Shown: positions 1 to 64,000 of the stretch, piece after piece
How the letters are laid out: each line of letters opens with the position of its first letter
Numbering within the stretch: the first letter of the stretch is position 1
Origin: an uncultured Mycoplasmatota bacterium
Lineage (GTDB): Bacteria; Bacillota_I; Bacilli_A; RF39; UBA660
Assembly (NCBI GenBank): GCA_900543825.1
Contig: UQSR01000005.1
Span: 11,122-75,121 of the forward strand
DNA length: 64,000 nt
Reading direction: 5' to 3'
Notes under the pieces: model-generated
Databases searched by the model: none
What the model saw: only the letters and a program-made list of their open reading frames with translations
Told to the model about the DNA's origin: nothing
Program-made: the position numbers and the translations under genes

Positions 1-2222
1 ATATAAGTATCTATAAAGGCAAGAACTGAAATAAAGACGATACTTACTATACCAAATTTTGAAACTAAAAACAAGTCTGGAAGTAAAATTAATAGTTCTA
101 AGAATGATATTATACAAAATATTAATAGTATTTTTCGCCATAGGTTTAATGGTTTACATATTGTATATAGTTGTCTTAGAGTAATAAATCCAGTTAAGGC
201 TACCACTACTAAACGATAATTTTCGAAATCTTTATGAAAAACAGTACAAAACATTATTATTATAAAGATGTTTATTACTACTGTCATTCCATTTGGAAGG
301 GCATTTCTAAATACTTTAGATAGGAAGCCTTTAGTTACTTTGTTATAATTTGGTTCTAAGGCTAAGAAGAATGATGGAATACCTACACATACTGAGCTTA
401 TTAATGATAATTGAATTGGATAAAATGGATATTCATATGTCAATACTATTGATAATAGGGATAATAGAAATGAATATGTTGTCTTTATTAGGTACATAGC
501 CGCTACACGTTCAATATTATTTACTACTCTTCTTCCTTCATTTACGATATCTGGTAATACTGAGAAATCACTTGTTGTTAATACTACTTCAGATACACTT
601 CTAGCGGCATTAACACCACTTTGAAGTGCTATTCCACAGTCAGCTTCTTTTAATCCTAATACATCGTTGACACCATCCCCTATCATGGATACGGTATTGT
701 CTTCTTTTAAAGCTTTAATAACCATTTGTTTTTGACTTGGAGTCATTCGGCCAAAGATTACTTTTTCATGGGCTACTTTGACTAACTCTTCATAATCTTT
801 TGGTAGGTCTGGTCCTGCTATAAATTTGTCATAGCCTTCAAAATCTAATTGCTTTAAGATATTGGATACGGAAATAGGATTATCTCCAGATATTATTTTT
901 ATTTCTACACCCTGCTCTTTGAAATATTTTAGTGTATCTCCTGCTGAAGGTCTTATATTATCTTTTATAATTATGAAGGCTAGTACTTCTATTTTATCTT
1001 TTTCTCTAGCTAAAGTAATTATTCTATATCCTTTTTGGATATATTTATCAAGTTCTTCATAATCGGTTATTTGTTTATCGGTTATATATTCTAGGGCTCC
1101 TAAATAGTATTTTGTGTTATCAATAGTGGTTATACTACATTTTTTAGCGGAACTAAATGGTACTCTATCAGTAACGTTTAAATCATTTTTTATACCATAT
1201 TTATTTTTAAGTGCTATATCGGTTGAGTTATTTCCTTCTTCGGTATTAATGTTAGCTATAATATTAGCTATATTTACTCTTTTATCTAATACGATGGTAT
1301 CAACGACAGTCATAGTTCCATCGGTTATGGTTCCGGTTTTATCTAGGCATAATACATCAGTACATGATAATACTTCAATACCGTGTAATTTTTGAATGAT
1401 GACATTTTTCTTGGCCATCTTTATTACTCCGGCGGTTAAGGCAATTGATGTTAATAGTACTAGTCCTTCTGGTATCATACCAATAATACCCGCGACGGTA
1501 GATAGTATGGCTTCGCTATAGGTTTGATTACTATGAAAGTATTGACTTATAAATAATAAGATTCCTACAGGAATAATTAATACGGTTACTATTTTTAGGA
1601 TAGTATTAATAGTTCTTTGAAGGTATGATGAGTTATCACTTACTTCAGAGGCTTCTTTTATTAGATTGCTAGCATAACTATTTTTACCAACACTTATTAC
1701 TTTGGCATAACCACTACCACTAGTAACTATGGAACCGGACATTATTTTATCATCTTTCTTTTTGATTATAGCGTCTGATTCACCAGTTATTATACTTTCA
1801 TCTACTTCTAGACTACTTGACTTTAGGACTTCTAAGTCAGTTAGTATAGAATCACCAGAAGATATATAAACAACATCATCAAGTACTATTTCTTCTTTTT
1901 TAATGGTTTGTTTTTCACCATCTCTTATTACTACAACAGTATCACTATCAGTTACTTTTATATTATCTAATATTTTTTTGGCTTTTAATTCTTGATATAT
2001 AGCTATTATAGTATTAAATAAAATAGTTCCAATAAACAAAGTATTTTGAATAGAACCTGTTGTTAATACTAAGATAAATAATGATATATTTAAAATGTTA
2101 AATAGAGTTATACAGTTTGATAATACTATTTCTTTTGTAGTTCTTGTATACTTTATTTTATCTTCATTTGATAAGCCATTATTTTTTCTATATTCTACTT
2201 CATATTTTGTTAAACCTTTCAT
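1..2222 (-). CDS. Cation-transporting P-type ATPase (Ca2+-ATPase-like), C-terminally truncated by the window edge
   Basis: Minus-strand frame open from the ATG at 2222 (GGAGG RBS 6 nt upstream) to position 1. Translation contains the CLDKTGT phosphorylation motif, GDGVNDVLGLKEADCGIA and the TGES region. The ~740 aa visible is shorter than the ~880 aa expected. Confidence 0.8.
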   Translation of the reverse strand, partial: MKGLTKYEVEYRKNNGLSNEDKIKYTRTTKEIVLSNCITLFNILNISLFILVLTTGSIQNTLFIGTILFNTIIAIYQELKAKKILDNIKVTDSDTVVVIRDGEKQTIKKEEIVLDDVVYISSGDSILTDLEVLKSSSLEVDESIITGESDAIIKKKDDKIMSGSIVTSGSGYAKVISVGKNSYASNLIKEASEVSDNSSYLQRTINTILKIVTVLIIPVGILLFISQYFHSNQTYSEAILSTVAGIIGMIPEGLVLLTSIALTAGVIKMAKKNVIIQKLHGIEVLSCTDVLCLDKTGTITDGTMTVVDTIVLDKRVNIANIIANINTEEGNNSTDIALKNKYGIKNDLNVTDRVPFSSAKKCSITTIDNTKYYLGALEYITDKQITDYEELDKYIQKGYRIITLAREKDKIEVLAFIIIKDNIRPSAGDTLKYFKEQGVEIKIISGDNPISVSNILKQLDFEGYDKFIAGPDLPKDYEELVKVAHEKVIFGRMTPSQKQMVIKALKEDNTVSMIGDGVNDVLGLKEADCGIALQSGVNAARSVSEVVLTTSDFSVLPDIVNEGRRVVNNIERVAAMYLIKTTYSFLLSLLSIVLTYEYPFYPIQLSLISSVCVGIPSFFLALEPNYNKVTKGFLSKVFRNALPNGMTVVINIFIIIMFCTVFHKDFENYRLVVVALTGFITLRQLYTICKPLNLWRKILLIFCIISFLELLILLPDLFLVSKFGIVSIVFISVLAFIDTY

Positions 2223-2258
2223 AACATCCTCCTAGTTAAAAAGGGCTTATAATGCCCT

Positions 2259-3425
2259 TTATTTTCTATAAAAATATGCTCCATACTCGCCAGGTGAAAA
2301 ATATAAAACTTCTTTTGAATTTGGATTTATTGAATTATCATTAAAATCCCAACCAGGAAGACGCCAGCCTCGCGCAACACCGAAATGTAAGTGAGCTCCA
2401 TAATTTCCACCAGTATTTCCGGCATAGCCGATAATTGTATCATTAGTAACTTTGGTTCCCTGTCCTATACCATTCGCTATTTTGGATAAATGCATATATA
2501 CGCTTGTATATTGTCGTCCATTTACATTATGATATATATAGACAGCATTACCTCCACCGCTTATCCATCTTGCTGCACTAACTTCACCGGCAGCAGCAGC
2601 ATAAACAGGCATTCCATATACTTCACCATTCCATAAGTCAATACCGTGATGTTCTCCACTCCAATCAGTTCTTGGCGCTTTTCCAGTATATACTGATGAT
2701 ACTGTGCCATATGCTATTGGATATCTCCAACCACTGGCATATACTACATTAACACATGAATCAAGAGATTGATCTAGTGAACAGCCTATACTTTTATAAT
2801 AGTTAATTACTTTCCTACTATCACGAATATCTTCTTCAATAGTAGCTCCATCTTTGTCAAGAGTGTTTAGATTAGCTCTTAATTTTACTAGTTTAGAGTT
2901 ATATTCATTATTTTGATTTTCTAACTGGACTTGTTTTTCTGCTAGTTCTTTCTTTTTTTGTTCTAATTCGTTATTTAGTCTTTCTAATTCGTCCATCAAT
3001 TCATTATTATGACCGGTAAGCTGTGATACTACTGAATATCTATATATAAAATCAGTATAAGAATCTGCTTCAAATAAATATTCTAGATAAACATTTTCTC
3101 CACTTGATATTTGAAGAAATTTTAATAGTTCATCAGTCTCTTTACTTTTAGCTTCTATTTCATTTTGATTATTAATTATTTCTTGTTCAGATGTCGCTAT
3201 TTCTTTTTTTGTATTAATAATATTAGCGTTAATAGTATTTATTTGAGAATTTAGTGTATTTATCTCAGACTGAGTAAGGCTTTTTTTATTTTTATTTTCA
3301 TTATAGTCTTTTTCTAATTTATCAAGTTCTTCTTGTAATTGTCTTAATGTTTTAGCCTCTACTTGATAACTAGGAATAAGTATCATACTCATTATTATAA
3401 ATATAAATATTAACTTTCTTTTCAT
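2259..3425 (-). CDS. Secreted M23-family peptidoglycan DD-metalloendopeptidase with N-terminal coiled-coil
   Basis: Signal peptide, long Lys/Glu/Asn/Gln coiled-coil, and a C-terminal M23 domain (HHGIDL ... GNYGAHLHFGV HxH motif). Confidence 0.8.
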   Translation of the reverse strand: MKRKLIFIFIIMSMILIPSYQVEAKTLRQLQEELDKLEKDYNENKNKKSLTQSEINTLNSQINTINANIINTKKEIATSEQEIINNQNEIEAKSKETDELLKFLQISSGENVYLEYLFEADSYTDFIYRYSVVSQLTGHNNELMDELERLNNELEQKKKELAEKQVQLENQNNEYNSKLVKLRANLNTLDKDGATIEEDIRDSRKVINYYKSIGCSLDQSLDSCVNVVYASGWRYPIAYGTVSSVYTGKAPRTDWSGEHHGIDLWNGEVYGMPVYAAAAGEVSAARWISGGGNAVYIYHNVNGRQYTSVYMHLSKIANGIGQGTKVTNDTIIGYAGNTGGNYGAHLHFGVARGWRLPGWDFNDNSINPNSKEVLYFSPGEYGAYFYRK

Positions 3426-3500
3426 ATAATCACATCTTTCTAGAATAATTATATATTAAATGTTGATTTTAGTCAATATTTAGGTTTTATTTTACATTTT

Positions 3501-4586
3501 TTAGCAATCTTTATTTATATCTCTTTTAACAAATCCAACTAAAAAGATAAGTACTATTGTTAAATATAGTATTATTTTTATATTATTTATTAAATATCCT
3601 ATTAGACACATAATGCTTCTTGTTATACAGAATATTAATTCCACTAATAAAAGATATCCTCCTATATTAGTATCTTTTTTGATATTATATATATTTTCAG
3701 ATGATACTATTTCAAACATTTTAATACCTAGTCCTTCAAATAGTCCTATTATTAAGATTAGATATTTATTATATATATTTAATTTTAATAATAGGAATAG
3801 ACAAAATATTATATTTAGATATTTAAAATATTTTTTATCATTTACTTTTCTAGTAAAAAAATAGATAAATATACATGATGAAATACCAAGAATGACGTTA
3901 TATATTCCTACATATGTTATTTTACTATTTACAAATAAATATAGATATAGTGGCTGCAGAGAAAGATTTATTACTTTTGCTTGTTCCAAAATAAAGAATT
4001 TTAATTTATTTTTTTCTATCTTTTGATATTTTATTTTTTCTTTACCTATACTTGCTTCAAATTTGAATAATGGTATAAATGATACTATAGATAATATTAC
4101 TACAAAAAGGGCTAAGGCAAATGTGGATAATTTACTTTGAATATATCCTCCTATTAAAGATGATAATATTATAGCTATATTAGTAAATATTAATATATTA
4201 CCAATATTTTCTTTTTTATTATCTTCTAATGCCTTTATAGCATAATAATGTCTTAGAGTATGATATGTATAAGACCCTATAGAATAAATAATACTAAATA
4301 TTAGAAGGCTTTTTGTTGTTTTTGACATAATAGACATATAATAAAAACTTAGGCTAAATATTATACTAGATAGTATTAAGATATATTTTGATTTTATTTT
4401 ATTTAAGATGTATATAGTTATAACACTAGTTAATGCTCCTAGTAAATAGAGTACTGTAAAAAATAAGAGAATATCTTTTAAAGAATAATCCATCTTATAT
4501 AATAATACAGCACTATATACTTCAGGAATATTTCTAGATAATGTTGATAGTAATATAAATATATTATATCTTTTTATATTATTCAT
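3501..4586 (-). CDS. Polytopic integral membrane protein, unknown function
   Basis: 361 aa with ~10 hydrophobic helices and no recognisable catalytic motif. Confidence 0.45.
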   Translation of the reverse strand: MNNIKRYNIFILLSTLSRNIPEVYSAVLLYKMDYSLKDILLFFTVLYLLGALTSVITIYILNKIKSKYILILSSIIFSLSFYYMSIMSKTTKSLLIFSIIYSIGSYTYHTLRHYYAIKALEDNKKENIGNILIFTNIAIILSSLIGGYIQSKLSTFALALFVVILSIVSFIPLFKFEASIGKEKIKYQKIEKNKLKFFILEQAKVINLSLQPLYLYLFVNSKITYVGIYNVILGISSCIFIYFFTRKVNDKKYFKYLNIIFCLFLLLKLNIYNKYLILIIGLFEGLGIKMFEIVSSENIYNIKKDTNIGGYLLLVELIFCITRSIMCLIGYLINNIKIILYLTIVLIFLVGFVKRDINKDC

Positions 4587-4638
4587 GTTATCACCATTTA
4601 TTAGTATGTATTTTATTTATTTTATGATACAATATTGA

Positions 4639-5583
4639 TTGGGTGATTTGATGTTTAAATATACTTTGGATAATAAAAGATATCATACTCTTAATTATTA
4701 CTTAAGAAATAAATTTAATTCTAAGGTATGTAAGATTAGTTTGAATGCTGGTTTTACTTGTCCTAATATTGATGGCACAAAAGGATATGGTGGATGTATA
4801 TACTGCTCAAAGAGTGGTTCGGGAGAATTTGGTGGTAATCCTAGTAAGAGTTTAGTAGAACAATTTAATGATGTTAAAGAAGTATTAGCTAAAAAATGGC
4901 CTAATGCTAAGTATATTGCTTATTTTCAAGCTAGAACTAATACTTATGCTCCTCTTCTTGTATTAAAGGAGAAATATGAGAGTGTTTTGGGCATAGATAA
5001 TGTTATTGGTCTTGATATTGCTACTAGATGCGATGCTATTAGTGATGATACTTTAGATTACTTAGAAGAATTATCTAAAAGAACTTTTTTAACTATTGAA
5101 CTTGGACTACAAACTACTAAAGAAGAGACTTCTATCCTTATTAATAGAGGACATACTTTAAAAGAATTTGATGATATGGTTAAAAAACTTAGGGATAGAA
5201 ATATTAATGTAGTAGTGCATATTATTAATGGTCTTCCTTATGAAAACGAAGATGATATGTTAAATACTGTAAGGCATCTTAATAAACTTGATATTCAAGG
5301 TATTAAGATTCATATGCTTAATATTGTTAAAGATACTCCTTTGGAAGTTTTATATAATAAAGAGAAATTTCATATTTTGACTAAAGAGGAATATATTGAT
5401 ATTGTTATTAAGCAATTAGAGTTATTGGATGAAAAAATAGTAATACATAGAATTACTGCTGATCCGGATATTAAATCTTTAGTGGAACCTAAATGGCTTG
5501 TTAAGAAATTTTGTGTTCTAAATGACATTGATAAAGAAATGGTAAGAAGAGATACTTATCAGGGTAAATATTTTAATAGTTAA
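4639..5583 (+). CDS. Radical SAM protein, TIGR01212 (YhcC-like) family
   Basis: CPNIDGTKGYGGCIYCS Cys cluster and overall TIGR01212-like architecture; followed by a strong terminator. Confidence 0.8.
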   Translation: MGDLMFKYTLDNKRYHTLNYYLRNKFNSKVCKISLNAGFTCPNIDGTKGYGGCIYCSKSGSGEFGGNPSKSLVEQFNDVKEVLAKKWPNAKYIAYFQARTNTYAPLLVLKEKYESVLGIDNVIGLDIATRCDAISDDTLDYLEELSKRTFLTIELGLQTTKEETSILINRGHTLKEFDDMVKKLRDRNINVVVHIINGLPYENEDDMLNTVRHLNKLDIQGIKIHMLNIVKDTPLEVLYNKEKFHILTKEEYIDIVIKQLELLDEKIVIHRITADPDIKSLVEPKWLVKKFCVLNDIDKEMVRRDTYQGKYFNS

Positions 5584-5586
5584 TAT

Positions 5587-5620
5587 TAAGTACCATCTGG
5601 TACTTTTTTATATGTATAAA
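5587..5620 (+). terminator. Rho-independent terminator after the radical-SAM gene
   Basis: AAGTACCA-TCT-GGTACTT hairpin followed by TTTTTTAT. A second hairpin (AAAGAACT..AGTTCTTT at 5627-5647) overlaps the rseP stop and could serve the minus strand. Confidence 0.6.
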
Positions 5621-5643
5621 AGAAAAAGAACTTTAGTAGTTCT

Positions 5644-6684
5644 TTAGAATAATCTTAATATATCATTAAATGTTACATATATCATTAGAAGCATTAATAG
5701 ACCAAATCCGATAGTATTTACCATTCCTTCTACTTCTCTTTTTATTGGTTTTCTTCTTATTTTTTCTATTATTAGGAATAATACTCTTCCTCCATCAAAG
5801 GCTGGGAATGGTAATAGATTTATTACTCCTACATTCATTGATAAATAAGCTGTTAGATATATTATACTTTGAATTCCTTGTTTTGCTTGAGAGTCCACTA
5901 CGGTATAGATACCTACTGGTCCTGATAAGTCTTTTACCGATACTCCTCCTACAAATAGTTGTTTTAATGTGGTTAGCATTAATTTATATAATCCTATGGT
6001 AGTATTTCCAGCATAAGATAAAGCATTTGTAAAGCCATGTTTTACGGTATTATCTAAACTTATACCTACTACGTAACTTTTATTTCCTTCTTCATTAGTA
6101 ATGGTCTCTGGAGTTACTTTTACTTCTCTTATTTTATTATTAGTATCTTTTAAGGTGAATGTCATTTCTTTTCCTTCACTTATTCCTATATATAGTTGTA
6201 CTTCACTCCAACTTGATATTTTGTGATTATCTATTTTTAGAATGGTATCACCTTTTTCTATACCAGCAGCAAAAGCTGGATATTCTGGATTTACATTGGC
6301 TACGATAGGTTTAGTTGATACACTTCCCCATATTAGACCTATTAGAAATAATAATACAAAAGCTGCTATGAAGTTGTTCATGGCTCCTGCAATCATAATA
6401 AGAAATCTTTGCCATACTGGTTTACTATACAACATTCTTTCTTTTGGTATTTTGCTGTTATCATCGGCATCTTCACCTGCTAAAGATACGAAACCTCCTA
6501 TTGGAATTAGTCTTAGGCAATATTCTGTTTCGCCACCTTTCTTTTTATAGTGAAGTAGTTTTGGTCCCATTCCTATTGAAAATTCATATACATATACTCC
6601 GAACATTTTTGAAAAGATAAAATGTCCAAATTCATGTACTAATACTATTCCCCCTAAAATTACTATAAACCATATTATTCCCAT
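5644..6684 (-). CDS. rseP: Site-2 protease RseP/RasP (zinc metalloprotease with PDZ domain)
   Basis: HEFGHF zinc motif near the N-terminus, a PDZ segment and the C-terminal LLPFPAFDGGRV motif; sits in the conserved cdsA-rseP neighbourhood. Confidence 0.85.
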   Translation of the reverse strand: MGIIWFIVILGGIVLVHEFGHFIFSKMFGVYVYEFSIGMGPKLLHYKKKGGETEYCLRLIPIGGFVSLAGEDADDNSKIPKERMLYSKPVWQRFLIMIAGAMNNFIAAFVLLFLIGLIWGSVSTKPIVANVNPEYPAFAAGIEKGDTILKIDNHKISSWSEVQLYIGISEGKEMTFTLKDTNNKIREVKVTPETITNEEGNKSYVVGISLDNTVKHGFTNALSYAGNTTIGLYKLMLTTLKQLFVGGVSVKDLSGPVGIYTVVDSQAKQGIQSIIYLTAYLSMNVGVINLLPFPAFDGGRVLFLIIEKIRRKPIKREVEGMVNTIGFGLLMLLMIYVTFNDILRLF

Positions 6685-6698
6685 TATTTTTTTCCTCC

Positions 6699-7478
6699 TT
6701 ATAAAATACTAAGTAATAGTGCCATACCTAAACTTACGAATATTACACTATCGAATCTATCTAATATTCCACCATGTCCTGGTATTAGATTTGAATAATC
6801 TTTCTTACCGAAATATCTTTTTATACTACTAAAGACTAAATCTCCTAATTCACTAAGAATAGTTAATATTATACTTAATATAATTATCTTTATAATAGAT
6901 AAGTCATTTATAAACATTATATAATACATACTTCCAATAAATGAACCTGTTAAGGCTCCTATTAAAGAACCTTCGATTGTTTTTTTAGGTGATATAGTGG
7001 TAAAATGTTTTCTTCCTATTAACATACCACCTATATAAGCATACGTATCTGTAATAAAAGATATTATAAATATATATATACACTTATGAATACTTAACTC
7101 TCGCATAGTAATTATATTGCTAAAGGCAAATGATAAAAAGTATGTTATTCCTAAGAAATAAAAGGCATCATTTATATTATACTTTTCTTTATTATTATAA
7201 AATACTACTGGAAGTATTAGTATTAATATTGGCAGATATATTAATACTTTTATATCTAGAGTATACAATGTATTATTTAATAATATTAATAACATAGAAA
7301 TTGATGATAATATTTTTATTGCTTTGATATCTTTATTTTTATATTTTATATCTATAAGTTCTTTTAATCCTAATAATGCCACTAATGATATTGTTATAGC
7401 AAATGGAATATCTCCTAAAAGGATAGATGTTATTAGAACTATTAGAACTATAGCTCCTCCCAGAATTCTTTTTTTCAT
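6699..7478 (-). CDS. cdsA: Phosphatidate cytidylyltransferase (CDP-diglyceride synthase)
   Basis: CTP_transf_1 signature [11 protein letters not shown] at the C-terminus; multi-TM protein. Confidence 0.85.
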
Positions 7479-7638
7479 ATTTCCTCCTTAAGTTATTTTT
7501 CTATTTCCTTAGTCATGCAATACTTATCTATTTGCGCAACCAATAATTTTTGATTATCTAATTTTGTTATTCCTATAACATTGTTATCATTTGCTAAAAT
7601 AGTTATCATTTTTAAACTCGTGGGATTCCGCTATTTTA

Positions 7639-7666
7639 TTAATAACAATATCACTAGGATTGTCAA
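7639..7666 (-). promoter_or_regulatory. Sigma-A-type promoter upstream of cdsA (and a 38-codon uORF)
   Basis: Minus strand reads TTGACA, then a 16-nt spacer, then TG-T-TATTAA (extended -10). Confidence 0.4.
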
Positions 7667-7710
7667 GATTTTTATATTACCTTTTTGACTTTTGTATAGT
7701 TTATAAAACT

Positions 7711-9618
7711 TTAAGCTATTTTGTAATCATCTTCTAATGAGAAAACGACATTTTCTTCTATCCATGTTTTTCTTGGTGATACTGAATCTCCCATTAAAAC
7801 AGATACTCTTTTTTCTGCTAGAGCAGCATCTGTTATATTTACTTTGATTAGTTTTCTTTCTTCTGGATTCATAGTTGTTTCCCAAAGTTGACTAGCATTC
7901 ATTTCACCTAGTCCTTTATATCTTTGAACTCTATAGTTTGTTTTGCCTTTTGTTTCTTCTTTTAATTCTTCATTAGTCCAAGCATAGACATGTTTACTAC
8001 CATGACTTACTTTATATAATGGAGGCATGGCTATATATAGATGTCCATCTTCTATTAAAGGTCGCATATATCTATAGAAGAATGTAAGAAGTAAGCACTG
8101 GATATGAGCTCCATCATCATCAGCATCGGTCATAATTATTACTTTACCATAGTTTATATCTTTGACATTAAAATCTGCTCCGACACCTGCTCCAATAGTA
8201 TATATTAGAGTATTTATTTCTTCATTTTTGAATATTTCTTCCATTCTTGTTTTTTCGGTATTTAATACTTTACCACGAAGTGGTAAGATAGCTTGAGTTT
8301 TTCTATCTCTTCCTTGTTTAGCAGAGCCGCCAGCAGAATCTCCTTCTACGATGAATAGTTCTTTTTCACTTGCTTTTCTACTTTGGGCTGGAGTTAATTT
8401 ACCTGATAATAGTTTTTCTGTTTTCTTGGTATCTTTGCCTTTTCTTGTTTCTTCTCTGGCACGTCTTGCGGCTTCTCTAGCTTCTTTACCTTTTAATGCT
8501 TTGTTTATTATTCCGGTAGCTACTGTTTTGTTTTCTTCTAGGAAGTATTTTAACTTTTCTGATGTTATAGATTCTACGATCGTTCTAGCTACAGGAGTTC
8601 CTAATTTGGCTTTAGTTTGTCCTTCAAATTGTAATAGATCTTCGGGAATTTGAACGGATATGATAGCGGTTAATCCTTCTCTTACATCTGAGCCATCAAA
8701 GCTTTTATCTTTACCTTTTAAATAGCCATTAGCTTTTGCATAATCATTTAATACTTTTGTAATAGCAGTCTTGAAGCCTACTTCATGAGTACCTCCATCA
8801 CTTGTTTTTACATCGTTAACAAATGATACAATGTTTTCTGAATATCCATCAGTATACTGCATGGCTACTGAAACGTTTATTTTGTCTTTACTAGAAGTAA
8901 AACATAGTGGTTTATGTAGAGTGTTTTTTCCTTCATTTAGATATTCGCAGAAGGCTTCTAAACCATTTTCATATAAGAATTTTTCACTTCTTCCTTCTAT
9001 TTCATCTACCACTTCTATTGTAAGGCCACTAATAAGGAAGGCACTCTCTTGCATTCTTTCACATATAGTAGAAAAACTAAATGTTGTTACTGGAAAGATA
9101 GCAGGATCTGGTTTGAATTTTACAGTGGTTCCAGTTCTATTTGTTGTTCCTACTTTTTTTAATGGTACTACTACTTTACCACCGTTTTCAAATTTGATAT
9201 AGTATTCTCCACCATCTCTTCTGGTTACTACTTCCATAACACTACTTAGGGCATTTACAACTGATCCACCTACTCCATGAAGTCCTCCAGATACTTTATA
9301 CCCACCTTCAGTAAATTTACCACCAGCATGCAATACTGTATATATTACTTCGGGAGTTGATTTTCCAGATGAATGCATACCTACTGGCAAACCTCTTCCT
9401 TTATCAGTTACACTTACTGAACCATCTTTATGTAATACTATTTTTAAATGGTTACCATAGCCATTTAATGCTTCATCTATTGAGTTATCAACTATTTCCC
9501 ATACAAGATGATGTAATCCTCTTTTATCAGTAGATCCAATATACATACCTGGTCTTTTTCTTACTGCTTCTAAACCTTCTAGTATTTTTATTGAACTTTC
9601 ATCATATTTTGCTGCCAT
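7711..9618 (-). CDS. Type IIA topoisomerase ATPase B subunit (GyrB/ParE family; cannot distinguish, no gyrA/parC adjacent)
   Basis: VLEGLEAVRKRPGMYIGST, GLHHLVWEIVDNSIDEA (GHKL ATPase), TOPRIM EGDSAGGSAK, and the LGEMN ... LMGD C-terminal box. Confidence 0.85.
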   Translation of the reverse strand: MAAKYDESSIKILEGLEAVRKRPGMYIGSTDKRGLHHLVWEIVDNSIDEALNGYGNHLKIVLHKDGSVSVTDKGRGLPVGMHSSGKSTPEVIYTVLHAGGKFTEGGYKVSGGLHGVGGSVVNALSSVMEVVTRRDGGEYYIKFENGGKVVVPLKKVGTTNRTGTTVKFKPDPAIFPVTTFSFSTICERMQESAFLISGLTIEVVDEIEGRSEKFLYENGLEAFCEYLNEGKNTLHKPLCFTSSKDKINVSVAMQYTDGYSENIVSFVNDVKTSDGGTHEVGFKTAITKVLNDYAKANGYLKGKDKSFDGSDVREGLTAIISVQIPEDLLQFEGQTKAKLGTPVARTIVESITSEKLKYFLEENKTVATGIINKALKGKEAREAARRAREETRKGKDTKKTEKLLSGKLTPAQSRKASEKELFIVEGDSAGGSAKQGRDRKTQAILPLRGKVLNTEKTRMEEIFKNEEINTLIYTIGAGVGADFNVKDINYGKVIIMTDADDDGAHIQCLLLTFFYRYMRPLIEDGHLYIAMPPLYKVSHGSKHVYAWTNEELKEETKGKTNYRVQRYKGLGEMNASQLWETTMNPEERKLIKVNITDAALAEKRVSVLMGDSVSPRKTWIEENVVFSLEDDYKIA

Positions 9619-9704
9619 ACTATCACTCTTTCTATTAAATTCATATTAATTATACTATAAATACTAGTTTCAATCAAGATACTTGTCATTTTTATTTACA
9701 TTTA

Positions 9705-9738
9705 TTAAAGAAAAAAAGAAGAGTGATTAATCTTCTTT
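9705..9738 (-). terminator. Rho-independent terminator downstream of the DUF285 repeat gene
   Basis: AAAGAAGA-GTGATTAA-TCTTCTTT hairpin; the minus strand continues with TTTTCTTT. Confidence 0.55.
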
Positions 9739-9743
9739 AAATA

Positions 9744-11345
9744 TTATTTTTTAGTTAAATAGCCATTAGTATAATTAGCCATACTAACATCAGTTTTACT
9801 CCAATCGTATGAAACATTGCCTTTTATTTTTTTGCTATCCGTAAACATTTGAGTAGAGTTAGTTACTTTACTTGTATTCCATAAATCAGAAACATATATT
9901 GTATTTAGTTCTGTGCAAAGCATAAATGTTCTATACATATTAGTTACTTTACTAGTATTAAAACTACTTAAATCTAATGTAATAAGTGAAGAACACCTAT
10001 AAAACATATTAGACATATTAGTTACATTTGATGTATTAAAACTACTTAAATTAATATTTACAAGTGTGCTACATTTATTGAACATGTCTGACATATCAGT
10101 TACTTTACTAGTATTAAATCTACTTAAATCTAATGTTGTAAGCGATGAACATTTATAAAACATTGCTGACATAGCAGTTACATTCGATGTATCAAAATTA
10201 CTTAAATTTAATGATTTAAGTGAACTACAGCCATAAAACATATCTATCATACTAGTCACTTTTGATGTATTAAAATTTGATAAATCTATACTTTGCAGAC
10301 TACTACAATTCATAAACATATTAGCAAACATTAAAGCACTACTAGTATTAAAACTGGATAAATCTATTTTCTTTAAATTGTTGCAATCTCTAAACAAATT
10401 ACTAAAGTTAGTTATTCTACTAGTATCAAAACTGGATAAATCTAAGCTTGTAAGTGAACTACATCCTTCAAACATACTAACAAAATATAATAAATTTGGT
10501 GTTTTAAAGCTGCTTAAATCTATTGTTTTTAAATTTGTATCTTGATAAAACATGTATGTCATATTATTAGTGTTAGTTGTATCAGTAAAGTTTAAATTAA
10601 TAGAAGTGACATTACTAAGATAAGAAAATAAGTATTTACTATCATCAGGAAATGTTGTAATTCCACTTTCACTACCAATATATACTTCATACAAATCATT
10701 ACTGTTTGTATCAGTATACCACATCATTATACTACCATCATTATTATTGGATATATCAAAACTGCCTATTGCTGTAGTAGGAACTATATTATCATTAGTT
10801 ATAGTAATAGATTCTATAGTATTTCTTACTATACTTGTATTTAGAAACTTAGTGGTGGTACTTGGATTAGATTCAGCGCCTTTCATAATATTTGCTTTTT
10901 TAATTTTTTGGGTAACTAACGTATTTCCTGATGGTACAATTAAATTACCACCATTTTCATAGCCAAATACTGTATTTAAAGTAACTGTATCATTACTAGT
11001 ACTATTATTTATTAGTTTTAGTTTAACAAATTTATTATCCTTACTGGATATAAGTCCAGTCTCAGGATCTTTAGAGTCTTCATATGCTTTAACAATAATG
11101 TTACTACTTTTATAATCAATACCATATTTAATTATACCATCGTTGGTGTTATTGATTTTATAATATACTATTTTACTACTTTTACTAGGTACATCAATGG
11201 TGTTATTGCTATTAGATAAATTTATTGTATAAGTATTATTAGTGCTAGCTGTATTATTGATAGCAAATGTATTGTAAAGTAAATAAATACCTAATAATAC
11301 AATAATTACAAGTACTGATATAATTAATATTTTCTTTTTATTCAT
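9744..11345 (-). CDS. Secreted surface protein with DUF285/BspA-type (Mycoplasma-type) leucine-rich repeats
   Basis: Signal peptide, then at least 9 tandem ~24-aa units of the form DLSSF(N/D)TS(K/N)VT.M..MF..C..L. Confidence 0.75.
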   Translation of the reverse strand: MNKKKILIISVLVIIVLLGIYLLYNTFAINNTASTNNTYTINLSNSNNTIDVPSKSSKIVYYKINNTNDGIIKYGIDYKSSNIIVKAYEDSKDPETGLISSKDNKFVKLKLINNSTSNDTVTLNTVFGYENGGNLIVPSGNTLVTQKIKKANIMKGAESNPSTTTKFLNTSIVRNTIESITITNDNIVPTTAIGSFDISNNNDGSIMMWYTDTNSNDLYEVYIGSESGITTFPDDSKYLFSYLSNVTSINLNFTDTTNTNNMTYMFYQDTNLKTIDLSSFKTPNLLYFVSMFEGCSSLTSLDLSSFDTSRITNFSNLFRDCNNLKKIDLSSFNTSSALMFANMFMNCSSLQSIDLSNFNTSKVTSMIDMFYGCSSLKSLNLSNFDTSNVTAMSAMFYKCSSLTTLDLSRFNTSKVTDMSDMFNKCSTLVNINLSSFNTSNVTNMSNMFYRCSSLITLDLSSFNTSKVTNMYRTFMLCTELNTIYVSDLWNTSKVTNSTQMFTDSKKIKGNVSYDWSKTDVSMANYTNGYLTKK

Positions 11346-11501
11346 TTTTTCACCACCAAAAAAGATTATGAAAAATTACTAATATTTATATTTTTTCTTT
11401 ATCCTATATAAAAATAGTAACATAAAAGTTAGTTTTTTACAAGTTAGTTTCATTAAATTTTAGAGATTATAAGCTCTAAAATTCTTTTTGAAGACTATAG
11501 G

Positions 11502-11535
11502 CTTCAAAAAACCTCTCACAACAAAGTGTGAGAGG
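11502..11535 (-). terminator. Rho-independent terminator after the 440-aa membrane-protein gene
   Basis: 9-bp stem CCTCTCACA-ACAAAG-TGTGAGAGG followed on the minus strand by TTTTTTGAA. Two further hairpins follow (11458-11480 and 11488-11507). Confidence 0.6.
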
Positions 11536-11541
11536 AATTAT

Positions 11542-12864
11542 TTAATTTAAATTTCCTTCTAGCATTTCTTTAAATTTTAAACAATCATCAATACTATAAT
11601 TACTGATTAAACTTATATTAATAGCATCATCAACACTAATATTTGAACTATTAGTAAATTGTTTTAATTCTTTTAACATAGTAATCATCTTTTTATAGTC
11701 CTCTAAAGTATATGTAGACTTACTAGTATGTGTTTCTTCTATTAAAGTATTATCTTCTTTTTCTGTATCCACTATTGATATAGGTTCTTCTACTAATTCA
11801 GATGGTTCTACTAAACTATCTAATGATATAGTATTATTTGATAATCTTTCTTTAATATTTTTAGCTTTTTCTCTCTTAGTTATTTCTTCTACTGTTACTT
11901 TAGGTTCTTCTATTATAACTTTATTGGGTTTAATAGTAGGTAATACTCGATTTTCATCTATAACATCTTGGAAAGATATATTCTCTGATTTTTTATCTTT
12001 ATATTTCTTTTCATATTCTTCTTGTGGATTTGTTATATTATATTCGATATTTTTATTAGAATTATTATCATAATATATTGCTTTAACTGTTCCATTTAAT
12101 ATATCATTAAATGTTACTTTAGATTCTTTTAAAATATTATCTTCTTTTTCTTTTGTATTAGCACTAGAAGTAACTATAATTTTATCTTTAACCAATACTG
12201 GTTCTTCTACTACTTTATTATTAGATGACTCCTCTAAAGGAATATTATCAATAACTATTTCGTTAGTAGTAGGTACTTTAGTTTTCTTCTTAAGAGTAAT
12301 TCTATCACAAATTATATTTGTTAAATATACTACGATTAACGATAATAACCAAATTATTATCATACTCATATTTAATTCTAATATTACTACTAAATTAGTA
12401 TTAGTGTATAGAGAGTTTACTGAGAAAATGTCTATCTTATTCTTAGCTATGATATTTAGTATTATGGCTAAGAATATATTATTTATAATAAATGCAGTAG
12501 TATTAATTACTTTATAGGTTTTTGGTAATTTTATACTTAGTATGCTCATTATAAATACTACTAATAACAATATTAATGTAGTTATATATAAATATATTGA
12601 TGGGAAATAAATTCCTCTAAAAAATATTGTTGTAAAGTTATCAAAAGTAGTAGATAATATTTTATAATTACTAATAATACTGATACTAAATACTACTATA
12701 AATGATAATATCGTTGATAATATATATTTTTTCTTATTTAATATTTTTACTAAATATAATAATGTAAGTATTATAAGTAATATAGTAAAAATTAGAATTA
12801 TTTTATAATCTAGTAATATATCAAGTAATATTTTTAACTTTTCAAGTATTGTTAAATAGGTCAT
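11542..12864 (-). CDS. Membrane protein (multi-TM N-terminal half, Glu/Lys-rich C-terminal half), unknown function; last gene of the sortase operon
   Basis: Hydrophobic N-terminal ~200 aa, then a charged low-complexity tail. Confidence 0.5.
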   Translation of the reverse strand: MTYLTILEKLKILLDILLDYKIILIFTILLIILTLLYLVKILNKKKYILSTILSFIVVFSISIISNYKILSTTFDNFTTIFFRGIYFPSIYLYITTLILLLVVFIMSILSIKLPKTYKVINTTAFIINNIFLAIILNIIAKNKIDIFSVNSLYTNTNLVVILELNMSMIIIWLLSLIVVYLTNIICDRITLKKKTKVPTTNEIVIDNIPLEESSNNKVVEEPVLVKDKIIVTSSANTKEKEDNILKESKVTFNDILNGTVKAIYYDNNSNKNIEYNITNPQEEYEKKYKDKKSENISFQDVIDENRVLPTIKPNKVIIEEPKVTVEEITKREKAKNIKERLSNNTISLDSLVEPSELVEEPISIVDTEKEDNTLIEETHTSKSTYTLEDYKKMITMLKELKQFTNSSNISVDDAINISLISNYSIDDCLKFKEMLEGNLN

Positions 12865-12891
12865 TTTCTCACCCCCTTTTTATATTATTTT

Positions 12892-13524
12892 TTATTCTTG
12901 ACTTATTAGCTCCGCTATATAGATTGTTTGATGAGTATCATCATCTTTAGTACAGGTAATTAATGTAAGAGTTGTTTTATTTTTATTTCTAAATATTCTT
13001 ACTCGTCCTGTTTTTTCTTCATTATATATATTTGCTATTTTATATATGTATTTGCTATTATTATAATGAATAGTAATTGTATCCTCTTTTTCTAATTTGT
13101 ATAAATTGGCAAAATAACTATTATTATAGTTACCAGAATGTCCCGCTATTATAAGGTTACCATTTGTAACATCAGGATAGCTTGATTCTGGAAGTACATA
13201 TAAATTAAATTTAACATTATTTAGATTTGATGTTTTATCATAAAATCCTTTATATAAACTAATTTTTGGAATATCTATTATTCCTAAATATTCTTCATAA
13301 GTGTAATCATTATTTTCTTCTTTTTGATTTTCATTTGTAGCTTCTTCATCAGTAGTAGTTGTTGCTTGACTTTCTGTAGTATCTACATTTGATAAAGCTA
13401 AATTCATTTCACTAAATACAACATCCCTTTTATCTTTTATATAATCAGATAGCAAAACGAGAGTACCACTTATAACAAGTATTACTCCCGCTGCAATCTG
13501 GTATTTTAAATTATATTTCCCCAT
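12892..13524 (-). CDS. Sortase (class B-like transpeptidase)
   Basis: N-terminal TM anchor, AGHS active-site His context and the TLITC catalytic Cys motif. Overlaps the upstream pilin-like gene by 14 nt. Confidence 0.75.
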   Translation of the reverse strand: MGKYNLKYQIAAGVILVISGTLVLLSDYIKDKRDVVFSEMNLALSNVDTTESQATTTTDEEATNENQKEENNDYTYEEYLGIIDIPKISLYKGFYDKTSNLNNVKFNLYVLPESSYPDVTNGNLIIAGHSGNYNNSYFANLYKLEKEDTITIHYNNSKYIYKIANIYNEEKTGRVRIFRNKNKTTLTLITCTKDDDTHQTIYIAELISQE

Positions 13525-15115
13525 TATTCTTTTTATAGTTTCTGTATATTAATGCAGAACCTAGTCCTATAATAAGTAAACCTATTAAGGATGTTGTAAT
13601 TGTTTTAAATGTTCCTGTACTTGGAACTTCAACAGTTTCAGGTTTGTTATACATAATTACATCACCATCTACTGTTCCATCTTCATTTACTGTAAATGTT
13701 ATTGTTTCTTTAGATAATTCATAACCTTCTGGAGCTAAAACCTCAGTTAATGTATATTTACCAGGTTCAAGTCCTTCGATAACATGTGGTTCATTAGTAG
13801 AAACCCAAGCTTCTATTAACTCGCCTTTCTCATTTCTAAGCTCTAGTTTTGCTCCTGGAAGTTCTTCACCAGTAGTAAAATCTTTTTTACTAATTAATAC
13901 TGACTTCTTAGGTGAGTTATACATAACTACTTTTCCATCTACTGTTCCGTCTTCTTTAACAACGAAAGTAACAGTCTCAGTACTTAATTTATAACCTTCT
14001 GGAGCCATTTCTTCAGTTAATGTATATTTACCAGGTTTTAATCCTTCAATAACATGTGATTCTTCAGTAGATGTCCAAGAATCAACAATATTTCCTTTTT
14101 CGTCTTTTACTGTAAGTTTTGCACCTGGTAACTCTTCACCTGTAGTTGCATCTTGCTTACTGATAACTACTTTTGATATTTTTTCAATATTTAATTTTAC
14201 TGAATCATTAACATATTTTGTTTCTGGATATATTGTAGCAGTTGTTTGGAATCTTGAATGAGTTGGTGTATATAAATATGCTTTATTAATTGTTCCTGAA
14301 CCACTTACTACTACAGAAAATTCTGTTGATAATTGATTGATACTTTTTACTGGTACTTGTACATAGAAAGTTAATCCTTTAGTAAATTTGCTTCCATCTT
14401 TATTAACTATAGTTGTTCCTTCAGGAGCATTTGATGGTTTAATACTATAATCTCCTGTTGTTCCTGATGCTGATATTGTAATTGCATCACTTCTATAATA
14501 TTTTCCATCTTCTGTTAAATGTAATTTATTGCTTTCGGCATTTAATTTTAGAGTTGGATCAGTATAAGAGTAAGATGCTGCTCCTGATACTAATTTATTT
14601 ATCCATTGTACTGCGGTATTACTTTGACCACGATATGTACCATTTGCTATATCAAAATTAGCAAAAATACTATCACTTGGATTAATTAGGTACCAAATAG
14701 CTAAACCAGTAATATAATAATCTTCATCATTATTACCAGTTAAACTCTTATTTGGATAACCGTTTTCCATTACGTATGCATATTTTGCATCTAGTTCTTC
14801 ACTTAAATAATATGTTTCTGTTCCATCTACAACGTCATTTTTTCTTTGCATACAATAAATAACTTTACCATCTGAATTAACCTTATAATAGAAGTGATAA
14901 TTCATTCCTGGAAAATAGTCTCCTCCTGATAATCTATGTAAGTCTCTAAATCTAACTGTATAACTACCAGGGGCAGTTGATTCGGCATTTACTGTTATTC
15001 CTAAAACGGATACTAATGCCACTAATAATGTAAATAAAATTTTTTTGAATTTCATGATATAAAACCTCCCTTTGAAATTGCTTAATATATTATCACTTTT
15101 TCTGTGTTTTGTCAA
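13511..15115 (-). CDS. Sortase-anchored surface protein with tandem Cna-B/SpaA-type (prealbumin-fold) domains
   Basis: Signal peptide and two ~88-aa near-identical repeats (ISKQDATTGEELPGAKLTVKDEKGN... and ISKKDFTTGEELPGAKLELRNEKGE...). The C-terminus has VPSTG, then a hydrophobic TM segment and a basic tail. Confidence 0.75.
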   Translation of the reverse strand: MTKHRKSDNILSNFKGRFYIMKFKKILFTLLVALVSVLGITVNAESTAPGSYTVRFRDLHRLSGGDYFPGMNYHFYYKVNSDGKVIYCMQRKNDVVDGTETYYLSEELDAKYAYVMENGYPNKSLTGNNDEDYYITGLAIWYLINPSDSIFANFDIANGTYRGQSNTAVQWINKLVSGAASYSYTDPTLKLNAESNKLHLTEDGKYYRSDAITISASGTTGDYSIKPSNAPEGTTIVNKDGSKFTKGLTFYVQVPVKSINQLSTEFSVVVSGSGTINKAYLYTPTHSRFQTTATIYPETKYVNDSVKLNIEKISKVVISKQDATTGEELPGAKLTVKDEKGNIVDSWTSTEESHVIEGLKPGKYTLTEEMAPEGYKLSTETVTFVVKEDGTVDGKVVMYNSPKKSVLISKKDFTTGEELPGAKLELRNEKGELIEAWVSTNEPHVIEGLEPGKYTLTEVLAPEGYELSKETITFTVNEDGTVDGDVIMYNKPETVEVPSTGTFKTITTSLIGLLIIGLGSALIYRNYKKNNGEI

Positions 15116-15233
15116 TATTTTGATACCTATTACGATAATATTCTTTCATTTATATTTTATTCTTTTTAAATATATTTTTATGCCTTCTTCGCCTTGTGCT
15201 GAATATAATAGCAATTTTTTACTAAAAAGTCAA

Positions 15234-15269
15234 GTTTATATAAAAAATGGATGCTATTTACATCCATTT
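15234..15269 (-). terminator. Rho-independent (bidirectional-looking) terminator after the SPFH gene
   Basis: 9-bp stem AAATGGATG-CTATTTA-CATCCATTT with T-runs on both sides. Confidence 0.5.
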
Positions 15270-15274
15270 GAATT

Positions 15275-16177
15275 TTATTTTTTCTTATCAATCATTTCAT
15301 TTATTACTGTGCCAAAAGTAGCTATGTTTTGCATATCTGATGGTACTATTATCTTTGTTGATTGTCCTTCTGCTAATTTTTCTAATGCTTCATAACTCTT
15401 TAATGTTAAAACTGATGTATCTGCTTTTGCTTCTCTTAATAGTTTTATACCATCAGCTTCAGCCTTCTTTATTTTTAGTAATGCTTCTGCTTCTCCTTCG
15501 GCCATTTTTATTTGAGCTTCTTTTTGCGCTTCTGCTTTTAATATGGCTGATTCTTTTTCACCTTCGGCAATTAAGATACTAGATTTCTTTTCGCCTTCAG
15601 CTTGAAGTATTTTTTCTCTTCTTTCTCTTTCTGCTCGCATTTGTTTTTCCATAGCCTCTTGAATATCCCTTGGTGGTAAAATATTTTTTACTTCTACTCT
15701 GTTTACTTTTATGCCCCATGGATCGGTAGCTTCATCTAAAATACTTCTCATTTTAGAATTTATAATATCTCTTGAAGTTAGAGTTTGGTCAAGTTCTAAT
15801 TCTCCAATGATATTTCTAAGTGTTGTAGCGGTTAAATTTTCTATAGCACTTATTGGTGATTCTATTCCATAAGTATATAGTTTTGGATCTGTAATTTGAA
15901 AATATACTACAGTATCTATTTGCATTGTAACATTATCTTTAGTTATTACTGGTTGTGGAGCAAAATCTTTTACTATTTCTTTTAAAGTAACTTTGTTAGA
16001 TATTCTATCTATAAATGGTATTTTGAAATGTAGTCCATTTTGCCATGTAGTTAAGTAACTTCCTAATCTTTCTATTACATATTCTCTTGCTTGTGGTACG
16101 ATAATAACGTTTGGTATAACGAATAATACCACTAAAATTAAAATAATAATTAATACATTCATATTTAATCCTCCCAT
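15275..16177 (-). CDS. SPFH/band-7 (stomatin/HflK-like) membrane protein
   Basis: N-terminal TM, SPFH domain and a C-terminal Ala/Glu/Lys coiled-coil (EAQ..AEGEAEA repeats). Confidence 0.8.
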   Translation of the reverse strand: MGGLNMNVLIIILILVVLFVIPNVIIVPQAREYVIERLGSYLTTWQNGLHFKIPFIDRISNKVTLKEIVKDFAPQPVITKDNVTMQIDTVVYFQITDPKLYTYGIESPISAIENLTATTLRNIIGELELDQTLTSRDIINSKMRSILDEATDPWGIKVNRVEVKNILPPRDIQEAMEKQMRAERERREKILQAEGEKKSSILIAEGEKESAILKAEAQKEAQIKMAEGEAEALLKIKKAEADGIKLLREAKADTSVLTLKSYEALEKLAEGQSTKIIVPSDMQNIATFGTVINEMIDKKK

Positions 16178-16590
16178 TTTTCTACTTTTAGTTTTACACT
16201 ATCTATAGATAATACTTTTATGTATTCTCCTTTAGAAATATTACTACTACTATAAGCTGACCAAAGCTTACCATCTACTTTTACTTCTCCAATATCATTT
16301 TTGGTGATATCAGAAGTAACTACTCCTTTCATACCAATAATTCGATCTAGATTAGTGCAAACTTTTTTAGTATTAATTTTTTTATATATACTCTTACTAA
16401 TAGGCATTAATATAACACCCACTATTACAAATACTCCTATTTGAATATATAGATTATCTGTAAAAAGAGATATAATCATTGTTAATATTCCACTTATAAC
16501 AAACCAGATACTTATTAGATTTGTTGTTATAACTTCTAATATTCCTAATAGTACTACTATTAAAAGCCATATATATAACATATTTACCAC
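16165..16590 (-). CDS. NfeD-like membrane protein (short form), partner of the SPFH protein
   Basis: Two to three N-terminal TM helices plus a C-terminal OB-fold-like beta region; 13-nt overlap with the downstream SPFH gene. Confidence 0.7.
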   Translation of the reverse strand: MVNMLYIWLLIVVLLGILEVITTNLISIWFVISGILTMIISLFTDNLYIQIGVFVIVGVILMPISKSIYKKINTKKVCTNLDRIIGMKGVVTSDITKNDIGEVKVDGKLWSAYSSSNISKGEYIKVLSIDSVKLKVEKWED

Positions 16591-16716
16591 CTACCTATTT
16601 ATATGTTAATTATATGTATTTATTTCCTTTCTTTTATTATAACAGAATATTATTATTTATTCTATATTTATTTACAATATTTTTAATCTTTGTTATAATT
16701 GTTATGGAGGATGAAT

Positions 16717-17427
16717 ATGGGGACAGATTATATTAGTTTTTTATTTCAAATTATGGCTTGTTTTTTACTTAGTGCATGCATTGGTGTTGAAAGACAATAT
16801 AGAAGAAGAAACGTTGGTCTTAGAACTATTATTTTAGTAAGTTTAGGTTCTTTTCTATTTGTTAGGTTTTCTTTTGCTTTTCCAAAGTCAGATATGACGA
16901 GAGTGGCCGCTCAAGTAGTAGCTGGTATTGGTTTTTTGGGAGCTGGAGTAATCATAAAGGATGATAAATCTGTTAAGGGACTTACTACTGCTGCTACGCT
17001 ATGGTGTAGTGCTGCTATTGGTATTCTTTGCTCAGCTAACTTAATTTTTGAGGCTGCTATTGGTACAGTACTTATACTATTTACTAATATTATCTTAAGA
17101 AGCGTCAATAGTAAAATTAATTTTTTAAGTGGTAATGTTAATTATAATTTATATCATTATACTATTGTTTGTGAGGAAAAAAACGATAGTAGTTTACTTA
17201 AAATTATTAAAGAAATAGTACGAAAATATAAAATTTCTATTAAAAGTTTAGAAACAAATGATTTAGAAAATGGTAATGTAAAAATATCGCTTTGTATATT
17301 AAGTAATTGTGCTAATGATAGTTTTAGTAGTGAAATTATGCAGAAGTTATCTGAAAGACGTGATGTTATTTCTATATCACTTAATAAGGAAGATGGAAAG
17401 TTTTTATACGAAGAAGAGGAATTATAA
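16717..17427 (+). CDS. MgtC/SapB-family membrane protein
   Basis: LSACIGVERQYRRRNVGLRT MgtC motif. Start chosen at the ATG with a GGAGG RBS 6 nt upstream, a TTATAAT -10 lies just upstream, and the ORF-track TTG start at 16699 is less likely. Confidence 0.7.
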   Translation: MGTDYISFLFQIMACFLLSACIGVERQYRRRNVGLRTIILVSLGSFLFVRFSFAFPKSDMTRVAAQVVAGIGFLGAGVIIKDDKSVKGLTTAATLWCSAAIGILCSANLIFEAAIGTVLILFTNIILRSVNSKINFLSGNVNYNLYHYTIVCEEKNDSSLLKIIKEIVRKYKISIKSLETNDLENGNVKISLCILSNCANDSFSSEIMQKLSERRDVISISLNKEDGKFLYEEEEL

Positions 17428-17440
17428 AAATATCTAGTAT

Positions 17441-18121
17441 TTATAATTTAATAATACTAGATATTTTTTTTATTACTTTTTTTTCTATTCTGGATATGTA
17501 TGATTGTGAAATGCCTAACATATTTGCCACCTCTTTTTGAGTCATTTCTTTTTTTCCATTTAAACCATATCTTAATTCTATTATTTCTCTATCGCGGTCT
17601 TCTAATTTTGATACTTCTTGATACATCATATACTTATCTAATTCTTCTTCAATAGGTTTAGTAACTATATCATTGTCAGTACCTAGGACGTCCTCTAAAT
17701 GTAATTCATTTCCTTCTGAATCAAAGGATAGTGAATCTTCAAATGATACTTCAGTTCTTTTTCTTTTAGTTTTTCTTAAATACATTAGTATTTCATTATC
17801 TATGCATCTAGAAGCATAAGTTGCTAGTTTAATGTTTTTATCATTTTGATAGGTGTTTACTCCTTTTATTAAACCTATCGTACCAATAGATACTAAGTCT
17901 TCTAAATCTATTTTTGTGTTTTCATATTTTTTTGCTAAAAAAACTACTAATCTTAGGTTGTGTTCTATGAGTTTATCTCTTGCTTTCATATCTCCATTTA
18001 AAAAGAGATTTATATATTTTTCTTCTTCCTCTTTTTCTAGTGGTTCTGGTAAAATATCTGTACTTCCAACGTAGAATAAGTAATTTAATTTACTAAATAT
18101 TTTTCTTAATAATTTTAACAT
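17441..18121 (-). CDS. sigE: Sporulation sigma factor sigma-E precursor (pro-sigma-E)
   Basis: N-terminal pro-sequence, then YVGSTDILPEPL and NLRLVVFLAKKYENTKIDLEDLVSIGTIGLIKGVNTY, and KLATYASRCIDNEILMYLRK. This aligns closely with Bacillus SigE and follows spoIIGA directly. Confidence 0.85.
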   Translation of the reverse strand: MLKLLRKIFSKLNYLFYVGSTDILPEPLEKEEEEKYINLFLNGDMKARDKLIEHNLRLVVFLAKKYENTKIDLEDLVSIGTIGLIKGVNTYQNDKNIKLATYASRCIDNEILMYLRKTKRKRTEVSFEDSLSFDSEGNELHLEDVLGTDNDIVTKPIEEELDKYMMYQEVSKLEDRDREIIELRYGLNGKKEMTQKEVANMLGISQSYISRIEKKVIKKISSIIKL

Positions 18122-18125
18122 GTTA

Positions 18126-18866
18126 TCACCCTTTCATTAAGTCTTTATGTAACAATACTTCGACACCATTTATTGTACTAGGACTAGAAGAGAATGCCAC
18201 TAGTAAATTGTTTTTATACCCTATTTTTTCAATATATACTTTTTCAGGCTTTATACATTTTAGTAGTCCTTCTCCATTAATTGTATGATATGGTACTAGA
18301 ATAAATTTATCTTCTTTTTGATACTTTTTGTCTACGAGAATTATTGGTCTTTTTTTATATGGATCATATAAATTGTTTCCGGTATCTAGAAATCCTATTA
18401 ATGATATTTTTTCTTTATCTTTAAAATATATGTCTACTTTATAATAATTATTATAAGTGTTTTTTATTTTCTTATTTTCTTTTATATATAGTGTCATTAC
18501 TTCAATAGATAGTACTATTATTACTAAGTAATTTAAATAGATATTTAATGTTACCTTGGAATTGAACAAATATATTAGTCCTCCTAATAAGATGCTTAGT
18601 ATGTATGTATATAGGATATTGGTTAAGAAATATCTTATATTTTTATACTTAAATGCTATTGTTACCATTAGTATTATGGTTATTAGTTCTAATAATAATC
18701 TATTTATACTTGTAAATAACATAAGAGATGATAATCCTCCTAATAAAGATGATATTAGTATTCGTTTATAGGTAGTATTTCTTTTTAATAATATACTTAC
18801 AGAGGTTATGATTATTATATCCATAATGGTATTAAATAAAAAAAATAAATCAATATATATTCTCAT
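18126..18866 (-). CDS. spoIIGA: Sigma-E processing aspartic protease SpoIIGA
   Basis: Multi-TM N-terminal half; C-terminal FLDTGNNLYDP aspartic-protease motif (cf. DSGN in Bacillus SpoIIGA); position immediately upstream of sigE. Confidence 0.7.
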   Translation of the reverse strand: MRIYIDLFFLFNTIMDIIIITSVSILLKRNTTYKRILISSLLGGLSSLMLFTSINRLLLELITIILMVTIAFKYKNIRYFLTNILYTYILSILLGGLIYLFNSKVTLNIYLNYLVIIVLSIEVMTLYIKENKKIKNTYNNYYKVDIYFKDKEKISLIGFLDTGNNLYDPYKKRPIILVDKKYQKEDKFILVPYHTINGEGLLKCIKPEKVYIEKIGYKNNLLVAFSSSPSTINGVEVLLHKDLMKG

Positions 18867-18913
18867 ATATTGATTATAAAAAAAAGAATATAAATATTTT
18901 GTCGATTTATATT

Positions 18914-19129
18914 CTATTCAAATACTTTATTTTCGTCTCCAGCGCAATATCCCTCTCCGATTTTTTTGCCTTCAACATATTCTTTACCAGAAATATTACA
19001 GCCCATTTTAGTAACGGCATCTTGAAGATAGCCTCCAAATGCCTTTACTGCTCCTATTGCTATTACAGTAATTAAGGATATGATAAGTACATACTCTACA
19101 AGGGTTTGTCCTTTTCTATTTAACTTCAT
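18914..19129 (-). CDS. Flp/Fap-type (type IVb-like) pilin
   Basis: 71 aa. Leader MKLNRKGQTLVEYVLIISLITVIAIGAV matches the Flp G/xxxxEY processing motif followed by a hydrophobic helix. Confidence 0.5.
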   Translation of the reverse strand: MKLNRKGQTLVEYVLIISLITVIAIGAVKAFGGYLQDAVTKMGCNISGKEYVEGKKIGEGYCAGDENKVFE

Positions 19130-19198
19130 ATTTCCACCTCACGTATTATTAAATATATCTAAGATAATTGTACTATATTTTTTTGAATATTGCAAGTA

Positions 19199-19591
19199 CT
19201 ATTGACAATTATAATCAAAGTCATATGTAAATTGTTTAGTTTGACAATTAAATGTTACAGATACTTCTTTGTTTGTTAAATCATCATTATTTATTGGATT
19301 TTTTATATCACCATCTATTTTTCCAGCCTCTATTAGTTTAGATATAGAAATTTTTATGGTATTTGATATAGGAATTTCTATGTTTTTATCACAAGTGAAA
19401 CCTAAATCATATTTATTTTCATTTACATAGAGCTTAGTGGCACTAATGATATTCTTTTTTAAACTTTCACATGATTTTTGTTTATTTATAGATATCATAT
19501 TGATTACATTAGGAACTAAAATCATGGATATTATTGCAATTATGGCTATTACCATTAATAACTCTATTAAAGTAAATCCTTTTTTATTCAT
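19199..19591 (-). CDS. Prepilin-type (ComGC/PilE-like) pseudopilin
   Basis: MNKKGFTLIELLMVIAIIAIISMIL is a class-III signal (G|FTLIE with Glu5); 130 aa with a Cys pair near the C-terminus; AGGAG RBS. Confidence 0.6.
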   Translation of the reverse strand: MNKKGFTLIELLMVIAIIAIISMILVPNVINMISINKQKSCESLKKNIISATKLYVNENKYDLGFTCDKNIEIPISNTIKISISKLIEAGKIDGDIKNPINNDDLTNKEVSVTFNCQTKQFTYDFDYNCQ

Positions 19592-19605
19592 AAATACTCC
19601 TATTC

Positions 19606-19782
19606 TTAACCATTGGAACTATTAGAAGTAAAATAGTCTTCTTCTAAGTCTTCAGTTATTTTATCTATATTATTTTTTTTAGAGGATAATATTGCTAAAT
19701 ATGTACTTGTAAGTACAACGAATAGTATTAGTAATCCATATAAAACGCTAGTTATAGCAAATCCTTTATTATTTAATTTCAT
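19606..19782 (-). CDS. Unannotated 62-aa prepilin-like small protein (atypical: no Glu at +5)
   Basis: Not in the ORF track (below its size cutoff). ATG with a GGAGG RBS 7 nt upstream. MKLNNKGFAITSVLYGLLILFVVL is pilin-like, and its stop lies 12 nt before the next pilin's RBS. Confidence 0.4.
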   Translation of the reverse strand: MKLNNKGFAITSVLYGLLILFVVLTSTYLAILSSKKNNIDKITEDLEEDYFTSNSSNG

Positions 19783-19792
19783 TGGTACCTCC

Positions 19793-21064
19793 TTAGTAAG
19801 TGATTATTTTTTTATCTGTATTAACTAATTTATCTTTATCTGTTTCTTTTATTACAATTGTATCTGGATTTCCATCAGATATATATTTGGTACTTTTTAA
19901 CATATTAAATACCATGGCTATATCAAATTCTTTACCATTATTGTCATAGGCACGACATCTTTTTAGAAAGGTTTTATCGAAGTTTTTATCAAAGCATGAT
20001 ACTTCTGGTTCCCATCCTACTCTTAAAGCGGCTTCTGTAATATAATTTTTATCGTTGTAATTTGTTGATAATACGTATTTAAAATTGGCGTTATCTTTGC
20101 TATATGGACTACCAAATGGAAGTGCTATTATTTTTACATATTTATTAGGAATTGTTTTTTCTAATTCGTCATATACATAGGCTATTTCTTTTTGTACTCT
20201 TTCAGGAGTTGATTTTTTGATATCTAAGTGAGTTTGTGTATGGTTGCCAATGTCATAGCCATTTTCTACCATCCATTTTAATATTTTTTCGTTATATTCG
20301 CTCTGATTGAATATACCTCCATTAACAAAGAAGGTGGCGGTTACTGTAACATCTTTGTGATTTTTTTTGAATTCTTCAAGTATACCAACTGCACTGTCTT
20401 TGTCAATAATTATATTGCCATTATCATCTAAGCCTGTTACTTTTATATTATCTTCGTTTCCATCATCAAAAGTGATAATGATTGGGCTTTTACCATATGA
20501 TGCTGTTACTTTACCATTGATGTAGTCCTCTAAACGAATCATTTCATATCCATTCTCGTAATAGTATTCTAAATCTTTTCTGAATGCTTCAGGAGTTCTA
20601 TTGTAACCGTCTTTGTCAACGTTACCTCCTACTGTTCCTGTACTATTTGCGGTTTTTTCTCTAATACCATGATACATCATTATTGGTACTTTACCTAATT
20701 CGTTAATATTGTCACTAGCTAGTTTTTCTTTATCTAATTTTCCTAATGAGATTACTACATCTAATTTCATACCTTTATCTATTTTAGTATTTTCTTTTAT
20801 ACTTTGTGATATTACTTTATCTTTGGGAATATCATCACTATAGTCATATGTTATATTGGCTTCTAGTGAATACTTTGATACTAGTGTATTTACTTCGGTA
20901 ATATCGTTTAATTTTGGCATTAATTCTTCTTGATGCTTATTGTTTTTTTGTATTACTTTAAATACTACTATTAATGCTAATACTATTATTATAAATAGTA
21001 TCAATGCTATTTTACCTACATTGGAATTTTTTTTATGTCTACTCATATATATCCTCCTATTCAT
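19793..21064 (-). CDS. Polysaccharide deacetylase (NodB-homology domain) membrane-anchored protein
   Basis: N-terminal TM, TFDDGN and DIGNHTQTH NodB motifs. Confidence 0.8.
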   Translation of the reverse strand: MNRRIYMSRHKKNSNVGKIALILFIIIVLALIVVFKVIQKNNKHQEELMPKLNDITEVNTLVSKYSLEANITYDYSDDIPKDKVISQSIKENTKIDKGMKLDVVISLGKLDKEKLASDNINELGKVPIMMYHGIREKTANSTGTVGGNVDKDGYNRTPEAFRKDLEYYYENGYEMIRLEDYINGKVTASYGKSPIIITFDDGNEDNIKVTGLDDNGNIIIDKDSAVGILEEFKKNHKDVTVTATFFVNGGIFNQSEYNEKILKWMVENGYDIGNHTQTHLDIKKSTPERVQKEIAYVYDELEKTIPNKYVKIIALPFGSPYSKDNANFKYVLSTNYNDKNYITEAALRVGWEPEVSCFDKNFDKTFLKRCRAYDNNGKEFDIAMVFNMLKSTKYISDGNPDTIVIKETDKDKLVNTDKKIITY

Positions 21065-21141
21065 AAGTTAATTATAATATATTTTTGATGATTTTGGAAG
21101 ATATAATATAAAAATATAGTACAAATATGTATGTACTATAT

Positions 21142-22125
21142 TTAATTATTTCTTAAATAGTCTACTGCTTCATTAAAATTATCAACTTTAATTATATTTA
21201 ATTTATAGTTGTATTTTTCTTTTGTTTCTATGGCTTCTTTATAATTAGCGGATGGTACGAAAACGATATCCATTTTATCCTTGGCTGCACCCATTATTTT
21301 ATATTTTATACCATCTATTTCTCCTACTGAACCATCAGCGGAAATGGTACCTGTACCTGCTATATTTCTTCCTTTTATGATATCTTCATCGCTTATAGCA
21401 TTATATACTGTTAATGTTAGCATTAATCCACCTGAGGCTCCGGCTTCGCTACTTTTGAATTTTATATCTACTTTTGGATCAAGGTCATATTCATATTCTG
21501 TTATTATTATTACGCCTACTGCTTTAGTATTGTTTTCATTAGATATTTTACTTGTTACTTTCATTTCTTTATTATTTCTTAAAATGGTAAACTCTACAGT
21601 ATCATCTATATTTTTAGATGATATTATTTGTTTTATTTCTTTAATATCTTCGCATTCTATATTGTCTGCTTTTAAAATTATGTCACCAACTTTAAGTCCG
21701 TTTTCCTTAGTAGTGGCTATTACAATATTTGTTTTTTTCTTTATATCTATCTTTTTGTTGGCACTTGTATATGCTACCATAGTGGCTATATCTAAAGAAT
21801 TATCACGCATTATTTTGTTTCTTTCTTTTACTTCTTCTACTGTTTCGTTAGATATTCTTCTTGTAGATTCTTTTTCGATATCCCAATGTTTTAATTTGGC
21901 TACTATATATGTTCCAGGAGTTAATTCATATTCACTTACATATAGCATATTTAAACTACCATCTTTATTTTTATCATAGTTCTGCATTACTACCCTGTCG
22001 GTTATATTTATTGTTCCTCCAGGAGCCATGGCATAATATGGTAATTTTATATATAAGCATATTACTAGAATTAATAGTGTTATTAAAAATTTGTAATTTT
22101 CTTTTATAAAATTTTTTATTTTCAT
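21142..22125 (-). CDS. YlbL-like membrane-anchored PDZ + Lon-type (S16) protease-domain protein
   Basis: N-terminal TM, PDZ-like GLKVGDIILKADN, and a Lon C-terminal-domain SEAGASGGLMLTL segment. Confidence 0.65.
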   Translation of the reverse strand: MKIKNFIKENYKFLITLLILVICLYIKLPYYAMAPGGTINITDRVVMQNYDKNKDGSLNMLYVSEYELTPGTYIVAKLKHWDIEKESTRRISNETVEEVKERNKIMRDNSLDIATMVAYTSANKKIDIKKKTNIVIATTKENGLKVGDIILKADNIECEDIKEIKQIISSKNIDDTVEFTILRNNKEMKVTSKISNENNTKAVGVIIITEYEYDLDPKVDIKFKSSEAGASGGLMLTLTVYNAISDEDIIKGRNIAGTGTISADGSVGEIDGIKYKIMGAAKDKMDIVFVPSANYKEAIETKEKYNYKLNIIKVDNFNEAVDYLRNN

Positions 22126-22166
22126 TATATCACCCTTATTATTTTTTTCTATGTTATATCATATAA

Positions 22167-23102
22167 TTGATTATGAAAAAATATTCTAACCAAATTATAG
22201 TGATTGTTACTTTTATTATTTTAATACTTATTTTTTTTAATAAGTCACTTGTATCCGATACTATTATTTCTTCTTTTTATATTTGGTTTAATACTCTTGT
22301 ACCATCAATGTTTCCTATGTTTGTTACTTCTAATATATTAATTAGTTATAATTTTATTATGTATATACCAAAAGTCATTACTTCTTTCTTTAGTAAGTTA
22401 TTTAATATTAGTAAGGAAGCTGTACTGGTTCTATTTATTTCTTTAATAGCGGGATTTCCGAATAATGCAATGGCAATTAGATCTTCTTATGATATGAAAC
22501 TTATTTCTAAATTAGAAGCTGAACATCTTCTATTAATATGTCATTTTGCTAATCCTTTATTTGTATTAGAAACAATAGGTGTCTTTTATTTAAAGAATAA
22601 TATGTATGGAATTATTATTCTTGTTTCACATATATTATCTAATATAATAATTGGTATTATCTTTAGAAATAAGAATATTCCTACTAGTGATAATTATATA
22701 TCGAAAAAGACTAATTGTCAAAGTTTTGGTGCTTTATTTTCTCTTAGTATTAAAAAAAGTGTAAACACACTTTTTATGATATCTGGGATTGTTACTTCTT
22801 TTTTAATTGTTAGTACTTTGGTATGTCATATTTTTGCTTTGGATGATTATTTATCAGTACTTGTTAAGGCAGTCTTAGAAATGACTATGGGGTTATCTTC
22901 TTTATCGTTACTTAATATTAGTGACATTTATAAAGTTATAATTTCTTCGATGATTATTTCTTTTGGAGGACTGTCTATTCATATGCAGGTTATTAGTATT
23001 TTAGATGATAAAATTAGATATCGTAATTATTTTATTGGGAGATTATATCAAGTTTTTTTATCTATAATATTTTCGGCTATGTTTTTTAAGTTATTTGCTT
23101 AA
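22167..23102 (+). CDS. YlbJ-like sporulation integral membrane protein (nucleoside-recognition/Gate-type domains)
   Basis: Polytopic membrane protein of the size and topology of YlbJ, adjacent to the ylbL-like gene. Confidence 0.55.
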   Translation: MIMKKYSNQIIVIVTFIILILIFFNKSLVSDTIISSFYIWFNTLVPSMFPMFVTSNILISYNFIMYIPKVITSFFSKLFNISKEAVLVLFISLIAGFPNNAMAIRSSYDMKLISKLEAEHLLLICHFANPLFVLETIGVFYLKNNMYGIIILVSHILSNIIIGIIFRNKNIPTSDNYISKKTNCQSFGALFSLSIKKSVNTLFMISGIVTSFLIVSTLVCHIFALDDYLSVLVKAVLEMTMGLSSLSLLNISDIYKVIISSMIISFGGLSIHMQVISILDDKIRYRNYFIGRLYQVFLSIIFSAMFFKLFA

Positions 23103-24008
23103 TCTTTTTATCTTTTGTTTATATACTTCAGTATTGTCTTTAATATCATAGTTTAATTCATCACTAACATAGGAAAATATATCGGGTATAAGATTAATTG
23201 CTTTGGTAAATATATGATATCCTTCATTTATTTCGTTTATGGTATATGTTTTTTTTTGGTATGAATCTATTAGCCAATTGGTAAACACTTCATATAGAAA
23301 TAAGTTTATTTCTAGAAGAGGAGGAATTATTTTTTCTTTATTGGTATTATTTTGTTTACTTTGTAATACCAAATCCATATTATATAAAAATCTACCAATG
23401 GCGGTATAGGTTGTATATTCTTTTAGTTTTGTTACTAAATGATATAGATCTGCGGTAAAGTATAGATTTTGCATTTCTTTCTTTCCTATTACTTTTTCTA
23501 TAATAATGGATAATATTGCTTCATACTTATATCCAGATGTGGCTATACTGGCTCCGAAAAAGTGATTATTTAATGCTTCTGTATATCCTTCATTTAATGC
23601 ATAACTAATATTGGCTTTATTGGTTATTTGGTTGAAACCTATATGATATTCTTTATTATTGTGACTACTACTGGCCATATGTAATAATTCATGATTAAAG
23701 GTATTATATGGATTTAAATCGTTAGGTGGAAATATTTCTATAATGTTTTTGTCTGGTAAATAATGTCCTGCATCTTTATTTAGTTTAAGTTTAGTTAATA
23801 TATCATCTTTATATTTTATTGTCAGAGTTGATATGTTATTATAAAAGTTGGTTAATTCATTTTCTGTTAAATTCTTTTTTAGGACATTATAAAAGGAAGA
23901 TACAAAAGGACGATGGATGGGTTTTATATTATCAAATACTTCTATTTTTTGTGGACTGGTTGGGATGATTGCTTTGGCTATTTTAACTGTTTTTATCTCT
24001 TTATTCAT
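23091..24008 (-). CDS. Hypothetical protein with HExxH zinc-metallopeptidase-like motif
   Basis: HELLHM motif mid-protein; no other recognisable domain. Confidence 0.4.
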   Translation of the reverse strand: MNKEIKTVKIAKAIIPTSPQKIEVFDNIKPIHRPFVSSFYNVLKKNLTENELTNFYNNISTLTIKYKDDILTKLKLNKDAGHYLPDKNIIEIFPPNDLNPYNTFNHELLHMASSSHNNKEYHIGFNQITNKANISYALNEGYTEALNNHFFGASIATSGYKYEAILSIIIEKVIGKKEMQNLYFTADLYHLVTKLKEYTTYTAIGRFLYNMDLVLQSKQNNTNKEKIIPPLLEINLFLYEVFTNWLIDSYQKKTYTINEINEGYHIFTKAINLIPDIFSYVSDELNYDIKDNTEVYKQKIKRLSK

Positions 24009-24104
24009 ATATACTCTCTTTCTTGGTATATTTATTATATTATTATATTATTAAAAATGCAAGAGAAAAGACTTCAGAAATGAAGTCTTTGAATTGTTAA
24101 TATA

Positions 24105-24181
24105 TGGTGACCTGTATGGAATTCGAATCCATGAATGTTGCCTTGAGAGGGCAATGTGTTAAGCCACTTCACCAACAGGCC
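24105..24181 (-). tRNA. tRNA-Glu with anticodon CUC
   Basis: Minus-strand sequence GGCCTGTTGGTGAAGTGGCTTAACACATTGCCCTCTCAAGGCAACATTCATGGATTCGAATTCCATACAGGTCACCA. It forms a cloverleaf with a 7-bp acceptor stem, anticodon loop CT-CTC-AA, T-loop TTCGAAT and encoded CCA; highly similar to Bacillus tRNA-Glu except for C34. Confidence 0.8.
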
Positions 24182-24206
24182 ATAATGTCTTTTTTGAGAC
24201 ATTATT

Positions 24207-24235
24207 ATTTTAACATAGATAAAAACTTTTTTCAA
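24207..24235 (-). promoter_or_regulatory. Candidate promoter for tRNA-Glu
   Basis: Minus strand: TTGAAA, 17-nt spacer, TAAAAT, about 25 nt before the tRNA 5' end. A 9-bp hairpin (ATAATGTCT..AGACATTAT, 24184-24207) sits in the leader. Confidence 0.35.
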
Positions 24236-24349
24236 GTGTTTTTACATACTAATATTAGTTTTGAGATATTAGCTCAAAACTATTTTCTAATGACCTTAGG
24301 CATTAGAAAACGGCGAGCAATGAAATGTGAGACGAAAAGAAAAAGAAAA

Positions 24350-26311
24350 TTACTTTTCTTTTATTAGTTCAAGGAACTTATCTTCATCTATAATATTGAT
24401 TCCTAGTTCTTTTGCTTTATTATTTTTAGTACTTGTACTGGTAATGTCGTTATTTATTAAATAGTTAACTTTACTGGATATTGAGGTAACTACTTTGCCG
24501 CCATGTTCCTCAATGAATTCAATCATTGTATCTCTATTAGTGAATTTGTTTAGGCTACCGGTTATTACGAAGGTTAAGCCGTCTAGGTCTTTATTGCTAT
24601 TAGTGGATGCTTTTGGTATATCTATTTCTTCTTTCAATTCTTTTAGTTCCTCTATAAAGTCGGGATTGGAAAATGTGTCAATCCACTCTTTGGCAATAAC
24701 ATTTCCTACGCCGGGGATATTACTTAATTCTTCATATGTTAGATTACTTATTTTGTTAAAATCGTTGTTAAAGTGATTGCATATAAGTTTTGCTCTGGAA
24801 AAGCCTATATCAGGTATGCCTAATGCATATATAAAATTGGCTAATTTTACATGTCGTGACTTTTCTATAGAGTTTATCATATTATTGTAGGATTTTTCTC
24901 CGAAACCATCGAAAGCTATTATTTTATCTTTATATCTATCTAAATGGTATAGGTCTTTATAATTGTTTACTATTTTTTCGGTAATTAGTTTGTTTAGAAT
25001 CATATCGGAGATACCGTCAATGTTCATAGCGTTTCTACTTACAAAGAGACTTAAGCGTTTTATTAGTTTGGCTTTGCAGAAATCATTCATGCAGTATAAA
25101 TATTTTACATCGGAATTGGATATGATACTAGCTTTGCTGCCACATACAGGGCATCTATCTGGTATTTCTAAATTACCGCTTTGAGTGGAATTACTAGCTA
25201 TTTGAGGAATGATCATATTGGCTTTATAAACCATGATGGTATCCCCTATTCCTAATTTTAATCCTTCTAATATTGAAACGTTATGAACTGAGGCTCTGGA
25301 TACTATGGTTCCTTCTAGTTCTACTGGGTCGAATACTGCTACGGGATTGATAAGGCCGGTTCTTGATACGAGCCAATCTACTTTTCTTAATGTGGTGGCT
25401 ACTGTTTCATCTTTCCATTTGAATGCTAATGAGTGTTTAGGAAATTTGGCGGTAGTTCCAAGGCTATTACCATATGCTATGTCGTCATAAGTGATAACTA
25501 AACCATCGGATGGTATATCGTATTCTTTGACTTTTTCTTTGAACATAAGCACTTGTTCTTTGACTGTGTTTTTTGTTACTTTATAATGTTCTACTACTTC
25601 AAAGCCTTGGTTTTTTAGCCAATCGAAACATTCGCTTTTTAAATTGGATATATTAGTAGATGATTCGATTAGGGCAAAGATTATGCAATTAACGCATCTT
25701 TTAGCGGTAATACTACTATCAAGTTGTCTTACGGAACCGGAACATAGATTTCTTGGATTTTTGTATTGGCTGGAGCCATCTCCTAATTCTTCATTCATTC
25801 TGTTAAAATCGGAATATTTAATTATAGCTTCTCCTCTTAATACTAGTCTTCCTTTATATGGAATTGTAAGTGGAACGTTTTTGAATTGTTTGACATTTTC
25901 TGTTACTAGCTCTCCTATTATTCCTGTTCCTCTGGTAACACCACTGATAAGTTTGCCGTCTTCATAAGTAAGTACTATTGTTAGGCCGTCTAGTTTCCAT
26001 GATAATAGGCCTTCTTTGTCCCCTAGGAAGTTTTCTAATTCGCTTACTTTCTTGGTTTTAGCTAATGACAACATTGGACTAGGATGTTCTACTTGCTTTA
26101 AGGAACTGGATATTTCTGGTTCGACATTTATTGTTGGGCTGTTGGATAGTGTCATGTTGGTTTCTTTTTCTAATTCTACTAATTCATCATAAAGATGGTC
26201 GTATTCGTAGTCGGTCATCATGATTGTATTTTTTTGATAATATAATTCTGAGGCTTTATTTAGGATGTTTATTAGTTCTTTCATTCTTGTTATTTTATCT
26301 TCCATTTGCAT
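24350..26311 (-). CDS. ligA: NAD-dependent DNA ligase
   Basis: KxDG adenylation motif (SWKLDGL), four-Cys Zn finger (CPVCGS...CMNDFC), HhH and C-terminal BRCT; 653 aa. Confidence 0.9.
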   Translation of the reverse strand: MQMEDKITRMKELINILNKASELYYQKNTIMMTDYEYDHLYDELVELEKETNMTLSNSPTINVEPEISSSLKQVEHPSPMLSLAKTKKVSELENFLGDKEGLLSWKLDGLTIVLTYEDGKLISGVTRGTGIIGELVTENVKQFKNVPLTIPYKGRLVLRGEAIIKYSDFNRMNEELGDGSSQYKNPRNLCSGSVRQLDSSITAKRCVNCIIFALIESSTNISNLKSECFDWLKNQGFEVVEHYKVTKNTVKEQVLMFKEKVKEYDIPSDGLVITYDDIAYGNSLGTTAKFPKHSLAFKWKDETVATTLRKVDWLVSRTGLINPVAVFDPVELEGTIVSRASVHNVSILEGLKLGIGDTIMVYKANMIIPQIASNSTQSGNLEIPDRCPVCGSKASIISNSDVKYLYCMNDFCKAKLIKRLSLFVSRNAMNIDGISDMILNKLITEKIVNNYKDLYHLDRYKDKIIAFDGFGEKSYNNMINSIEKSRHVKLANFIYALGIPDIGFSRAKLICNHFNNDFNKISNLTYEELSNIPGVGNVIAKEWIDTFSNPDFIEELKELKEEIDIPKASTNSNKDLDGLTFVITGSLNKFTNRDTMIEFIEEHGGKVVTSISSKVNYLINNDITSTSTKNNKAKELGINIIDEDKFLELIKEK

Positions 26312-26428
26312 TCTCCTTTATGTATATTTATATTATAGCATAATTAAAAGAACTATAAAAGTTCTTATTTGATTTTTTTGTTATAAGATATTATAATTTG
26401 TCTTTGGCAATAATAATTGTTAGTCATA

Positions 26429-26920
26429 CTAAATGTTATCGATGTTTATTAATTCATAGTCTTTGGTGCCGAATTTTAAAGCTGCCGCTGCATCGATGAT
26501 GTGATTGCCATGTCTTGATTCTATACGTTCTATTAGGTGGTCTTTGCCTTTGTCACTACTGGATGCTACTCCTATGGATAATTGTTTTAGGGCTCCACCA
26601 AAGCCTCCCATTGGATGTACCTTGAAATGCGATAATACTAACATGGCTATCCGTTATATCTATTTGATAATATTTATCCCAGCCATGTTCTTGCATTAAT
26701 TTTTGATGTTTGTTGGTTGTATTTCTGGCTCCTTCGTATGCTGTATTGCATTCTACTACTACACCATCCACTTCTTCTATTATGTCTTTCATGAATTCTG
26801 GTTTTAGATAGTTTTGATTTCCTTCTTCTCCGGAATGTATTTTTACAGCGGTTGGTTTGGGTAATTCTATATTTAATTTCTTATATAATTTTACTAGTGT
26901 TTCGCTATATCTTTCTTTCT
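26429..26920 (-). pseudogene. DUF362-family gene remnant (N-terminally truncated, frameshifted)
   Basis: Two overlapping minus-strand ORFs (26556..26792 and 26429..26644) in different frames. Together they read KIHSGEEGNQNYLKPEFMKDIIEEV...NTAYEGARNTTNKHQ and ...GGALKQLSIGVASSSDKG, which is DUF362-like. The upstream frame is open back to a TAG at 26921 with no start codon. Confidence 0.45.
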
Positions 26921-26982
26921 ATTTATATATTATATTGTACCATAAAAATTAGATAATTGTTATAAAAAAAGAGGGGCTTTTG

Positions 26983-28641
26983 TTAAAGCTGCTCTATTTT
27001 TGTTATTCTTTCTTTTATTCTATCTTTACCTAGTAATCTCATTATTTCATATAAGTCTGGTGTCATACTTTTTGTTGTTAGTGCTACTCTTATTACTGTT
27101 GATATGTCTGCTACGCTTCCTTTATACTTATCTGGATTTTCTTTGTATTCTTTCATATTACTGCAATAGCCTAGTTCGTCTGTCATGTCTTTGATATTGT
27201 TAAACCATGCTTCTTTGTCGGTAATATTGAAATATTTTTGCATATATGTTCTTAGTATCTTAATGATTTCATTTTTATCGTCAATTTTTCCCCATTCATA
27301 TGAGGTTGGATTGTATAATTCGTCATACATATAGAATATTTGACTTTTTATATCACTATAGCAGGAATAGTCTTTTCTAGGCTTTTTCTGTTCTCTTTCT
27401 ATGTTTAGTACGTTTTTTGTGTAATCTTCATATTTTACTAGTAGATTATTAAATTCTTTATCATATTCTTTGCTCCAATTTACTAAATTAGTATATACTT
27501 CGTCCTTAGTCATTTTACTAATGTAATTTTTAGATATGTTATTTAATTTTTCTAAATCATATAAAGCTCCTGATGGAGACATTTTTTTGGGAGAAAAATT
27601 AAAATCTAAGAAATTTTTGTCTGGATTAGCGGCATGCCATTCTTCGTAATTGGAATTAATTATTGTCATCAATGATTCTATTACTGCAATTGTAGGATAT
27701 CCTTTTTCTTTATAATAACTCATACTTGCTTCTGGGTCTTTTCTTTTGCTTATTTTTCTTTTGATTTCACCATCTTGCTTTAATATCAGTGGGGTGTGAA
27801 TGTATTTAGGTGGTTTTAAGCCTAATGCTTTAAACATTTCTAGATGTTTAGTTACGCTTGGTAGCCATTCCTCTCCTCTTACTACATGCGTAGTGTGCAT
27901 TAGATGGTCATCTACTACATGAGCAAAATGATAAGTTGGAAGCATGGTATCGCTTTTCATAATTACATCATCTATGTCATTTTCACTTAAACTTAGTTTT
28001 CCTTTTGATAGGTCTTCAAAAATTATTTTATTGTTAAAATTGCCTTCTGATTTGAATCTAATGACATAGCTTTCGCCATTTTTTATTCTTGTAATTGCTT
28101 CCTCTATGCTAATACTTCTACATTTAGCAAATCTACCATAGTAACCTGTTCTCATTTTTTTTTCTTCTTGATTTTTTCTCAATTCTTCTAGTGTTTCTTT
28201 TTTACAAAAGCATGGATATGCTCTACCTATTTCAATTAATCTTTTTATGTAAGCGTGATATATTTCTATTCTTTCACTTTGAATATATGGTCCATAATTG
28301 CCTACTATTTTATCCTTATACTCATATTCATCGGGCATAAGATTATATTCTTTCAATGTTTTTATTATTAATTCAATGGCAGAATCTACTTCTCTTGTTT
28401 TGTCGGTGTCTTCATTTCTTAAATAAAATACTCCATTTGTATTTTTTGCAATAATATAATCTGTAAGTGCTTGATAAAATCCTCCTATATGCATAAATCC
28501 TGTTGGACTAGGAGCAAATCTTGTTACTTTCGCGCCTTCCTTTAAATTTCTTTCTGGATACATTTTTTCATAATCTTCTATTGTTTTGGTAACATCAGGA
28601 AATAATAATTCTGCTAAGTCCTTATTTGTCATTTTTTTCAC
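26983..28641 (-). CDS. gltX: Glutamate--tRNA ligase family protein (class I, long 552-aa form)
   Basis: RFAPSPTGFMHIGG (HIGH-type) and KISKRK (KMSKS-type) motifs, and RNEDTD. It is longer than typical bacterial GluRS, so substrate tRNA (Glu vs Gln, discriminating or not) cannot be told from sequence. Confidence 0.75.
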   Translation of the reverse strand: MKKMTNKDLAELLFPDVTKTIEDYEKMYPERNLKEGAKVTRFAPSPTGFMHIGGFYQALTDYIIAKNTNGVFYLRNEDTDKTREVDSAIELIIKTLKEYNLMPDEYEYKDKIVGNYGPYIQSERIEIYHAYIKRLIEIGRAYPCFCKKETLEELRKNQEEKKMRTGYYGRFAKCRSISIEEAITRIKNGESYVIRFKSEGNFNNKIIFEDLSKGKLSLSENDIDDVIMKSDTMLPTYHFAHVVDDHLMHTTHVVRGEEWLPSVTKHLEMFKALGLKPPKYIHTPLILKQDGEIKRKISKRKDPEASMSYYKEKGYPTIAVIESLMTIINSNYEEWHAANPDKNFLDFNFSPKKMSPSGALYDLEKLNNISKNYISKMTKDEVYTNLVNWSKEYDKEFNNLLVKYEDYTKNVLNIEREQKKPRKDYSCYSDIKSQIFYMYDELYNPTSYEWGKIDDKNEIIKILRTYMQKYFNITDKEAWFNNIKDMTDELGYCSNMKEYKENPDKYKGSVADISTVIRVALTTKSMTPDLYEIMRLLGKDRIKERITKIEQL

Positions 28642-28724
28642 CTCGTTTTTTATTTTATTAGGTATACACTATATTCATTATTATTATAGTTAAATATAAT
28701 ATATTGAAAGGAGAACAGATTAAC

Positions 28725-28871
28725 ATGTATGGTTGTGGATACCCTTCTTATGGATATAGCTATGGCGCTAATGGTTTTTGGATAATCATCGTCGTACTTA
28801 TAATATTCTTCATATTATTCTGGAACAATGGTTCTTGTGGCTGCGGCTGTGGTCAAAGATGTTGCAAATAA
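28725..28871 (+). CDS. Unannotated YjcZ-like tiny Cys/Gly/Tyr-rich transmembrane sporulation-type peptide (48 aa)
   Basis: AAAGGAGA RBS 9 nt before the ATG. Peptide MYGCGYPSYGYSYGANGFWIIIVVLIIFFILFWNNGSCGCGCGQRCCK, followed by a terminator. Confidence 0.55.
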   Translation: MYGCGYPSYGYSYGANGFWIIIVVLIIFFILFWNNGSCGCGCGQRCCK

Positions 28872-28887
28872 TAACTATATCAAAATA

Positions 28888-28916
28888 AAGCCCTTTTGAA
28901 GGGCTATTTTTATTTA
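28888..28916 (+). terminator. Bidirectional rho-independent terminator (small peptide gene on plus, tRNA-Gln on minus)
   Basis: AGCCCTT-TTG-AAGGGCT hairpin followed by TATTTTTATTT on plus; on the minus strand the same hairpin is followed by TTATTTTG directly after the tRNA 3' end. Confidence 0.65.
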
Positions 28917-28917
28917 G

Positions 28918-28992
28918 TGGTTGCCCTGGTTAGATTCGAACTAACGCGTGCTAGAGTCAGAGTCTAGAGCCTTACCACTTGGCTACAGGGCA
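28918..28992 (-). tRNA. tRNA-Gln with anticodon CUG
   Basis: Minus-strand sequence TGCCCTGTAGCCAAGTGGTAAGGCTCTAGACTCTGACTCTAGCACGCGTTAGTTCGAATCTAACCAGGGCAACCA. U1-A72 start typical of tRNA-Gln, anticodon loop CT-CTG-AC, T-loop TTCGAAT, encoded CCA. Confidence 0.8.
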
Positions 28993-29103
28993 GTTACTGA
29001 TATAATTATAGCATCTAATTTTTAATTATTCAAGTTTTTTTCATTTATCTGCTTATTTTTCTAGTTGTCTATACTTGCTTCTGCTATAATTATATCAGTA
29101 ACT
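28992..29103. repeat. Perfect 21-bp inverted repeat (AGTTACTGATATAATTATAGC / GCTATAATTATATCAGTAACT) flanking a 70-bp AT-rich spacer
   Basis: Arms at 28992-29012 and 29083-29103 are exact reverse complements. The left arm begins at the first nucleotide upstream of tRNA-Gln position 1 and contains its -10 box. The right arm abuts the structured region 3' of tnpB. Confidence 0.6.
29005..29033 (-). promoter_or_regulatory. Near-consensus sigma-A promoter for tRNA-Gln
   Basis: Minus strand: TTGAAT (29028-29033), 17-nt spacer, TATAAT (29005-29010), 12 nt before the tRNA 5' end. Confidence 0.5.
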
Positions 29104-30397
29104 CTCCCCGAATAAAGTGCAAATTGTTTGCACCATCACTTCACAGTGATGAATTTCTGTTTCTTGGAAACTACACTTAGCTTCGTCCACAGACTTAAAT
29201 TCCGATAAGTGCTACCGTACTTTATTTTTACTTTAAAGAAATTTTGTTCGTTATTGACATTCATTATTGATACCTGGAATATACTTTCTTCATATATAAT
29301 TTTAGCCCTTCAAACATGATATTTATACTTGCATTTAAATCTCTATCTAATGTGTTTTTGCAACATTGGCATACATAGTCTCTCTCATTTAAGTTCTTGT
29401 ATTTTTTATCTATATTATCACAAACACTACAGGTTTGACTTGATGGATAGTAGGTATTTATTTTGAAAAAGTATTTACCTTTTTCTTTAGACTTGTATTC
29501 TAGTTGTTTTAGTATTTCTCTAAATGTTGCATCATTTATTTTTTTTGATAGATTTATGTTTTTGTCCATAATCATTTTTTTAATATTTAATGATTCGGTA
29601 ATTATTATATCATAATTATCGGTTATTTCTTTTGTTATTTTATGAATGTAGTATTTTCTGGCATTGGATAATTTGCTATAGAGTTTATTTAATCTTTTTA
29701 AATTTTTGTAATAGTTTTGACTTCCTTTATTCTTTTTGGATAATTTATAGTGTTCTCTTTTTATTTGTTCTTCGTATTTATTTATATATTTGTTATTATC
29801 ATACGATGTATTATCTGACATTGTTATTAGTTTCTTTATTCCTAAATCTATTCCTACTATTGTATTTGGTTTTCTTTTTGATGGTTCTGGCAATTCATAT
29901 AATATACTCACATAATATTTGCTATTTTTATCTTTCGATATTGTTACGTTTGTTATTTTGCCATTTATTTTGGTGATATTTCTATAGCCTCTTATTTTTA
30001 ATTCTTCTAATTCTGGTAATTTTATTGTTCTACTAATTAAATCTAATTCTATATTACAGTATTTATTGTAAATAGCTTTAATTGTATAACTATTTTTACC
30101 ATATTTGCTTCGATATTTTGGATTACTAATTCCACTGTTGAGATGTCTTTTATAATTATCTTGTAGATTGAATATTGTTTTCTTGATAAGCAATGGATTG
30201 GCTTCTAGTAAGAAAGGATATTCATATTTTAATTTATTTGTATAATCTTTAATACAAGAATAGGCGTTTATATATCCTTCGCTAATTATTTTTCTAAGAT
30301 AATAATTATATACAAATCTATTACATCCAAAAGTTTTATTTAGTTTTTGTTTTTGTGTGTCACTTGGATATATTCTAAATTTATATGCTTTATACAT
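29104..30397 (-). mobile_element. IS200/IS605-family tnpB-only element (IS1341-like); boundaries approximate
   Basis: Intact tnpB with a structured ~160-nt 3' region (hairpins GTGCAAA..TTTGCAC, CATCACT..AGTGATG, GTTTC..GAAAC), typical of an omega-RNA scaffold. No Y1 (HUH) tnpA is present. Confidence 0.4.
29264..30397 (-). CDS. tnpB: RNA-guided endonuclease TnpB (OrfB, IS200/IS605 family)
   Basis: MYKAYKFRIYPS...QKQKL..FGC.RFVYN N-terminus; split RuvC residues (IVGIDLG D, IIITESL E, DRDLNASINI D); C-terminal Zn finger CSVCDN...CQCCKN; 377 aa. Confidence 0.85.
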   Translation of the reverse strand: MYKAYKFRIYPSDTQKQKLNKTFGCNRFVYNYYLRKIISEGYINAYSCIKDYTNKLKYEYPFLLEANPLLIKKTIFNLQDNYKRHLNSGISNPKYRSKYGKNSYTIKAIYNKYCNIELDLISRTIKLPELEELKIRGYRNITKINGKITNVTISKDKNSKYYVSILYELPEPSKRKPNTIVGIDLGIKKLITMSDNTSYDNNKYINKYEEQIKREHYKLSKKNKGSQNYYKNLKRLNKLYSKLSNARKYYIHKITKEITDNYDIIITESLNIKKMIMDKNINLSKKINDATFREILKQLEYKSKEKGKYFFKINTYYPSSQTCSVCDNIDKKYKNLNERDYVCQCCKNTLDRDLNASINIMFEGLKLYMKKVYSRYQ

Positions 30398-30409
30398 TAT
30401 TTCACCGCC

Positions 30410-30940
30410 TTATATTTGCTTGTTTATTAAATTAATTAGATTTTTTCTCTCTTCAGGAGTTAATAATTCTAACATTTTATCATAATTATCTAATACATTT
30501 ACATTGATAATATTTAAAGGACTTTTTAGTACTATTCCTTCTTTGTTCTTTAATATTAATTTTGCTACTTCTTTTGTGTTAAATATATCTAGGTTTATGA
30601 TTGCATGTGTACTTGAGAATAATTCTTCGTTTTCTAATTTTAGTTTGGTTATTTCTTCAAATAGATCATAGTATGTTCTAAGTACATAATCTATTTTATC
30701 AAAGTTTTCATTTATTCCTAAACTGAAGAATTGATTTTTATTTACTCTTATTAGGTAATTATTATTTATGGTGTTGTCTACTATATGGCTTCTTATTTCT
30801 TTTATATAGATGTCTCCTTCTACTAAAATGATATTGTGTTTAGATAAAATGTGGTTTAGGAATTTATATATGATTTTTCTATCTAGTTCTTTGTTTGTTA
30901 TGACTTTATTAAATATTTGTATTATTTTAATAGTATCCAT
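30410..30940 (-). CDS. Hypothetical 176-aa protein immediately upstream of tnpB (not a recognisable transposase)
   Basis: Same strand, 12 nt upstream of tnpB; lacks HUH/Tyr or serine-recombinase motifs. Confidence 0.4.
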   Translation of the reverse strand: MDTIKIIQIFNKVITNKELDRKIIYKFLNHILSKHNIILVEGDIYIKEIRSHIVDNTINNNYLIRVNKNQFFSLGINENFDKIDYVLRTYYDLFEEITKLKLENEELFSSTHAIINLDIFNTKEVAKLILKNKEGIVLKSPLNIINVNVLDNYDKMLELLTPEERKNLINLINKQI

Positions 30941-31104
30941 TTTTTCCTCCTTGCAATGATAATAGCAGATTTGATTTAATTATGCAAATGGGGTAAAAAG
31001 GTATTTTGTGAATGTTTTTTCTGGTATAAAGTTATTTTTAATGTGTTAAAAATATATTTTGGCTGTTATTAATGGTATAAAAAGTTATTTTGATTAAATT
31101 TTAT

Positions 31105-31143
31105 TTTTTTAAAAAAATGAATCTCATATATTTGAGATTCATT
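31105..31143 (-). terminator. Rho-independent terminator of leuS
   Basis: 11-bp stem AATGAATCTCA-TATATT-TGAGATTCATT five nt after the leuS stop; the minus strand continues with TTTTTAAAAAAA. Confidence 0.7.
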
Positions 31144-31147
31144 ATGT

Positions 31148-33559
31148 TTATTTTATAACAATATTTACTATTCTTCCTGGTACTACGATAACCTTTACTA
31201 CTTTTTTGTTTTCAATCCACTTTTTTATGTTTTCTCTTGATAGTGCTGTTTTTTCTAATTCTTCTTTTGAAGTATTTATGTTTATTTTGATGGTATCTCT
31301 TACTTTACCATTTACTTGAATAGCTATTTCTTTTTCTTGATCTTCTGTTTTGGCTTCATCATATTTTGGCCATGGTCTATTGCAAATTGGTTCATATCCT
31401 ATAGTTTCATTTAATTCTTCTGTTATATGTGGAGCAATTGGATTTAGTAGTTCTAGTAATATTCTATAATCGCCTTTGGTAATATGCTCTTTTTCGTCAT
31501 AAGTATTTAATAGAATCATTAGTGTTGATACTGCTGTATTGTAGGCCATGTGAGTTAGGTCGTGTTCAACTTTTTTGATACTTTTGTTGATAATCACTTC
31601 TAGGTCTTTAGAATATTCATCATTATCTGTGACTTTATCTTTTAGTCTTACTATTCTATCAACAAATCTTTTGCATCCTTTAAGTGAGTCTGTGCTCCAT
31701 GGTGCATCTTGTGTATAGTCACCCATAAACATTTCGTATATTCTTAAGGCATCTGCTCCATATCCGTTTACTATTTCGTCTGGATTTATTACATTGCCTT
31801 TACTTTTACTCATTTTTTCGTTATTAGAGCCTAATATCATTCCGTGGCTTACTCTGGTCCAAATCATTTCTTTATGTGGTACTAAGCCAAAGTTGTATAG
31901 CATCTGTACCCAGAATCTAGCATATAATAGATGTCTAGCTGTATGTTCCATGCCACCGTCATACCAATCTACTCTGTTCCAATATTTCATTACATCCATA
32001 TTAGCAAATTCTTTGTTATTGTGTGGATCCATAAATCTTAGGAAATACCATGATGAACCAGCCCAGTTAGGCATTGTATCGGTTTCTCTTCTGGCAGGGC
32101 CTCCGCAACAAGGACAAGTTGTATTTACCCATTCATCGATCTTTGCTAATGGGCTTTCACCGTTTTCAGTTGGTTCGTATTCTGCAACATTTGGAAGAAG
32201 TAGTGGTAAATCTTTTTCTTCCATAGGTTGCCAGCCACATTTTTCGCAATAAATCATTGGAATTGGTTCCCCCCAGAATCTTTGTCTTGAGAAAATCCAA
32301 TCTCTCATTTTATAGTTATTTACTCTTCTTCCAATACCTAGTTTTTCTAGTTTTTTAGTAATGGCTTCTTTGGCTTCTTCCACTGTCATACCGGTGAATT
32401 CTTCGGAATTTATAAGTTTGCAATTTTTTCCTAAATAATCATATTTTTCAAAAGCTTTAGTTGAGATGTCTCCTCCGGATATTACTTCTATCATATCTAA
32501 GTTATGGGCTTTCATGTATTCATAATCTCTTTGGTCATGAGCTGGAACGGCCATTACTGCACCGGTACCATAGTCGCCTAAAACGAAGTCTCCTATAAAT
32601 ACTGGTACTTCTTTACCATTTACTGGATTAATTGCTTTAATTCCTTTTAATTCTACACCTGTTTTTCCTTTATTTAATTCTGTTCTATCCATATTAGATT
32701 TATGTGATGTTGCTTCTATATAAGATAAAACTTCATCTTTATTTTCTACTCTTGGTAATAGTTCTTTCATTAGTTTTCCGTCTGGAGCTATTACAAAGAA
32801 TGTTATACCATATACTGTTTCAATACATGTGGTAAATACTGAGAAAGATCCTCCTCCTACAACATTTACATCCAACTCAACGCCGGTTGATTTGCCTATC
32901 CAATTGATTTGTCCTAATTTTACTCTTTCAGCAAAATTTGTGTCATCAAGTCCTTTTAATAAATCTTCAGCATAATCGGACATTCTAAGCATCCATTGGG
33001 ATTTTTCTTTTTGAACAACGCTACTGCCACATCTTTCACACACGCCACCAGCGGCATCTTCGTTGGAAAGTACGGTTTTGCATGTTGGGCACCAATTTAC
33101 TGGTATTGTTGCTTTATAGGCCATATTGTGTTTGTAAAATTGCAAGAATTGCCATTGTGTCCATTTATAATATTCTGGATCGGTAGTAGAAAATTCTCTA
33201 CTCCAATCAAATGAAAATCCAAGTCTTTTCATTTGGCCTTTAAATGTTTTTATATTTTCTTTTACGGCGTCTTTGGGATGAATATGATTTTTTATGGCAT
33301 ATTGTTCTGCTGGTGCTCCGAATGCATCCCATCCCATTGGATATAAAACGTTATATCCTTGTCTTCTTTTCATTCTAGCTATAGCGTCTTGTGCTGTATA
33401 GCCTCTAACGTGGCCTACATGTAGTCCACTTCCTGATGGATATGGAAATTCTACTAGAATGTAATATGGTTTTTTGTTGCTCTCGTTTTGTGCTTCAAAA
33501 ACATGATTATTTTCCCAGTACTCTTGCCATTTTTTTTCTATTTTTTTGAAATTATACAT
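31148..33559 (-). CDS. leuS: Leucine--tRNA ligase
   Basis: 803 aa. Has HVGH (HIGH), the CP1 editing domain and KMSKS (EKMSKSKGNV), with an MYNFKKIEKKWQEYW N-terminus. Confidence 0.9.
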   Translation of the reverse strand: MYNFKKIEKKWQEYWENNHVFEAQNESNKKPYYILVEFPYPSGSGLHVGHVRGYTAQDAIARMKRRQGYNVLYPMGWDAFGAPAEQYAIKNHIHPKDAVKENIKTFKGQMKRLGFSFDWSREFSTTDPEYYKWTQWQFLQFYKHNMAYKATIPVNWCPTCKTVLSNEDAAGGVCERCGSSVVQKEKSQWMLRMSDYAEDLLKGLDDTNFAERVKLGQINWIGKSTGVELDVNVVGGGSFSVFTTCIETVYGITFFVIAPDGKLMKELLPRVENKDEVLSYIEATSHKSNMDRTELNKGKTGVELKGIKAINPVNGKEVPVFIGDFVLGDYGTGAVMAVPAHDQRDYEYMKAHNLDMIEVISGGDISTKAFEKYDYLGKNCKLINSEEFTGMTVEEAKEAITKKLEKLGIGRRVNNYKMRDWIFSRQRFWGEPIPMIYCEKCGWQPMEEKDLPLLLPNVAEYEPTENGESPLAKIDEWVNTTCPCCGGPARRETDTMPNWAGSSWYFLRFMDPHNNKEFANMDVMKYWNRVDWYDGGMEHTARHLLYARFWVQMLYNFGLVPHKEMIWTRVSHGMILGSNNEKMSKSKGNVINPDEIVNGYGADALRIYEMFMGDYTQDAPWSTDSLKGCKRFVDRIVRLKDKVTDNDEYSKDLEVIINKSIKKVEHDLTHMAYNTAVSTLMILLNTYDEKEHITKGDYRILLELLNPIAPHITEELNETIGYEPICNRPWPKYDEAKTEDQEKEIAIQVNGKVRDTIKININTSKEELEKTALSRENIKKWIENKKVVKVIVVPGRIVNIVIK

Positions 33560-33917
33560 TTTTTTTACCTCTTTTCTGATAATGTCTTCCTAGTATTCCA
33601 TACATAATTATTATTAATAGGATTATGAGTATTATGCTACATAGCAATTGCCATAGCCAATTGTCTAATAAGTGAAAAACAATTACATAAGTCAAAGCAA
33701 TTATAAAAGTATTTATAATTGCGGAAGTGTATAAAAATTTTTTGTAATTTATTTTTTTTTCATCTAATCCATATACTCTTACTAAATAATAGTATTCCAC
33801 TGGTACTTTCTTTTTATTATATTTTGTCTTTTTAAAGACAAAAAAGAAATAATATAATATAAATATTAATGTATATGATATTATAAAGTCTAATAGTATA
33901 TTTAATATTTCTTTCAT
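33552..33917 (-). CDS. Small membrane protein (121 aa) whose stop overlaps the leuS start
   Basis: Two to three hydrophobic helices and a basic C-terminus. Its TAA stop is interleaved with the leuS ATG (AATGTATAA), implying translational coupling. Confidence 0.4.
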   Translation of the reverse strand: MKEILNILLDFIISYTLIFILYYFFFVFKKTKYNKKKVPVEYYYLVRVYGLDEKKINYKKFLYTSAIINTFIIALTYVIVFHLLDNWLWQLLCSIILIILLIIIMYGILGRHYQKRGKKNV

Positions 33918-33947
33918 TATATTACCTCCATATAAGTCTGTATTATA

Positions 33948-36278
33948 CTATATTTTTTGGATGTATTCAAGTAAATTGATGAATATTTTTATATATTTAC
34001 TATCTAATCCTTTTTTCTTTAATTTTCTTATTTTTATTCTTTTTTTCTTAACATCTAAATCACTAAATAATATTTCATCTAATTTGTCTTTTAGACTTGT
34101 ATTTATTGCTAAGTCATATAATATTTCTTTAATGTCTTCATTGATAAGCCTAATAGAACTTACTAAAACATTTTCACCTTTTATATTTACTTCTAAGTCT
34201 CTGCCTACGATAAGGTTATTTATTTGAATAATGAAATCGTTTTTATCATAATAGCAATTATAAGTAATACTTTTATCTTCTATGTATACTGCTTTAATAT
34301 TTTTGGTGTTTTTGAATCTTAATAAATAGTTTCTTTTACTTAGAAGATTTTTACCTTCTGATTTTGATATTTTTAAGGTGTAATTATCTTTTTCATAATG
34401 ATAACTAAAGTTTGTTATCATATACATACCTTTTTTATAGTTATTTGTTATGCCATCATCTTCGTATAAATTGTATGTTCCATCGTTAAGTGGATATATA
34501 TTTAATTCTAGAGTACTTGGTATATCTTCTTTAATGTTATAGCTCATTGGTATTATTGATCCGGCTTTTACGAATACGGGATAATCTTCATCGCGATAGA
34601 AATTGGTATAATATTTAGCTCCATTATATTGTTTTCCATCTAATAAATTGAACCAAATGCCATCTGGAACAAATATTTTTTTCATTACTCTATCGATAAC
34701 TATATTTTTTTTGTTAGTTATTGGTGATACGAAAAGGTTTTGACCGAAAAAGTATTGATTTTTGTATTGAACATCATCTAATATTTTTGGGTAATCGTAA
34801 TAGAATGGTTTTACTATTCCTTTTCCTGTTTTATGATAGTTATAGCTTTCGGTATAGATGTATGGTATTAATTTGTATCTTAAATTCATAAAATTAATTA
34901 TATCGTTTTCGATAATTGGATTCCATTTCCATGGTTCTCTTTTGTAATACTTGCCTCCTTCACTGGCAAGTAAAAAGATTGGTGAGAAGCAGGCAAATTG
35001 TATGTATCTTAAATATAATTCAGCTTCTTCGATTCCGTTGTGATAACCGCCAATGGGATGGGCTATGAAAGATACTCCGACGTTATATCCTTGGAGATTA
35101 TATCTTGGTAATAGATTTAGGGTTGTCCAATTTACTAATGTTTTACCACTCCAAATGATTGGATAGCGATGTACCGCTATTCCGTGATTTCGGGTTAGTG
35201 ATAATCCTCTTTTTCCTCTTGTTTCTATTTTTCCATGATGATAATGGGCAAATTTCCACAAATCTATTTTGTCATTTGGATTATTATAATCAATACTATA
35301 TAGTTCTACGCCTTGCATTTCTAGATTATTTATAAACATGTTTAGGTATATGCCTAGTTTTTCGTTGCTAAGGGGAATAAATTTGAATTTTTCTTCATTG
35401 ATAAAACTGCTTATTAAATTATATTCATTAGTTCCTTTTGCTATTTCTAAATTGGGATTAATTGTTACTCCTAATTTTATGTTTTTTTGTGTTAAATAAT
35501 TGCTTACGTTTTTTAGGTCAATACTTGGTATGTAATTGTTGTTTCCACGCCATGAGTCTCCTAATAGAAATATTGATATTGGGATATTGTCTTTGTTAAA
35601 TCTATCTACTAATGATATTATATCTTTACTGGTGTAATTATCGTTTTTATACCACCATGCCCCTAAGGCATATCTTGGTATTAGGTTTGGATAGCCGGTT
35701 AAAGTGAAATAGTCGTTTAAACATCCGTCAAAATCTTTATTGTACATAAAGAGATATATGTCTTTTGATCCTTCTTCTCTTGGGATGAAAATGTCGTTTT
35801 CTGTTAATACTGGAGTATTGTCTTTTACTACTGCATAGCCATCTAAAGAATATAATCCTGTATCTAGAATTATTTTATCCTTGATGCTGTCAATTGAATA
35901 ATTTATACCTCTTAAATTTTTTACTTGTGGGCTATTCATTTGCCACTCTATTGTAGTATTATTTATGACGGCTTTTAGATTACTGCCGAAGTTTCCGGCT
36001 TTGAAATCTTTATCTTTTACGTATGTGATTGTGAAAATGCCGGTATCTATTTGGATTAGTGTTTCACTTTCGGTGATGCCATATGGTGTTTTGGGAAAGG
36101 TTCTATTAATGACTAAGGCGGTTGGGTCATCGATAAATTTACCACTTGGTGTATACTCTAATCTGGCTAATCTTGGTGTTAATATGGTTATTCTGTACTT
36201 ATTGCCTATAATGCATGATTCTTTATTACTAATTAGTTTGGTTCTGGATTCTATGTAGTAATTTGACACATTAGCCAT
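33948..36278 (-). CDS. Glycoside hydrolase, family 31-like (alpha-glucosidase/alpha-xylosidase type), cytoplasmic
   Basis: 776 aa with GH31-like N-terminal beta-sandwich, central (beta/alpha)8 region (LGAWWYKNDNY..., SIDYNNPND, HYHHGK) and C-terminal domains; no signal peptide. Confidence 0.55.
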   Translation of the reverse strand: MANVSNYYIESRTKLISNKESCIIGNKYRITILTPRLARLEYTPSGKFIDDPTALVINRTFPKTPYGITESETLIQIDTGIFTITYVKDKDFKAGNFGSNLKAVINNTTIEWQMNSPQVKNLRGINYSIDSIKDKIILDTGLYSLDGYAVVKDNTPVLTENDIFIPREEGSKDIYLFMYNKDFDGCLNDYFTLTGYPNLIPRYALGAWWYKNDNYTSKDIISLVDRFNKDNIPISIFLLGDSWRGNNNYIPSIDLKNVSNYLTQKNIKLGVTINPNLEIAKGTNEYNLISSFINEEKFKFIPLSNEKLGIYLNMFINNLEMQGVELYSIDYNNPNDKIDLWKFAHYHHGKIETRGKRGLSLTRNHGIAVHRYPIIWSGKTLVNWTTLNLLPRYNLQGYNVGVSFIAHPIGGYHNGIEEAELYLRYIQFACFSPIFLLASEGGKYYKREPWKWNPIIENDIINFMNLRYKLIPYIYTESYNYHKTGKGIVKPFYYDYPKILDDVQYKNQYFFGQNLFVSPITNKKNIVIDRVMKKIFVPDGIWFNLLDGKQYNGAKYYTNFYRDEDYPVFVKAGSIIPMSYNIKEDIPSTLELNIYPLNDGTYNLYEDDGITNNYKKGMYMITNFSYHYEKDNYTLKISKSEGKNLLSKRNYLLRFKNTKNIKAVYIEDKSITYNCYYDKNDFIIQINNLIVGRDLEVNIKGENVLVSSIRLINEDIKEILYDLAINTSLKDKLDEILFSDLDVKKKRIKIRKLKKKGLDSKYIKIFINLLEYIQKI

Positions 36279-36313
36279 TTTTTCACCTTCTTTTTTATTC
36301 TTTTTTTGTTTTT

Positions 36314-36880
36314 TTATTCTTGCTTCATACTAGCTGTACAGCGTACAGTAGCTTTTATTGTTTCCCCTTGTACTTCATAATCGTTTATATTGTTTTCATC
36401 AAACCATAAGTATACTTTGTAAGTGGTGCTTGTGGTGCTAAGCGGTATGTTTGTTGCTATTAGTTTTGATGTTCCTGCTGAAGTTCCTTTCATACTGCCT
36501 GAGGATATTATGGTGTTGCCACTTACAACGGTATATTTTAATGCATCGCTGTTCTTTAATTTATCCCCTATTGAGGTAACATCCATATATATGTGTCCAT
36601 ATATGTCATATGTGTTATCTTTTTTATATAATGTTATGGTAATGTTATTTCCTCCTGTATATGTAGATGATGGATTTATGGTACCACGCGTTATATCAGT
36701 ACCTTTATTATATGTTATATAATAATCTAATCCTTTAGTAGTTGTGTTTACATTTAAATCTTCGAATAGTATACTTGTGAAATAAGCTATACTTCCCCCT
36801 AGTAGTCCTAAACATAGGATGGTTAGTCCTGATATTATTAATATTTTTTTCTTCTTATCGTATTCCATGTTATTCCTCAC
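36314..36880 (-). CDS. Secreted protein with SipW-cognate-class signal peptide (TasA/camelysin-like superfamily candidate)
   Basis: MRNNMEYDKKKKILIISGLTILCLGLLGGSIAYFTS: hydrophobic core ending in the AYF(T/S) motif characteristic of SipW-dependent signal peptides; 188 aa. Confidence 0.45.
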   Translation of the reverse strand: MRNNMEYDKKKKILIISGLTILCLGLLGGSIAYFTSILFEDLNVNTTTKGLDYYITYNKGTDITRGTINPSSTYTGGNNITITLYKKDNTYDIYGHIYMDVTSIGDKLKNSDALKYTVVSGNTIISSGSMKGTSAGTSKLIATNIPLSTTSTTYKVYLWFDENNINDYEVQGETIKATVRCTASMKQE

Positions 36881-36926
36881 TATCTTACTGATATAATAAT
36901 ATCATAATTAACTAAAAAGTGCAATA

Positions 36927-38450
36927 TTACTGGTTGTTTTTTGGTATTATTATTCTTTTGATTATATAATAGATTATAGTTATAAATATGTAAAAAATTA
37001 TGACTAAAATGCTATTGATGATGTTTTTTGTATCTACTTTTATTATTAATGTAAATAATGTTAATATTAAACATAATATTATGTTTTCATAGATAATATT
37101 TAATATGCTATTAAAGTTATCTAATAAATTTATTTTTAGTTTTCTAGTTAAAAGTATTATTCCAATAATAATACTGATTATTAGTCCTAATATTGTACTG
37201 GCTATGCTTCCGAAATATGCTGTATATCCCATTCTATATGCTGAATTTATTAGTGGTACTTCAAAAATTATCTTAGTTATTAAGCTTATTAAAAGAAATA
37301 TTATAATATTTTTTTCTTTGTTACATATTATATTTATATTTACAATACTATCGTATATTGTATAAAAGAATATTAATGGTACTAATCCGAAAATAAAGTT
37401 ATAATCGTTATTAAATAATGTAATATTGATTGGTCCTGATATAATCATTAATATTATAGTTATCGTTAGGCTGGTATTGATTATTTTATTTAATATTTTA
37501 TGAAATAAGTCTTTATAGTTATTATCTTTGTTTATTATAGATGTTTTTAATTTATTTATATCTGTATTATATATTTTTTTGATTATTAAATGTATAATAT
37601 ATATAATTATTATTCCATAAAAGTATGTATTGGTAATATAATTTGATACATCATCATAACTATATTTATATCTATTTAGTAATATATAATATAATACTAT
37701 AATGGATATGTATATATATGATGCGTTTATTATATTATATATTATTATGCATCTATTATCTATTAATGATTTTTTTATTTGTATAATATAATTTATTTTT
37801 GTTTCTTCTCTCTTTTTTGTATATTTATTGTTTTTCTTTACTACTAATATATAAGATAATATTATTAGTATTATGCCTAATATTATTGGTACTAAATATA
37901 TTATTATTATTTTTAAATAATCTTCTAATAAAAAAACTTTATATAGTAAGAAGATATTGATTATATTAAATAATATACTACTTAATTTATATATATTTAA
38001 TAATATGTTTTTTTTATATCCAAATATATTTAAATAGTTATTTATTAGTTTTATAATAAGTGATATGGATAAGAATATTGTCATGGTTATATTAACTAGA
38101 TATAATTTTTCTATATTTATTAGTGTTGATATAATGTAAGATATTACTCCTAAAAGCATGGTTAAAATAATGATAAGTAATATACTACATTTAAATACTT
38201 TATTCATTGTATATAGATATTTTTTATCATAATAATCATTTAATAATTTTTTTATTTTATTTGAACTAAATATACTATAATATATTAAAAACAAGCTAAA
38301 ACTAAAGGTAAGTAAGAAAGTATTACTATTTTTAGTAAGATGATATAATACTATTATATATATAAATGTTAAGATATTTATTATTTTCTTCATATGTACT
38401 CCTAAGAAAATTATATAGGAAAATATTGTTTTTGTAAACTTTTTTTGCAA
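36927..38450 (-). CDS. Large polytopic membrane protein, unknown function
   Basis: 507 aa, at least 12 hydrophobic segments, extremely Ile/Asn/Tyr-rich. Confidence 0.5.
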   Translation of the reverse strand: MQKKFTKTIFSYIIFLGVHMKKIINILTFIYIIVLYHLTKNSNTFLLTFSFSLFLIYYSIFSSNKIKKLLNDYYDKKYLYTMNKVFKCSILLIIILTMLLGVISYIISTLINIEKLYLVNITMTIFLSISLIIKLINNYLNIFGYKKNILLNIYKLSSILFNIINIFLLYKVFLLEDYLKIIIIYLVPIILGIILIILSYILVVKKNNKYTKKREETKINYIIQIKKSLIDNRCIIIYNIINASYIYISIIVLYYILLNRYKYSYDDVSNYITNTYFYGIIIIYIIHLIIKKIYNTDINKLKTSIINKDNNYKDLFHKILNKIINTSLTITIILMIISGPINITLFNNDYNFIFGLVPLIFFYTIYDSIVNINIICNKEKNIIIFLLISLITKIIFEVPLINSAYRMGYTAYFGSIASTILGLIISIIIGIILLTRKLKINLLDNFNSILNIIYENIILCLILTLFTLIIKVDTKNIINSILVIIFYIFITIIYYIIKRIIIPKNNQ

Positions 38451-38499
38451 AAGTAGTTGATTTTTTAATAATATTGTGGTATCATTTATATCGACTGAT

Positions 38500-38576
38500 G
38501 TCTTGGTAGCTCAGCTGGATAGAGCAATCGCCTTCTAAGCGATCGGTCTGGAGTTCGAATCTCCACCAGGACACCA
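38500..38576 (+). tRNA. tRNA-Arg with anticodon UCU
   Basis: GTCTTGGTAGCTCAGCTGGATAGAGCAATCGCCTTCTAAGCGATCGGTCTGGAGTTCGAATCTCCACCAGGACACCA; anticodon loop CT-TCT-AA, T-loop TTCGAAT, encoded CCA. Confidence 0.85.
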
Positions 38577-38586
38577 CTTAGATATT

Positions 38587-38619
38587 AACTTCTTACTTAG
38601 TAAGAAGTTTTTTATTTTT
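38587..38619 (+). terminator. Rho-independent terminator of tRNA-Arg
   Basis: AACTTCTTAC-TTA-GTAAGAAGTT hairpin followed by TTTTTATTTTT. Confidence 0.7.
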
Positions 38620-38945
38620 CTCTTAATTCTCTTACGCTCAAGTTATAACTTTCTGTTATAGATATATAATAATTAATTTCATTAACATCATTAAGTGATA
38701 ATAATTCTGAGTAATGACTCCAAGATAATTGTTGCGACAATGTCGCAACTTTTTCAGACAATACATAAAATTGTCGCATTCTGGACAATGCAATGAAGGT
38801 ATAGCCTTTTCCTAGTTCACTGGTTAACCTTTTGGAATACTCTTTTATTAATCCATTCCCATACTTTGCCCTATTTTCACCACCTTTTGCTTATATACTT
38901 CATTATCTATTAGTTTATTTTTTATTTCATTATAATAATTCATAT
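38620..38945 (-). pseudogene. Decayed duplicate of the 5' third of the adjacent DUF1016/PD-(D/E)XK nuclease gene
   Basis: 38616-38690 and 38900-38945 are ~95% identical to 39466-39540 and 39815-39860; the middle is diverged. It retains a GGAGGA RBS and an ATG (MNYYNEIKNKLIDNEVYKQ...) but carries an internal deletion/frameshift and a premature stop. Confidence 0.5.
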
Positions 38946-38952
38946 CATCCTC

Positions 38953-39867
38953 CTAACTTATTACATAATCTCTAGTATATATTCTGTTATCGCTTGAATA
39001 TTCTATATAATAATGATTATCACGCCTAGATATAATAATACCTATTGTTTTATCTTGATTAATACTTTTAATATGTTTATCTATATAATTCATATATACT
39101 TCTATTTGTCCTATATGTTCTTTCTTTAGTTCACATACTTTTAATTCTATTACTATAAAACAATTATAAATATAATTAAATAATAATAAGTCTATATAAT
39201 TATAAGTATTACCTATTTTTATTTTGTATTCATTTTCTATAAAACTAAAGCCATCTCCAAGTTCTTTTAAAAACGATGGTATATCTTCGAGTATCAATCT
39301 TTGAAGCATCTTCTCAGAAATATTTTCTATATCATAATTATATTTATTCTTAATAACTATTGGATTCTTAATAAAATCACTTACGTTAACTTCTTCTTTA
39401 TTAATTAGTTTTAATTTAGCATTATCGTCTAATCTTTGATATTCTTTATTTTTAATTCTTTCTCTCAATTCTCTTACACTCAAATTATAACTTTCTATTA
39501 TAGATATATAATAATTAATTTCATTAATATCATTAAACTTTAGAATTTCTTTGTAATGGCTCCATGTTAATTGGTCCGACAGTGTAGGACTTTTTTCATA
39601 CAATATATAAAACATTCTCATATATTTAAGTGAAGTTATAGAATACTTTTTCCCCAAATCTTTTGTTAATCGCTCAGAGTATTCTTTAATTAAGCCATCA
39701 CCATATTTTGCCCTATTTTCACCACCTTGTGCTTCAATTAACAATCTACCAACTTCATAATAAGTACTAATCTCATTTCTATTCTTAGAATAATCTTTTA
39801 CTCTTTTATATACTTCATTATCTATTAATTTACTTTTAATCTCATTATAATAATTAATTTTATTCAC
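38953..39867 (-). CDS. DUF1016 (YhcG-like) protein with C-terminal PD-(D/E)XK nuclease fold
   Basis: N-terminal YYEVGRLLIEAQGGENRAKYGDGLIKEYSERL...MRMFY (DUF1016_N); C-terminal IDLLLF ... VIELK PD-(D/E)XK-like motifs. Confidence 0.6.
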   Translation of the reverse strand: MNKINYYNEIKSKLIDNEVYKRVKDYSKNRNEISTYYEVGRLLIEAQGGENRAKYGDGLIKEYSERLTKDLGKKYSITSLKYMRMFYILYEKSPTLSDQLTWSHYKEILKFNDINEINYYISIIESYNLSVRELRERIKNKEYQRLDDNAKLKLINKEEVNVSDFIKNPIVIKNKYNYDIENISEKMLQRLILEDIPSFLKELGDGFSFIENEYKIKIGNTYNYIDLLLFNYIYNCFIVIELKVCELKKEHIGQIEVYMNYIDKHIKSINQDKTIGIIISRRDNHYYIEYSSDNRIYTRDYVIS

Positions 39868-41911
39868 CTTCCTTCATAATTGCAGTACGAACTCTAACTT
39901 TACTTTTATTAATCTTGATATTAATACTTCCATCCAAATCAGTTCTATATATTTTTGAATTGTTTAAATTTTCTAATACTTCTTCGTTAGGATGGCCATA
40001 TATATTACCTTTCCCCAAAGATATAAGTGAAATTTTAGGAGTAATACAATCTATAAAATCTTTACTACTACTAGTCTTAGAACCATGATGTCCTACCTTA
40101 AAAAAAGTAATATCCGAAAGATTATATTTAGACATAATATAATCCTCAACATTACTAGAGGCATCCCCCATAAACAAAAACTTATATTTCAAATATTCAA
40201 AATAAATAACATTACTATTATCATTTTCATTATCAAATATCTTATCATTAAGAAAATATAAATATATACCATGAATATCAATTTTATCACCAAAAGTATC
40301 ATATCCAATGTCCTTATCCTCAAAAATATCAATAGCTTCTTCTTCAAATAACGATTTATCACCTCTATTAAAAATAACCATATCTACCCTAAAATTATCA
40401 GTAAGATTAATAAGACCACCAATATGATCCTTATCACCATGACTAATAATAACATAATCAAGTTTTCTAATCCCTCTGCTTTTCAAATACATTATAATAT
40501 TATTCTTCATAATAGAATACCCATCATCTTCCCCAGTATCAATAAGAATATTACCACCATTATTAGGAAAACTAACAAGATACGAATCACCCTCTCCAAC
40601 ATCAAACATAGTAATCTCTAAATTATTATTAAAATAAGGATAAATATAATGAATTAAAGTAACTAAAATAAACAAATATATAAACCTCTTATATCTATAA
40701 ATACCATAAATAATAACAAAATATAAAATAACTATAATAATACTAGGTTTGCAAAAAATAAATCTCATAAAAGAAATATCATTCAAAAAGAAAGATATAT
40801 CCTCTAAAATACTAGTAAAGAAAAACATAATACTATCACATATAGGAAAAAACAAAGTAATAATAGCAAGTGGAATCAAAATAACACTAACTATAGGTAC
40901 AATTAAAACATTAATAATAATACTAAAAACATTAACCTCATAAAAATAAAATACAGTAATAGGAAAAGATACCAAAAAAGATATAACAGAAGTATAAACT
41001 ACCTTAATAAAATAATTTTTATTTTTATATTTATCATAAAAAAGAATAAGAAAAAAACTAATTAAATAAGAATAAATAAAACCAATATCATAAATAATAA
41101 AAGGATTAATAAAAATAGCGATAACTAAAGTAAATAACATAATATCAATTTTATCAATTTCCAATTTAAAAAAATAATTAATACTACTAAGTATAAACAT
41201 AATACAGGCTCTAAGTAAAGAAGAAGTATATGAAAAAATCAAATAAAATATAAGAAAAATATCACTAATAAAATATTTAATACGTTTATTATAAGTAATC
41301 TTATCCAAATAAATATATAAAATACCAATAATAAGATTAATATGCATACCACTTATAGAAAACAAATGACTTATACCATTAATTCTATAACTTTCCTTAA
41401 TATCACTAGAAAGACTATTATCTCCAAATAATAAAGTCTTAATATAATTACCAGACTTAAATTTATTAACCCTATCATATAAAATATTTTTCAAAGTATA
41501 AAAATAATTACTATTATTTTCTATCTTATTAATACTACTAGCCTTAACTATATAAAATATCTTCCTATTATATAAATAATCTTTATAACTAAAAGAGTTA
41601 AATATAGTACTATCCATAGGAGTATATAACTCTCCTTTAACAAGAAGTTTATCACCATAAAGAAGTTTATCAAAAACCAAATTATTATAACTATAATTAA
41701 CAATTAATACCTCTTTAGCCTTAAGCGTAATACTAATCTTACCATCACTAACTTTATAATCAGTAACAATTCCCACAAAAGTATCATCGTCTTTTTCATA
41801 ACAAGATTCAAATTTATAATAACGCGTAAACAATATCGCTCCTATTAAAAAAATTAAAGCTAATAACTTAAATAAATATTTAAACTTTAATATACATCTT
41901 AATCTTTTCAA
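39860..41911 (-). CDS. comEC: DNA internalisation competence protein ComEC/Rec2
   Basis: 683 aa: N-terminal OB/DUF4131-like region, multi-TM competence domain, C-terminal metallo-beta-lactamase fold (ISHGDKDHIGG). Confidence 0.85.
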   Translation of the reverse strand: MKRLRCILKFKYLFKLLALIFLIGAILFTRYYKFESCYEKDDDTFVGIVTDYKVSDGKISITLKAKEVLIVNYSYNNLVFDKLLYGDKLLVKGELYTPMDSTIFNSFSYKDYLYNRKIFYIVKASSINKIENNSNYFYTLKNILYDRVNKFKSGNYIKTLLFGDNSLSSDIKESYRINGISHLFSISGMHINLIIGILYIYLDKITYNKRIKYFISDIFLIFYLIFSYTSSLLRACIMFILSSINYFFKLEIDKIDIMLFTLVIAIFINPFIIYDIGFIYSYLISFFLILFYDKYKNKNYFIKVVYTSVISFLVSFPITVFYFYEVNVFSIIINVLIVPIVSVILIPLAIITLFFPICDSIMFFFTSILEDISFFLNDISFMRFIFCKPSIIIVILYFVIIYGIYRYKRFIYLFILVTLIHYIYPYFNNNLEITMFDVGEGDSYLVSFPNNGGNILIDTGEDDGYSIMKNNIIMYLKSRGIRKLDYVIISHGDKDHIGGLINLTDNFRVDMVIFNRGDKSLFEEEAIDIFEDKDIGYDTFGDKIDIHGIYLYFLNDKIFDNENDNSNVIYFEYLKYKFLFMGDASSNVEDYIMSKYNLSDITFFKVGHHGSKTSSSKDFIDCITPKISLISLGKGNIYGHPNEEVLENLNNSKIYRTDLDGSINIKINKSKVRVRTAIMKEGE

Positions 41912-42527
41912 ACAAAGAATCCCCTATACCATCTACATTCTTAATATCATCTATAGAATTAAAATTACCATTCTTATCTCTATATTCAATAATAGCTTTA
42001 GCCTTACTTCTTCCAATACCTTTAATATCCATAAGTTCATCTATATTAGCAGTATTAATATTAACAAGTTCATCATCTTCATTATTATCACTAATACATG
42101 CATCATTACTAATATCAGGGCAATCACATACACATACCTCATTTTTATATTTCTCTAAAATTTCTTCATTAGAATAAATAATAATAGTCATTTCATCACT
42201 AACTACTTTAGCCAAATTAATCTTACTAGTATCAGCTCCATCAAGTAGTCCTCCAGCGGTTTCAATAACATCATTAACCCTAAAACTACTAGGAACCTCA
42301 TATACACCAGGATTAACCACCATCCCCTTAATATCCACTATTACAGTATTAGTATCATCTTTCATCTCTTCTATTATATCATCATTACTATTATTATCAC
42401 TATCATCTTTTTCTTTAAAAATATCTACCACATCATCACTCTTACTATAATTATTTTTATATAAAACAAAAATAATACCTCCAAGTATAAAAGAAATACC
42501 AAGTAAAATAAAAATTACCTTCTTCAA
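41880..42527 (-). CDS. comEA: Competence DNA-binding protein ComEA (membrane-anchored HhH)
   Basis: N-terminal TM, SLBB-like middle region, C-terminal tandem helix-hairpin-helix (NINTANIDELMDIKGIGRSKAKAIIEYRDKNGNFNSIDDIKNVDGIG). Confidence 0.8.
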   Translation of the reverse strand: MKKVIFILLGISFILGGIIFVLYKNNYSKSDDVVDIFKEKDDSDNNSNDDIIEEMKDDTNTVIVDIKGMVVNPGVYEVPSSFRVNDVIETAGGLLDGADTSKINLAKVVSDEMTIIIYSNEEILEKYKNEVCVCDCPDISNDACISDNNEDDELVNINTANIDELMDIKGIGRSKAKAIIEYRDKNGNFNSIDDIKNVDGIGDSLFEKIKMYIKV

Positions 42528-42606
42528 ATCTACTCCTTTCCTTCTCCATTTTGTATTTTTTATTATAATAATAATTAATTAACAAGTCAATAAAGTTAAC
42601 AAAAAA

Positions 42607-42649
42607 GGAATATAAAAAAAGGAAAATATAAACCCCTATATTTTCCTTT
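42607..42649 (-). terminator. Strong rho-independent terminator after the 433-aa cadherin-like gene (separates it from comEA-comEC)
   Basis: 13-bp stem AAAGGAAAATATA-AACCCC-TATATTTTCCTTT; the minus strand continues with TTTTATATT. Confidence 0.6.
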
Positions 42650-42679
42650 ACCACTAACTTCTAGTAGCACTATATTATA

Positions 42680-43981
42680 TTACATTAATTTATTTTTATT
42701 CTTAATTTTATGTCTATTATCCTTTTTCTTAATTAAAATTATAGAAAAAGTAATAATAGTAATAGCAAGTACCCCTATAGATATAAGTAAATATAGAAAA
42801 TAATTATCAGCCTTTTTCTTATATCCATTAACAACATCATTATTAAGTCTTTGTATAGTAGCTTCTTTTCTATCATAAGTATAAAGTCCTATCTTACCAG
42901 TAGTTTCATTTTGTGCATATATAAGATAGAAGTCACTATTGTTAAGTACATAACCATCTATCTTCTTACCATCATACTCAAATGTTTTCTTAACATAACC
43001 ATCAGGTATTTTATCCTTTGGCATATCAAGAACACTCAAATACAAATTACCAACCTTAATACCATTATACTTAGTATAAGTCTTCTTCTTTTCATCATAT
43101 ATATAATAAGCAGCATTACCACTTTCATCTTTAATACCAACAAGTACTACTTTAGTAACTTTGTTCCTATAACATAAAACATCATTATCATTAATTTTAA
43201 TAGTATCTTTTTCATAATTTTCCGGAGGATCAATAACACCCTCTTTTCTAATTATATTATATTTCTTCTTATCAATAGTAACCTCTATCGGATCAAGTTC
43301 TTTAACCGTTACATTAATAACATAAACCCTTTCATTACCATTTTCTGCCGTAACCTTAATTTCAATCTTATTAACACCTTCAGTTACACTAACTTCTCCA
43401 TCGCCCTTAACACTAGCAGAAGAATCAGCCTTCTCAGCTTTAATATTAACTTTTTCAGTACCATTAGGAACTTCTACACTATACTCTTTAGTTTCTTTAT
43501 CAAAAGAAGGCGAAATATCAAACCCATCAATAGCTAAAGATTTCAAATAATTATTCGAAGAATACTCACGAGTAGGCTTCTTAATAACAACAGGTTCCTT
43601 AACCGTAATAGAAATAGAACTATTATCTAAAGAATAACCCTTATCAACAGCAAGTTCTCTAAGAACAACATTAGAAGTTTTGCAAGTAACAGTCCCTGAA
43701 GAAGTAGGTTTAATAGTAAACGAAAAGCTCTTAGAAGTACTCTTAGTATCCATATCCTCAAAAGACATATCCCTACTAGCAGTAACACCAGAACCACTAC
43801 AATTAATAGAACCCTCAGTAGTATAAATACCACTGCCAGCACTTATAGTAGCAGTAATAGTCACACTATCACCCCTAGTAACAGAACTCTTATTAGCACT
43901 AACACTAACACTAGAAGCACTCACAGTAGAAAACAAAAACAAACCAAAAACAAAAACCATAAAAAATCTAATTTTCTTCAC
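42680..43981 (-). CDS. Membrane-anchored surface protein with cadherin-like beta-sandwich domain
   Basis: Signal peptide, Ser/Thr-rich Ig-like region, cadherin-like segment (NNYLKSLAIDGFDISPSFDKETKEYSVEVPNGTEKVNIKA...), and a C-terminal TM plus basic tail. Confidence 0.55.
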   Translation of the reverse strand: MKKIRFFMVFVFGLFLFSTVSASSVSVSANKSSVTRGDSVTITATISAGSGIYTTEGSINCSGSGVTASRDMSFEDMDTKSTSKSFSFTIKPTSSGTVTCKTSNVVLRELAVDKGYSLDNSSISITVKEPVVIKKPTREYSSNNYLKSLAIDGFDISPSFDKETKEYSVEVPNGTEKVNIKAEKADSSASVKGDGEVSVTEGVNKIEIKVTAENGNERVYVINVTVKELDPIEVTIDKKKYNIIRKEGVIDPPENYEKDTIKINDNDVLCYRNKVTKVVLVGIKDESGNAAYYIYDEKKKTYTKYNGIKVGNLYLSVLDMPKDKIPDGYVKKTFEYDGKKIDGYVLNNSDFYLIYAQNETTGKIGLYTYDRKEATIQRLNNDVVNGYKKKADNYFLYLLISIGVLAITIITFSIILIKKKDNRHKIKNKNKLM

Positions 43982-43993
43982 AAAAATAACCTC

Positions 43994-46516
43994 CTATTTA
44001 TTCAAATTAGTATATCCCTTAAGATGTCTCAAAATACCCAAACAATCATCCTTATCAATCTTACCATCTTTATTATTATCAGCAGCTATAGCATAATAAG
44101 ATTTCAAATCACCATAACCCTTAAGATGTCTCAAAATACCCAAGCAATCATCCTTATCAATCTTACCATCACCATTAACATCACCATAGATAACAATACC
44201 AAAACTCTCTTCTTCCTTACCATTACCAATAACTACAACGTCTCCAGTAACAAAAGTACCACTAGTCTTATTATTACCTTTATTATCCTTTATATTAACA
44301 CTAGCATAATTACTAACTTTCTTAATATTATCAATTAAACTACTAATAGAAGTACCCTCATCAATACCAAAAATATAATCATTATTATATTTAATACCAG
44401 AACTATTCAAAATAGTATCAATTGATGGAATATCATCAGGATTATCTATCTCATCACGTTTAACATTAATAACATATTCTCTACTATTACCACTCTCAGA
44501 AGTAACAATAACACTTATCTTCTTCTCATTACTATCAATACTAATATCACCAGTACCACTAATAGAAGATGAACTAGCAATCTTACTAGCACTAATATTA
44601 ACACTACCAGTACCAGCAGGTACACTAACATCATAAGTATAAGTATCATAACTAAATCCACTAACAGTAGTCCCATTAACCTTCAAATCATTTAAATAAT
44701 TATTAGGATTACCAATTCTAGGAGCAGTAACAGCATAATTAGGCATATCCTTATATACAGGAATAGTAAATTCTAAATCCTTATCAAAATAATCCGAAAT
44801 AATATTAACATAAGACTTATAAACCTTATCAGTCTCTTGAGCAATAACCGCTAAATTCTGCATATACTGATGTGTATAATTACCATTATTCGTAGATACA
44901 TCAAACTTCTCATAATATAAAGTATCCTGATTAACACCACAATATTCATCATAAATAAACTTACTACCACCATATATACCACGATATGGAGTATTCCATC
45001 CATTTTCAACAGCATATCTCATACCATTTAAAATCTTATTAGTACCATAAACCTTAATATTAAAGAAATTATAATAATTAGAATAATTAGTACCATCTAA
45101 AGTAAAACTACCACCACTTCTAGGATCAGAAGTACCAATACCAGATATTTCCTGTTTAATTCTCGCTGCTATATGAAAAGAACTAATACCAATATCTTTA
45201 GTAGCATTAAAAACATCAGAATAAGCATTACCACTATAACCAGAATAAACACTATTCCAATAACTATTATTACCCATTATCTTTTTTACACCATCTTCAG
45301 TATGATTACTATTATAATTAAGAAGTTCATAGGCAATAATATATTTAATATTCAAATAATTTCTCGGATCCAAATAATAAGCTACAGCCTCTGAAGAAGC
45401 ATCATACCATCCATTCTCAGTAGCATAAGAAGTAAACTTATTGCTCAAAATATCATAACTATTTATACCCATCGAATAATAATTCTCATTAAATGCACTA
45501 CCCTGTAATAAATTACGACCATAAGCATTCTCTCCACTTACAACCCCATCAAAAGTAAGAGGTATCGTTTCACTTATAAATTTCCAATTAGGATGCCTTG
45601 CATGAAGTTCTGCTAAATAAGGCAAATAGCTATCAGGAAAACCACCTTTTCTTAAAAAATTATAATAATCATCCAAACTATTATTCTTATAATAATTAAT
45701 AGCCATATCAGAAAGCTTAGTAGTATTAACATAATAACCACATACATAACCACTATTACCCTTACTATCTGTTATATTATAATAATAAGGACAAATACCA
45801 CTAGATTCAGAAGAAGAATTAATAGTTATAACTTCACCACAACTAACCTTTTTACCAGTAGTACTACCGCCAGGAGTCTTTCTAAGAGATAAGTCACCAG
45901 TATCCTCAAAACAACTAATAGTTCCATCTCCACTAGGTTTAGAATTATAATTATCTTTTTTATAAATATTATCTCCACTACCCCTACCAATATCTTTAAC
46001 TGGTGTAGAACTATTAACATCACCTATATATTTACCACATGCATATCCAGTATTACCATTATGTCTAACTTTATACCAATTATCACACTTAGTATTACTA
46101 GCAACATTCTTCTCTAATATTTCCATCTCTTCATTACAATCTAATTTATCAACCTTATTAGTTTTATTAATATCACTCCATATATTTAAAGGATCAGTAT
46201 TCTCAATGCATAAAGCCTTACCCTTATAAGTAGTATTAGAATCTTTAAGTTTAATATAATCACCACATGCATAACCAGTAGTAATATCATATCTAACCTT
46301 ATACCAAGTCCTGCAATTACTAGTAGATCCAGCATTAGTATCAAGAACCTCTACATCACTACCACATGGAATACCCTTTCCTATTAAAGAACCACCAGCA
46401 CTATTTCTTATATTAATAGGTTCATTATCATCAGGACAATAAGCAGTTCCATTAGCAGCATATCCTACATTTATAAATAAAACAAATAATACCAAAGTAA
46501 TAATTATCTTCTTCAT
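43994..46516 (-). CDS. Secreted multidomain cell-wall hydrolase candidate: 3x SH3b-like repeats + GH73-like glucosaminidase region + cadherin-like domain + C-terminal dockerin
   Basis: Three WYKV...GY(A/V)CG repeats and an ENGWNTPYRG / YTHQYMQNLAVIAQ glucosaminidase-like segment. Also a cadherin-like NNYLNDLKVNGTT... segment and a duplicated Ca-binding dockerin pair (GDVNGDGKIDKDDCLGILRHLKGY twice). Confidence 0.5.
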   Translation of the reverse strand: MKKIIITLVLFVLFINVGYAANGTAYCPDDNEPINIRNSAGGSLIGKGIPCGSDVEVLDTNAGSTSNCRTWYKVRYDITTGYACGDYIKLKDSNTTYKGKALCIENTDPLNIWSDINKTNKVDKLDCNEEMEILEKNVASNTKCDNWYKVRHNGNTGYACGKYIGDVNSSTPVKDIGRGSGDNIYKKDNYNSKPSGDGTISCFEDTGDLSLRKTPGGSTTGKKVSCGEVITINSSSESSGICPYYYNITDSKGNSGYVCGYYVNTTKLSDMAINYYKNNSLDDYYNFLRKGGFPDSYLPYLAELHARHPNWKFISETIPLTFDGVVSGENAYGRNLLQGSAFNENYYSMGINSYDILSNKFTSYATENGWYDASSEAVAYYLDPRNYLNIKYIIAYELLNYNSNHTEDGVKKIMGNNSYWNSVYSGYSGNAYSDVFNATKDIGISSFHIAARIKQEISGIGTSDPRSGGSFTLDGTNYSNYYNFFNIKVYGTNKILNGMRYAVENGWNTPYRGIYGGSKFIYDEYCGVNQDTLYYEKFDVSTNNGNYTHQYMQNLAVIAQETDKVYKSYVNIISDYFDKDLEFTIPVYKDMPNYAVTAPRIGNPNNYLNDLKVNGTTVSGFSYDTYTYDVSVPAGTGSVNISASKIASSSSISGTGDISIDSNEKKISVIVTSESGNSREYVINVKRDEIDNPDDIPSIDTILNSSGIKYNNDYIFGIDEGTSISSLIDNIKKVSNYASVNIKDNKGNNKTSGTFVTGDVVVIGNGKEEESFGIVIYGDVNGDGKIDKDDCLGILRHLKGYGDLKSYYAIAADNNKDGKIDKDDCLGILRHLKGYTNLNK

Positions 46517-46599
46517 ATCTTCTACCTCATACTAATTATAACATTTTTAGACAATTTTTGCTATACAAATAAGTAAAATTATAAAATAATACATAATAA

Positions 46600-46635
46600 A
46601 TGTAAAAAAAGAAATAACAATATACATTATTTCTT
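46600..46635 (-). terminator. Rho-independent terminator after the 225-aa gene
   Basis: AAGAAATAA-CAATATACA-TTATTTCTT hairpin; the minus strand continues with TTTTTACAT. Confidence 0.5.
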
Positions 46636-46647
46636 TTAAAAGTAAAT

Positions 46648-47325
46648 TTATTTATAATTATCAAATAATGATAAATCACTACTAGGTATAGTTATCATTT
46701 CTTTAACATTTTCAGGTGGTCTATATTCATTACCCGCTTCTATATATTCATCACCAGAATAATAAGTTCTAACAAGCCAATCATTTTCTAATTTATAGTA
46801 AGTATAATGCTGATATCCCATATGTGCAAAAAATATCACTAGTTGACCATCATTAGATAAATAAATATTACCATGGCCACATCCAAAAATGCCAACATTT
46901 ACAATATCATCAGCATATTTAAGATTTGGATTATCAGTATAAGTATAAACAGATATTTCTTTAGTAGCCTCACTATCACCACTAACAATAAATAACTCTG
47001 GAATACCATCCTTGTTCATATCATACAAATAATAATTAGAATCATTTCTATTTTTTAATATTTTTTTATAATTACTCATTACATCAGATATATTTACAGA
47101 AGTTTTATTATCTTCCTTACCAGTATTATCATTGGTTTGCTCATCATTACCGCCAATATTTTCATTATCATTATTATTTTCATTTTTGTCAGTAGTATCA
47201 CCTTTTTTATTTTCACTAAATACTTTATCATAGACAACATATCCACCTAAACAAATCACCAAAACAAATAATATAATAGCTAAAATAATTAAAAACTTAT
47301 TTTTCTTTTCCATACAATCCTCCAT
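46648..47325 (-). CDS. Membrane-anchored/secreted hypothetical protein with acidic Asn/Asp-rich linker
   Basis: N-terminal TM (FLIILAIILFVLVICLGGYVVY), low-complexity linker and a ~130-aa C-terminal globular region. Confidence 0.45.
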   Translation of the reverse strand: MEDCMEKKNKFLIILAIILFVLVICLGGYVVYDKVFSENKKGDTTDKNENNNDNENIGGNDEQTNDNTGKEDNKTSVNISDVMSNYKKILKNRNDSNYYLYDMNKDGIPELFIVSGDSEATKEISVYTYTDNPNLKYADDIVNVGIFGCGHGNIYLSNDGQLVIFFAHMGYQHYTYYKLENDWLVRTYYSGDEYIEAGNEYRPPENVKEMITIPSSDLSLFDNYK

Positions 47326-47400
47326 ATATAATATATTTTATCGTCATATATAATAAAAGTAAATATTATTTATAAATTTTACAAATAAATCATACATAAG

Positions 47401-47430
47401 TGTAAAAAGAATCTATCAAAAGATAGATTC
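47401..47430 (-). terminator. Rho-independent terminator after the 444-aa surface-protein gene
   Basis: GAATCTATC-AAAA-GATAGATTC hairpin; the minus strand continues with TTTTTACAC. Confidence 0.55.
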
Positions 47431-47435
47431 CAAAA

Positions 47436-48770
47436 TTATTCCTCTATAATGGCGGTTTTTTTATAAAAGAAATACATTCCAACTCCAAAAGAAATAACTA
47501 AAATCATACATATAACAACATATATAGTATTTCCTGTTTCAGGTGGCATAACATCATTATCCTTATTTTTTTCACCTACAGGTGCATTACCTTCAGCATC
47601 TTTTCTAACTATTTTAAAAGTATAAATCCGATCTTTCTCATTATCAGCCTTCACTATAACTTTCAAAATATTTTCCCCAACATTAATATTTGCAAAAGGA
47701 GTTGCATTATAAACTAAACGACCTGTTTTATCAGTTTTCCAAATAAGTTCACCATCTAAGTAGCCATCATGTCCCCCAAGTTCATTATCCTTTACTTTAA
47801 TATTATTGTTTTCCTCCATTGCTTTCAAAATATCAACATCATTAAAAAGCATGACCATTTTCATATCATTATCCAAATCACCACTAACAGCGGAATCAAT
47901 TAAACAAAGATAATCATCTCTATCAGCATTATCTGAACACTCAGCAAATTTAGTAACTTTATTATCAACAATAATTAAATAATCAGTCTTATTCTTATCA
48001 AAACCATAATCATAACCTAAGAAAACAAACTTTGTTAAATAGTTGTCCCCTTTTCCAGTAGGCTTTTCAACAACAGTTTCACCAGGTTTCTTAATATTAA
48101 TAATATAACTCTTAATCAAATTTCTATTTTCTGCTTTTACAGTAATTTTAAATGTATTAGTTCCAGGTTTTAGCGTCTTAATACCTGTACCAGTAACTTC
48201 TGCATCAGAATCATTAGGGGTTGCCTTAATCTCAACACTATTAAGAGATTCAGGAGCCTCAATATTGTATTCATTTTTAAATCTATCAAATTCAAAAGTT
48301 AAACCAGTAACTTCTAAATTTTTTAAACTATTATCAACAGACTGAACATAAACATTTTTACTAACATCTATACCTCTAACTTCTGTTCCATCACTTTTAG
48401 TAGCCACAATATCACTAATTGTAATAGTTTTATTTTTTTTAGGCTCATCATTAATACTAGACATAACAGTAATTTCACCAATTTTATTATTACCAGAAGA
48501 AATACCATTAATAGTTAATATTTGATCATCACCAATTTCAATAGTTTTTGAGTCATTACTAGTAAAACTACATTTTGAAGTACTACTATCAAGAACCTTC
48601 ATTTTAAGACTACTAACATCAAAGTCACTATTAACCATAAAACCACATTTAATAATTCCAGAAAATGTAATTTTCTCCGGACAAGACAAATCAATATTAA
48701 TAGTATCAGCACAAACAAATATAGGTATAAATAATACCATAGCAAATATATAATATATAATTTTTTTCAT
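47436..48770 (-). CDS. Surface protein with cadherin-like domain and C-terminal (S/P)PxTG-type sorting signal (PPETG)
   Basis: Signal peptide, cadherin-like segment (NSLKNLEVTGLTFEFDRFKNEYNIEAPESLNSVEIKATPNDSDAEV). C-terminus: PPETGN, then a hydrophobic segment, then YKKTAIIEE. Confidence 0.55.
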   Translation of the reverse strand: MKKIIYYIFAMVLFIPIFVCADTINIDLSCPEKITFSGIIKCGFMVNSDFDVSSLKMKVLDSSTSKCSFTSNDSKTIEIGDDQILTINGISSGNNKIGEITVMSSINDEPKKNKTITISDIVATKSDGTEVRGIDVSKNVYVQSVDNSLKNLEVTGLTFEFDRFKNEYNIEAPESLNSVEIKATPNDSDAEVTGTGIKTLKPGTNTFKITVKAENRNLIKSYIINIKKPGETVVEKPTGKGDNYLTKFVFLGYDYGFDKNKTDYLIIVDNKVTKFAECSDNADRDDYLCLIDSAVSGDLDNDMKMVMLFNDVDILKAMEENNNIKVKDNELGGHDGYLDGELIWKTDKTGRLVYNATPFANINVGENILKVIVKADNEKDRIYTFKIVRKDAEGNAPVGEKNKDNDVMPPETGNTIYVVICMILVISFGVGMYFFYKKTAIIEE

Positions 48771-48828
48771 TTTTTCCCTACTTTCTATACTATACTCATC
48801 ATAACATATAAAACAAATTTTAGCAATA

Positions 48829-48870
48829 AAAATTCAAAAAAGTAGAAGAATATTAATACTCTTCTACTTT
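48829..48870 (-). terminator. Rho-independent terminator of the 558-aa pilin / 153-aa partner unit
   Basis: 11-bp stem AAAGTAGAAGA-(10-nt loop)-TCTTCTACTTT overlapping the 153-aa gene stop; the minus strand continues with TTGAATTTTT. Confidence 0.55.
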
Positions 48871-49314
48871 AAAACTATATGCATTACTAATATCCCTATT
48901 AATCTGTGAAAAGAAATCCCTCTTCTTACCAAATTCCAACTCATAAATCTCAGTCTTAAAAGAATATATTTCCTTATTATCTTTATCAAATAATGTAATC
49001 TTTAATCTAAGATCTTTATTAGTATTAGAATTTAAATTCATAACATATCCATCAAATTCACTCCTATTAGAAGAACATATAACATACATATCAGTAAAAA
49101 CATAATTATCATATACATACTTTTCCATATTCATATTATCAAGTAAATTAATTTCTTTTGTAGTACCAATACTTTCAACATATTCAGTATGACAATCAGT
49201 ACAATCATTATCTTTTTTATTAATAAGTAATATCATACCAATTATCAAAACACTAATTATAATTAATAAAATTATTAATACCCTTTTCTTATTCACTAAT
49301 ATCACCTCTAACAA
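48853..49314 (-). CDS. Small bitopic membrane protein translationally coupled to the 558-aa modular pilin
   Basis: N-terminal TM (VLIILLIIISVLIIGMILLI), ~110-aa Cys-containing ectodomain; start overlaps the pilin stop by 7 nt. Confidence 0.45.
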   Translation of the reverse strand: MLEVILVNKKRVLIILLIIISVLIIGMILLINKKDNDCTDCHTEYVESIGTTKEINLLDNMNMEKYVYDNYVFTDMYVICSSNRSEFDGYVMNLNSNTNKDLRLKITLFDKDNKEIYSFKTEIYELEFGKKRDFFSQINRDISNAYSFKVEEY

Positions 49315-50984
49315 GAATTTTTAGTAGTTTCATCAAAACTATTATTATCACCACTAATATTTTGTAATGAACTTCTAGTAGTAATAGCACAATCATCATA
49401 TATCTTCCATCCATTAGGAATTCCATACGGATAGTCAGGACAAACAAATTTCTCACCAATCTTAGCAACATGACTATTATAATAATCTTTCGACATACCA
49501 CAAACACTACAATAAACAGCAAATCCATAATTATGATAATTGCCACAAGTAAACTGTGTTGATTGCCCTATAGCAAATTTTCTAATTCCCCTTGCTTTCC
49601 ATACATGCGTATGTTCTTGAGTTATACAATTTCTTAACGTATCCCTATCAACAGTTCCATATTCAGAGCTACCATCAAATTCCGTATAATTACAAGTAGT
49701 TTCACTACATGTAGTAATATAATATTTACCATTACTATTGCATCTATAATCATTAATAGAATCTATAAAGCAAGAACTATTATTTAAAGTTGTTCTATTT
49801 ATCTTTCCAACAGTATATTCAAAATAAGATTTATCGTTTTCCTTATATGCCACCGCAGTATATTCACACATATCATCAGGATCACAATAAGTAATAAAAT
49901 AAGAATAAATACCTTGACATCTCCAATCATTAATAGTTGCATCAATATTCTTCCAATTAACTTTAAGAGTTACAGTACAATCACCATTTGAAGCATCACA
50001 GAACTCACTAGCTTTATATGCCTTATCCTGATCAAAAGTTTTACCAACAGTACTACATCCACTACTAGAATCACATATCCAAGTCTCACTATCATATGCA
50101 AAATAACCATCTTTTGTAATATATAAATATTCAGGATTATTATAATTAGCAAGACCAGCACTATCTAAAGAGCCTCCATAATTTATAGTATGGAATACCT
50201 CACTATCATTCCAAGAACAATTAATAACATTATTACTAGTACTACAAGTACCATTAGTAGTACTACCCCTAACACTACCACCATTAGCATCAAGCTTAAT
50301 ATATACCTTATTAATCCTCCACTGAGCATATAAAGTCAAATCAGCATTACTATTATAAGAAGCACCAGCCTTATAAGTAGTTCCACTACCATCCTTTTTA
50401 GTATTCCAATTAACAAAAGTATAACCAGTTCTTGTAGGTTTACTACTAGATAAACTAATACTTTTATTTTCTATTTTACTCTGATCACCAGGAGCATTAC
50501 TACCACCATTAGCATTATAGCTAATAGTATATAAATTATTTTCTTCTGTTTCCTTATTAACACAAGCCTTATAATCATTACTATTAACATCAGCATTATC
50601 ACCCAATATAACAGGTTCACTCTTAACTAAAGAAACCTTATCCTTTTTAATAGAAATATAATTACTCTTATTAATATTATCCGGAAGTTTAGCATTCTTC
50701 TTAATAATACCCTTATTAATAAGTTCCTCAATAGTTATACAATAATATTTATAATTACCACTACCAGGATCAATCCATAAACTATCATCAGCTTCATCAG
50801 CATATAAACTAGCACTCTTCTTAATACTAGTTTCGCTAATTAAAGAACCCTTTTCTTTAGACTTATTAACCAAATTAACAATACCATAAGTACCAATACC
50901 AAGTATTATCGCTACAATAGCAATAACACCAAGTAACTCTATTAAAGTAAAACCCTTATTATTAATCCTTTTCATATATAACAC
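49308..50984 (-). CDS. Modular type IV pilin-like protein (prepilin N-terminal cleavage/methylation domain + Flg_new repeat + Cys-rich module), 558 aa
   Basis: Class-III leader MKRINNKGFTLIELLGVIAIVAIILGIGTYGIV (G|FTLIE), pilin-like head to ~aa 120. One Listeria-Bacteroides/Flg_new repeat (YTISYNANGG...GYTFVNWNTKKDGSGTTY...LTLYAQW), then a ~235-aa Cys-rich module shared with the 1124-aa paralogue. Confidence 0.7.
   Translation of the reverse strand: MLYMKRINNKGFTLIELLGVIAIVAIILGIGTYGIVNLVNKSKEKGSLISETSIKKSASLYADEADDSLWIDPGSGNYKYYCITIEELINKGIIKKNAKLPDNINKSNYISIKKDKVSLVKSEPVILGDNADVNSNDYKACVNKETEENNLYTISYNANGGSNAPGDQSKIENKSISLSSSKPTRTGYTFVNWNTKKDGSGTTYKAGASYNSNADLTLYAQWRINKVYIKLDANGGSVRGSTTNGTCSTSNNVINCSWNDSEVFHTINYGGSLDSAGLANYNNPEYLYITKDGYFAYDSETWICDSSSGCSTVGKTFDQDKAYKASEFCDASNGDCTVTLKVNWKNIDATINDWRCQGIYSYFITYCDPDDMCEYTAVAYKENDKSYFEYTVGKINRTTLNNSSCFIDSINDYRCNSNGKYYITTCSETTCNYTEFDGSSEYGTVDRDTLRNCITQEHTHVWKARGIRKFAIGQSTQFTCGNYHNYGFAVYCSVCGMSKDYYNSHVAKIGEKFVCPDYPYGIPNGWKIYDDCAITTRSSLQNISGDNNSFDETTKNSC
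49600..50320. repeat. ~0.7-kb direct repeat copy A (about 94% identical to 51930-52640) encoding the Cys-rich module
   Basis: The protein segments (R/K)xNKVYIKLDANGGSVRGSTT...TLKVNWK..I..TINDWRC...DRDTL are near-identical. Embedded antisense ORFs 49970..50161 and 52269..52460 differ at only ~6 of 63 codons. Boundaries approximate. Confidence 0.6.
50680..50984. repeat. ~0.3-kb direct repeat (near-identical to 54560-54870) encoding the shared pilin leader/head
   Basis: The first ~100 aa of the 558- and 1124-aa proteins are almost identical, including long identical nucleotide runs (e.g. acccttattaataagttcctcaatagttatacaataatatttataattaccactaccagg). Confidence 0.6.
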
Positions 50985-51070
50985 CTATCCTAAGACTAAT
51001 TATAATATATTTTAAAAAAAAAGAAAAGACCATTAACAAAATAAATGTTAATAGTCCTATATAATAAGTA

Positions 51071-51493
51071 TCATCCTAATGGTTTTTCAAAATAATATAC
51101 TGTACTGCTAAATTCCCCCGAATCCTCTTTTAAAAGCATCATATCATTTTCATAAGAAACCTTAAAAACCCCAGAAAAATAATCAGAATTATTAATAGTT
51201 AATATATCATCTTTTTTTGTATAATTATTGGTGTAACATTTATCATAACAAACATCTACTTTATCATCATAAAATGTAAGGGTAAAAGGAGCCATATCAT
51301 AAGGAATATCTATCTTATTACCATTATTATCATAAGTTTCATATTTTGTATAACTCCAAGTTTCATAGTTTTTATCATCTAATTTAGTTCCTTGTTTTTT
51401 AACAAAAACAAAAATCAATAAGCCAATCATTACCAATAAAATAATAAAAATACATAAATATAACACTTTAATTTTTTTATTCATATCAACCAT
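51071..51493 (-). CDS. Small bitopic membrane protein translationally coupled to the 1124-aa modular pilin
   Basis: N-terminal TM (VLYLCIFIILLVMIGLLIFVFV), ~105-aa ectodomain with 4 Cys; its start is 3 nt after the pilin stop. Confidence 0.45.
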   Translation of the reverse strand: MVDMNKKIKVLYLCIFIILLVMIGLLIFVFVKKQGTKLDDKNYETWSYTKYETYDNNGNKIDIPYDMAPFTLTFYDDKVDVCYDKCYTNNYTKKDDILTINNSDYFSGVFKVSYENDMMLLKEDSGEFSSTVYYFEKPLG

Positions 51494-51495
51494 TT

Positions 51496-54400
51496 CTAAT
51501 AAAATCCTCCAGTCTCAACAGAACCACTAGGGCAAGAACTACGACAGAAGTTACCTATGCAATCTCCTTTACCATTATAGCCTGCATAAGAACCACCTAA
51601 GGAACTAATCTTACTACGACACTGAGCATCAGAGCCAGCAGAAGTAATACATTTAACAATTTTTTTACAGCCACCACTTGTTCCGCCACCACTAGAGCCA
51701 ACGCAACTACTAGGTTTACTTGAAGACAAAGCACTTCCAACCGAGTAACATCCATCATTTGTTACATAATACCATCCGTTAGTAGCATTTACATTAACAG
51801 TTAAAGCAGCACCGCAACTATAGGCCACAGCAATACCATATGAAGTTCCAGCACCATAACGACAGTTTACTCCATTTGATGAAGTAACATACATTGTCTT
51901 AGTATCCGGAACACACTCTTTCAACGTATCTCTATCAACAATATAAAGATTATTAGGGTTCATAGTATTACCATTAAGTTCAGTATATATACATGTAGTT
52001 ACACTACATGTAGTAATTTTATATTTACCATTACTATTACATCTATAATCATCAATATTATCAACAAAACATGAACTAAGATTTAAATTATTCCTATTTA
52101 TCTTACCATAAACACGTTCCGAATAAGATGCACCATTTTCTTTATATGCTCTTGCTGTATATTCACACATATCATCAGAATCACAATAAGTAATAAAGTA
52201 AGAATATTTATCATGACATCTCCAATCATTAATAGTAGTATCAATTTTCTTCCAATTAACTTTAAGAGTTACAGTACAATCTCCACCTGAAGCATCACAG
52301 AACTCACTAGCCTTATATGCCTTATCCTGATCAAAAGTTTTACCAACAGTACTACATCCACTACTAGAATCACATATCCAAGCTTCACTAGCATATGCAA
52401 AATAACCATCTTTTGTAATATATAAATAATCAGGATTATTATAATTAGCAAGACCAGCACTATCTAAAGAATCACCATAATCAATAGTATGAAATAATTC
52501 TTTAGGACTATTCCAACTACAACCGATAAGATTATTATTAGTCCTACAACTACCATAAGTAGTACTACCCCTAACACTACCACCATTAGCATCAAGTTTA
52601 ATATATACTTTATTCTTTTTCCATCTAGCATATAATACAAGTTTATTTTCCGCTATACCGTATTGACCATCAGCATAGTTCCAAGTACCACTCCAACCTG
52701 TCCATCCATAGCCATCATCTGTTCCATTACTTTTTGTTGTCCAACCAGCAAATGTATAACCATCACGTGTAAAGCCATTATTCTTAATAGTAACATTAGT
52801 ACCAAATTCAGCATTATTACTTTCCATAGTACCAGTTCCACCATTTGCATTATAATTAATTCTATAAACTACACCCTTCCAACCAGCATATATCGTTTTA
52901 TTACCTTCCGTATTATATATATCTGAAGATATATACTGAGATATTCTTCTACCTTCCTTTAAACCATATTCAAAGTAATGTTTATATAAACGATTAGCAT
53001 CATAACCAAAAGCATTCTTTAAATCACTATAAGTGTCAGCATAATAATTAAGAGGACTATTTTTATAATTATTATCAAACCAACCTACAAAAGCATAACC
53101 ACGTTTACTAGGTGTACATAAAGTACCATATTCATCACCATAATTCATTGATTTACTAGTGCACCCACTACCACCATTATTATCATAAAGCAAAGTATAA
53201 TTCTTAGTTTTCCAATTAACACCAAGTACTACAGTACAACTCTTATCCTTTGCATCACAAAAATCATCAGAACTATATGCCTCATATTGGCTATATACTT
53301 TTCCACTAGTAGTACATCCGCTTAAACAAATCCATTCCTTATTCTTAGTAACAATAGCATCATTTCTAGTAATATATAAATAATCTTTATTATTATAATT
53401 AGCAAGCCCATTACTATTCATCTTTTCACCATAATTAATAGTATGGAAAATATTTTTGCCATTTCTACTAATAATACCAGAAGAATCAGTAGTATATGTC
53501 CCACCTTTTGAAGTTTCTTTAGTTACACTACCACCATTAGCATTAAGTTTAATATTAACTCTACTTTTAATAATAGGATAATAAGTATTACTACCATCAA
53601 TATCTTTAGAAGTATTTGCCTTCCATATACTACTACTAGCACTACTATCAGTATTCCAGCCTACTATTGTATAACCATCTTTACTAATACTAGGAGATTT
53701 AATACTACATTTCTTATCAATATCATTCAAACAAATATTAGTAATATCATTAGTACCATTATTAATCTTATCAGCATTACCCTTCTTAAATACTGTTCGG
53801 TACAAATTAAATTTCTTATCATTATCTTTATAATTACCAGTTTTATCCATTATTCTAGCAGTAATATCACCATTCTTAATTTCATTATCCTTATAAGTAA
53901 TCTTAACTTCATTTTCATTAACCTTATACCACTTATCTTTAGTAATATTACTAGTACTACCACTACAAGTAAATTTATTATCACTACCAAGCGTACATTC
54001 ACTAACATTCTTATCACTAGTACCATCGACATTAGACTTAAAATAATGCTTACCTTGATCACTCCTAATATTATCATCCTTATAAGTAATCGTAATAGTA
54101 TCATCCTTATAACTAAACGTAGGATCCACAAAATCAGCAAGAGGATAAGTTTTAGTTTCAGAGCAAACTTTAGATCCCTTCTCTGTAGACATACATACTC
54201 TAACATAATAATCATTATTATTTTTATCGTTTGTAAGATTAACTATATTACATACATTTTCATCTTTATCAATAGAAATTACATTTTCCCCATCTGCTAT
54301 AGAAGATGAACCATTTTTATACTGACACCATTTTTCCTTAATTGAACTTTCTGTTTCGGCATTTTTAAACTCTATAACAAAACCATCAGTATATGATTTA

Positions 54401-54870
54401 CCATCACCAAGTTCTGGACTTTTATTTATATCTTCATTATATTTATTACCAGTACACACTTGATAATCAGTACTATTAATATCAGCATTAGAACCCAATA
54501 TAATCGGATCATTTTTAACAAAAGTAACCTTATTTTTCTTAATCGAAACATAATTATATTTATCTATACCCTTAGGAAGTTTAGCATTCTTCTTAATAAT
54601 ACCCTTATTAATAAGTTCCTCAATAGTTATACAATAATATTTATAATTACCACTACCAGGATCAATCCATAAACTATCACCAGCTTCATCAGCATATAAA
54701 CTAGCACTCTCCTTAATACTAGTTTCACTAATTAAAGAACCCTTTTCTTTAGACTTATTAACTAAATTAACAATACCATAAGTACCAACACCAAGTATTA
54801 TCGCTGTAATAGCAATAATAGCCAGTAACTCTATCAAAGTAAAACCCTTATTATTGATTTTATTTTTCAT
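51496..54870 (-). CDS. Giant modular type IV pilin-like protein (prepilin N-terminal domain + several Flg_new repeats + two copies of the Cys-rich module + Gly/Ser/Cys-rich tail), 1124 aa
   Basis: Leader MKNKINNKGFTLIELLAIIAITAIILGVGTYGIV and head near-identical to the 558-aa paralogue; at least three Flg_new-type repeats (e.g. YRINYNANGGTGTM...GYTFAGWTTKSNGTDDGY...LVLYARW). Two copies of the (R/K)..IKL(D/N)ANGGSV...FHTI(N/D)YG...GLANYNN.DYLYIT module; C-terminal SSCVGSSGGGTSGGCKK... tail. Confidence 0.7.
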   Translation of the reverse strand: MKNKINNKGFTLIELLAIIAITAIILGVGTYGIVNLVNKSKEKGSLISETSIKESASLYADEAGDSLWIDPGSGNYKYYCITIEELINKGIIKKNAKLPKGIDKYNYVSIKKNKVTFVKNDPIILGSNADINSTDYQVCTGNKYNEDINKSPELGDGKSYTDGFVIEFKNAETESSIKEKWCQYKNGSSSIADGENVISIDKDENVCNIVNLTNDKNNNDYYVRVCMSTEKGSKVCSETKTYPLADFVDPTFSYKDDTITITYKDDNIRSDQGKHYFKSNVDGTSDKNVSECTLGSDNKFTCSGSTSNITKDKWYKVNENEVKITYKDNEIKNGDITARIMDKTGNYKDNDKKFNLYRTVFKKGNADKINNGTNDITNICLNDIDKKCSIKSPSISKDGYTIVGWNTDSSASSSIWKANTSKDIDGSNTYYPIIKSRVNIKLNANGGSVTKETSKGGTYTTDSSGIISRNGKNIFHTINYGEKMNSNGLANYNNKDYLYITRNDAIVTKNKEWICLSGCTTSGKVYSQYEAYSSDDFCDAKDKSCTVVLGVNWKTKNYTLLYDNNGGSGCTSKSMNYGDEYGTLCTPSKRGYAFVGWFDNNYKNSPLNYYADTYSDLKNAFGYDANRLYKHYFEYGLKEGRRISQYISSDIYNTEGNKTIYAGWKGVVYRINYNANGGTGTMESNNAEFGTNVTIKNNGFTRDGYTFAGWTTKSNGTDDGYGWTGWSGTWNYADGQYGIAENKLVLYARWKKNKVYIKLDANGGSVRGSTTYGSCRTNNNLIGCSWNSPKELFHTIDYGDSLDSAGLANYNNPDYLYITKDGYFAYASEAWICDSSSGCSTVGKTFDQDKAYKASEFCDASGGDCTVTLKVNWKKIDTTINDWRCHDKYSYFITYCDSDDMCEYTARAYKENGASYSERVYGKINRNNLNLSSCFVDNIDDYRCNSNGKYKITTCSVTTCIYTELNGNTMNPNNLYIVDRDTLKECVPDTKTMYVTSSNGVNCRYGAGTSYGIAVAYSCGAALTVNVNATNGWYYVTNDGCYSVGSALSSSKPSSCVGSSGGGTSGGCKKIVKCITSAGSDAQCRSKISSLGGSYAGYNGKGDCIGNFCRSSCPSGSVETGGFY
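51930..52640. repeat. ~0.7-kb direct repeat copy B (paralogue of 49600-50320)
   Basis: See copy A; boundaries approximate. Confidence 0.6.
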
Positions 54871-54948
54871 GACTTTTCACTTCCTATTTCCCTATCATCG
54901 TATATCATCTAAAACAATTATACAATAAAAAGAAAAAGAAAACAAGAG

Positions 54949-57150
54949 TTAAATTCTCGAAGGATTAAAATCAATCGAAACATCTATCTTGTTATTTCTT
55001 ACCTGCATATCTATAATAAATTTAAGTACTTTCATAAGACTATCATCTTTTCTATATTTAATAATAATTTGATAGTGATAAATATTATTAACTTTAAACA
55101 TATTAGCCATAGTAGGGCCTAAAACAATACTATCATTGCTAATATTATTTCTAATATAACTACCAATTTTATTAGCTTCTTTAAATCCAAGTTCATAATC
55201 CTTAGAAGTAATAGATACAAGAACCATATAATAATAAGGAGAATACTTAAGCATTTTTCTTACCTTCATCTCTTCTTTATAAAAATCTATATAATCATGA
55301 TTCTTAGCCAAAGTAATAGCATAATGATCTGGATTAAAAGTTTGAACAATAACCTCACCCTTATTCTCACTTCTACCAGCTCTACCAGAAACTTGTGATA
55401 ATAATTGAAAAGTATTTTCACTAGCCCTATAATCAGGAGACGTAAGACTACTATCAATAGATACAACCCCAACTAAAGTAACCAAAGGAAAATCAAGCCC
55501 CTTAGCAATCATCTGTGTACCAATTAAAATATCATACTTATGTTCTCCAAAATCATCAATAATCTTTTGATGCTGTCCTTTCTTACTAGTAGTATCAACA
55601 TCCATTCTTACAATTCTAGCCTTATACAAACTATTAAGAGTTTCTTCTAATTTTTCCGTACCAAGTCCATAATCCTTCAAATTATCACTACCACATATAG
55701 AACATTTGTTAGGAAGTACCATCGAATAACCACAATAATGACATTTAAGATTATTACTACTCTTATGATAAGTATAAGTAATATCACAATTAGGACACTT
55801 ATATACATATCCACATTCCTTACAACTAATAGTACTAGAATAACCCCTTCTATTAAGAAGAATAATAGCCTGCTCACCTTTACTTAAAACCTCAGAAATT
55901 TTATTCTTAAGCATATCCGATAAAATAAAGTTACCCTTCTTAACCTCTTCTTTCATATCAATAATATTAACAATAGGAAGAACACTCCCCCCAGCTCTTT
56001 CTGTCAAAGAAAGAAGTTTATACACATGATTACCAGCTTTAGCAAAGCTTTCCAAACTAGGAGTAGCACTACCAAGTACCAAAGGACAATTATGATATTT
56101 ACTTCTCCATTCAGCCACATTAATAGCGGAATATCTAGGATTATTATCCTGCTTATAAGAAGAAGTATGCTCTTCATCAATAATAATAATCCCAATATTA
56201 GTAAAAGGAACAAAGATAGCACTTCTAGTACCAATAACAATCTTAGATTCCCCATTAGTAATCTTACGATATTCATCATATCTTTCACTATCAGAAAGTT
56301 TAGAATGTAAAACCGCTATAACATTACCAAATCTAGATATAAACTTACCAACAATTTGAGGAGTAAGTCCAATTTCTGGTACTAACATTATAGCGCTTTT
56401 CCCATTATTAATAGCCTTTTCAATAACATCCATATATACCTCAGTCTTACCACTACCAGTAACGCCATATAATAGAAAAGTATCACTCTTACCAAAAGAA
56501 GATATAATAGTATCACTAACCAATCTTTGTTTATCAGTTAAATTAACTCTTTTATAATTACTAATACCATCATATCTATATCTCTTGCACTCTTCATATA
56601 TAATACTAGCAAAACCATACTTAATAATAGTATTAATACTACTAGACATCTTAGTAATTAAAATATCCCCCTCTTTTAACTTACAAAGCAAATTAATTTG
56701 ACTTTCATACTTACAATTATCAATATATCTATCAATCTCTTCTATACTCTTAATTCTATGTAAATATCTATCATATTTAATCTTAATATTACTTTTAACT
56801 TCCGCTTTTAATGCTTTTGGAAGCATTACCTGATAACAAGAAGATAAAGAAGCCAATAAATTATCACTCATATACTTACCAAGAAGTAACATCTCCTTAT
56901 TAAGAACAGGTTCCTCATCAATAACATTAATAATATCCTTAATCTTACTATTATCATAACTACTATTATCAGAAATACCAAGTACAAATCCATCTAGTAT
57001 CATATTTCCAAAAGGAATTCTAACCCTAACACCAATTTTAATATTATTTTCTAATAACTTAGGAACATGATAAAAAAAAGTTTGATCAACTGCCTTAGCC
57101 CCAATTTGTGTAAGAACCGAAACATACATATAATCACCTCCAAATATCAA
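54949..57150 (-). CDS. priA: Primosomal protein N' (replication restart helicase PriA)
   Basis: Walker A GVTGSGKTEVY, DEEH box (IIIDEEHTSSYKQ), two Cys4 zinc-binding motifs (CKECG...CPNCD / CHYCG...CSICG), 733 aa. Confidence 0.9.
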   Translation of the reverse strand: MIFGGDYMYVSVLTQIGAKAVDQTFFYHVPKLLENNIKIGVRVRIPFGNMILDGFVLGISDNSSYDNSKIKDIINVIDEEPVLNKEMLLLGKYMSDNLLASLSSCYQVMLPKALKAEVKSNIKIKYDRYLHRIKSIEEIDRYIDNCKYESQINLLCKLKEGDILITKMSSSINTIIKYGFASIIYEECKRYRYDGISNYKRVNLTDKQRLVSDTIISSFGKSDTFLLYGVTGSGKTEVYMDVIEKAINNGKSAIMLVPEIGLTPQIVGKFISRFGNVIAVLHSKLSDSERYDEYRKITNGESKIVIGTRSAIFVPFTNIGIIIIDEEHTSSYKQDNNPRYSAINVAEWRSKYHNCPLVLGSATPSLESFAKAGNHVYKLLSLTERAGGSVLPIVNIIDMKEEVKKGNFILSDMLKNKISEVLSKGEQAIILLNRRGYSSTISCKECGYVYKCPNCDITYTYHKSSNNLKCHYCGYSMVLPNKCSICGSDNLKDYGLGTEKLEETLNSLYKARIVRMDVDTTSKKGQHQKIIDDFGEHKYDILIGTQMIAKGLDFPLVTLVGVVSIDSSLTSPDYRASENTFQLLSQVSGRAGRSENKGEVIVQTFNPDHYAITLAKNHDYIDFYKEEMKVRKMLKYSPYYYMVLVSITSKDYELGFKEANKIGSYIRNNISNDSIVLGPTMANMFKVNNIYHYQIIIKYRKDDSLMKVLKFIIDMQVRNNKIDVSIDFNPSRI

Positions 57151-57224
57151 TAAACCTAAAATAATTATAACATAATATAATAAAATTGTAATATTTATTA
57201 AAATTTATTATAAAAAATATTTAA

Positions 57225-57275
57225 TTTAGAGACCTTAAGCTCTAAATTACGATAAAAGACCTAGGCTTTTATCGA
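57225..57275. repeat. Second copy of a tandem-hairpin intergenic element (first copy at 11458-11507)
   Basis: TTTAGAG-ACCTTAAG-CTCTAAA then GATAAAAG-ACCTAGGC-TTTTATC. Compare the first copy: TTTAGAG-ATTATAAG-CTCTAAA then TTGAAG-ACTATAGG-CTTCAA. Confidence 0.4.
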
Positions 57276-57319
57276 AATAAAATAAAAAAAGAGAAAATAA
57301 ATTATTTTCACTATATTAC

Positions 57320-57733
57320 TTATATCCACCTATTAGTTCTAACATTAAGAACCTCCATAGTTTCATATTTATTAGTATAATTAATAATCTTCTTAATAAG
57401 TCTTTTAATTCTCTTATCACTATTAAGATCAATATCCCTAATATTAACAATTCTCTTTAAACCATTTCTATATTCATAACTATTAATATATAAATACATA
57501 CTCTTATCAATAAGCCTAACAATATTCATTTCATTATCATTATTCCCATCACAAGAAAAAATCAAATCCTTATACCAATCAATCAAATCAAAAGAAAACT
57601 CATCATCATACCTAATATCATAATTAATAATATCATCATAATAAGGACAAAATCTAAGTATCCTTCTAGCATTAATAACATCTACAGTAAGAGTTTTAGT
57701 ACTATCCATAACATATTCCTTTCTTACTACCAA
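57320..57733 (-). CDS. Hypothetical cytoplasmic protein (137 aa)
   Basis: ORF with plausible coding composition; no recognisable motif. Confidence 0.35.
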   Translation of the reverse strand: MVVRKEYVMDSTKTLTVDVINARRILRFCPYYDDIINYDIRYDDEFSFDLIDWYKDLIFSCDGNNDNEMNIVRLIDKSMYLYINSYEYRNGLKRIVNIRDIDLNSDKRIKRLIKKIINYTNKYETMEVLNVRTNRWI

Positions 57734-57822
57734 ATCTTACTACAACCACATTATAATACACTATCATATCAAAGTAAATATATTCGACATATTAAGCTAA
57801 AAAGCATCAAAAAAAGACGATA

Positions 57823-58032
57823 TTACATCATCTTATTCATTTGTTTCATCATTTGATTAACTTGTTTTTGACTAGGAGTTCTTCCCATTTGACTCATCAT
57901 TGTCTTTATCATTTGTTCGTTAATAGGAGGATTCTTCTTAAGTTCATTTTTCATAACCTTTCTAGCTACTAAAAAACCAGAAACAAATCCAACTATCAAA
58001 CCAATTACTATATATAATATATCCCTAAGCAT
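57823..58032 (-). CDS. yneF: UPF0154-family small membrane protein YneF
   Basis: [67 protein letters not shown] closely matches Bacillus YneF (…[17 protein letters not shown]…PSQKKINQMM). Confidence 0.75.
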
Positions 58033-58051
58033 ATCTCTTTCCTCCTTAAAA

Positions 58052-58507
58052 CTATTTTACTACAGCTTTATCCTTTTGTAAAGAACCATTTTCCAATATA
58101 CTAAGCCAAAAATAATCCTTATTTTCAAAATCACATACAAAAAGATTATTATTATATCTATTAAGATACTTAAAAAACACACTATAATTATTCTCAGTCT
58201 TAAGCTTAATATTATAATTATTAATTCTAAGAAGTGTCTTTTCACCACTATTCAAAGTATGAACATTACCACATCTCTTATATCCATATTTATACTTATA
58301 CTCATAATAAATATATTCACTTAACATAATCTTATTAAAAGGATCCGCTACATCAAGAAGAGAATGATAAGTCATATTAGTATCATAATTTCTTGTATTA
58401 TAAATTTCTTCAAATATCTTATACATCTTAAAAGGAGTTCTTTTATACATATAAGAAAAATATTTATTAACATTAAAAATATAGTATGTTCTCATTAATA
58501 TCACCAA
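58052..58507 (-). CDS. SirA/YneE-like protein (sporulation inhibitor of replication candidate)
   Basis: 151 aa with RTYYIF N-terminal and [11 protein letters not shown]-terminal motifs, resembling Bacillus SirA (RHYYTYLI...DFNSKRYGWL). It also sits in the conserved tkt-sirA-yneF position. Confidence 0.5.
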
Positions 58508-58545
58508 TATTAATGTAACATACTATATATAAATAAATTGTCGAA

Positions 58546-60513
58546 TTATAAATTATTCTTAATTTTAATAACCAAATCCTGAATATCAAGTTCAAAGAAA
58601 GATAAAACCTCTTCTTCACTACCACTCTTGCCAAAAGAATTAATACCCACAAAATCCTCATCACTAGATATAAAACGATACCAATTAGCATCATTAGAAA
58701 GTTCTATAACCATTCTTCTATAACCAGTCGGAAACACCTGCTCTTGATAATCCTTATCTTGTTTTAAAAACAAATTAAGATTAGGCATAGTAACTACTCT
58801 AGCCTCAATATAATTTTTAAGAAGTTCTTCTTTTATCTTCATAGCAAGACCAACTTCACTTCCCGTAGCAATAATAATAATATCAAGTCTTGTTCTAACC
58901 TCACTAATAATATATGCTCCCCTACTTACCTTTTCCGAATTAGTATGTTTCATTGTTTCCAAGTGTCCCCTAGGAAGTACCAAAGCACAAGGCTTACCTT
59001 CTCTTAAAATATTTGTCCATGAACCAATAAGTTCCTTATAATCACAAGGACGATATACCGAAAAATTAGGAATACTACGAAGCATACCAAGTTGTTCTAC
59101 CGGCTGATGTGTAATACCATCAGGACCAACCCTAACACTATCATGTGTAAAAATATAAGTAACAGGTAAATCCATCATCGCACTCATTCTTATTTCAGGC
59201 TTCATATAATCAGCAAAAGCAAGAAAAGTACTACCATAACTTCTAATATTAGTAAGAGCAAGACCATTCATAACAGCTCCCATAAGAGCTTCTCTCACAC
59301 CAAAATTAATATTCCTACCACCATAATCATCATAACTAAACTCTCTCTTACCCTTTAAATAAGTTTTAGTAGAGCAGAACAAATCAGCACTACCACCCAT
59401 ATAATTAGGAATAAAAGTACCAATAACATTCATAATCTGATAATTAATATCCCTCATAGGTTTATCCTCAAATATCTTACTAGCATCCACTACTGCATCA
59501 ATATCCAAAGAAATACCCTCATTTTCAATAACTAAATTAATCTTATCCCTCTCACTATCAGTAGCATTAGCCAAATACATCTCATACTCAGAATACCAAT
59601 CCCTATAATAATCACTAGTACCACCCTTAATAAATTCAATAATACCATTTCTATCATTTTCACTATAAGTAAAAGGACTAGTACCCTTTAAAGTCATTCT
59701 AATATTTTCCAAATCACTCTTATCCAAATCCGAATGAATACGATTAGTTCCTTCATATTTAGAATACTTACCAATTACCGATTCAATCTCAATAATAGTA
59801 GGCTTATTACTCTTCTTAGCCTTCTCAATAGCAGAAGTAATCTCACTAACCGACTCTGAATTACGAACCTTAATAACATTCCAATTCATACTAGTAAACC
59901 TATCAGTAATATTATCATCAAACGTCTTAGAAGTGTCCCCATCTGCTGTAATATTATTTGAATCATATAAAACAATAAGATTATCAAGGCCAAGATTACC
60001 TGCCATCGAAGCAGCTTCGTAAGATACCCCTTCCATCAAATCACCATCAGAACATATACAATATATATTATAATCAAATACAGTATTTTTCTTACGATTA
60101 AAAGTAGCCTCCAAGTATTTTTCTCCTATAGCCATACCAACAGAAGTAGCAAATCCCTGTCCTAATGCTCCAGTAGTCATTTCAATACGATGTGATAAAT
60201 CATACTCAGGATGACCAGGAGTAGAAGATGCAATCTTTCTAAAAGACTTAAGATCATCTATACTATACTCATCAAGCATATAAAACAAACTAGCATAAAG
60301 AAGTGCTGACCCATGTCCACATGACATAACAAGTCTATCCCTATTACACCAATCCTTTCTTTCCATATCAAATTTCAAATGATATGCCAAAAGAGTATAC
60401 ATAGTTGGAGCAAAATCAAGCGCAATACCAGGATGTCCACTACCAGCAGTATTAATCATATCAAGAGCTAATAATCTAATATCATTAATAATTCTTTTTT
60501 CATTAAGTTTCAT
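58546..60513 (-). CDS. tkt: Transketolase
   Basis: 655 aa; TPP-binding GHPG..., GDG/MEG motifs (ICSDGDLMEGVSYEA), and transketolase pyrimidine-binding and C-terminal domains. Confidence 0.9.
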   Translation of the reverse strand: MKLNEKRIINDIRLLALDMINTAGSGHPGIALDFAPTMYTLLAYHLKFDMERKDWCNRDRLVMSCGHGSALLYASLFYMLDEYSIDDLKSFRKIASSTPGHPEYDLSHRIEMTTGALGQGFATSVGMAIGEKYLEATFNRKKNTVFDYNIYCICSDGDLMEGVSYEAASMAGNLGLDNLIVLYDSNNITADGDTSKTFDDNITDRFTSMNWNVIKVRNSESVSEITSAIEKAKKSNKPTIIEIESVIGKYSKYEGTNRIHSDLDKSDLENIRMTLKGTSPFTYSENDRNGIIEFIKGGTSDYYRDWYSEYEMYLANATDSERDKINLVIENEGISLDIDAVVDASKIFEDKPMRDINYQIMNVIGTFIPNYMGGSADLFCSTKTYLKGKREFSYDDYGGRNINFGVREALMGAVMNGLALTNIRSYGSTFLAFADYMKPEIRMSAMMDLPVTYIFTHDSVRVGPDGITHQPVEQLGMLRSIPNFSVYRPCDYKELIGSWTNILREGKPCALVLPRGHLETMKHTNSEKVSRGAYIISEVRTRLDIIIIATGSEVGLAMKIKEELLKNYIEARVVTMPNLNLFLKQDKDYQEQVFPTGYRRMVIELSNDANWYRFISSDEDFVGINSFGKSGSEEEVLSFFELDIQDLVIKIKNNL

Positions 60514-60618
60514 ATCTATAACCTACCTTACAATCTAATTCTAACATAAAAACAAATAAAATAAAAGAAGAAATACATTATTTCCTCTTTATATACCCAT
60601 ATTATGTCAAATAATTAT

Positions 60619-61473
60619 TTATAATCTTTCCAAAACTCCATTTTCCAAATCGTCTATATTATATATTGTTTCAAGTACATTAAAAGTTTCTTCAAGATTA
60701 TGTTTAGCATTATTCCAACCAGTTCCATCAGTAAACCAAATAAATGTTACACCTGTAACTTTTTTAGCTTCTTCCGCTAGCATTTTATAGCTTCTAGCAG
60801 TTTCATTTAGTTTAGAACCACCACTTGTATAAAAATTTGTTTCTATAACATATACCATATTTTCTTTCTTTATAACAAAATCAAATCTTTTAGCGGATAC
60901 ATTATTTCCCGACATAGCACTTAAATCCAAATTCCACTTTCTTTCTATATCCTTCAAATACATTTCCTTAAAATATGTATCATTCTTTTTATACCCAGCT
61001 TTTACAATATATTCTTCTACTAAATTTTCCATTAAATGACCACCACGATTTTTTCTACCATTTGAATCCAAACCAACCTCTATTCCTAGAACATAATCAT
61101 ACAAATTATTTATAATATGATTTTGAAGCAAATCAAAAAGGCCACACTCTCTCATAAATCTAATATAGTCATCAACCGAGTACACTAACTTCTTAAAATT
61201 GAATAAATACTCATTTATCTCATCTTTTATAAAAATTTCACTAGAACGAACCGCAAGTAACAAAGGAATACATTCCAATGTTTCAGGATACCTTATTATT
61301 ATATTTTGAAAATCATCTTCAATTTTTTCACTACCAATCAAAGAATTTAAAATATTTAATTCCAATTTTACCTTATCAACATTTTTATATATCTTATCAA
61401 AATCAACATAATAAGCATAATTTGATATACTTGATTTAAAACTGCTAAACCACTCATTAAAATCTCTATTCAT
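60619..61473 (-). CDS. dpnB: Type II restriction endonuclease, DpnII/MboI family (GATC)
   Basis: 284 aa; conserved blocks LNILNSLIGSE, GLFDLLQNH, GRKNRGGHLMEN, KRFDFVIK and SKLNETARSYKM match DpnII endonuclease (DpnB). Confidence 0.8.
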   Translation of the reverse strand: MNRDFNEWFSSFKSSISNYAYYVDFDKIYKNVDKVKLELNILNSLIGSEKIEDDFQNIIIRYPETLECIPLLLAVRSSEIFIKDEINEYLFNFKKLVYSVDDYIRFMRECGLFDLLQNHIINNLYDYVLGIEVGLDSNGRKNRGGHLMENLVEEYIVKAGYKKNDTYFKEMYLKDIERKWNLDLSAMSGNNVSAKRFDFVIKKENMVYVIETNFYTSGGSKLNETARSYKMLAEEAKKVTGVTFIWFTDGTGWNNAKHNLEETFNVLETIYNIDDLENGVLERL

Positions 61474-62249
61474 TATTTATCATTCTCCAATCTTCTAATA
61501 GTCAAGTCCAAATACCCTTTTTCTCTTTCTATACCAATATATTTTCTATTTAATCTGCTTGCAACTATCCCAGTTGTACCACTACCATTAAAAGGATCTA
61601 AAATCAAATCACCTTCATCTGTTGATGCCATAATGACTTTTTCAAGTAATTCTATCGGTTTCTGCGTAGGATGTTTCCCACATTTCTTCTCACTAGGCTT
61701 AGTAAGTGATGTTTCCCATACGTCTTTCATTTGCTTATTATTATTTAATTTTTTCATAGCATCATAATTAAACTTATATTTAATATTCTTTATATCTTTT
61801 TTTGCCCACAAAATAGTCTCAGTAGAATGCACAAATGCACGACAGCTTATATTAGGAGGTGGATTTAATTTTCTCCAAGTAATATTATTTATTATCTTAA
61901 ACCCGTTCTCTTCAAGTGCCATACCTATTGAATAAATATTATGCATAGTACCACTTATCCATATAGTACCATTATCCTTTAACACTCTTTTACATAATTT
62001 AATCCATTCTTTATTAAATTTATGTTTCTCTTTAAAATCAATAGCCTTATCCCATTCTCCTTTGTTAACACTTACCATCTTACCTCCACTGCAGGTTATA
62101 CCATTATCAGATAGAAAATAAGGAGGATCTGCAAAAATCATATCAATACTCTCTGGTTTAATACTTTTAAGCACTTCCAAAGAATCACCATATATAAGTT
62201 TAAAATCACATTTATCATAATAATAAGCAAACTTTTTCATAAGTATCAC
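61473..62249 (-). CDS. dpnA: DpnA-like N6-adenine DNA methyltransferase (ssDNA-active second MTase of DpnII cassettes)
   Basis: 258 aa; MIFADPPYFLSDNG (DPPY), WISGTMHNIYSVGMALE, KHPTQKPIELLEKVI and DPFNGSGTTG (FxGxG) align along their length with DpnA. Confidence 0.8.
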   Translation of the reverse strand: MILMKKFAYYYDKCDFKLIYGDSLEVLKSIKPESIDMIFADPPYFLSDNGITCSGGKMVSVNKGEWDKAIDFKEKHKFNKEWIKLCKRVLKDNGTIWISGTMHNIYSIGMALEENGFKIINNITWRKLNPPPNISCRAFVHSTETILWAKKDIKNIKYKFNYDAMKKLNNNKQMKDVWETSLTKPSEKKCGKHPTQKPIELLEKVIMASTDEGDLILDPFNGSGTTGIVASRLNRKYIGIEREKGYLDLTIRRLENDK

Positions 62250-62263
62250 ATCCTTGTAACATG

Positions 62264-63124
62264 TTATATTAAGTTATCAAAACCTCTCTTGTTCTCAAAA
62301 TTTGTAATTATAACTTCTTCTACTTTTCCTCTTTTTTTACCATTAGCATTAATATTCCTCTTAGCCTCTATAACATGAATATTAAAATCACTATAAAGTT
62401 CATTAATAAGCTTAGTATTATGATTAGAAAGCATTACAAAACATCCCCTATCAGATAACTCTCTAAATACTTTTGCTAGCCTTCTCTGTTCACCTTTTCC
62501 AAAACCATCTTCTGTATAACTATTAAAAGTAGAAGTATCAGAATCATATGGTGGATCAAAATATATAAAATCACCTCTTTTAGCAGTACTTACAGCATCT
62601 TCAAAATCAATAGATAAAATCTTAATATCATTATAATTTAAAAAACCACAAATTATACCCAAGTTCTGCCCCTCATAAGTATTAACTTTAGCTTTTTTAC
62701 CAAAAGGAACATTAAATTCCCCTTTACTATTAACCCTATATAATCCATTAAAACAAGCCTTATTTAAATAAATAGTTCTAGCGGCTCTTTTATAATCAGC
62801 AATTTTATTAAACTTTTTCTTATCCCTATCTATATTTCTAATTTCATAATAATAATCTTCAGAATGATACATCTCATGACGATTTAATTCTCTACACATA
62901 GCTTCAAACTTTTTCTCATCTTTAATACAATTATATACATTCATAAGTTCATAATTAGAATCATTAATTACTGCCCTTTTAGGAGATAACTCAAATAATA
63001 ACGCACCACCACCCACAAAAGGTTCATAATAAGTATCAAACTCATCAGGAACATATTCCATAAGTTTATTCATTATTTGTCTCTTACCACCAGCCCACTT
63101 TACAAATGGTCTACCTTTAATCAT
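62264..63124 (-). CDS. dpnM: Dam-family GATC N6-adenine DNA methyltransferase (DpnM-like)
   Basis: 286 aa; FVKWAGGKRQ, EPFVGGGALLFEL (FxGxG), NGLYRVNSKGEFNVPFG and DFIYFDPPY match DpnM/Dam. Confidence 0.85.
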   Translation of the reverse strand: MIKGRPFVKWAGGKRQIMNKLMEYVPDEFDTYYEPFVGGGALLFELSPKRAVINDSNYELMNVYNCIKDEKKFEAMCRELNRHEMYHSEDYYYEIRNIDRDKKKFNKIADYKRAARTIYLNKACFNGLYRVNSKGEFNVPFGKKAKVNTYEGQNLGIICGFLNYNDIKILSIDFEDAVSTAKRGDFIYFDPPYDSDTSTFNSYTEDGFGKGEQRRLAKVFRELSDRGCFVMLSNHNTKLINELYSDFNIHVIEAKRNINANGKKRGKVEEVIITNFENKRGFDNLI

Positions 63125-63158
63125 ATTAACTACCTCCTAAATATCATTAATATTATAT

Positions 63159-63189
63159 CATATAAAAAGACATTTTAAAGAAAAATGTC
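63159..63189 (-). terminator. Rho-independent terminator of the NUDIX gene (also bounds the dpnM promoter region)
   Basis: GACATTTT-AAAGA-AAAATGTC hairpin; the minus strand continues with TTTTTATATG, and a TATAAT lies between it and the dpnM RBS. Confidence 0.5.
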
Positions 63190-63235
63190 AAATTTTATAC
63201 ATTTTTATTATCATTAATCAATATAAATATCCCAA

Positions 63236-63799
63236 TTAAGAAACAATATCCTTAAGCATTCTAAACAAATAAATCTCTTCCTTTTTAAATACCAACTCTT
63301 TATCACCAACTTCAATAAGATTAATAACATCATCAATATTATGCCATTCAACATAACTAACTTCTTCCTTTTGAATATTAAAATCATCTTCCTCTAAATC
63401 AGTTATAACATAATAAGGATACATAAAATGATTATTCTCATCTTCCAACACAAGATACTTATTGCATAATACATGTACCTCATTTTTATCCACAACTAGT
63501 CCAACTTCCTCTTCAAGTTCTCTCTTAGCACACGATAAAGGATCTTCTAAATATCCAACATGTCCCGCTATCACACCAAGCATATTAGGACAAAATCTTC
63601 TATTCTTACTCCTTCTCTGAAGAAGTACCTCTCCCTTTTTATTAATAATATAAATAGTAACCTCATTATGAAGTTTAGATAAATCATGAACGTCTTCTCT
63701 TTCTAATACTTCATCAGTATCATTACCATCCTCATCTACTACTCTAATTAATTCCATATAATCACTACTCCATACCATTAATTGTAACAAATAATCCAA
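63236..63799 (-). CDS. NUDIX-family hydrolase
   Basis: Nudix box GHVGYLEDPLSCAKRELEEEVGL (GX5EX7REUXEEXGU). Confidence 0.75.
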   Translation of the reverse strand: MDYLLQLMVWSSDYMELIRVVDEDGNDTDEVLEREDVHDLSKLHNEVTIYIINKKGEVLLQRRSKNRRFCPNMLGVIAGHVGYLEDPLSCAKRELEEEVGLVVDKNEVHVLCNKYLVLEDENNHFMYPYYVITDLEEDDFNIQKEEVSYVEWHNIDDVINLIEVGDKELVFKKEEIYLFRMLKDIVS

Positions 63800-63857
63800 A
63801 TAAAGTACAGAAAAAAATATATAAATCTGTAAAAAAAAGAATAGTATTATTAACTAT

Positions 63858-64000
63858 TCATATTTATTTACTAATTCTATAAGTAGTACCCTCTCTAGTA
63901 TCAGTAAGAATAATACCCTTATCTAATAGTTCATCTCTAATACTATCAGAAAGTTCATAATTCTTATTCATTTTAGCAATTCTTCTCTCTTCTATTTTAT
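63858..64000 (-). CDS. cysS: Cysteine--tRNA ligase, C-terminal 47 aa only (gene runs off the right edge)
   Basis: Minus-strand frame open to the window edge, ending ...IEERRIAKMNKNYELSDSIRDELLDKGIILTDTREGTTYRISK*, which matches the conserved CysRS C-terminus (..DF..AD.IRD.L...GI.LEDT.QGT.W). Confidence 0.5.

Follow-up and report, generated by a model that had tools for sequence, protein, structure and literature searches.

The question raised by this locus is what kind of structure is formed by a cysteine-rich sequence that recurs in two pilin-like proteins, and what it contributes to them. The window, which is the whole stretch of DNA analysed, comprises 64,000 nucleotides from an uncultured Mycoplasmatota bacterium. 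The two proteins, of 558 aa (A) and 1124 aa (B), had been described as pilin-like in a first-pass annotation, and this is confirmed: both are minus-strand ORFs with an N_methyl domain above the cutoff and with Flg_new repeats (Table 1). N_methyl is matched at 28.9 bits in A and 25.1 bits in B (Pfam cutoff 21.2), and TIGR02532 at 24.7 bits in A, above its cutoff of 16.3, and at 15.1 bits in B, just below it. Both proteins begin with a class III signal, MKRINNKG/FTLIELL in A and MKNKINNKG/FTLIELL in B, and their pilin modules are 80% identical. Pfam Flg_new scores 63.3 bits in A and matches B at aa 558-668 with E 3e-11. Two small transmembrane proteins encoded after each pilin gene have no detectable homology to each other, and the locus therefore does not contain a repeated two-gene cassette.

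Table 1. Features of proteins A and B, in positions of the window
Feature	Position	Strand	Residues	Details
Protein A ORF	49308..50984	-		558 aa (555 aa when begun at Met4, as gene callers do); domains in order: prepilin leader and pilin module, Flg_new, core, two Cys units, unmatched Cys-rich tail
A, canonical Flg_new repeat	50319..50531	-	aa 152-222	Directly upstream of the core; Pfam PF09479 E 2e-17, full-length
A, core module	49947..50318	-	aa 223-346	Expanded Flg_new-type beta-grasp (predicted), 6 Cys
A, Cys unit 1 of extension	49764..49940	-	aa 349-407	Local HMM; AF2 pLDDT 89
A, Cys unit 2 of extension	49617..49763	-	aa 408-456	
A, C-terminal tail	49311..49616	-	aa 457-558	8 Cys; distal to the module; kept in homologues P0002-P0004
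Protein B ORF	51496..54870	-		1124 aa; domains in order: prepilin leader and pilin module, unmatched region, Flg_new, core B1, two Flg_new, core B2, two Cys units, SH3_3-like and Gly/Cys-rich tail
B, core copy B1, diverged	53203..53568	-	aa 435-556	4 Cys, without extension; local HMM E 1e-62; translation verified
B, two canonical Flg_new repeats	52621..53199	-		Between B1 and B2; the first interrupted by a ~55-aa insertion
B, core copy B2	52246..52620	-	aa 751-875	6 Cys
B, extension	51904..52239	-	aa 878-989	Cys unit 1 aa 878-936, Cys unit 2 aa 937-989

A module of ~235 aa had been proposed to occur three times, once in A and twice in B as a diverged and a near-identical copy. What occurs three times is a core of ~123 aa, and the copies in B stand to that of A as described (49% identity for B1, 85% for B2). 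The full unit of ~235 aa exists only twice, at A aa 223-456 and B aa 751-989, B1 having no extension. The span from RxNKVYIKL to TVTLKVNWK, given earlier as ~235 aa, is in reality ~123 aa long and reaches ~235 aa only when a Cys-rich extension of ~110 aa is added; moreover, B1 lies outside the interval 49600-52640 to which all three copies had been assigned. The sharing of motifs between both proteins is borne out by BLASTP, which aligns A 151-502 with B 668-1035 at 60% identity (E 9e-144); A 103-351 aligns with B 308-560 at 35% identity (E 1e-43). The extensions of A and B are 69% identical, and direct repeats in the DNA tied to the B2 copy show 83-90% identity. The similarity among the copies in the window is far above chance. 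The cysteines were earlier counted as about 10 conserved residues. Each extension carries 8, so that a 235-aa unit contains 14, of which only 4 are common to all three cores. A B-to-A recombinant in homologue P0002 was considered as a case of repeat-mediated variation and rejected; the chimera is probably an assembly artefact, because a 100-N scaffold gap sits just upstream of the apparent junction, within the same repeat region.

The reading favoured here, with a probability of about 0.72, is that the 235-aa unit consists of an enlarged Flg_new core followed by two Cys units and that on modular type IV pilins it serves as a stalk or adhesion cassette stapled by disulfides. As had been noted from the start, the module is not a recognised named domain. 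None of the three core copies in the window has a Pfam match at E<=10, NCBIfam TIGR02543 does not match the core, and a PDB sequence search with the module is empty. Among 60 core members, Pfam Flg_new appears below threshold in 10 (best E 0.021) and reaches it in none. The claim that the domain is novel is nevertheless contradicted, as far as the core is concerned, by profile comparison. The core profile, built from 60 sequences, aligns locally with a profile of 52 Flg_new repeats at 95% probability in hhalign (E 4e-8, 42 columns), and the global or relaxed alignment covers 73/73 Flg_new columns with E 6e-9; all 52 members of the comparison set match Pfam Flg_new. The likeness to Flg_new, which had been seen only in the opening 'ANGGS' strand, is real and extends along the entire core.

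The structural prototype of Flg_new (PF09479, TIGR02543) is the InlB B-repeat (PDB 2Y5P, 7PV9), whose fold has been described as beta-grasp-like (PMC8900821). Structure prediction, suggested in the first-pass annotation, gives an AF2 model of the core with pLDDT 95.8 and pTM 0.88, and the predicted fold is that of the InlB B-repeat; Foldseek against the PDB returns nothing significant, the best match being InlB at E 0.99. As in Flg_new, the core has a beta1-NGG turn, a YG strand, a GY..W strand and a terminal (L/V)Y.NW in the same order, is extracellular, and shares its proteins with canonical copies, arranged in tandem with them. The archetypal 'EWNTKxDGSGxSY' loop is retained in many family members. 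The core differs from Flg_new in its length of ~123 aa versus ~70 aa, outside the roughly 65-75 residues of a Flg_new repeat. In the same proteins the two fall into discrete size classes, with 110-135 aa for the core and 60-80 aa for canonical Flg_new. Three insertions account for the greater length: the NGG turn is followed by a beta-hairpin of ~23 aa, a conserved loop, GLxNYNN, separates strands 2 and 3, and an FCDASxGDC loop stands ahead of the last strand. Further differences are one to three conserved Cys pairs, absent from the Flg_new consensus built here, scores below the Pfam and NCBIfam thresholds, and an occurrence so far only in MAGs of uncultured low-GC gut Bacilli. Judged by its profile and its predicted fold, the core belongs to the Flg_new / Listeria-Bacteroides lineage as a divergent and enlarged form with the beta-grasp fold of the InlB B-repeat.

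The extension consists of two duplicated units of ~50 aa, with four conserved Cys apiece, which align with each other in hhalign at 98.7% (E 3e-16). Its AF2 model (pLDDT 89.2) shows four strands and a short helix in each half, and the prediction for each unit is a small SH3-like barrel of four strands. This match to SH3-like barrels (KOW, Tudor, SH3, bacterial SH3b) is generic at the level of fold and does not establish homology. Unlike those barrels, the units have four conserved Cys each, and neither the Pfam SH3 families nor the SH3_3-like domains of the locus are related to them by sequence or profile; in hhalign, Flg_new, the core and the SH3_3-like segments of the locus all give probabilities <1% against the units. 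No named family is matched in Pfam, NCBIfam or PDB sequences. According to local HMMs, wherever a protein has the extension, it stands behind the last of the core copies. A homologue search with the extension alignment says nothing on distribution, as it retrieved just 6 proteins and failed to recover known full-length members.

That the whole 235-aa unit is a single new extracellular domain, unrelated to known families, as first proposed, is very improbable: core and extension lack Pfam, NCBIfam and PDB sequence matches and Foldseek against the PDB gives no significant hit, but the Flg_new homology spans the full repeat and largely refutes this reading for the core, most proteins (B, with its copy B1, included) have a core without an extension, and the extension is itself an internal duplication, so the unit is three domains, the largest from a known lineage. 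The module is a new version of a known surface repeat and no new kind of domain.

The survey of other genomes that the first-pass annotation had proposed yielded 41 loci with the core, all from MAGs of uncultured low-GC gut Bacilli; the query was an 8-sequence subset of the core alignment. Full-length core copies number 258 in 129 proteins, from one to six per protein, and are interleaved with canonical Flg_new. These counts come from local core-only or unit-only HMMs, and the raw 951 matches are not the family size; the first profile held the unrelated pilin N-terminus of P0006, where proteins such as P0054, P0064 and P0083 find their only match. About half of the core-bearing proteins have prepilin N-termini, and about 40 have ordinary signal peptides, which means that the module is not pilin-specific. 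A link of the 235-aa unit to mobile elements was rejected, as tblastn against phage and plasmid collections gave no match.

The cysteines of the core co-occur in pairs, as counted over 273 copies. C329 and C336 appear together in 251 copies and neither ever appears by itself (phi 1.0), and the alternative pair 303/316, found in 23, is likewise never single (phi 1.0). C247 and C256 occur together in 8 copies, C247 never alone and C256 alone in 5 (phi 0.78); for the pair 304/309, phi is 0.70. In terms of spread, C329-C336 is nearly universal, C304-C310 is found in about half of the family and C247-C256 in this lineage only. Since the cysteines co-occur in pairs, disulfides fit, and the core is most likely stapled by one to three of them, in keeping with the earlier view of a Cys-rich extracellular module. 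It is quite improbable that the clusters bind a metal such as Zn in a metal-stabilised or metal-dependent binding domain. The producers live in the gut as anaerobes, so that disulfides outside their cells cannot be taken for granted, and the core spacings C-x5-C and C-x6-C and the four Cys of each extension unit could in principle make Cys4 sites. However, 86 core copies have C329/C336 as their only Cys pair, gain and loss proceed by pairs and not by quartets, and a conserved His is absent. In addition, the lineage has disulfide-rich extracellular repeats (Ephrin_rec_like, in locus L017) and a small 4-Cys pilin.

In the favoured reading the cassette would be an oxidatively cross-linked segment outside the cell, acting as a stalk or in adhesion and grafted on an N-terminal type IV pilin module. 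Once cleaved as prepilins, A and B would be exposed at or on a type IV filament or else stay anchored through the alpha-1 helix. The concept of the modular type IV pilin is established and modular minor pilins are documented (PMC8179133); examples are the vWA-bearing PilB and the lectin-bearing PilC of Streptococcus sanguinis (Raynaud et al. 2021, PMC8179133). Like these, A and B belong to a monoderm host and are likely minor or tip-located subunits. Unlike in those pilins, the graft in A and B is a long series of domains (Flg_new, expanded Flg_new, Cys mini-barrels, unmatched tails) and not one recognisable effector domain, and the machinery genes are unlinked.

Alternatively, A and B may not be built into pili, and the prepilin-type N-terminus may be only a membrane anchor or export signal for surface display. 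The 64-kb window contains neither a prepilin peptidase gene nor genes for pilus assembly, other surface proteins (cadherin-like, dockerin, SH3_3) are encoded next to A and B, and B with its 1124 aa is large beside the modular pilins described so far, where PilB has 50.5 kDa and a case of 860 residues is called the most extreme for added domains (PMC8179133). This display is nonetheless regarded as unlikely, given the canonical G/FTLIE class III signal, a small candidate major pilin of 130 aa in the window, T2SSE ATPases adjoining module proteins in the related MAG loci L017 and L033, and the documented modular minor pilins.

A further question is whether the stapled cassette binds anything. 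It would project a ligand-binding distal end and perhaps help to form it. The first-pass annotation took repetition as the mark of a pilin 'payload', but this argument is weak: the core is a tandem repeat of one to six copies per protein, mixed with canonical Flg_new, it is also found on non-pilin secreted proteins, and Flg_new is treated as a stalk domain (PMC9210967). The unmatched C-terminal tails, distal to the module, are equally good payload candidates. In this regard, the module may be an inert spacer without any binding, the payloads being the tails A aa 457-558 and B aa 990-1124; the A tail has no Pfam family match. Such a role, possible though less than probable, agrees with the stalk assignment of Flg_new, with the variable copy number of the tandem core and with the median of 218 residues that follow the last core copy. 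Furthermore, in 40 near-identical orthologues of A from gut metagenomes, the variable sites amount to 11%-18% per region with no clear hotspot, and since the variability is roughly even, no part of the protein is marked as a contact surface. A pure spacer would not be expected to conserve GLxNYNN, the most conserved element of the core, as strongly as this: G55, L56 and N61 hardly vary or do not vary at all. By alignment with Flg_new the element falls in the beta2-beta3 loop, proposed to form the ligand groove in the InlB B-repeat (PMC8900821). The fixed order of core and two units likewise suggests a functional supradomain. At the other extreme, the cassette might be an undescribed ligand-binding head of the modular type IV pilins of an uncultured low-GC lineage of gut Bacilli, with GLxNYNN as the site and the mini-barrels as a new family, which we put forward only tentatively and consider unlikely.

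Gut Firmicutes, Bacteroidota and archaea very commonly display Flg_new repeats on their surfaces, though little is understood of what these repeats do. The present analysis opens no new class of system. It defines a discrete, enlarged, Cys-stapled Flg_new subfamily and a companion mini-barrel, neither of which is detected by current family libraries, and extends the catalogue of monoderm modular type IV pilins. The GLxNYNN loop provides a concrete candidate site for ligand binding, and new profile models would allow large surface proteins of uncultured gut Bacilli, numbering in the hundreds, to be better annotated.

The repetition within A and B, the two paralogous pilin-like proteins of the window (G+C ~27%), is real and far beyond chance. 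BLASTP aligns A 151-502 with B 668-1035 (60% identity, E 9e-144) and A 103-351 with B 308-560 (35% identity, E 1e-43), and the copies are linked by DNA direct repeats of 83-90% identity. The first-pass annotation of this repetition is confirmed in part, as all the motifs that it listed were found but its anatomy needed correcting. The span written out there, from RxNKVYIKL to TVTLKVNWK, is ~123 aa (the core), and the ~235 aa assigned to the module are reached only by adding an extension of ~110 aa. The core exists in three copies, as had been claimed for the whole module, but the extension is present only behind the A and B2 cores, and the B1 core falls outside the interval 49600-52640 in which the module had been placed. 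Instead of about 10 conserved Cys, 14 were counted per 235-aa unit, with only 4 common to all three cores.

Features of the window and of two related metagenome loci (feature, position, strand, description); positions refer to the window unless L017 or L046 is named
Protein A ORF	49308-50984	minus	558 aa; 555 aa by gene callers, with the start at Met4
Protein B ORF	51496-54870	minus	1124 aa; paralogue of A
A core	49947-50318	minus	aa 223-346; 6 Cys; reference for identities
B2 core	52246-52620	minus	aa 751-875; 6 Cys; 85% identity to A core
B1 core	53203-53568	minus	aa 435-556; 4 Cys; 49% identity to A core
Interrupted Flg_new of B	52867-53199	minus	aa 558-668; canonical repeat with ~55 aa, LYKHYFEYGLKEGRR included, inserted after the 'GW' strand
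A C-terminal tail	49311-49616	minus	102 aa; 8 Cys; distal to the module
B C-terminal tail	51499-51903	minus	135 aa; weak SH3_3-like match (E 0.057), then Gly/Cys-rich end
Surface-protein cluster	42680-48770	minus	cadherin-like pair (433 and 444 aa; 39% identity over one common domain); 225-aa TM protein; 840-aa protein with SH3_3, cadherin-like and dockerin/EF-hand domains
comEA and comEC	39860-42527	minus	comEA (SLBB + HHH_3), comEC (Competence + Lactamase_B); directly downstream of the surface-protein cluster
Third prepilin gene	19199-19591	minus	130-aa pilin, MNKKG/FTLIELL; four Cys; far from A and B, adjoins spoIIGA
SpoIIGA protease and adjacent sigma factor	17441-18866	minus
Second surface system	9744-15115	minus	sortase (12892-13524) adjoining SpaA/thioester-domain pilin (13511-15115); DUF285/LRR protein (9744-11345)
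IS605-family OrfB/TnpB transposon gene	29264-30397	minus	Cas12f-like TNB domain
Three adjoining ORFs	60619-63124	minus	284, 258 and 286 aa; probable restriction-modification system; L046 orthologue of the 284-aa ORF called DpnII-family restriction enzyme; 258- and 286-aa ORFs DNA methyltransferase-like by eye
Gene of 1947-aa module-bearing protein	L017 4372-10215	plus	rabbit-gut MAG; seven Ephrin_rec_like / NCD3G / TNFR-like Cys-rich repeats; T2SSE ATPase and small pilin nearby
Scaffold gap, 100 N	L046 7483-7582		just upstream of the apparent B-to-A junction of P0002, in the same repeat region

No named family had been recognized for the module at first reading, and this holds: the three window cores have no Pfam match even at E<=10, the core has none in NCBIfam or in a profile search of PDB sequences, and the extension matches nothing in Pfam or among PDB sequences. 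Sub-threshold matches to Flg_new (the Listeria-Bacteroides repeat, PF09479) occur in 10 of 60 core family members, the best at E 0.021. A 60-sequence core profile was compared by hhalign with one built from 52 short repeats that occur in the same proteins and are without exception bona fide Pfam Flg_new. The two profiles align with 95% probability (E 4e-8) across 42 columns at the C-terminal end and, in relaxed/global mode, 73 of 73 Flg_new columns fall on core columns 8-119 (E 6e-9). Three insertions are placed in the core by this alignment, namely ~23 residues following the NGG turn, ~9 residues with a conserved GLxNYNN between the 'YG' and 'GY' strands, and an FCDASxGDC loop ahead of the final strand. 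The archetypal Flg_new loop EWNTKxDGSGxSY is retained in many family members, whereas the window copies carry W-I-C-x2-5-G-C in its place. From these profile comparisons we conclude that the core is, in all likelihood, an insertion-expanded Flg_new descendant missed by current models, and the description of the module as novel fails for its largest piece. The interrupted repeat of B (aa 558-668) shows again that segments have been inserted into the Flg_new scaffold in this lineage.

The core is a family and not an oddity specific to one locus. Only six relatives came out of a word-indexed search that used the 235-aa module of A as its single query, and profile searches gave many more; core-only HMMs found 258 full-length copies in 129 proteins, near-identical A orthologues being left out, with 1-6 copies per protein and the consensus NKVKIKYNVNGGTL ... 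HTINYGESLSSSGLANYNNSSYINITKTGYSAKSGKEWNTKSDGSGKTYDQSTVYKASDFCDASKGDCTVTLYVNWK. A core copy is preceded by canonical Flg_new in 89 cases, by another core in 99 and by something else in 101. Within the same proteins the repeats form two discrete size classes, the core at 110-135 aa and canonical Flg_new at 60-80 aa. Judged by motif, the N-terminus is of prepilin type in about 63-70 of the 132 core-bearing proteins and an ordinary signal peptide or anchor in ~40; the remaining proteins are fragments. With each species represented by one genome, a scan found 41 loci with the core, all in gut MAGs from humans (Hadza), rabbits and ruminants and none in a cultured organism, which is probably why the family is absent from curated libraries. 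The nearest locus (89% identity) belongs to an uncultured Bacilli MAG. The records are labelled Bacilli, Bacillales, Tenericutes, Mycoplasma, Firmicutes CAG:321, Erysipelotrichaceae and Muribaculaceae; the last label looks doubtful, since all the loci have 23-34% G+C. The SpoIIGA protease and sigma factor of the window indicate a sporulation-capable Firmicute, despite the 'Tenericutes' and 'Mycoplasma' labels on related MAGs. The module-bearing homologue P0002 was considered as a biological B-to-A recombinant; this was rejected because, given the 100-N gap in the L046 scaffold, the assembly has probably collapsed over the duplicated module.

Cys co-occurrence was counted across 273 distinct aligned core copies. 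C329 and C336 (A numbering) occur together in 251 copies and singly in none; an alternative pair, 303/316, occurs in 23, again never singly, and C304 is accompanied by a partner about five residues downstream. C247 and C256, which flank the inserted hairpin, are paired in eight copies, A and B2 among them; C247 never occurs without C256, which stands alone in five further copies. The Cys number is 2 or 4 in most copies. Cysteines that form disulfides are expected to be gained and lost two at a time, and the pattern is therefore consistent with disulfide bonding of the core Cys, metal binding by the same pairs being a minority alternative. Ephrin_rec_like, NCD3G and TNFR-like repeats are known mostly from eukaryotes. 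Those of the L017 protein, together with the four-Cys 130-aa prepilin, suggest that this lineage readily uses Cys-rich extracellular modules.

The extension (69% identity between A and B, 8 Cys in each) is a tandem pair of ~50-aa units with the consensus INDYRC-x-YYITTC-x3-5-C-x-YT..NG...G.V.R..L..C; the profiles of units 1 and 2 match each other with 98.7% probability (E 3e-16). An AlphaFold model from a 14-sequence alignment (pLDDT 89.2, pTM 0.71) gives each half four strands and a short helix. The units have no profile similarity to Flg_new, the core or the SH3_3-like segments of the A/B locus. The order core, then units is conserved, because the units follow the last core copy in all 24 unit-bearing proteins of the set, directly in nearly all.

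Both A (MKRINNKG/FTLIELL) and B (MKNKINNKG/FTLIELL) begin with a canonical class III (prepilin) signal and share 80% identity across the initial ~150 residues. The Pfam cutoffs for N_methyl and Flg_new are exceeded by both, and that of TIGR02532 by A, B being slightly under it. In the direction of transcription the genes run priA, B, a 140-aa TM protein, A, a 153-aa TM protein, three surface proteins (cadherin-like / SH3_3 / dockerin), comEA and comEC, an order that several metagenomes from the human gut share; the big pilins may be linked to DNA uptake. Pilus assembly genes are absent from the 64-kb window, and a T2SSE ATPase gene adjoins a module-bearing gene in two related MAG loci, with a small pilin gene as well in one (L017). 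The 130-aa pilin is a candidate major pilin.

Modular type IV pilins consist of a pilin module with grafted C-terminal modules (PMC8179133), and A and B fit this layout and may be incorporated into a pilus. The module had been regarded as the functional payload of these pilins. This inference is weak, as the core acts as a tandem repeat and the C-terminal tails, which have no family match (B only the weak SH3_3-like one), are at least equal candidates; they may constitute the true tip or effector parts. Flg_new is regarded as a stalk domain of fibrillar adhesins (PMC9210967), and that the core behaves as a tandem repeat speaks for a structural role. Nevertheless, GLxNYNN, the most conserved family-specific element, lies by alignment in the beta2-beta3 loop, which together with strand beta2 makes up the proposed ligand groove of the InlB B repeat; this argues that the core is more than a spacer, and the cassette of core and units may bind a ligand. 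The core and extension findings are useful for annotation and of mild interest to specialists in pilins and adhesins. The cassette would most likely serve as a stalk or adhesion segment, rigid and stapled by disulfides, that is displayed on a type IV filament or at its tip.

Follow-up and report, generated by a model that had tools for sequence, protein, structure and literature searches.

Tandem genes for modular type IV pilins

Within the window, i.e., the whole 64-kb stretch of DNA that was analysed, two modular type IV pilin genes, here called LONG and SHORT, lie in tandem on the same strand. Both are complete, and each is followed by a gene for a small membrane-anchored protein (sm140 and sm147):

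51496–54870, minus strand: LONG, modular type IV pilin gene (ORF, 1124 aa)
51071–51493, minus strand: sm140, small membrane-anchored protein downstream of LONG (ORF, 140 aa)
51026–51058, minus strand: terminator-like hairpin with T-run between sm140 and SHORT (terminator scan)
49308–50975, minus strand: SHORT, modular type IV pilin gene (555 aa, ATG start, MKRINNKGF)
48853–49296, minus strand: sm147, small membrane-anchored protein downstream of SHORT (ORF, 147 aa)
48839–48870, minus strand: terminator-like hairpin after sm147 (terminator scan)

The modules of LONG are, in order, pilin, a unique insert, Flg_new/C1, two Flg_new repeats, C2, and an SH3b-like Gly/Cys-rich tail. In SHORT, the pilin module is followed by one Flg_new repeat, a C module, and a Cys/His-rich tail, i.e., the C-terminal tails of the two proteins differ. 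Each gene has its own start codon, signal peptide, SD-like site, and terminator. The terminator scan returned 3 structures vs. 0.7 expected; the promoter scan is uninformative in this AT-rich DNA, because the 50 sites seen equal the 50 expected and only terminators exceed expectation. After the hairpin at 51026–51058, which is predicted from its sequence to split the locus into two expression units, TATAAT-like and AGGATAGG elements precede the ATG of SHORT. The proteins sm140 and sm147 have no homology to each other, and neither matched a Pfam or NCBIfam family. Neighbouring genes encode PriA, small TM proteins, and cadherin-like/dockerin surface proteins. The ATG-start SHORT protein has exact matches in 280 blocks of the assembly collection, and P0132 is 100% identical to the LONG protein of the window; the exact-protein look-up gave no match for the LONG ORF or the GTG-start SHORT ORF. 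The nearest species representative is annotated as ‘uncultured Bacilli bacterium’ (90%), and ‘Clostridium sp. CAG:302’ is distant (43% over the Flg_new region). The distance from the locus to the apparent replication terminus is ~10 kb, and a search for a dif site near the skew switch found nothing convincing.

Class III signal peptides are defined by a short basic leader, Gly at −1, Phe at +1, and Glu at +5 (IPR012902/PF07963/TIGR02532). Read from the translations, both proteins carry such a signal (SHORT, MKRINNKG/FTLIELL; LONG, MKNKINNKG/FTLIELL) with the prepilin motif GFTLIE, and in both the cleavage site is followed by a hydrophobic α1-N segment of ~20 residues (FTLIELLGVIAIVAIILGIGTYGIV and FTLIELLAIIAITAIILGVGTYGIV). 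The Pfam family N_methyl (PF07963) matches SHORT with 28.9 bits and LONG with 25.1 bits (cut-off 21.2), and SHORT also matches TIGR02532 (24.7 vs. a cut-off of 16.3). In both genes, non-pilus modules are fused C-terminally to the pilin module, which is the defining feature of modular pilins. Flg_new, the InlB B-repeat, was detected in LONG (70.8 bits) and SHORT (63.3 bits) by Pfam. The C module, which occurs in 372 cluster representatives and often in multiple copies per protein, appears from its sequence to be an uncharacterised, Cys-containing, β-rich domain without a Pfam model. Residues 996–1048 of LONG form the SH3b-like stretch, and a sequence search of solved structures returned marginal SH3b and InlB matches only.

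A survey of modular pilins lists >1,200 proteins with 264 architectures, multi-repeat examples included, and argues that modular pilins sit at the pilus tip and bind ligands, with PilB and PilC of Streptococcus sanguinis as examples (Raynaud et al., 2021, PMC8179133). LONG and SHORT resemble PilB/PilC in having an N-terminal class III signal peptide and a pilin module that bears grafted non-pilus domains. In contrast to PilB/PilC, the grafts are Flg_new repeats and a domain without a Pfam model, the two tandem paralogs exchange modules, and the proteins are known from sequence alone. Both products are predicted to be surface-exposed, and a position at the pilus tip and a role as adhesins may be presumed. 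No gene for an assembly ATPase, platform protein, or prepilin peptidase was found in the 64-kb window, where the sole other pilin-like gene is ComGC-like (19199–19591). A literature search for pilins with Listeria-Bacteroides repeats found nothing relevant; a report on gut pilins of TANB77 (PMC11680825) concerns small pilins of the Tad/CpaF type and is unrelated.

Direct repeats shared by LONG and SHORT

Self-comparison of the locus by blastn delimits the segments that the two genes share:

54463–54858, minus strand: R1, LONG copy (5′ end, pilin module)
50571–50966, minus strand: R1, SHORT copy
51969–52635, minus strand: R2, LONG copy (C2 module)
49670–50333, minus strand: R2, SHORT copy (C module)
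53210–53568, minus strand: C1, third, diverged C-module copy inside LONG

R1 and R2 are modules common to two modular pilin genes. The R1 copies are 90.4% identical over 396 bp (E = 6e-157), the R2 copies 86.1% over 667 aligned bp (E = 0), and C1 is ~66–67% identical to both R2 copies. Two pairs of direct repeats had been described here by a first-pass annotation of the sequence; they are real, lie about where they were placed, and are far beyond chance. Their direct orientation at a distance of 2–4 kb was also correct, with start-to-start spacings of 2299 bp for R2 and 3892 bp for R1. The identity of ~94% given for both pairs needs to be corrected: it is 93.6% over the 5′ segment that was named and 84.3% over the ‘Cys-rich’ segment, and so ~94% applies to no more than the first ~300 bp of each gene, the 0.7-kb pair being ~85% identical. 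The third copy, C1, and the mosaic pattern of identity had been overlooked.

This mosaic consists of perfect runs of 105 bp in R1 (50683–50787 = 54575–54679) and 70 bp in R2 (50014–50083 = 52313–52382), which lie between tracts with a synonymous divergence of 0.4–0.5. A further perfect tract of 35 bp is located at 49948–49982 in the SHORT copy of R2. The longest perfect runs in the window are unexpected by chance (p ≤ 0.002). Within the window alone, clustering of synonymous sites is significant for R1 (p = 0.006) and not significant for R2 (p = 0.35).

Recombinant alleles in conspecific strains

The comparison set consists entirely of short-read metagenome consensus assemblies. The two-gene layout is repeated in >20 independent gut-metagenome assemblies, and the full four-gene layout is present in L001–L010 and L018–L026, on contigs of up to 1.14 Mb with MEGAHIT k99/k141, SPAdes NODE, scaffold, and ‘contig_’ names. 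Contigs of 1.1 Mb include ERZ28659523 scaffold_1 and ERZ28759303 contig_20054; L020, L027, L028, and L030 stem from ERZ28617143, ERZ27232589, ERZ28615914, and ERZ27232791, respectively. As so many independent assemblies from several assemblers agree on its layout, the window is not mis-assembled, and the corresponding caveat of the first-pass annotation can be dropped. Two-gene and one-gene loci belong to one species, as judged by the identity of tkt (~99%), priA (96–98.5%), and comEA (99.5–100%). While sm140 is kept in two-gene loci, it is absent from L012, L027, L028, L029, and L030, and all fusion and deletion variants lack it.

Deletion chimeras that join the two R1 copies occur in L012, L027, L032, and L034. 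In L012 and L027, priA is followed by a 565-aa gene and a small TM gene; the 565-aa gene is LONG-type upstream and SHORT-type downstream of a paralog-identical tract, and both crossovers map inside the 105-bp perfect tract at 50683–50787. This layout is also seen in L032 and L034, which were taken from an independent collection. At R2, L028, L043, and L044 each carry a single fused gene followed by sm147, and chimeric genes are also found in L041 and L038. The tracts in which these genes switch from one paralog to the other measure 35 nt in L028 (the tract at 49948–49982), 24 nt in L043, 70 nt in L044, 39 nt in L041, and 41, 70, and 23 nt in L038, and the different junctions point to at least five independent crossovers in these R2 fusions and chimeras. 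In L029 and L030, P0146 is the only pilin gene. Unequal exchange between C1 and C2 duplicates ~316 aa, and three different C2/C1 junctions are seen in the module duplications of P0124 (L812/L489), P0126 (L759/L453), and P0134 (L796/L475). L042 carries a duplication as well, and LONG length classes range from 1108 to 1830 aa. Block replacement, with R1 and R2 as homology arms, also occurs in the species. Together with the conversion tracts described below, these variants bear out the prediction that recombination between the repeats would delete DNA or generate chimeric pilins.

Could such variants be products of the assembly, with paralogs mis-threaded or co-resident strains mixed, while the real genomes are all canonical? 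With lengths of 105 and 70 bp, the perfect tracts are longer than the k of 55 that is common in SPAdes assemblies, and contig names indicate low coverage (2–7×) for L037, L038, L040, L041, and L044. Since the R1 tract and some R2 tracts are longer than this k, contigs L032, L034, and L044 could be repeat mis-resolutions. However, L027 and L030 are MEGAHIT k141 contigs, with a k larger than every perfect tract in canonical strains, and in L028, L043, and L041 the junction tracts (35, 24, and 39 nt) are shorter than 55, so that chimeric k-mers must exist in the reads. Moreover, repeat collapse cannot give rise to ~950-nt tandem duplications whose three junctions all differ, and variant proteins recur in independent samples (P0146 in 3 contigs, P0131 with 40 members, P0117 and P0047 in 10 contigs each). 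We therefore regard a purely artefactual origin as improbable.

Gene conversion is evident in both directions among strains. Compared with the identical alleles of L019 and L021, LONG of L020 has 16 differences, all 16 of which match the SHORT gene of L020 itself; the perfect tract of this SHORT-to-LONG conversion spans 601 columns. Conversely, SHORT of L022 bears the LONG haplotype over ~250 nt, and the SHORT alleles of L022 and L018–21 carry LONG haplotypes with a 3-nt indel included. Depending on the conspecific strain, the core R2 copies of a single genome are 80% to 96% identical, and the minimum number of recombination events (Rmin) amounts to 18 in R1 and 40 in R2 (PHI-like p < 0.001). 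In the 11 strains that share the SHORT allele of the window, the repeat pair is unchanged, with 92–94 differences, and exchange is thus not frequent on that time scale. With pN/pS between SHORT alleles of 0.24–0.44, neither diversifying nor positive selection is supported at the level of the whole gene.

The constancy in these 11 strains, pN/pS values below 1, and the lack of clustering of the synonymous-identity run in R2 of the window are what would be expected from an old duplication without ongoing exchange, in which patchy identity reflects uneven purifying selection. This explanation is already contradicted by the data and has next to no probability left: neither the 16/16 paralog matches in L020, nor the LONG haplotypes with their indel in SHORT alleles, nor the spread of paralog identity among conspecific strains, nor the Rmin values, nor the many distinct junctions of fusion and duplication alleles can be reconciled with it. 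An invariant structure that dates from an ancient duplication, which the first-pass annotation had named as the outcome that would speak against it, is at odds with these natural variants.

Probable recombination between paralogs and related systems

Starting from the gene structures, repeats, and recombinant alleles documented above, we consider it probable that the twin modular pilin genes are diversified by homologous recombination at their shared repeats. General homologous recombination would act at tracts of 23–105 bp of perfect identity inside the diverged repeats, and the partners might reside on one chromosome, on sister chromosomes, or on DNA taken up from conspecifics. Crossovers in perfect tracts of this length are compatible with RecA-mediated exchange. 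Four classes of products would result: (i) non-reciprocal conversion tracts that run in either direction; (ii) deletions via R1 or R2, which leave the 5′ portion of LONG fused to the 3′ portion of SHORT; (iii) gain or loss of Flg_new–C units by unequal exchange between C1 and C2; and (iv) substitution of the segment that lies between R1 and R2, with both repeats as homology arms. The outcome would be a modular diversification of a surface-exposed protein at the population level, in which RecA dependence, incorporation into a pilus, an adhesin role, and a selective agent are presumed elements.

An alternative main source of the mosaics might be the replacement of alleles between strains, e.g., by natural transformation, instead of exchange within a genome. 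Synonymous diversity (pS) is as high as 0.20 between some SHORT alleles and 0 between others, compared with 0.03 for tkt; a haplotype block of ~4.5 kb with zero diversity occurs in diverse backgrounds; and same-contig matches show one SHORT allele in combination with different LONG alleles. The adjacent competence genes comEA (41880–42527) and comEC (39860–41911), already pointed out by the first-pass annotation, were confirmed in the window, and they may contribute to the exchange. However, allele replacement alone leaves unexplained the haplotype tracts from the paralog of the same genome, as in L020, and it is insufficient for the deletions, fusions, and duplications, because all of these need pairing of paralog with paralog. 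That it is the main source is possible, though rather doubtful; as ectopic pairing of incoming DNA would lead to the same products, it is complementary to recombination between the paralogs, not exclusive.

Recombination between paralogous surface-protein genes has precedents. In Streptococcus pyogenes emm4, a chimeric emm gene from a fusion of the expressed genes emm and enn circulates in natural populations (PMC6321872), and M and M-like protein genes are mosaic (PMC9993116). The pilin locus is similar in that adjacent same-strand paralogs recombine through sequence they have in common, intervening DNA is lost, and a chimeric gene is made, and it differs in protein family and organism and in that two repeat pairs plus an internal third copy yield products of several kinds: deletions through one or the other repeat, duplications, and block replacement. 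In Helicobacter pylori, RecA-dependent intragenomic gene conversion takes place between the paralogous adhesin genes babA, babB, and babC, and a considerable proportion of isolates carry bab chimeras (PMC5483490). The conversion between paralogous genes with shared segments is common to both; unlike the tandem locus described here, bab loci are dispersed and encode outer-membrane proteins, and the pilin genes have no equivalent of the CT repeats through which bab genes phase-vary. Judging from the alignments, LONG and SHORT share with emm-enn and babA/B the possession of common segments (R1, 90% over 396 bp; R2, 86% over 667 bp), and natural chimeras have their crossovers in these segments.

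The presence of repeated, cassette-like modules in pilin genes, the conversion tracts, and the coexistence of one-gene and two-gene states in one species could also suggest a programmed, high-frequency antigenic or phase variation within a clone, as in Neisseria pilE/pilS or invertase shufflons. The pilE/pilS system of N. gonorrhoeae (PMC3547852) is described as having many silent, promoterless cassettes, a G4 structure, a cis sRNA, and high-frequency conversion in one direction. Compared with that description, the locus is similar in that homologous copies serve as conversion donors for a type IV pilin gene and so diversify it, but conversion is bidirectional between strains, and silent cassettes and G4-forming sequence are lacking: blastn and tblastn found no silent or 5′-truncated donor cassette and no other copy in the 64-kb window, and the motif G3+N1-7 x4 is absent from both strands of the whole window. 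Both pilin copies are complete from start codon to terminator, and the commonest allele is identical throughout its 280 blocks. In shufflons that work by site-specific inversion (R64 pilV, Moraxella piv), inverted repeats surround invertible segments and a recombinase gene is adjacent. Unlike in these, there are no inverted-repeat pairs of ≥40 bp in 48000–56500 and no recombinase gene among the neighbours of the pilin pair. As G4 motif, silent cassettes, inverted repeats, and recombinase are all missing, ordinary recombination between paralogs accounts for the locus, and a programmed mechanism of the Neisseria type is improbable. Of the ‘antigenic or modular variation’ initially proposed, the modular part holds, as natural recombinant alleles exist, and the programmed, high-frequency antigenic sense is not supported.

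That tandem paralogs for surface proteins undergo homologous recombination is well established, and the advance is therefore incremental; the locus itself is new. A bolder reading, in which R1 and R2 serve as arms for cassette exchange, one-gene and two-gene states switch within a host, and binding modules of a pilus-tip adhesin are expanded or swapped, is unlikely; if true, switching would be frequent enough to affect colonisation, IgA escape, or phage escape in a very prevalent, uncultured, small-genome gut bacterium. In practice, strain-level pangenome and MAG analyses will miscount genes at this locus. According to an earlier proposal, modular pilins owe their origin to evolutionary “tinkering,” with a pilin serving as the carrier to which functional modules are added. 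In an organism that is present in hundreds of human-gut metagenomes, the locus shows such tinkering within one species, with modules gained, lost, swapped, and fused via short tracts of identity.

Layout and repeats of the two pilin genes

Two modular type IV pilin genes, LONG and SHORT, lie in tandem on the same strand, each followed by a small gene (sm140 and sm147, which show no homology to each other):

51496-54870, minus strand: LONG, ORF of 1124 aa
51071-51493, minus strand: sm140, small N-terminally anchored protein gene after LONG
51058-51026, minus strand: terminator-like hairpin between sm140 and SHORT
49308-50984, minus strand: SHORT as ORF; 555 aa from the ATG start at 50975
48853-49296, minus strand: sm147, small N-terminally anchored protein gene after SHORT
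48870-48839, minus strand: terminator-like hairpin after sm147

The SHORT protein starting at ATG 50975 has exact matches in 280 blocks of a public assembly collection, which holds no exact record of the GTG-start version; the ATG is therefore regarded as the true start. LONG and SHORT both begin with a prepilin signal (NNKG/FTLIELL) and a hydrophobic helix, and both match PF07963 (N_methyl, prepilin signal) and PF09479 (Flg_new, Listeria-Bacteroides/InlB B-repeat). The hairpins (3 terminator hits vs 0.7 expected), together with SD-like and -10-like elements upstream of each pilin gene, point to two complete expression units, and the locus therefore lacks a silent cassette. Its upstream neighbor is priA; downstream follow genes for cadherin-like, SH3 and dockerin surface proteins, and then comEA and comEC.

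The first-pass annotation had described two direct-repeat pairs between the pilin genes, ~94% identical, as a recombination substrate. Self-comparison of the window recovers both in direct orientation: R1 (50571-50966 vs 54463-54858; 396 bp, 90.4% identity) and R2 (49670-50333 vs 51969-52635; 667 bp, 86.1%). Within the boundaries originally drawn, the quoted identity holds for the first ~300 bp of the genes (93.6%, R1), but not for the R2 pair (84.3%). A third copy of the R2 unit, ~67% identical, lies within LONG (53210-53568). The two proteins have the pilin module (79% identity) and a "C" module in common, and differ in a ~520-aa insert of LONG and in their C-terminal tails. Identity is mosaic, with perfect runs of 105 bp (50683-50787 = 54575-54679) and 70 bp (50014-50083 = 52313-52382), where ~34 bp would be expected for the longest (p<=0.002), and LONG/SHORT pS calculated by window varies from 0 to ~0.5.

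The start of the LONG insert (54108-54515, LONG nt ~356-763) comes in two strongly divergent allelic types: that of the window is common to L024 and P0091, while most strains carry the L001 type, unalignable by megablast. R1 reaches ~400 bp in the window and L024 because at nt 340-400 their allele resembles SHORT. A recurrent domain that has no Pfam model, with Cys, Trp and Gly at invariant positions, makes up the first ~125 residues (N-terminal part) of the shared module (49941-50315, SHORT aa 221-345, and the LONG copies); at E<=1e-3 it occurs in 372 cluster representatives, in up to 6 copies per protein, and is a candidate new domain family.

Rearranged alleles in conspecific loci

The order priA, LONG, sm140, SHORT, sm147 recurs in L001-L010 and L018-L026, comparison loci from independent human-gut samples, produced by several assemblers on contigs of up to 1.14 Mb. 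Mis-assembly of the window, a concern raised earlier, is thereby rejected. Flanking-gene identities among two-gene loci (tkt ~99%, priA 97-98.5%, comEC ~98%) place them in one species, whose background every one-gene locus shares; L013 ("uncultured Bacilli bacterium"), the closest species representative in GTDB, belongs to a different lineage (92-95%).

The deletions and chimeric pilins predicted from repeat recombination are found in loci of this species, as R1 deletion chimeras and R2 fusions. R1×R1 deletion is represented by P0035 (L027, a 53.6-kb MEGAHIT k141 contig) and P0090 (L012), 565-aa genes directly downstream of priA that combine the upstream region and first ~250 nt of LONG with SHORT sequence, switching within a tract identical between the paralogs; two more such loci (L032, L034) come from an independent collection. 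R2×R2 fusion is seen in L028, whose single 1400-aa gene joins LONG 1-874, which has a duplication inside it, to SHORT 337-555 and is directly followed by sm147, the crossover falling in a 35-nt perfect tract (~ window 49948-49982 / 52247-52281). Further single-gene fusions (L043, L044) and chimeric genes (L041 gene 2, L038) have switch tracts of 24, 70, 39 and 41/70/23 nt, respectively, and the distinct R2 tracts imply at least five independent events. L029 and L030 have no pilin gene other than P0146 (1555 aa), which starts as LONG and ends in the SHORT tail.

Among LONG orthologs there are several length classes, the shortest of ~1108-1128 aa and the longest of 1830 aa, and the number of C modules varies from 2 to 4. 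The extra ~316 aa in each of P0124, P0126 and P0134, with three different junctions, is attributed to unequal exchange between the C-module copies C2 and diverged C1; L042 presents the duplication in its locus context. The second gene of L041 has the pilin module, insert and Flg_new block of LONG and the tail of SHORT, as would be expected from a double exchange with R1 and R2 as homology arms, and P0091/L011 is a related case of block replacement.

Short-read assemblers may mis-resolve repeats longer than k, and because the 105-bp R1 and 70-bp R2 tracts exceed k=55, L032, L034 and L044 alone are unconvincing. Against an artefact stand the k141 contigs of L027 and L030, the junctions of L028, L043 and L041 in 24-39-nt tracts, unbridgeable without real chimeric reads, the tandem duplications, not producible by repeat collapse, and the recurrence of several variant proteins across independent samples. 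Judged from the assemblies alone, these points argue that most variant loci are real, the main residual uncertainty lying at the read level.

Mode of exchange and transfer between strains

Gene conversion is seen in L020: at 16 sites its LONG departs from the allele that L019 and L021 share, and at 16/16 it matches its own SHORT, giving a perfect LONG/SHORT tract of 601 columns. Conversely, SHORT of L022 is of the LONG haplotype for ~250 nt, and the SHORT alleles of L018-21 contain LONG-type tracts, including a 3-nt indel. Core R2 identity within a genome ranges from 80% to 96% across strains, the four-gamete test gives an Rmin of 18 in R1 and 40 in R2, and compatibility is spatially clustered in both (p<0.001). 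Eleven strains with the window's SHORT allele have the same 92-94 paralog differences, so exchange is not very frequent.

Short-tract crossovers, two-way conversion, deletions, duplications and replacements are the marks that general homologous recombination leaves between paralogous genes; it would proceed by crossovers in short perfect tracts of the diverged repeats. No G4 motif and no additional or silent pilin copy were found in the 64-kb window, no inverted repeats at the locus and no recombinase gene among its neighbors; features of programmed systems are thus absent.

Transfer between strains probably also shapes the locus. SHORT alleles differ by a pS of up to 0.20 (vs 0.03 for tkt) and of zero in other pairs. 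A ~4.5-kb block (L001 ~7950-12450, ~ window ~48850-52100; 3' part of LONG, sm140, SHORT, sm147) has ~0 nucleotide diversity among 11 strains with the window's SHORT allele, which were chosen for an identical SHORT protein, so that the block is partly ascertainment, while its flanks differ by 0.5-3% (pi 0.005-0.03). Within this preselected set, the block suggests that one haplotype has recently spread into different backgrounds. The nearby comEA and comEC might take part in such transfer.

The 840-aa SH3/cadherin-like/dockerin protein gene (43994-46516) has ~94-95% identity to every other strain (pS 0.08-0.10 vs 0.03 for tkt; pN/pS ~0.45), a low identity indicating that the window has its own allele of a further surface protein that varies. 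Three ORFs at 60619-63124 (284, 258 and 286 aa) correspond by length and position to three genes that are annotated in L028 as the DpnII endonuclease and two methyltransferases; in about half of related loci a NUDIX gene beside tkt replaces them (L001/L028 vs L002), making this restriction-modification island a presence/absence polymorphism. An IS605 OrfB/TnpB-like gene (OrfB_IS605, Cas12f1-like TNB and HTH domains) lies at 29264-30397. Coding-strand GC3 skew of minus-strand genes is -0.2 to -0.66 for all up to 38450 and +0.4 to +0.87 for all from 38953 onward; left of ~38450, the few genes on the plus strand have +0.4 to +0.6. This flip at ~38.5-38.9 kb fits converging replication forks (a terminus), in which case nearly every gene in the left ~38 kb (gyrB, ligA, leuS and others) would be head-on to replication. 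The boundary intergenic region (~38450-38953) holds a tRNA; no dif-like site was found at the boundary.

Putative function and relation to known systems

By architecture, LONG and SHORT fit the concept of modular type IV pilins set out by Raynaud et al. (2021; PMC8179133), who argue that the bulky modules are exposed at the pilus tip and bind ligands. No pilus-assembly genes were found in the 64-kb window, and the adhesin role suggested by this architecture and the neighboring surface-protein genes is accordingly putative. The only other pilin-like gene of the window is a lone ComGC-like one (19199-19591; 130 aa, with N_methyl; NF040999 scores 44 bits and so stays under its cut-off), which adjoins spoIIGA and a sigma-factor gene and has no assembly genes nearby. 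A sortase gene beside a 534-aa protein with thioester (TED) and SpaA prealbumin-like domains (12892-15115) marks a putative sortase-type pilus/adhesin locus.

In its process, the locus most resembles two known cases, the emm-enn fusion in emm4 S. pyogenes (PMC6321872) and the chimeras between babA and babB in H. pylori (PMC5483490). Neisseria pilE/pilS has only the pilin target and gene conversion in common with this locus; of its defining features, silent donor cassettes and a G4-forming sequence were looked for in the window and not found. No prior description of the locus, or of pilins with these repeats, was found in the literature. While the kind of process is already known, the pilin locus itself is a new instance, and documents well, in a natural setting, how modular pilins of a prevalent uncultured gut bacterium have their modules shuffled.

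Follow-up and report, generated by a model that had tools for sequence, protein, structure and literature searches.

Genes of the cassette and their relatives

The DNA analysed here, a stretch of 64,000 nt referred to as the window, belongs to an uncultured human-gut Bacilli lineage with an AT-rich genome (G+C 27%; 27.3% in the window). Three intact, co-directional and tightly packed genes occupy nt 60619–63124 on the minus strand: dpnM (nt 62264–63124; 286 aa), dpnA (nt 61473–62240; 255 aa) and dpnB (nt 60619–61473; 284 aa). The dpnA coordinates are from the ATG at nt 62240, which is the start used by gene callers; an alternative GTG start at nt 62249 would give a product of 258 aa (nt 61473–62249). 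The gap between dpnM and dpnA is 23 nt, and dpnA and dpnB overlap by 1 nt, the ATG of dpnB overlapping the stop codon of dpnA (TAATG). The upstream flank is a NUDIX hydrolase gene (nt 63236–63799, minus strand; PF00293, E = 1e-18). The downstream flank, also on the minus strand, consists of the transketolase gene tkt (nt 58546–60513; assigned by protein family matches), a sirA-like gene (nt 58052–58507; SirA, PF10747, E = 3e-11) and yneF (nt 57823–58032; YneF/UPF0154), as named in a preliminary description of this DNA.

The DpnM protein matched the Pfam family MethyltransfD12 (PF02086, E = 2e-62) and the NCBIfam model of the Dam family (TIGR00571; 280 bits, cut-off 115), and is 47% identical to DpnM of Streptococcus pneumoniae (PDB 2DPM, E = 2e-93). 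An FxGxG motif (EPFVGGGA) followed by DPPY (FDPPY) is visible in the translation, and the product is predicted to be an alpha-class N6-adenine DNA methyltransferase of the Dam family. The DpnA protein, with the motifs ADPPYF and DPFNGSGTTG, matched N6_N4_Mtase (PF01555, E = 3e-64). It could be aligned without gaps to M2.DpnII (DpnA, P0166) over 248 residues at 64% identity, and is 63% identical to LlaDCHI-B of plasmid pSRQ700; judged from these alignments, it is a beta-class N6-adenine methyltransferase orthologous to M2.DpnII. The DpnB protein covered positions 1–277 of the 278 in the Pfam DpnII profile (PF04556, E = 2.6e-108), aligned end to end with R.DpnII (P0151; 51% identity over 283 residues, one gap) and matched REase_II of PADLOC (E = 1e-98), which places it in the DpnII/MboI family of type II restriction endonucleases. 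A PDB search with DpnB returned no match even at E = 1, and no NCBIfam model matched it. A homologue search returned metagenomic relatives of 80–99% identity and no named archetypes; the identities of P0166 and P0151 were confirmed by exact sequence look-up. The locus had been described beforehand as a complete DpnII-type cassette of three genes in the order M-A-R, and this stands, as all three proteins match their archetypes. Among the DpnII-type type II restriction-modification (R-M) systems, it is a clear-cut but unremarkable case.

The M-A-R order is that of the archetypal pneumococcal operon dpnMAB (PMC3573125, PMC3812788). In S. pneumoniae, M1.DpnII (DpnM), M2.DpnII (DpnA) and R.DpnII (DpnB) represent the same three families, encoded in the same order on one strand, and the alignments with the window proteins (47, 64 and 51% identity for M, A and R) are near full-length and almost gap-free. 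A promoter lies upstream of dpnM in both, that of the window being a candidate, and the length of the window DpnA is close to that of the shorter of the two pneumococcal forms (268 and 256 aa). The content of the locus differs between strains in both cases, but strains without the cassette have an empty site here, whereas in S. pneumoniae the alternative is a DpnI cassette, and the host, an uncultured gut member of the Bacilli with 27% G+C, is unlike S. pneumoniae. Three genes in M-A-R order are also found in LlaDCHI of Lactococcus lactis (pSRQ700), a functional, experimentally characterised GATC R-M system (PMC4132740), on the Staphylococcus lugdunensis plasmid pRMLUG4_2, and in the contexts of other metagenome-assembled genomes (MAGs). 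The DpnA-type methylases of the two plasmid cassettes are 63–65% identical to the window DpnA; for LlaDCHI, the Dam-type methylase is 48% identical to that of the window and the endonuclease only 34%. Both of these cassettes are plasmid-borne and lie beside recombinase genes, whereas the window cassette is chromosomal and has no mobility gene.

Insertion site and strain polymorphism

In a blastn comparison of the window with a sister species (L007), homology was lost at nt 63235/63234 and regained at nt 60618/60617. The inserted segment (nt 60618–63234, minus strand; 2,617 bp) begins one base past the NUDIX stop codon and is absent from the empty-site genomes. In L007 the NUDIX gene adjoins tkt, with no cassette at the site, and conspecific empty alleles (L077-80, L083-85) have flanks 97–99.9% identical to those of the window. 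Where the filled allele has the insert, the empty sites hold a 25-bp spacer, which is common to L007 and the conspecific empty strains and is missing from the filled allele. Five more distant relatives (L011, L014, L052, L026 and L039), with transketolases 78–80% identical to that of the window, all have the NUDIX gene followed directly by a terminator and tkt, and one relative (L008) is filled, carrying the cassette. This comparison of the NUDIX–tkt interval, proposed in the preliminary description, fixes the boundaries at nt 63234–60618, and the empty sites in the sister species, conspecific strains and outgroups bear out the claim that the cassette interrupts the interval. As a 2.6-kb accessory island, the cassette is carried by some strains of the species and lacking in others.

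The opposite polarity, in which NUDIX-dpnMAB-tkt is ancestral and the empty sites arose by precise deletion, appears distinctly unlikely. Loss of R-M systems is common, and the cassette predates the split between the window lineage and L008, because its dS values between the two (0.14–0.22) are similar to that of tkt (0.20). This reading is opposed, however, by the uniform arrangement of the five distant relatives, by the spacer shared between the sister species and conspecific empty strains, and by the unrelated contexts in which cassettes are found elsewhere. Individual empty strains could be secondary losses, arising by recombination with an empty allele. Homologous recombination through the near-identical flanks is the probable route by which the cassette spreads or is lost.

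No transposase or integrase gene was found in the insert, and a search for direct repeats flanking the cassette, or a target-site duplication, gave nothing significant, which leaves neither mobility genes nor significant flanking repeats to explain the original insertion. Cassette copies in other MAGs occupy unrelated contexts. In two of them (L068, L071) homology runs from some 20 nt upstream of the dpnM ATG to the dpnB stop codon, and no mobile-element ends common to these and the window cassette were found. The region upstream of dpnM bears a marginal resemblance to the tkt leader (z = 2.7; 16 of 1000 shuffles scored as well) and was not counted as a duplication of it. The G+C content of the cassette is 27.9%, compared with 27.3% for the window, and its GC3 is similar to that of the flanking genes. 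The absence of a compositional anomaly says nothing about insertion; the matching G+C points either to a donor with a similar base composition or to amelioration.

Transcription signals and predicted function

In a scan of nt 60300–63900 for sigma-70-type promoters, the top score (10/12 plus TG) was obtained ahead of dpnM (nt 63152–63179, minus strand; TTTAAA, 16 nt, TG-extended TATAAT). The candidate is a consensus match only, in a region where the total of such matches is no higher than in shuffled sequence; downstream of it, before dpnM, is the Shine-Dalgarno sequence AGGAGG (nt 63133–63138, minus strand). The same scan gave no strong internal candidate ahead of dpnA. A weak AU-rich hairpin with a U-run (GACAUUUU / AAAAUGUC; nt 63169–63189, minus strand) overlaps the -35 hexamer. 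The dpnM promoter region had been thought to be bounded by the terminator hairpin of the NUDIX gene, but the hairpin found there lies inside the insert, and its 8-bp stem, in a 91-nt context, does not fold significantly better than shuffled sequence (z = -0.5). The filled relative L008 has a similar hairpin, and the empty sites have none. The element arrived with the cassette, and its role may be to shield the operon from transcription reading through from the NUDIX gene. The ancestral NUDIX terminator follows dpnB (nt 60546–60590, minus strand; 12-bp stem and U-rich tail, fold z = -3.2), and the same sequence is found directly after the NUDIX gene in L007 and the empty conspecific alleles. 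This terminator belongs to the conserved tkt leader and now serves as that of the cassette.

Taken together, the cassette is very probably a functional DpnII-type type II R-M operon, dpnM-dpnA-dpnB, with GATC as the predicted target, the activities and specificity being assigned by homology at 47–64% identity. Its transcription would start at an extended -10 promoter of its own. DpnM would methylate double-stranded GATC at adenine N6 and in this way protect the chromosome, while DpnB would cut unmethylated GATC in incoming phage or other foreign DNA. DpnA would act as a second, beta-class methylase, its gene being translationally coupled to dpnB, and may also methylate single-stranded GATC, as suggested by its 64% identity to the characterised enzyme. 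Purifying selection acts on all three genes, with dN/dS values between the window and L008 of 0.06–0.16 (about 0.10 for dpnB), similar to tkt. Given an endonuclease gene that is both intact and selectively constrained, it is reasonable to expect G(m6A)TC methylation in the host.

Dam-family methylases often have regulatory roles, and related cassettes do decay, as in L073, where the R gene is broken into two pieces of 103 and 150 aa. The two window methylases might be orphan Dam-like epigenetic regulators, rather than part of a defence system, if dpnB, though intact in sequence, were silent or inactive. This is very unlikely, as dpnB is full length, aligns throughout with R.DpnII, has a housekeeping-like dN/dS and is translationally coupled to dpnA, and the same DpnB protein recurs without change on 66 contigs (the sequence collection indexes it in 145 blocks). 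That the second methylase is a CcrM/HinfI-like GANTC enzyme that came to lie in the cassette by chance, rather than a DpnA-like GATC enzyme, is extremely improbable: of the solved structures it matches that of the CcrM methyltransferase domain best (E = 6e-64), a ranking that is uninformative because no M2.DpnII structure is among the PDB matches, and its top NCBIfam match is the CcrM model, but at 256 bits this is far under the model cut-off of 830, the identities to M2.DpnII and LlaDCHI-B both exceed that to CcrM, and its gene takes the place of dpnA in a conserved M-A-R operon. Among the Caulobacter CcrM / HinfI-type beta-class N6-adenine methyltransferases, the catalytic domain of CcrM has a beta-class fold and an order of motifs that are also those of the window DpnA; the window protein lacks the CcrM C-terminal domain and sits in a restriction operon, whereas CcrM is an orphan cell-cycle methylase.

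GATC is the most strongly depleted of the 4-bp palindromes in the window (observed/expected 0.39), as would fit recognition of GATC by the cassette, though not specifically. This was rejected as evidence of cassette age or activity because nearly all relatives, including L007 with no cassette at this site, show similar values (0.3–0.6).

Competence and strain-level exchange

The window also carries comEA (nt 41880–42527) and comEC (nt 39860–41911). Those of its proteins that have a prepilin-type N-terminal methylation motif are atypical, being giant and containing Flg_new repeats. The preliminary description had seen in dpnA, comEA/comEC and pseudopilins a strong hint of natural transformability. 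This is unsupported, since DpnA-type genes are standard in such cassettes, including those on plasmids, the presence of comEA/comEC alone is not diagnostic of competence, and a cin-box is lacking. The pneumococcal dpnA gene has a competence-linked cin-box (sigma-X) promoter within dpnM, whereas no match to the cin-box TACGAATA occurs in nt 60619–63234 (the window as a whole has four, with 2.7 expected by chance). As the box is missing ahead of dpnA, there is no evidence for induction of this gene in competence; a different competence regulator could still act on it.

A doubtful but conceivable extension is that the cassette is exchanged by natural transformation, DpnA methylating incoming single strands as in the pneumococcus and so allowing GATC-methylating and non-methylating strains to exchange DNA, or, as a related possibility, that recombination is concentrated at the tkt leader, a hotspot where defence genes are stacked by leader duplication. 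In this small-genome lineage, filled and empty alleles with near-identical flanks are found side by side, both within the species and between sister species. Counted in favour of a hotspot are a HipA-like gene flanked by a 98-nt direct repeat in L008 and, in L012, a PDC-S01 ATPase gene that lies upstream of tkt. If the cassette is exchanged by transformation, the locus would be indirect evidence that an uncultured gut clade is naturally competent.

This locus leaves the understanding of DpnII-type systems as it was, and its practical value is modest. The cleanly bounded insertion, with its empty-site control, adds to the record of R-M cassettes moving without mobility genes. Cassette-bearing strains of this common human-gut Bacilli species are predicted to carry G(m6A)TC methylation and conspecifics without the cassette to lack it, a difference that could make long-read methylation signals useful for strain-resolved binning. 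A restriction barrier to phage and to DNA exchange would then be expected between the filled and empty strain types.

The dpnMAB cassette and its known relatives

The cassette consists of three intact genes on the minus strand: dpnM (ORF 1, 62264-63124, 286 aa), dpnA (ORF 2, 61473-62249, 258 aa from a GTG start, or 255 aa from the ATG at 62240 chosen by gene callers) and dpnB (ORF 3, 60619-61473, 284 aa). The spacing between ORF 1 and ORF 2 is 23 nt and contains an AAGGA-type ribosome-binding site, and one base is shared by ORF 2 and ORF 3 (TAATG), suggestive of translational coupling. Family assignments were unambiguous. ORF 1 is a D12-class N6-adenine methyltransferase (PF02086, E 2e-62) that scores 280 bits against the NCBIfam Dam family model (cut-off 115), ORF 2 belongs to the N6_N4_Mtase family (PF01555, E 3e-64), and ORF 3 is a DpnII endonuclease (PF04556, E 2.6e-108) covering 277 of the 278 profile positions. 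PADLOC classed ORF 1 and ORF 2 as type II methyltransferases and ORF 3 as a type II restriction enzyme. Both methylases carry the catalytic DPPY and SAM-binding FxGxG motifs, arranged in the alpha order in ORF 1 and the beta order in ORF 2.

The best solved-structure match of ORF 1 is pneumococcal DpnM (2DPM, E 8e-82; 47% identity across 275 columns). The reference sequences for pneumococcal R.DpnII and M2.DpnII were confirmed by exact look-up in the collection, where the S. pneumoniae entries are named "Type II restriction enzyme DpnII" and "Type II methyltransferase M2.DpnII". ORF 3 shares 51% identity with the former over 283 residues with one gap, and ORF 2 shares 64% with the latter over 248 residues without gaps. 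The top solved-structure match of ORF 2 was the catalytic domain of CcrM, but ORF 2 lacks the C-terminal domain of that enzyme and scores only 256 bits against the CcrM equivalog model (cut-off 830); this ranking is uninformative because no M2.DpnII structure was found among the solved-structure matches. Given the family matches, archetype identities and methylase motifs, the preliminary description was therefore correct in stating that all three genes match their archetypes block by block.

In the pneumococcal dpnMAB operon, dpnM is preceded by a sigma-70 promoter and dpnA by a competence-specific cin-box promoter (PMC3573125, PMC3812788). The same gene order is found in LlaDCHI of the L. lactis plasmid pSRQ700, a functional system whose A methylase produces GmATC (PMC4132740), and on an S. 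lugdunensis plasmid. It also occurs in other gut Bacilli MAGs in unrelated chromosomal contexts. One of these cassettes (L068) adjoins GmrSD, an ISL3 transposase and a large serine recombinase, and has an extra 123-aa ORF without a Pfam match between dpnA and dpnB (L068:6768-7139). In another MAG context (L073:6780-7682) the endonuclease gene is in two pieces (103 and 150 aa), a case of R-gene decay with both methylases kept. Each defining feature of a DpnII-type cassette that can be assessed from sequence is present in the window, and the genes are assigned to the DpnII/LlaDCHI family, with a predicted GATC specificity, putative methylation of single-stranded DNA by DpnA and, presumably, the same mode of action. 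Membership in the narrower, competence-tuned pneumococcal arrangement is not demonstrated.

Insertion between NUDIX and tkt

In a sister species (L007; Tkt protein 97% identical), tkt directly follows the NUDIX gene. Nucleotide homology between the window and this locus extends from 64000 down to 63235 and is regained at 60617, so the insert spans 63234-60618 (2,617 bp). Its first base lies one past the NUDIX stop codon, its last is at the dpnB stop codon, and it stands in place of a 25-bp spacer. The empty state is ancestral, because in five more distant relatives (L011, L014, L052, L026 and L039) NUDIX, terminator and tkt likewise follow one another without interruption. Strains were compared using contigs that code for an identical YneF protein: they include filled loci (L076, L081, L082) and empty ones (L077-80, L083-85), and in both kinds the flanks share 97-99.9% nucleotide identity with the window. 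The summary covers 18 contigs, with the cassette in about 7 and an empty site in 11. Within one species the cassette is thus an accessory island present in some strains only, and the horizontal insertion proposed earlier is strongly supported by the empty sites and exact bounds. This clean empty-site polymorphism is the best side result of the analysis. Upstream of NUDIX, the filled conspecific L082 carries IS3-family transposase genes (rve, HTH_Tnp_1) instead of cysS (L082:1-1099).

A strong hairpin on the minus strand (60590-60546; 12-bp stem, U-rich tail, z -3.2) is the terminator found directly 3' of NUDIX in all empty-site genomes. The insertion therefore parted NUDIX from its own terminator, at which the dpn operon now ends. 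The earlier placing of the NUDIX terminator at the hairpin before dpnM (63189-63169, minus strand) is geometrically close but historically and functionally wrong: this small AU-rich structure lies inside the inserted DNA and folds no better than shuffled sequence (z -0.5). It overlaps the region's best promoter candidate (63179-63152, minus strand; TTTAAA, 16 nt, TG-TATAAT), which is followed by AGGAGG eight bases ahead of the dpnM ATG.

Compared with the filled relative L008, the window shows a synonymous divergence of 0.14-0.22 in the cassette, matching the 0.20 of tkt. The corresponding dN/dS values are 0.08 (dpnM), 0.16 (dpnA), 0.10 (dpnB) and 0.11 (tkt), and 0.06-0.11 was obtained with L082. 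The cassette is therefore not very recent: it has diverged in step with its flanks, and purifying selection acts on all three genes, including that of the endonuclease. Neither a transposase or integrase nor a significant flanking repeat was found with the cassette, its composition is no different from that of the host, and homology with copies elsewhere is limited to the coding block. Homologous recombination in the conserved flanks would be the most economical route of both gain and loss.

In more distant relatives other genes lie 5' of tkt, so the NUDIX-tkt interval seems to act as a small variable or defence hotspot in the clade. L012 has a PDC-S01 AAA-ATPase gene there (L012:8663-9976, E 9e-149) with a 30-nt promoter-like repeat flanking it, and serS plus a zinc-ribbon membrane protein gene occupy this space in L012, L019 (7687-10000), L020, L022 and L023. 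In L008, dpnB and tkt are separated by a 290-aa HipA-like gene (L008:2654-3704, related to window 60514-60622) that matches the PADLOC candidate defence family PDC-M03A (E 3e-31). A direct repeat of the terminator/tkt-leader segment (98 nt, 94% identical) brackets it, so that each gene has its own leader copy. Elsewhere in the window, a TnpB/IS605 OrfB-type gene (29264-30397; OrfB_IS605 and Cas12f1-like TNB domains) lies near a tRNA gene (28921-28992).

Competence, GATC content and host

The presence of dpnA had been read, together with comEA/comEC and pseudopilins, as a strong hint of natural transformability. In pneumococcus, dpnA is linked to competence by the cin-box promoter (PMC3573125). 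This promoter was not found in the window cassette: the cin-box TACGAATA has no match there, and its four matches elsewhere in the window compare with 2.7 expected by chance. DpnA-type genes are also carried by the Lactococcus and Staphylococcus plasmid cassettes; having dpnA thus belongs to the cassette family and is no evidence on host competence. The window does contain comEA (SLBB and HHH_3 domains) and comEC (Competence and Lactamase_B domains), and the host may be transformable. The supposed pseudopilins are not ordinary ComG pseudopilins. These two very large proteins (49308-54870; 558 and 1124 aa) are atypical, because besides a prepilin-type N-terminal methylation motif they carry Listeria-Bacteroides (Flg_new) repeats. 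After them come cadherin-like, dockerin and SH3 surface proteins (42680-48770). Just downstream of comEC is a YhcG-type PDDEXK nuclease (DUF1016; 38953-39867; PADLOC candidate family PDC-S02, E 6.5e-66).

No other 4-bp palindrome in the window is as depleted as GATC (55 observed, 142 expected, ratio 0.39). The depletion is clade-wide, with ratios of 0.3-0.6 in almost all relatives, and cannot be credited to the window cassette, as L007, with none at the NUDIX-tkt site, falls in the same range. Across the whole loci of the relatives L044, L066, L060, L062 and L063, depletion is extreme (observed/expected 0.0-0.2 for CATG or 0.0-0.15 for GATC), suggesting that other R-M pressures on four-base sites act in those lineages.

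The ORF 3 protein occurs with identical sequence on 66 contigs and is indexed in 145 collection blocks; the contigs examined belong to metagenome assemblies, one of them, of 1.0 Mb, to that of a Hadza sample. Relatives identified by transketolase are labelled uncultured Bacilli, "Tenericutes", Clostridium sp. CAG:302 or Firmicutes CAG:321, and an annotated protein of Candidatus Faecisoma merdavium shares at least 90% identity with DpnM. The G+C content of the window is 27%. The cassette is a known type of system, here in an uncultured gut lineage.
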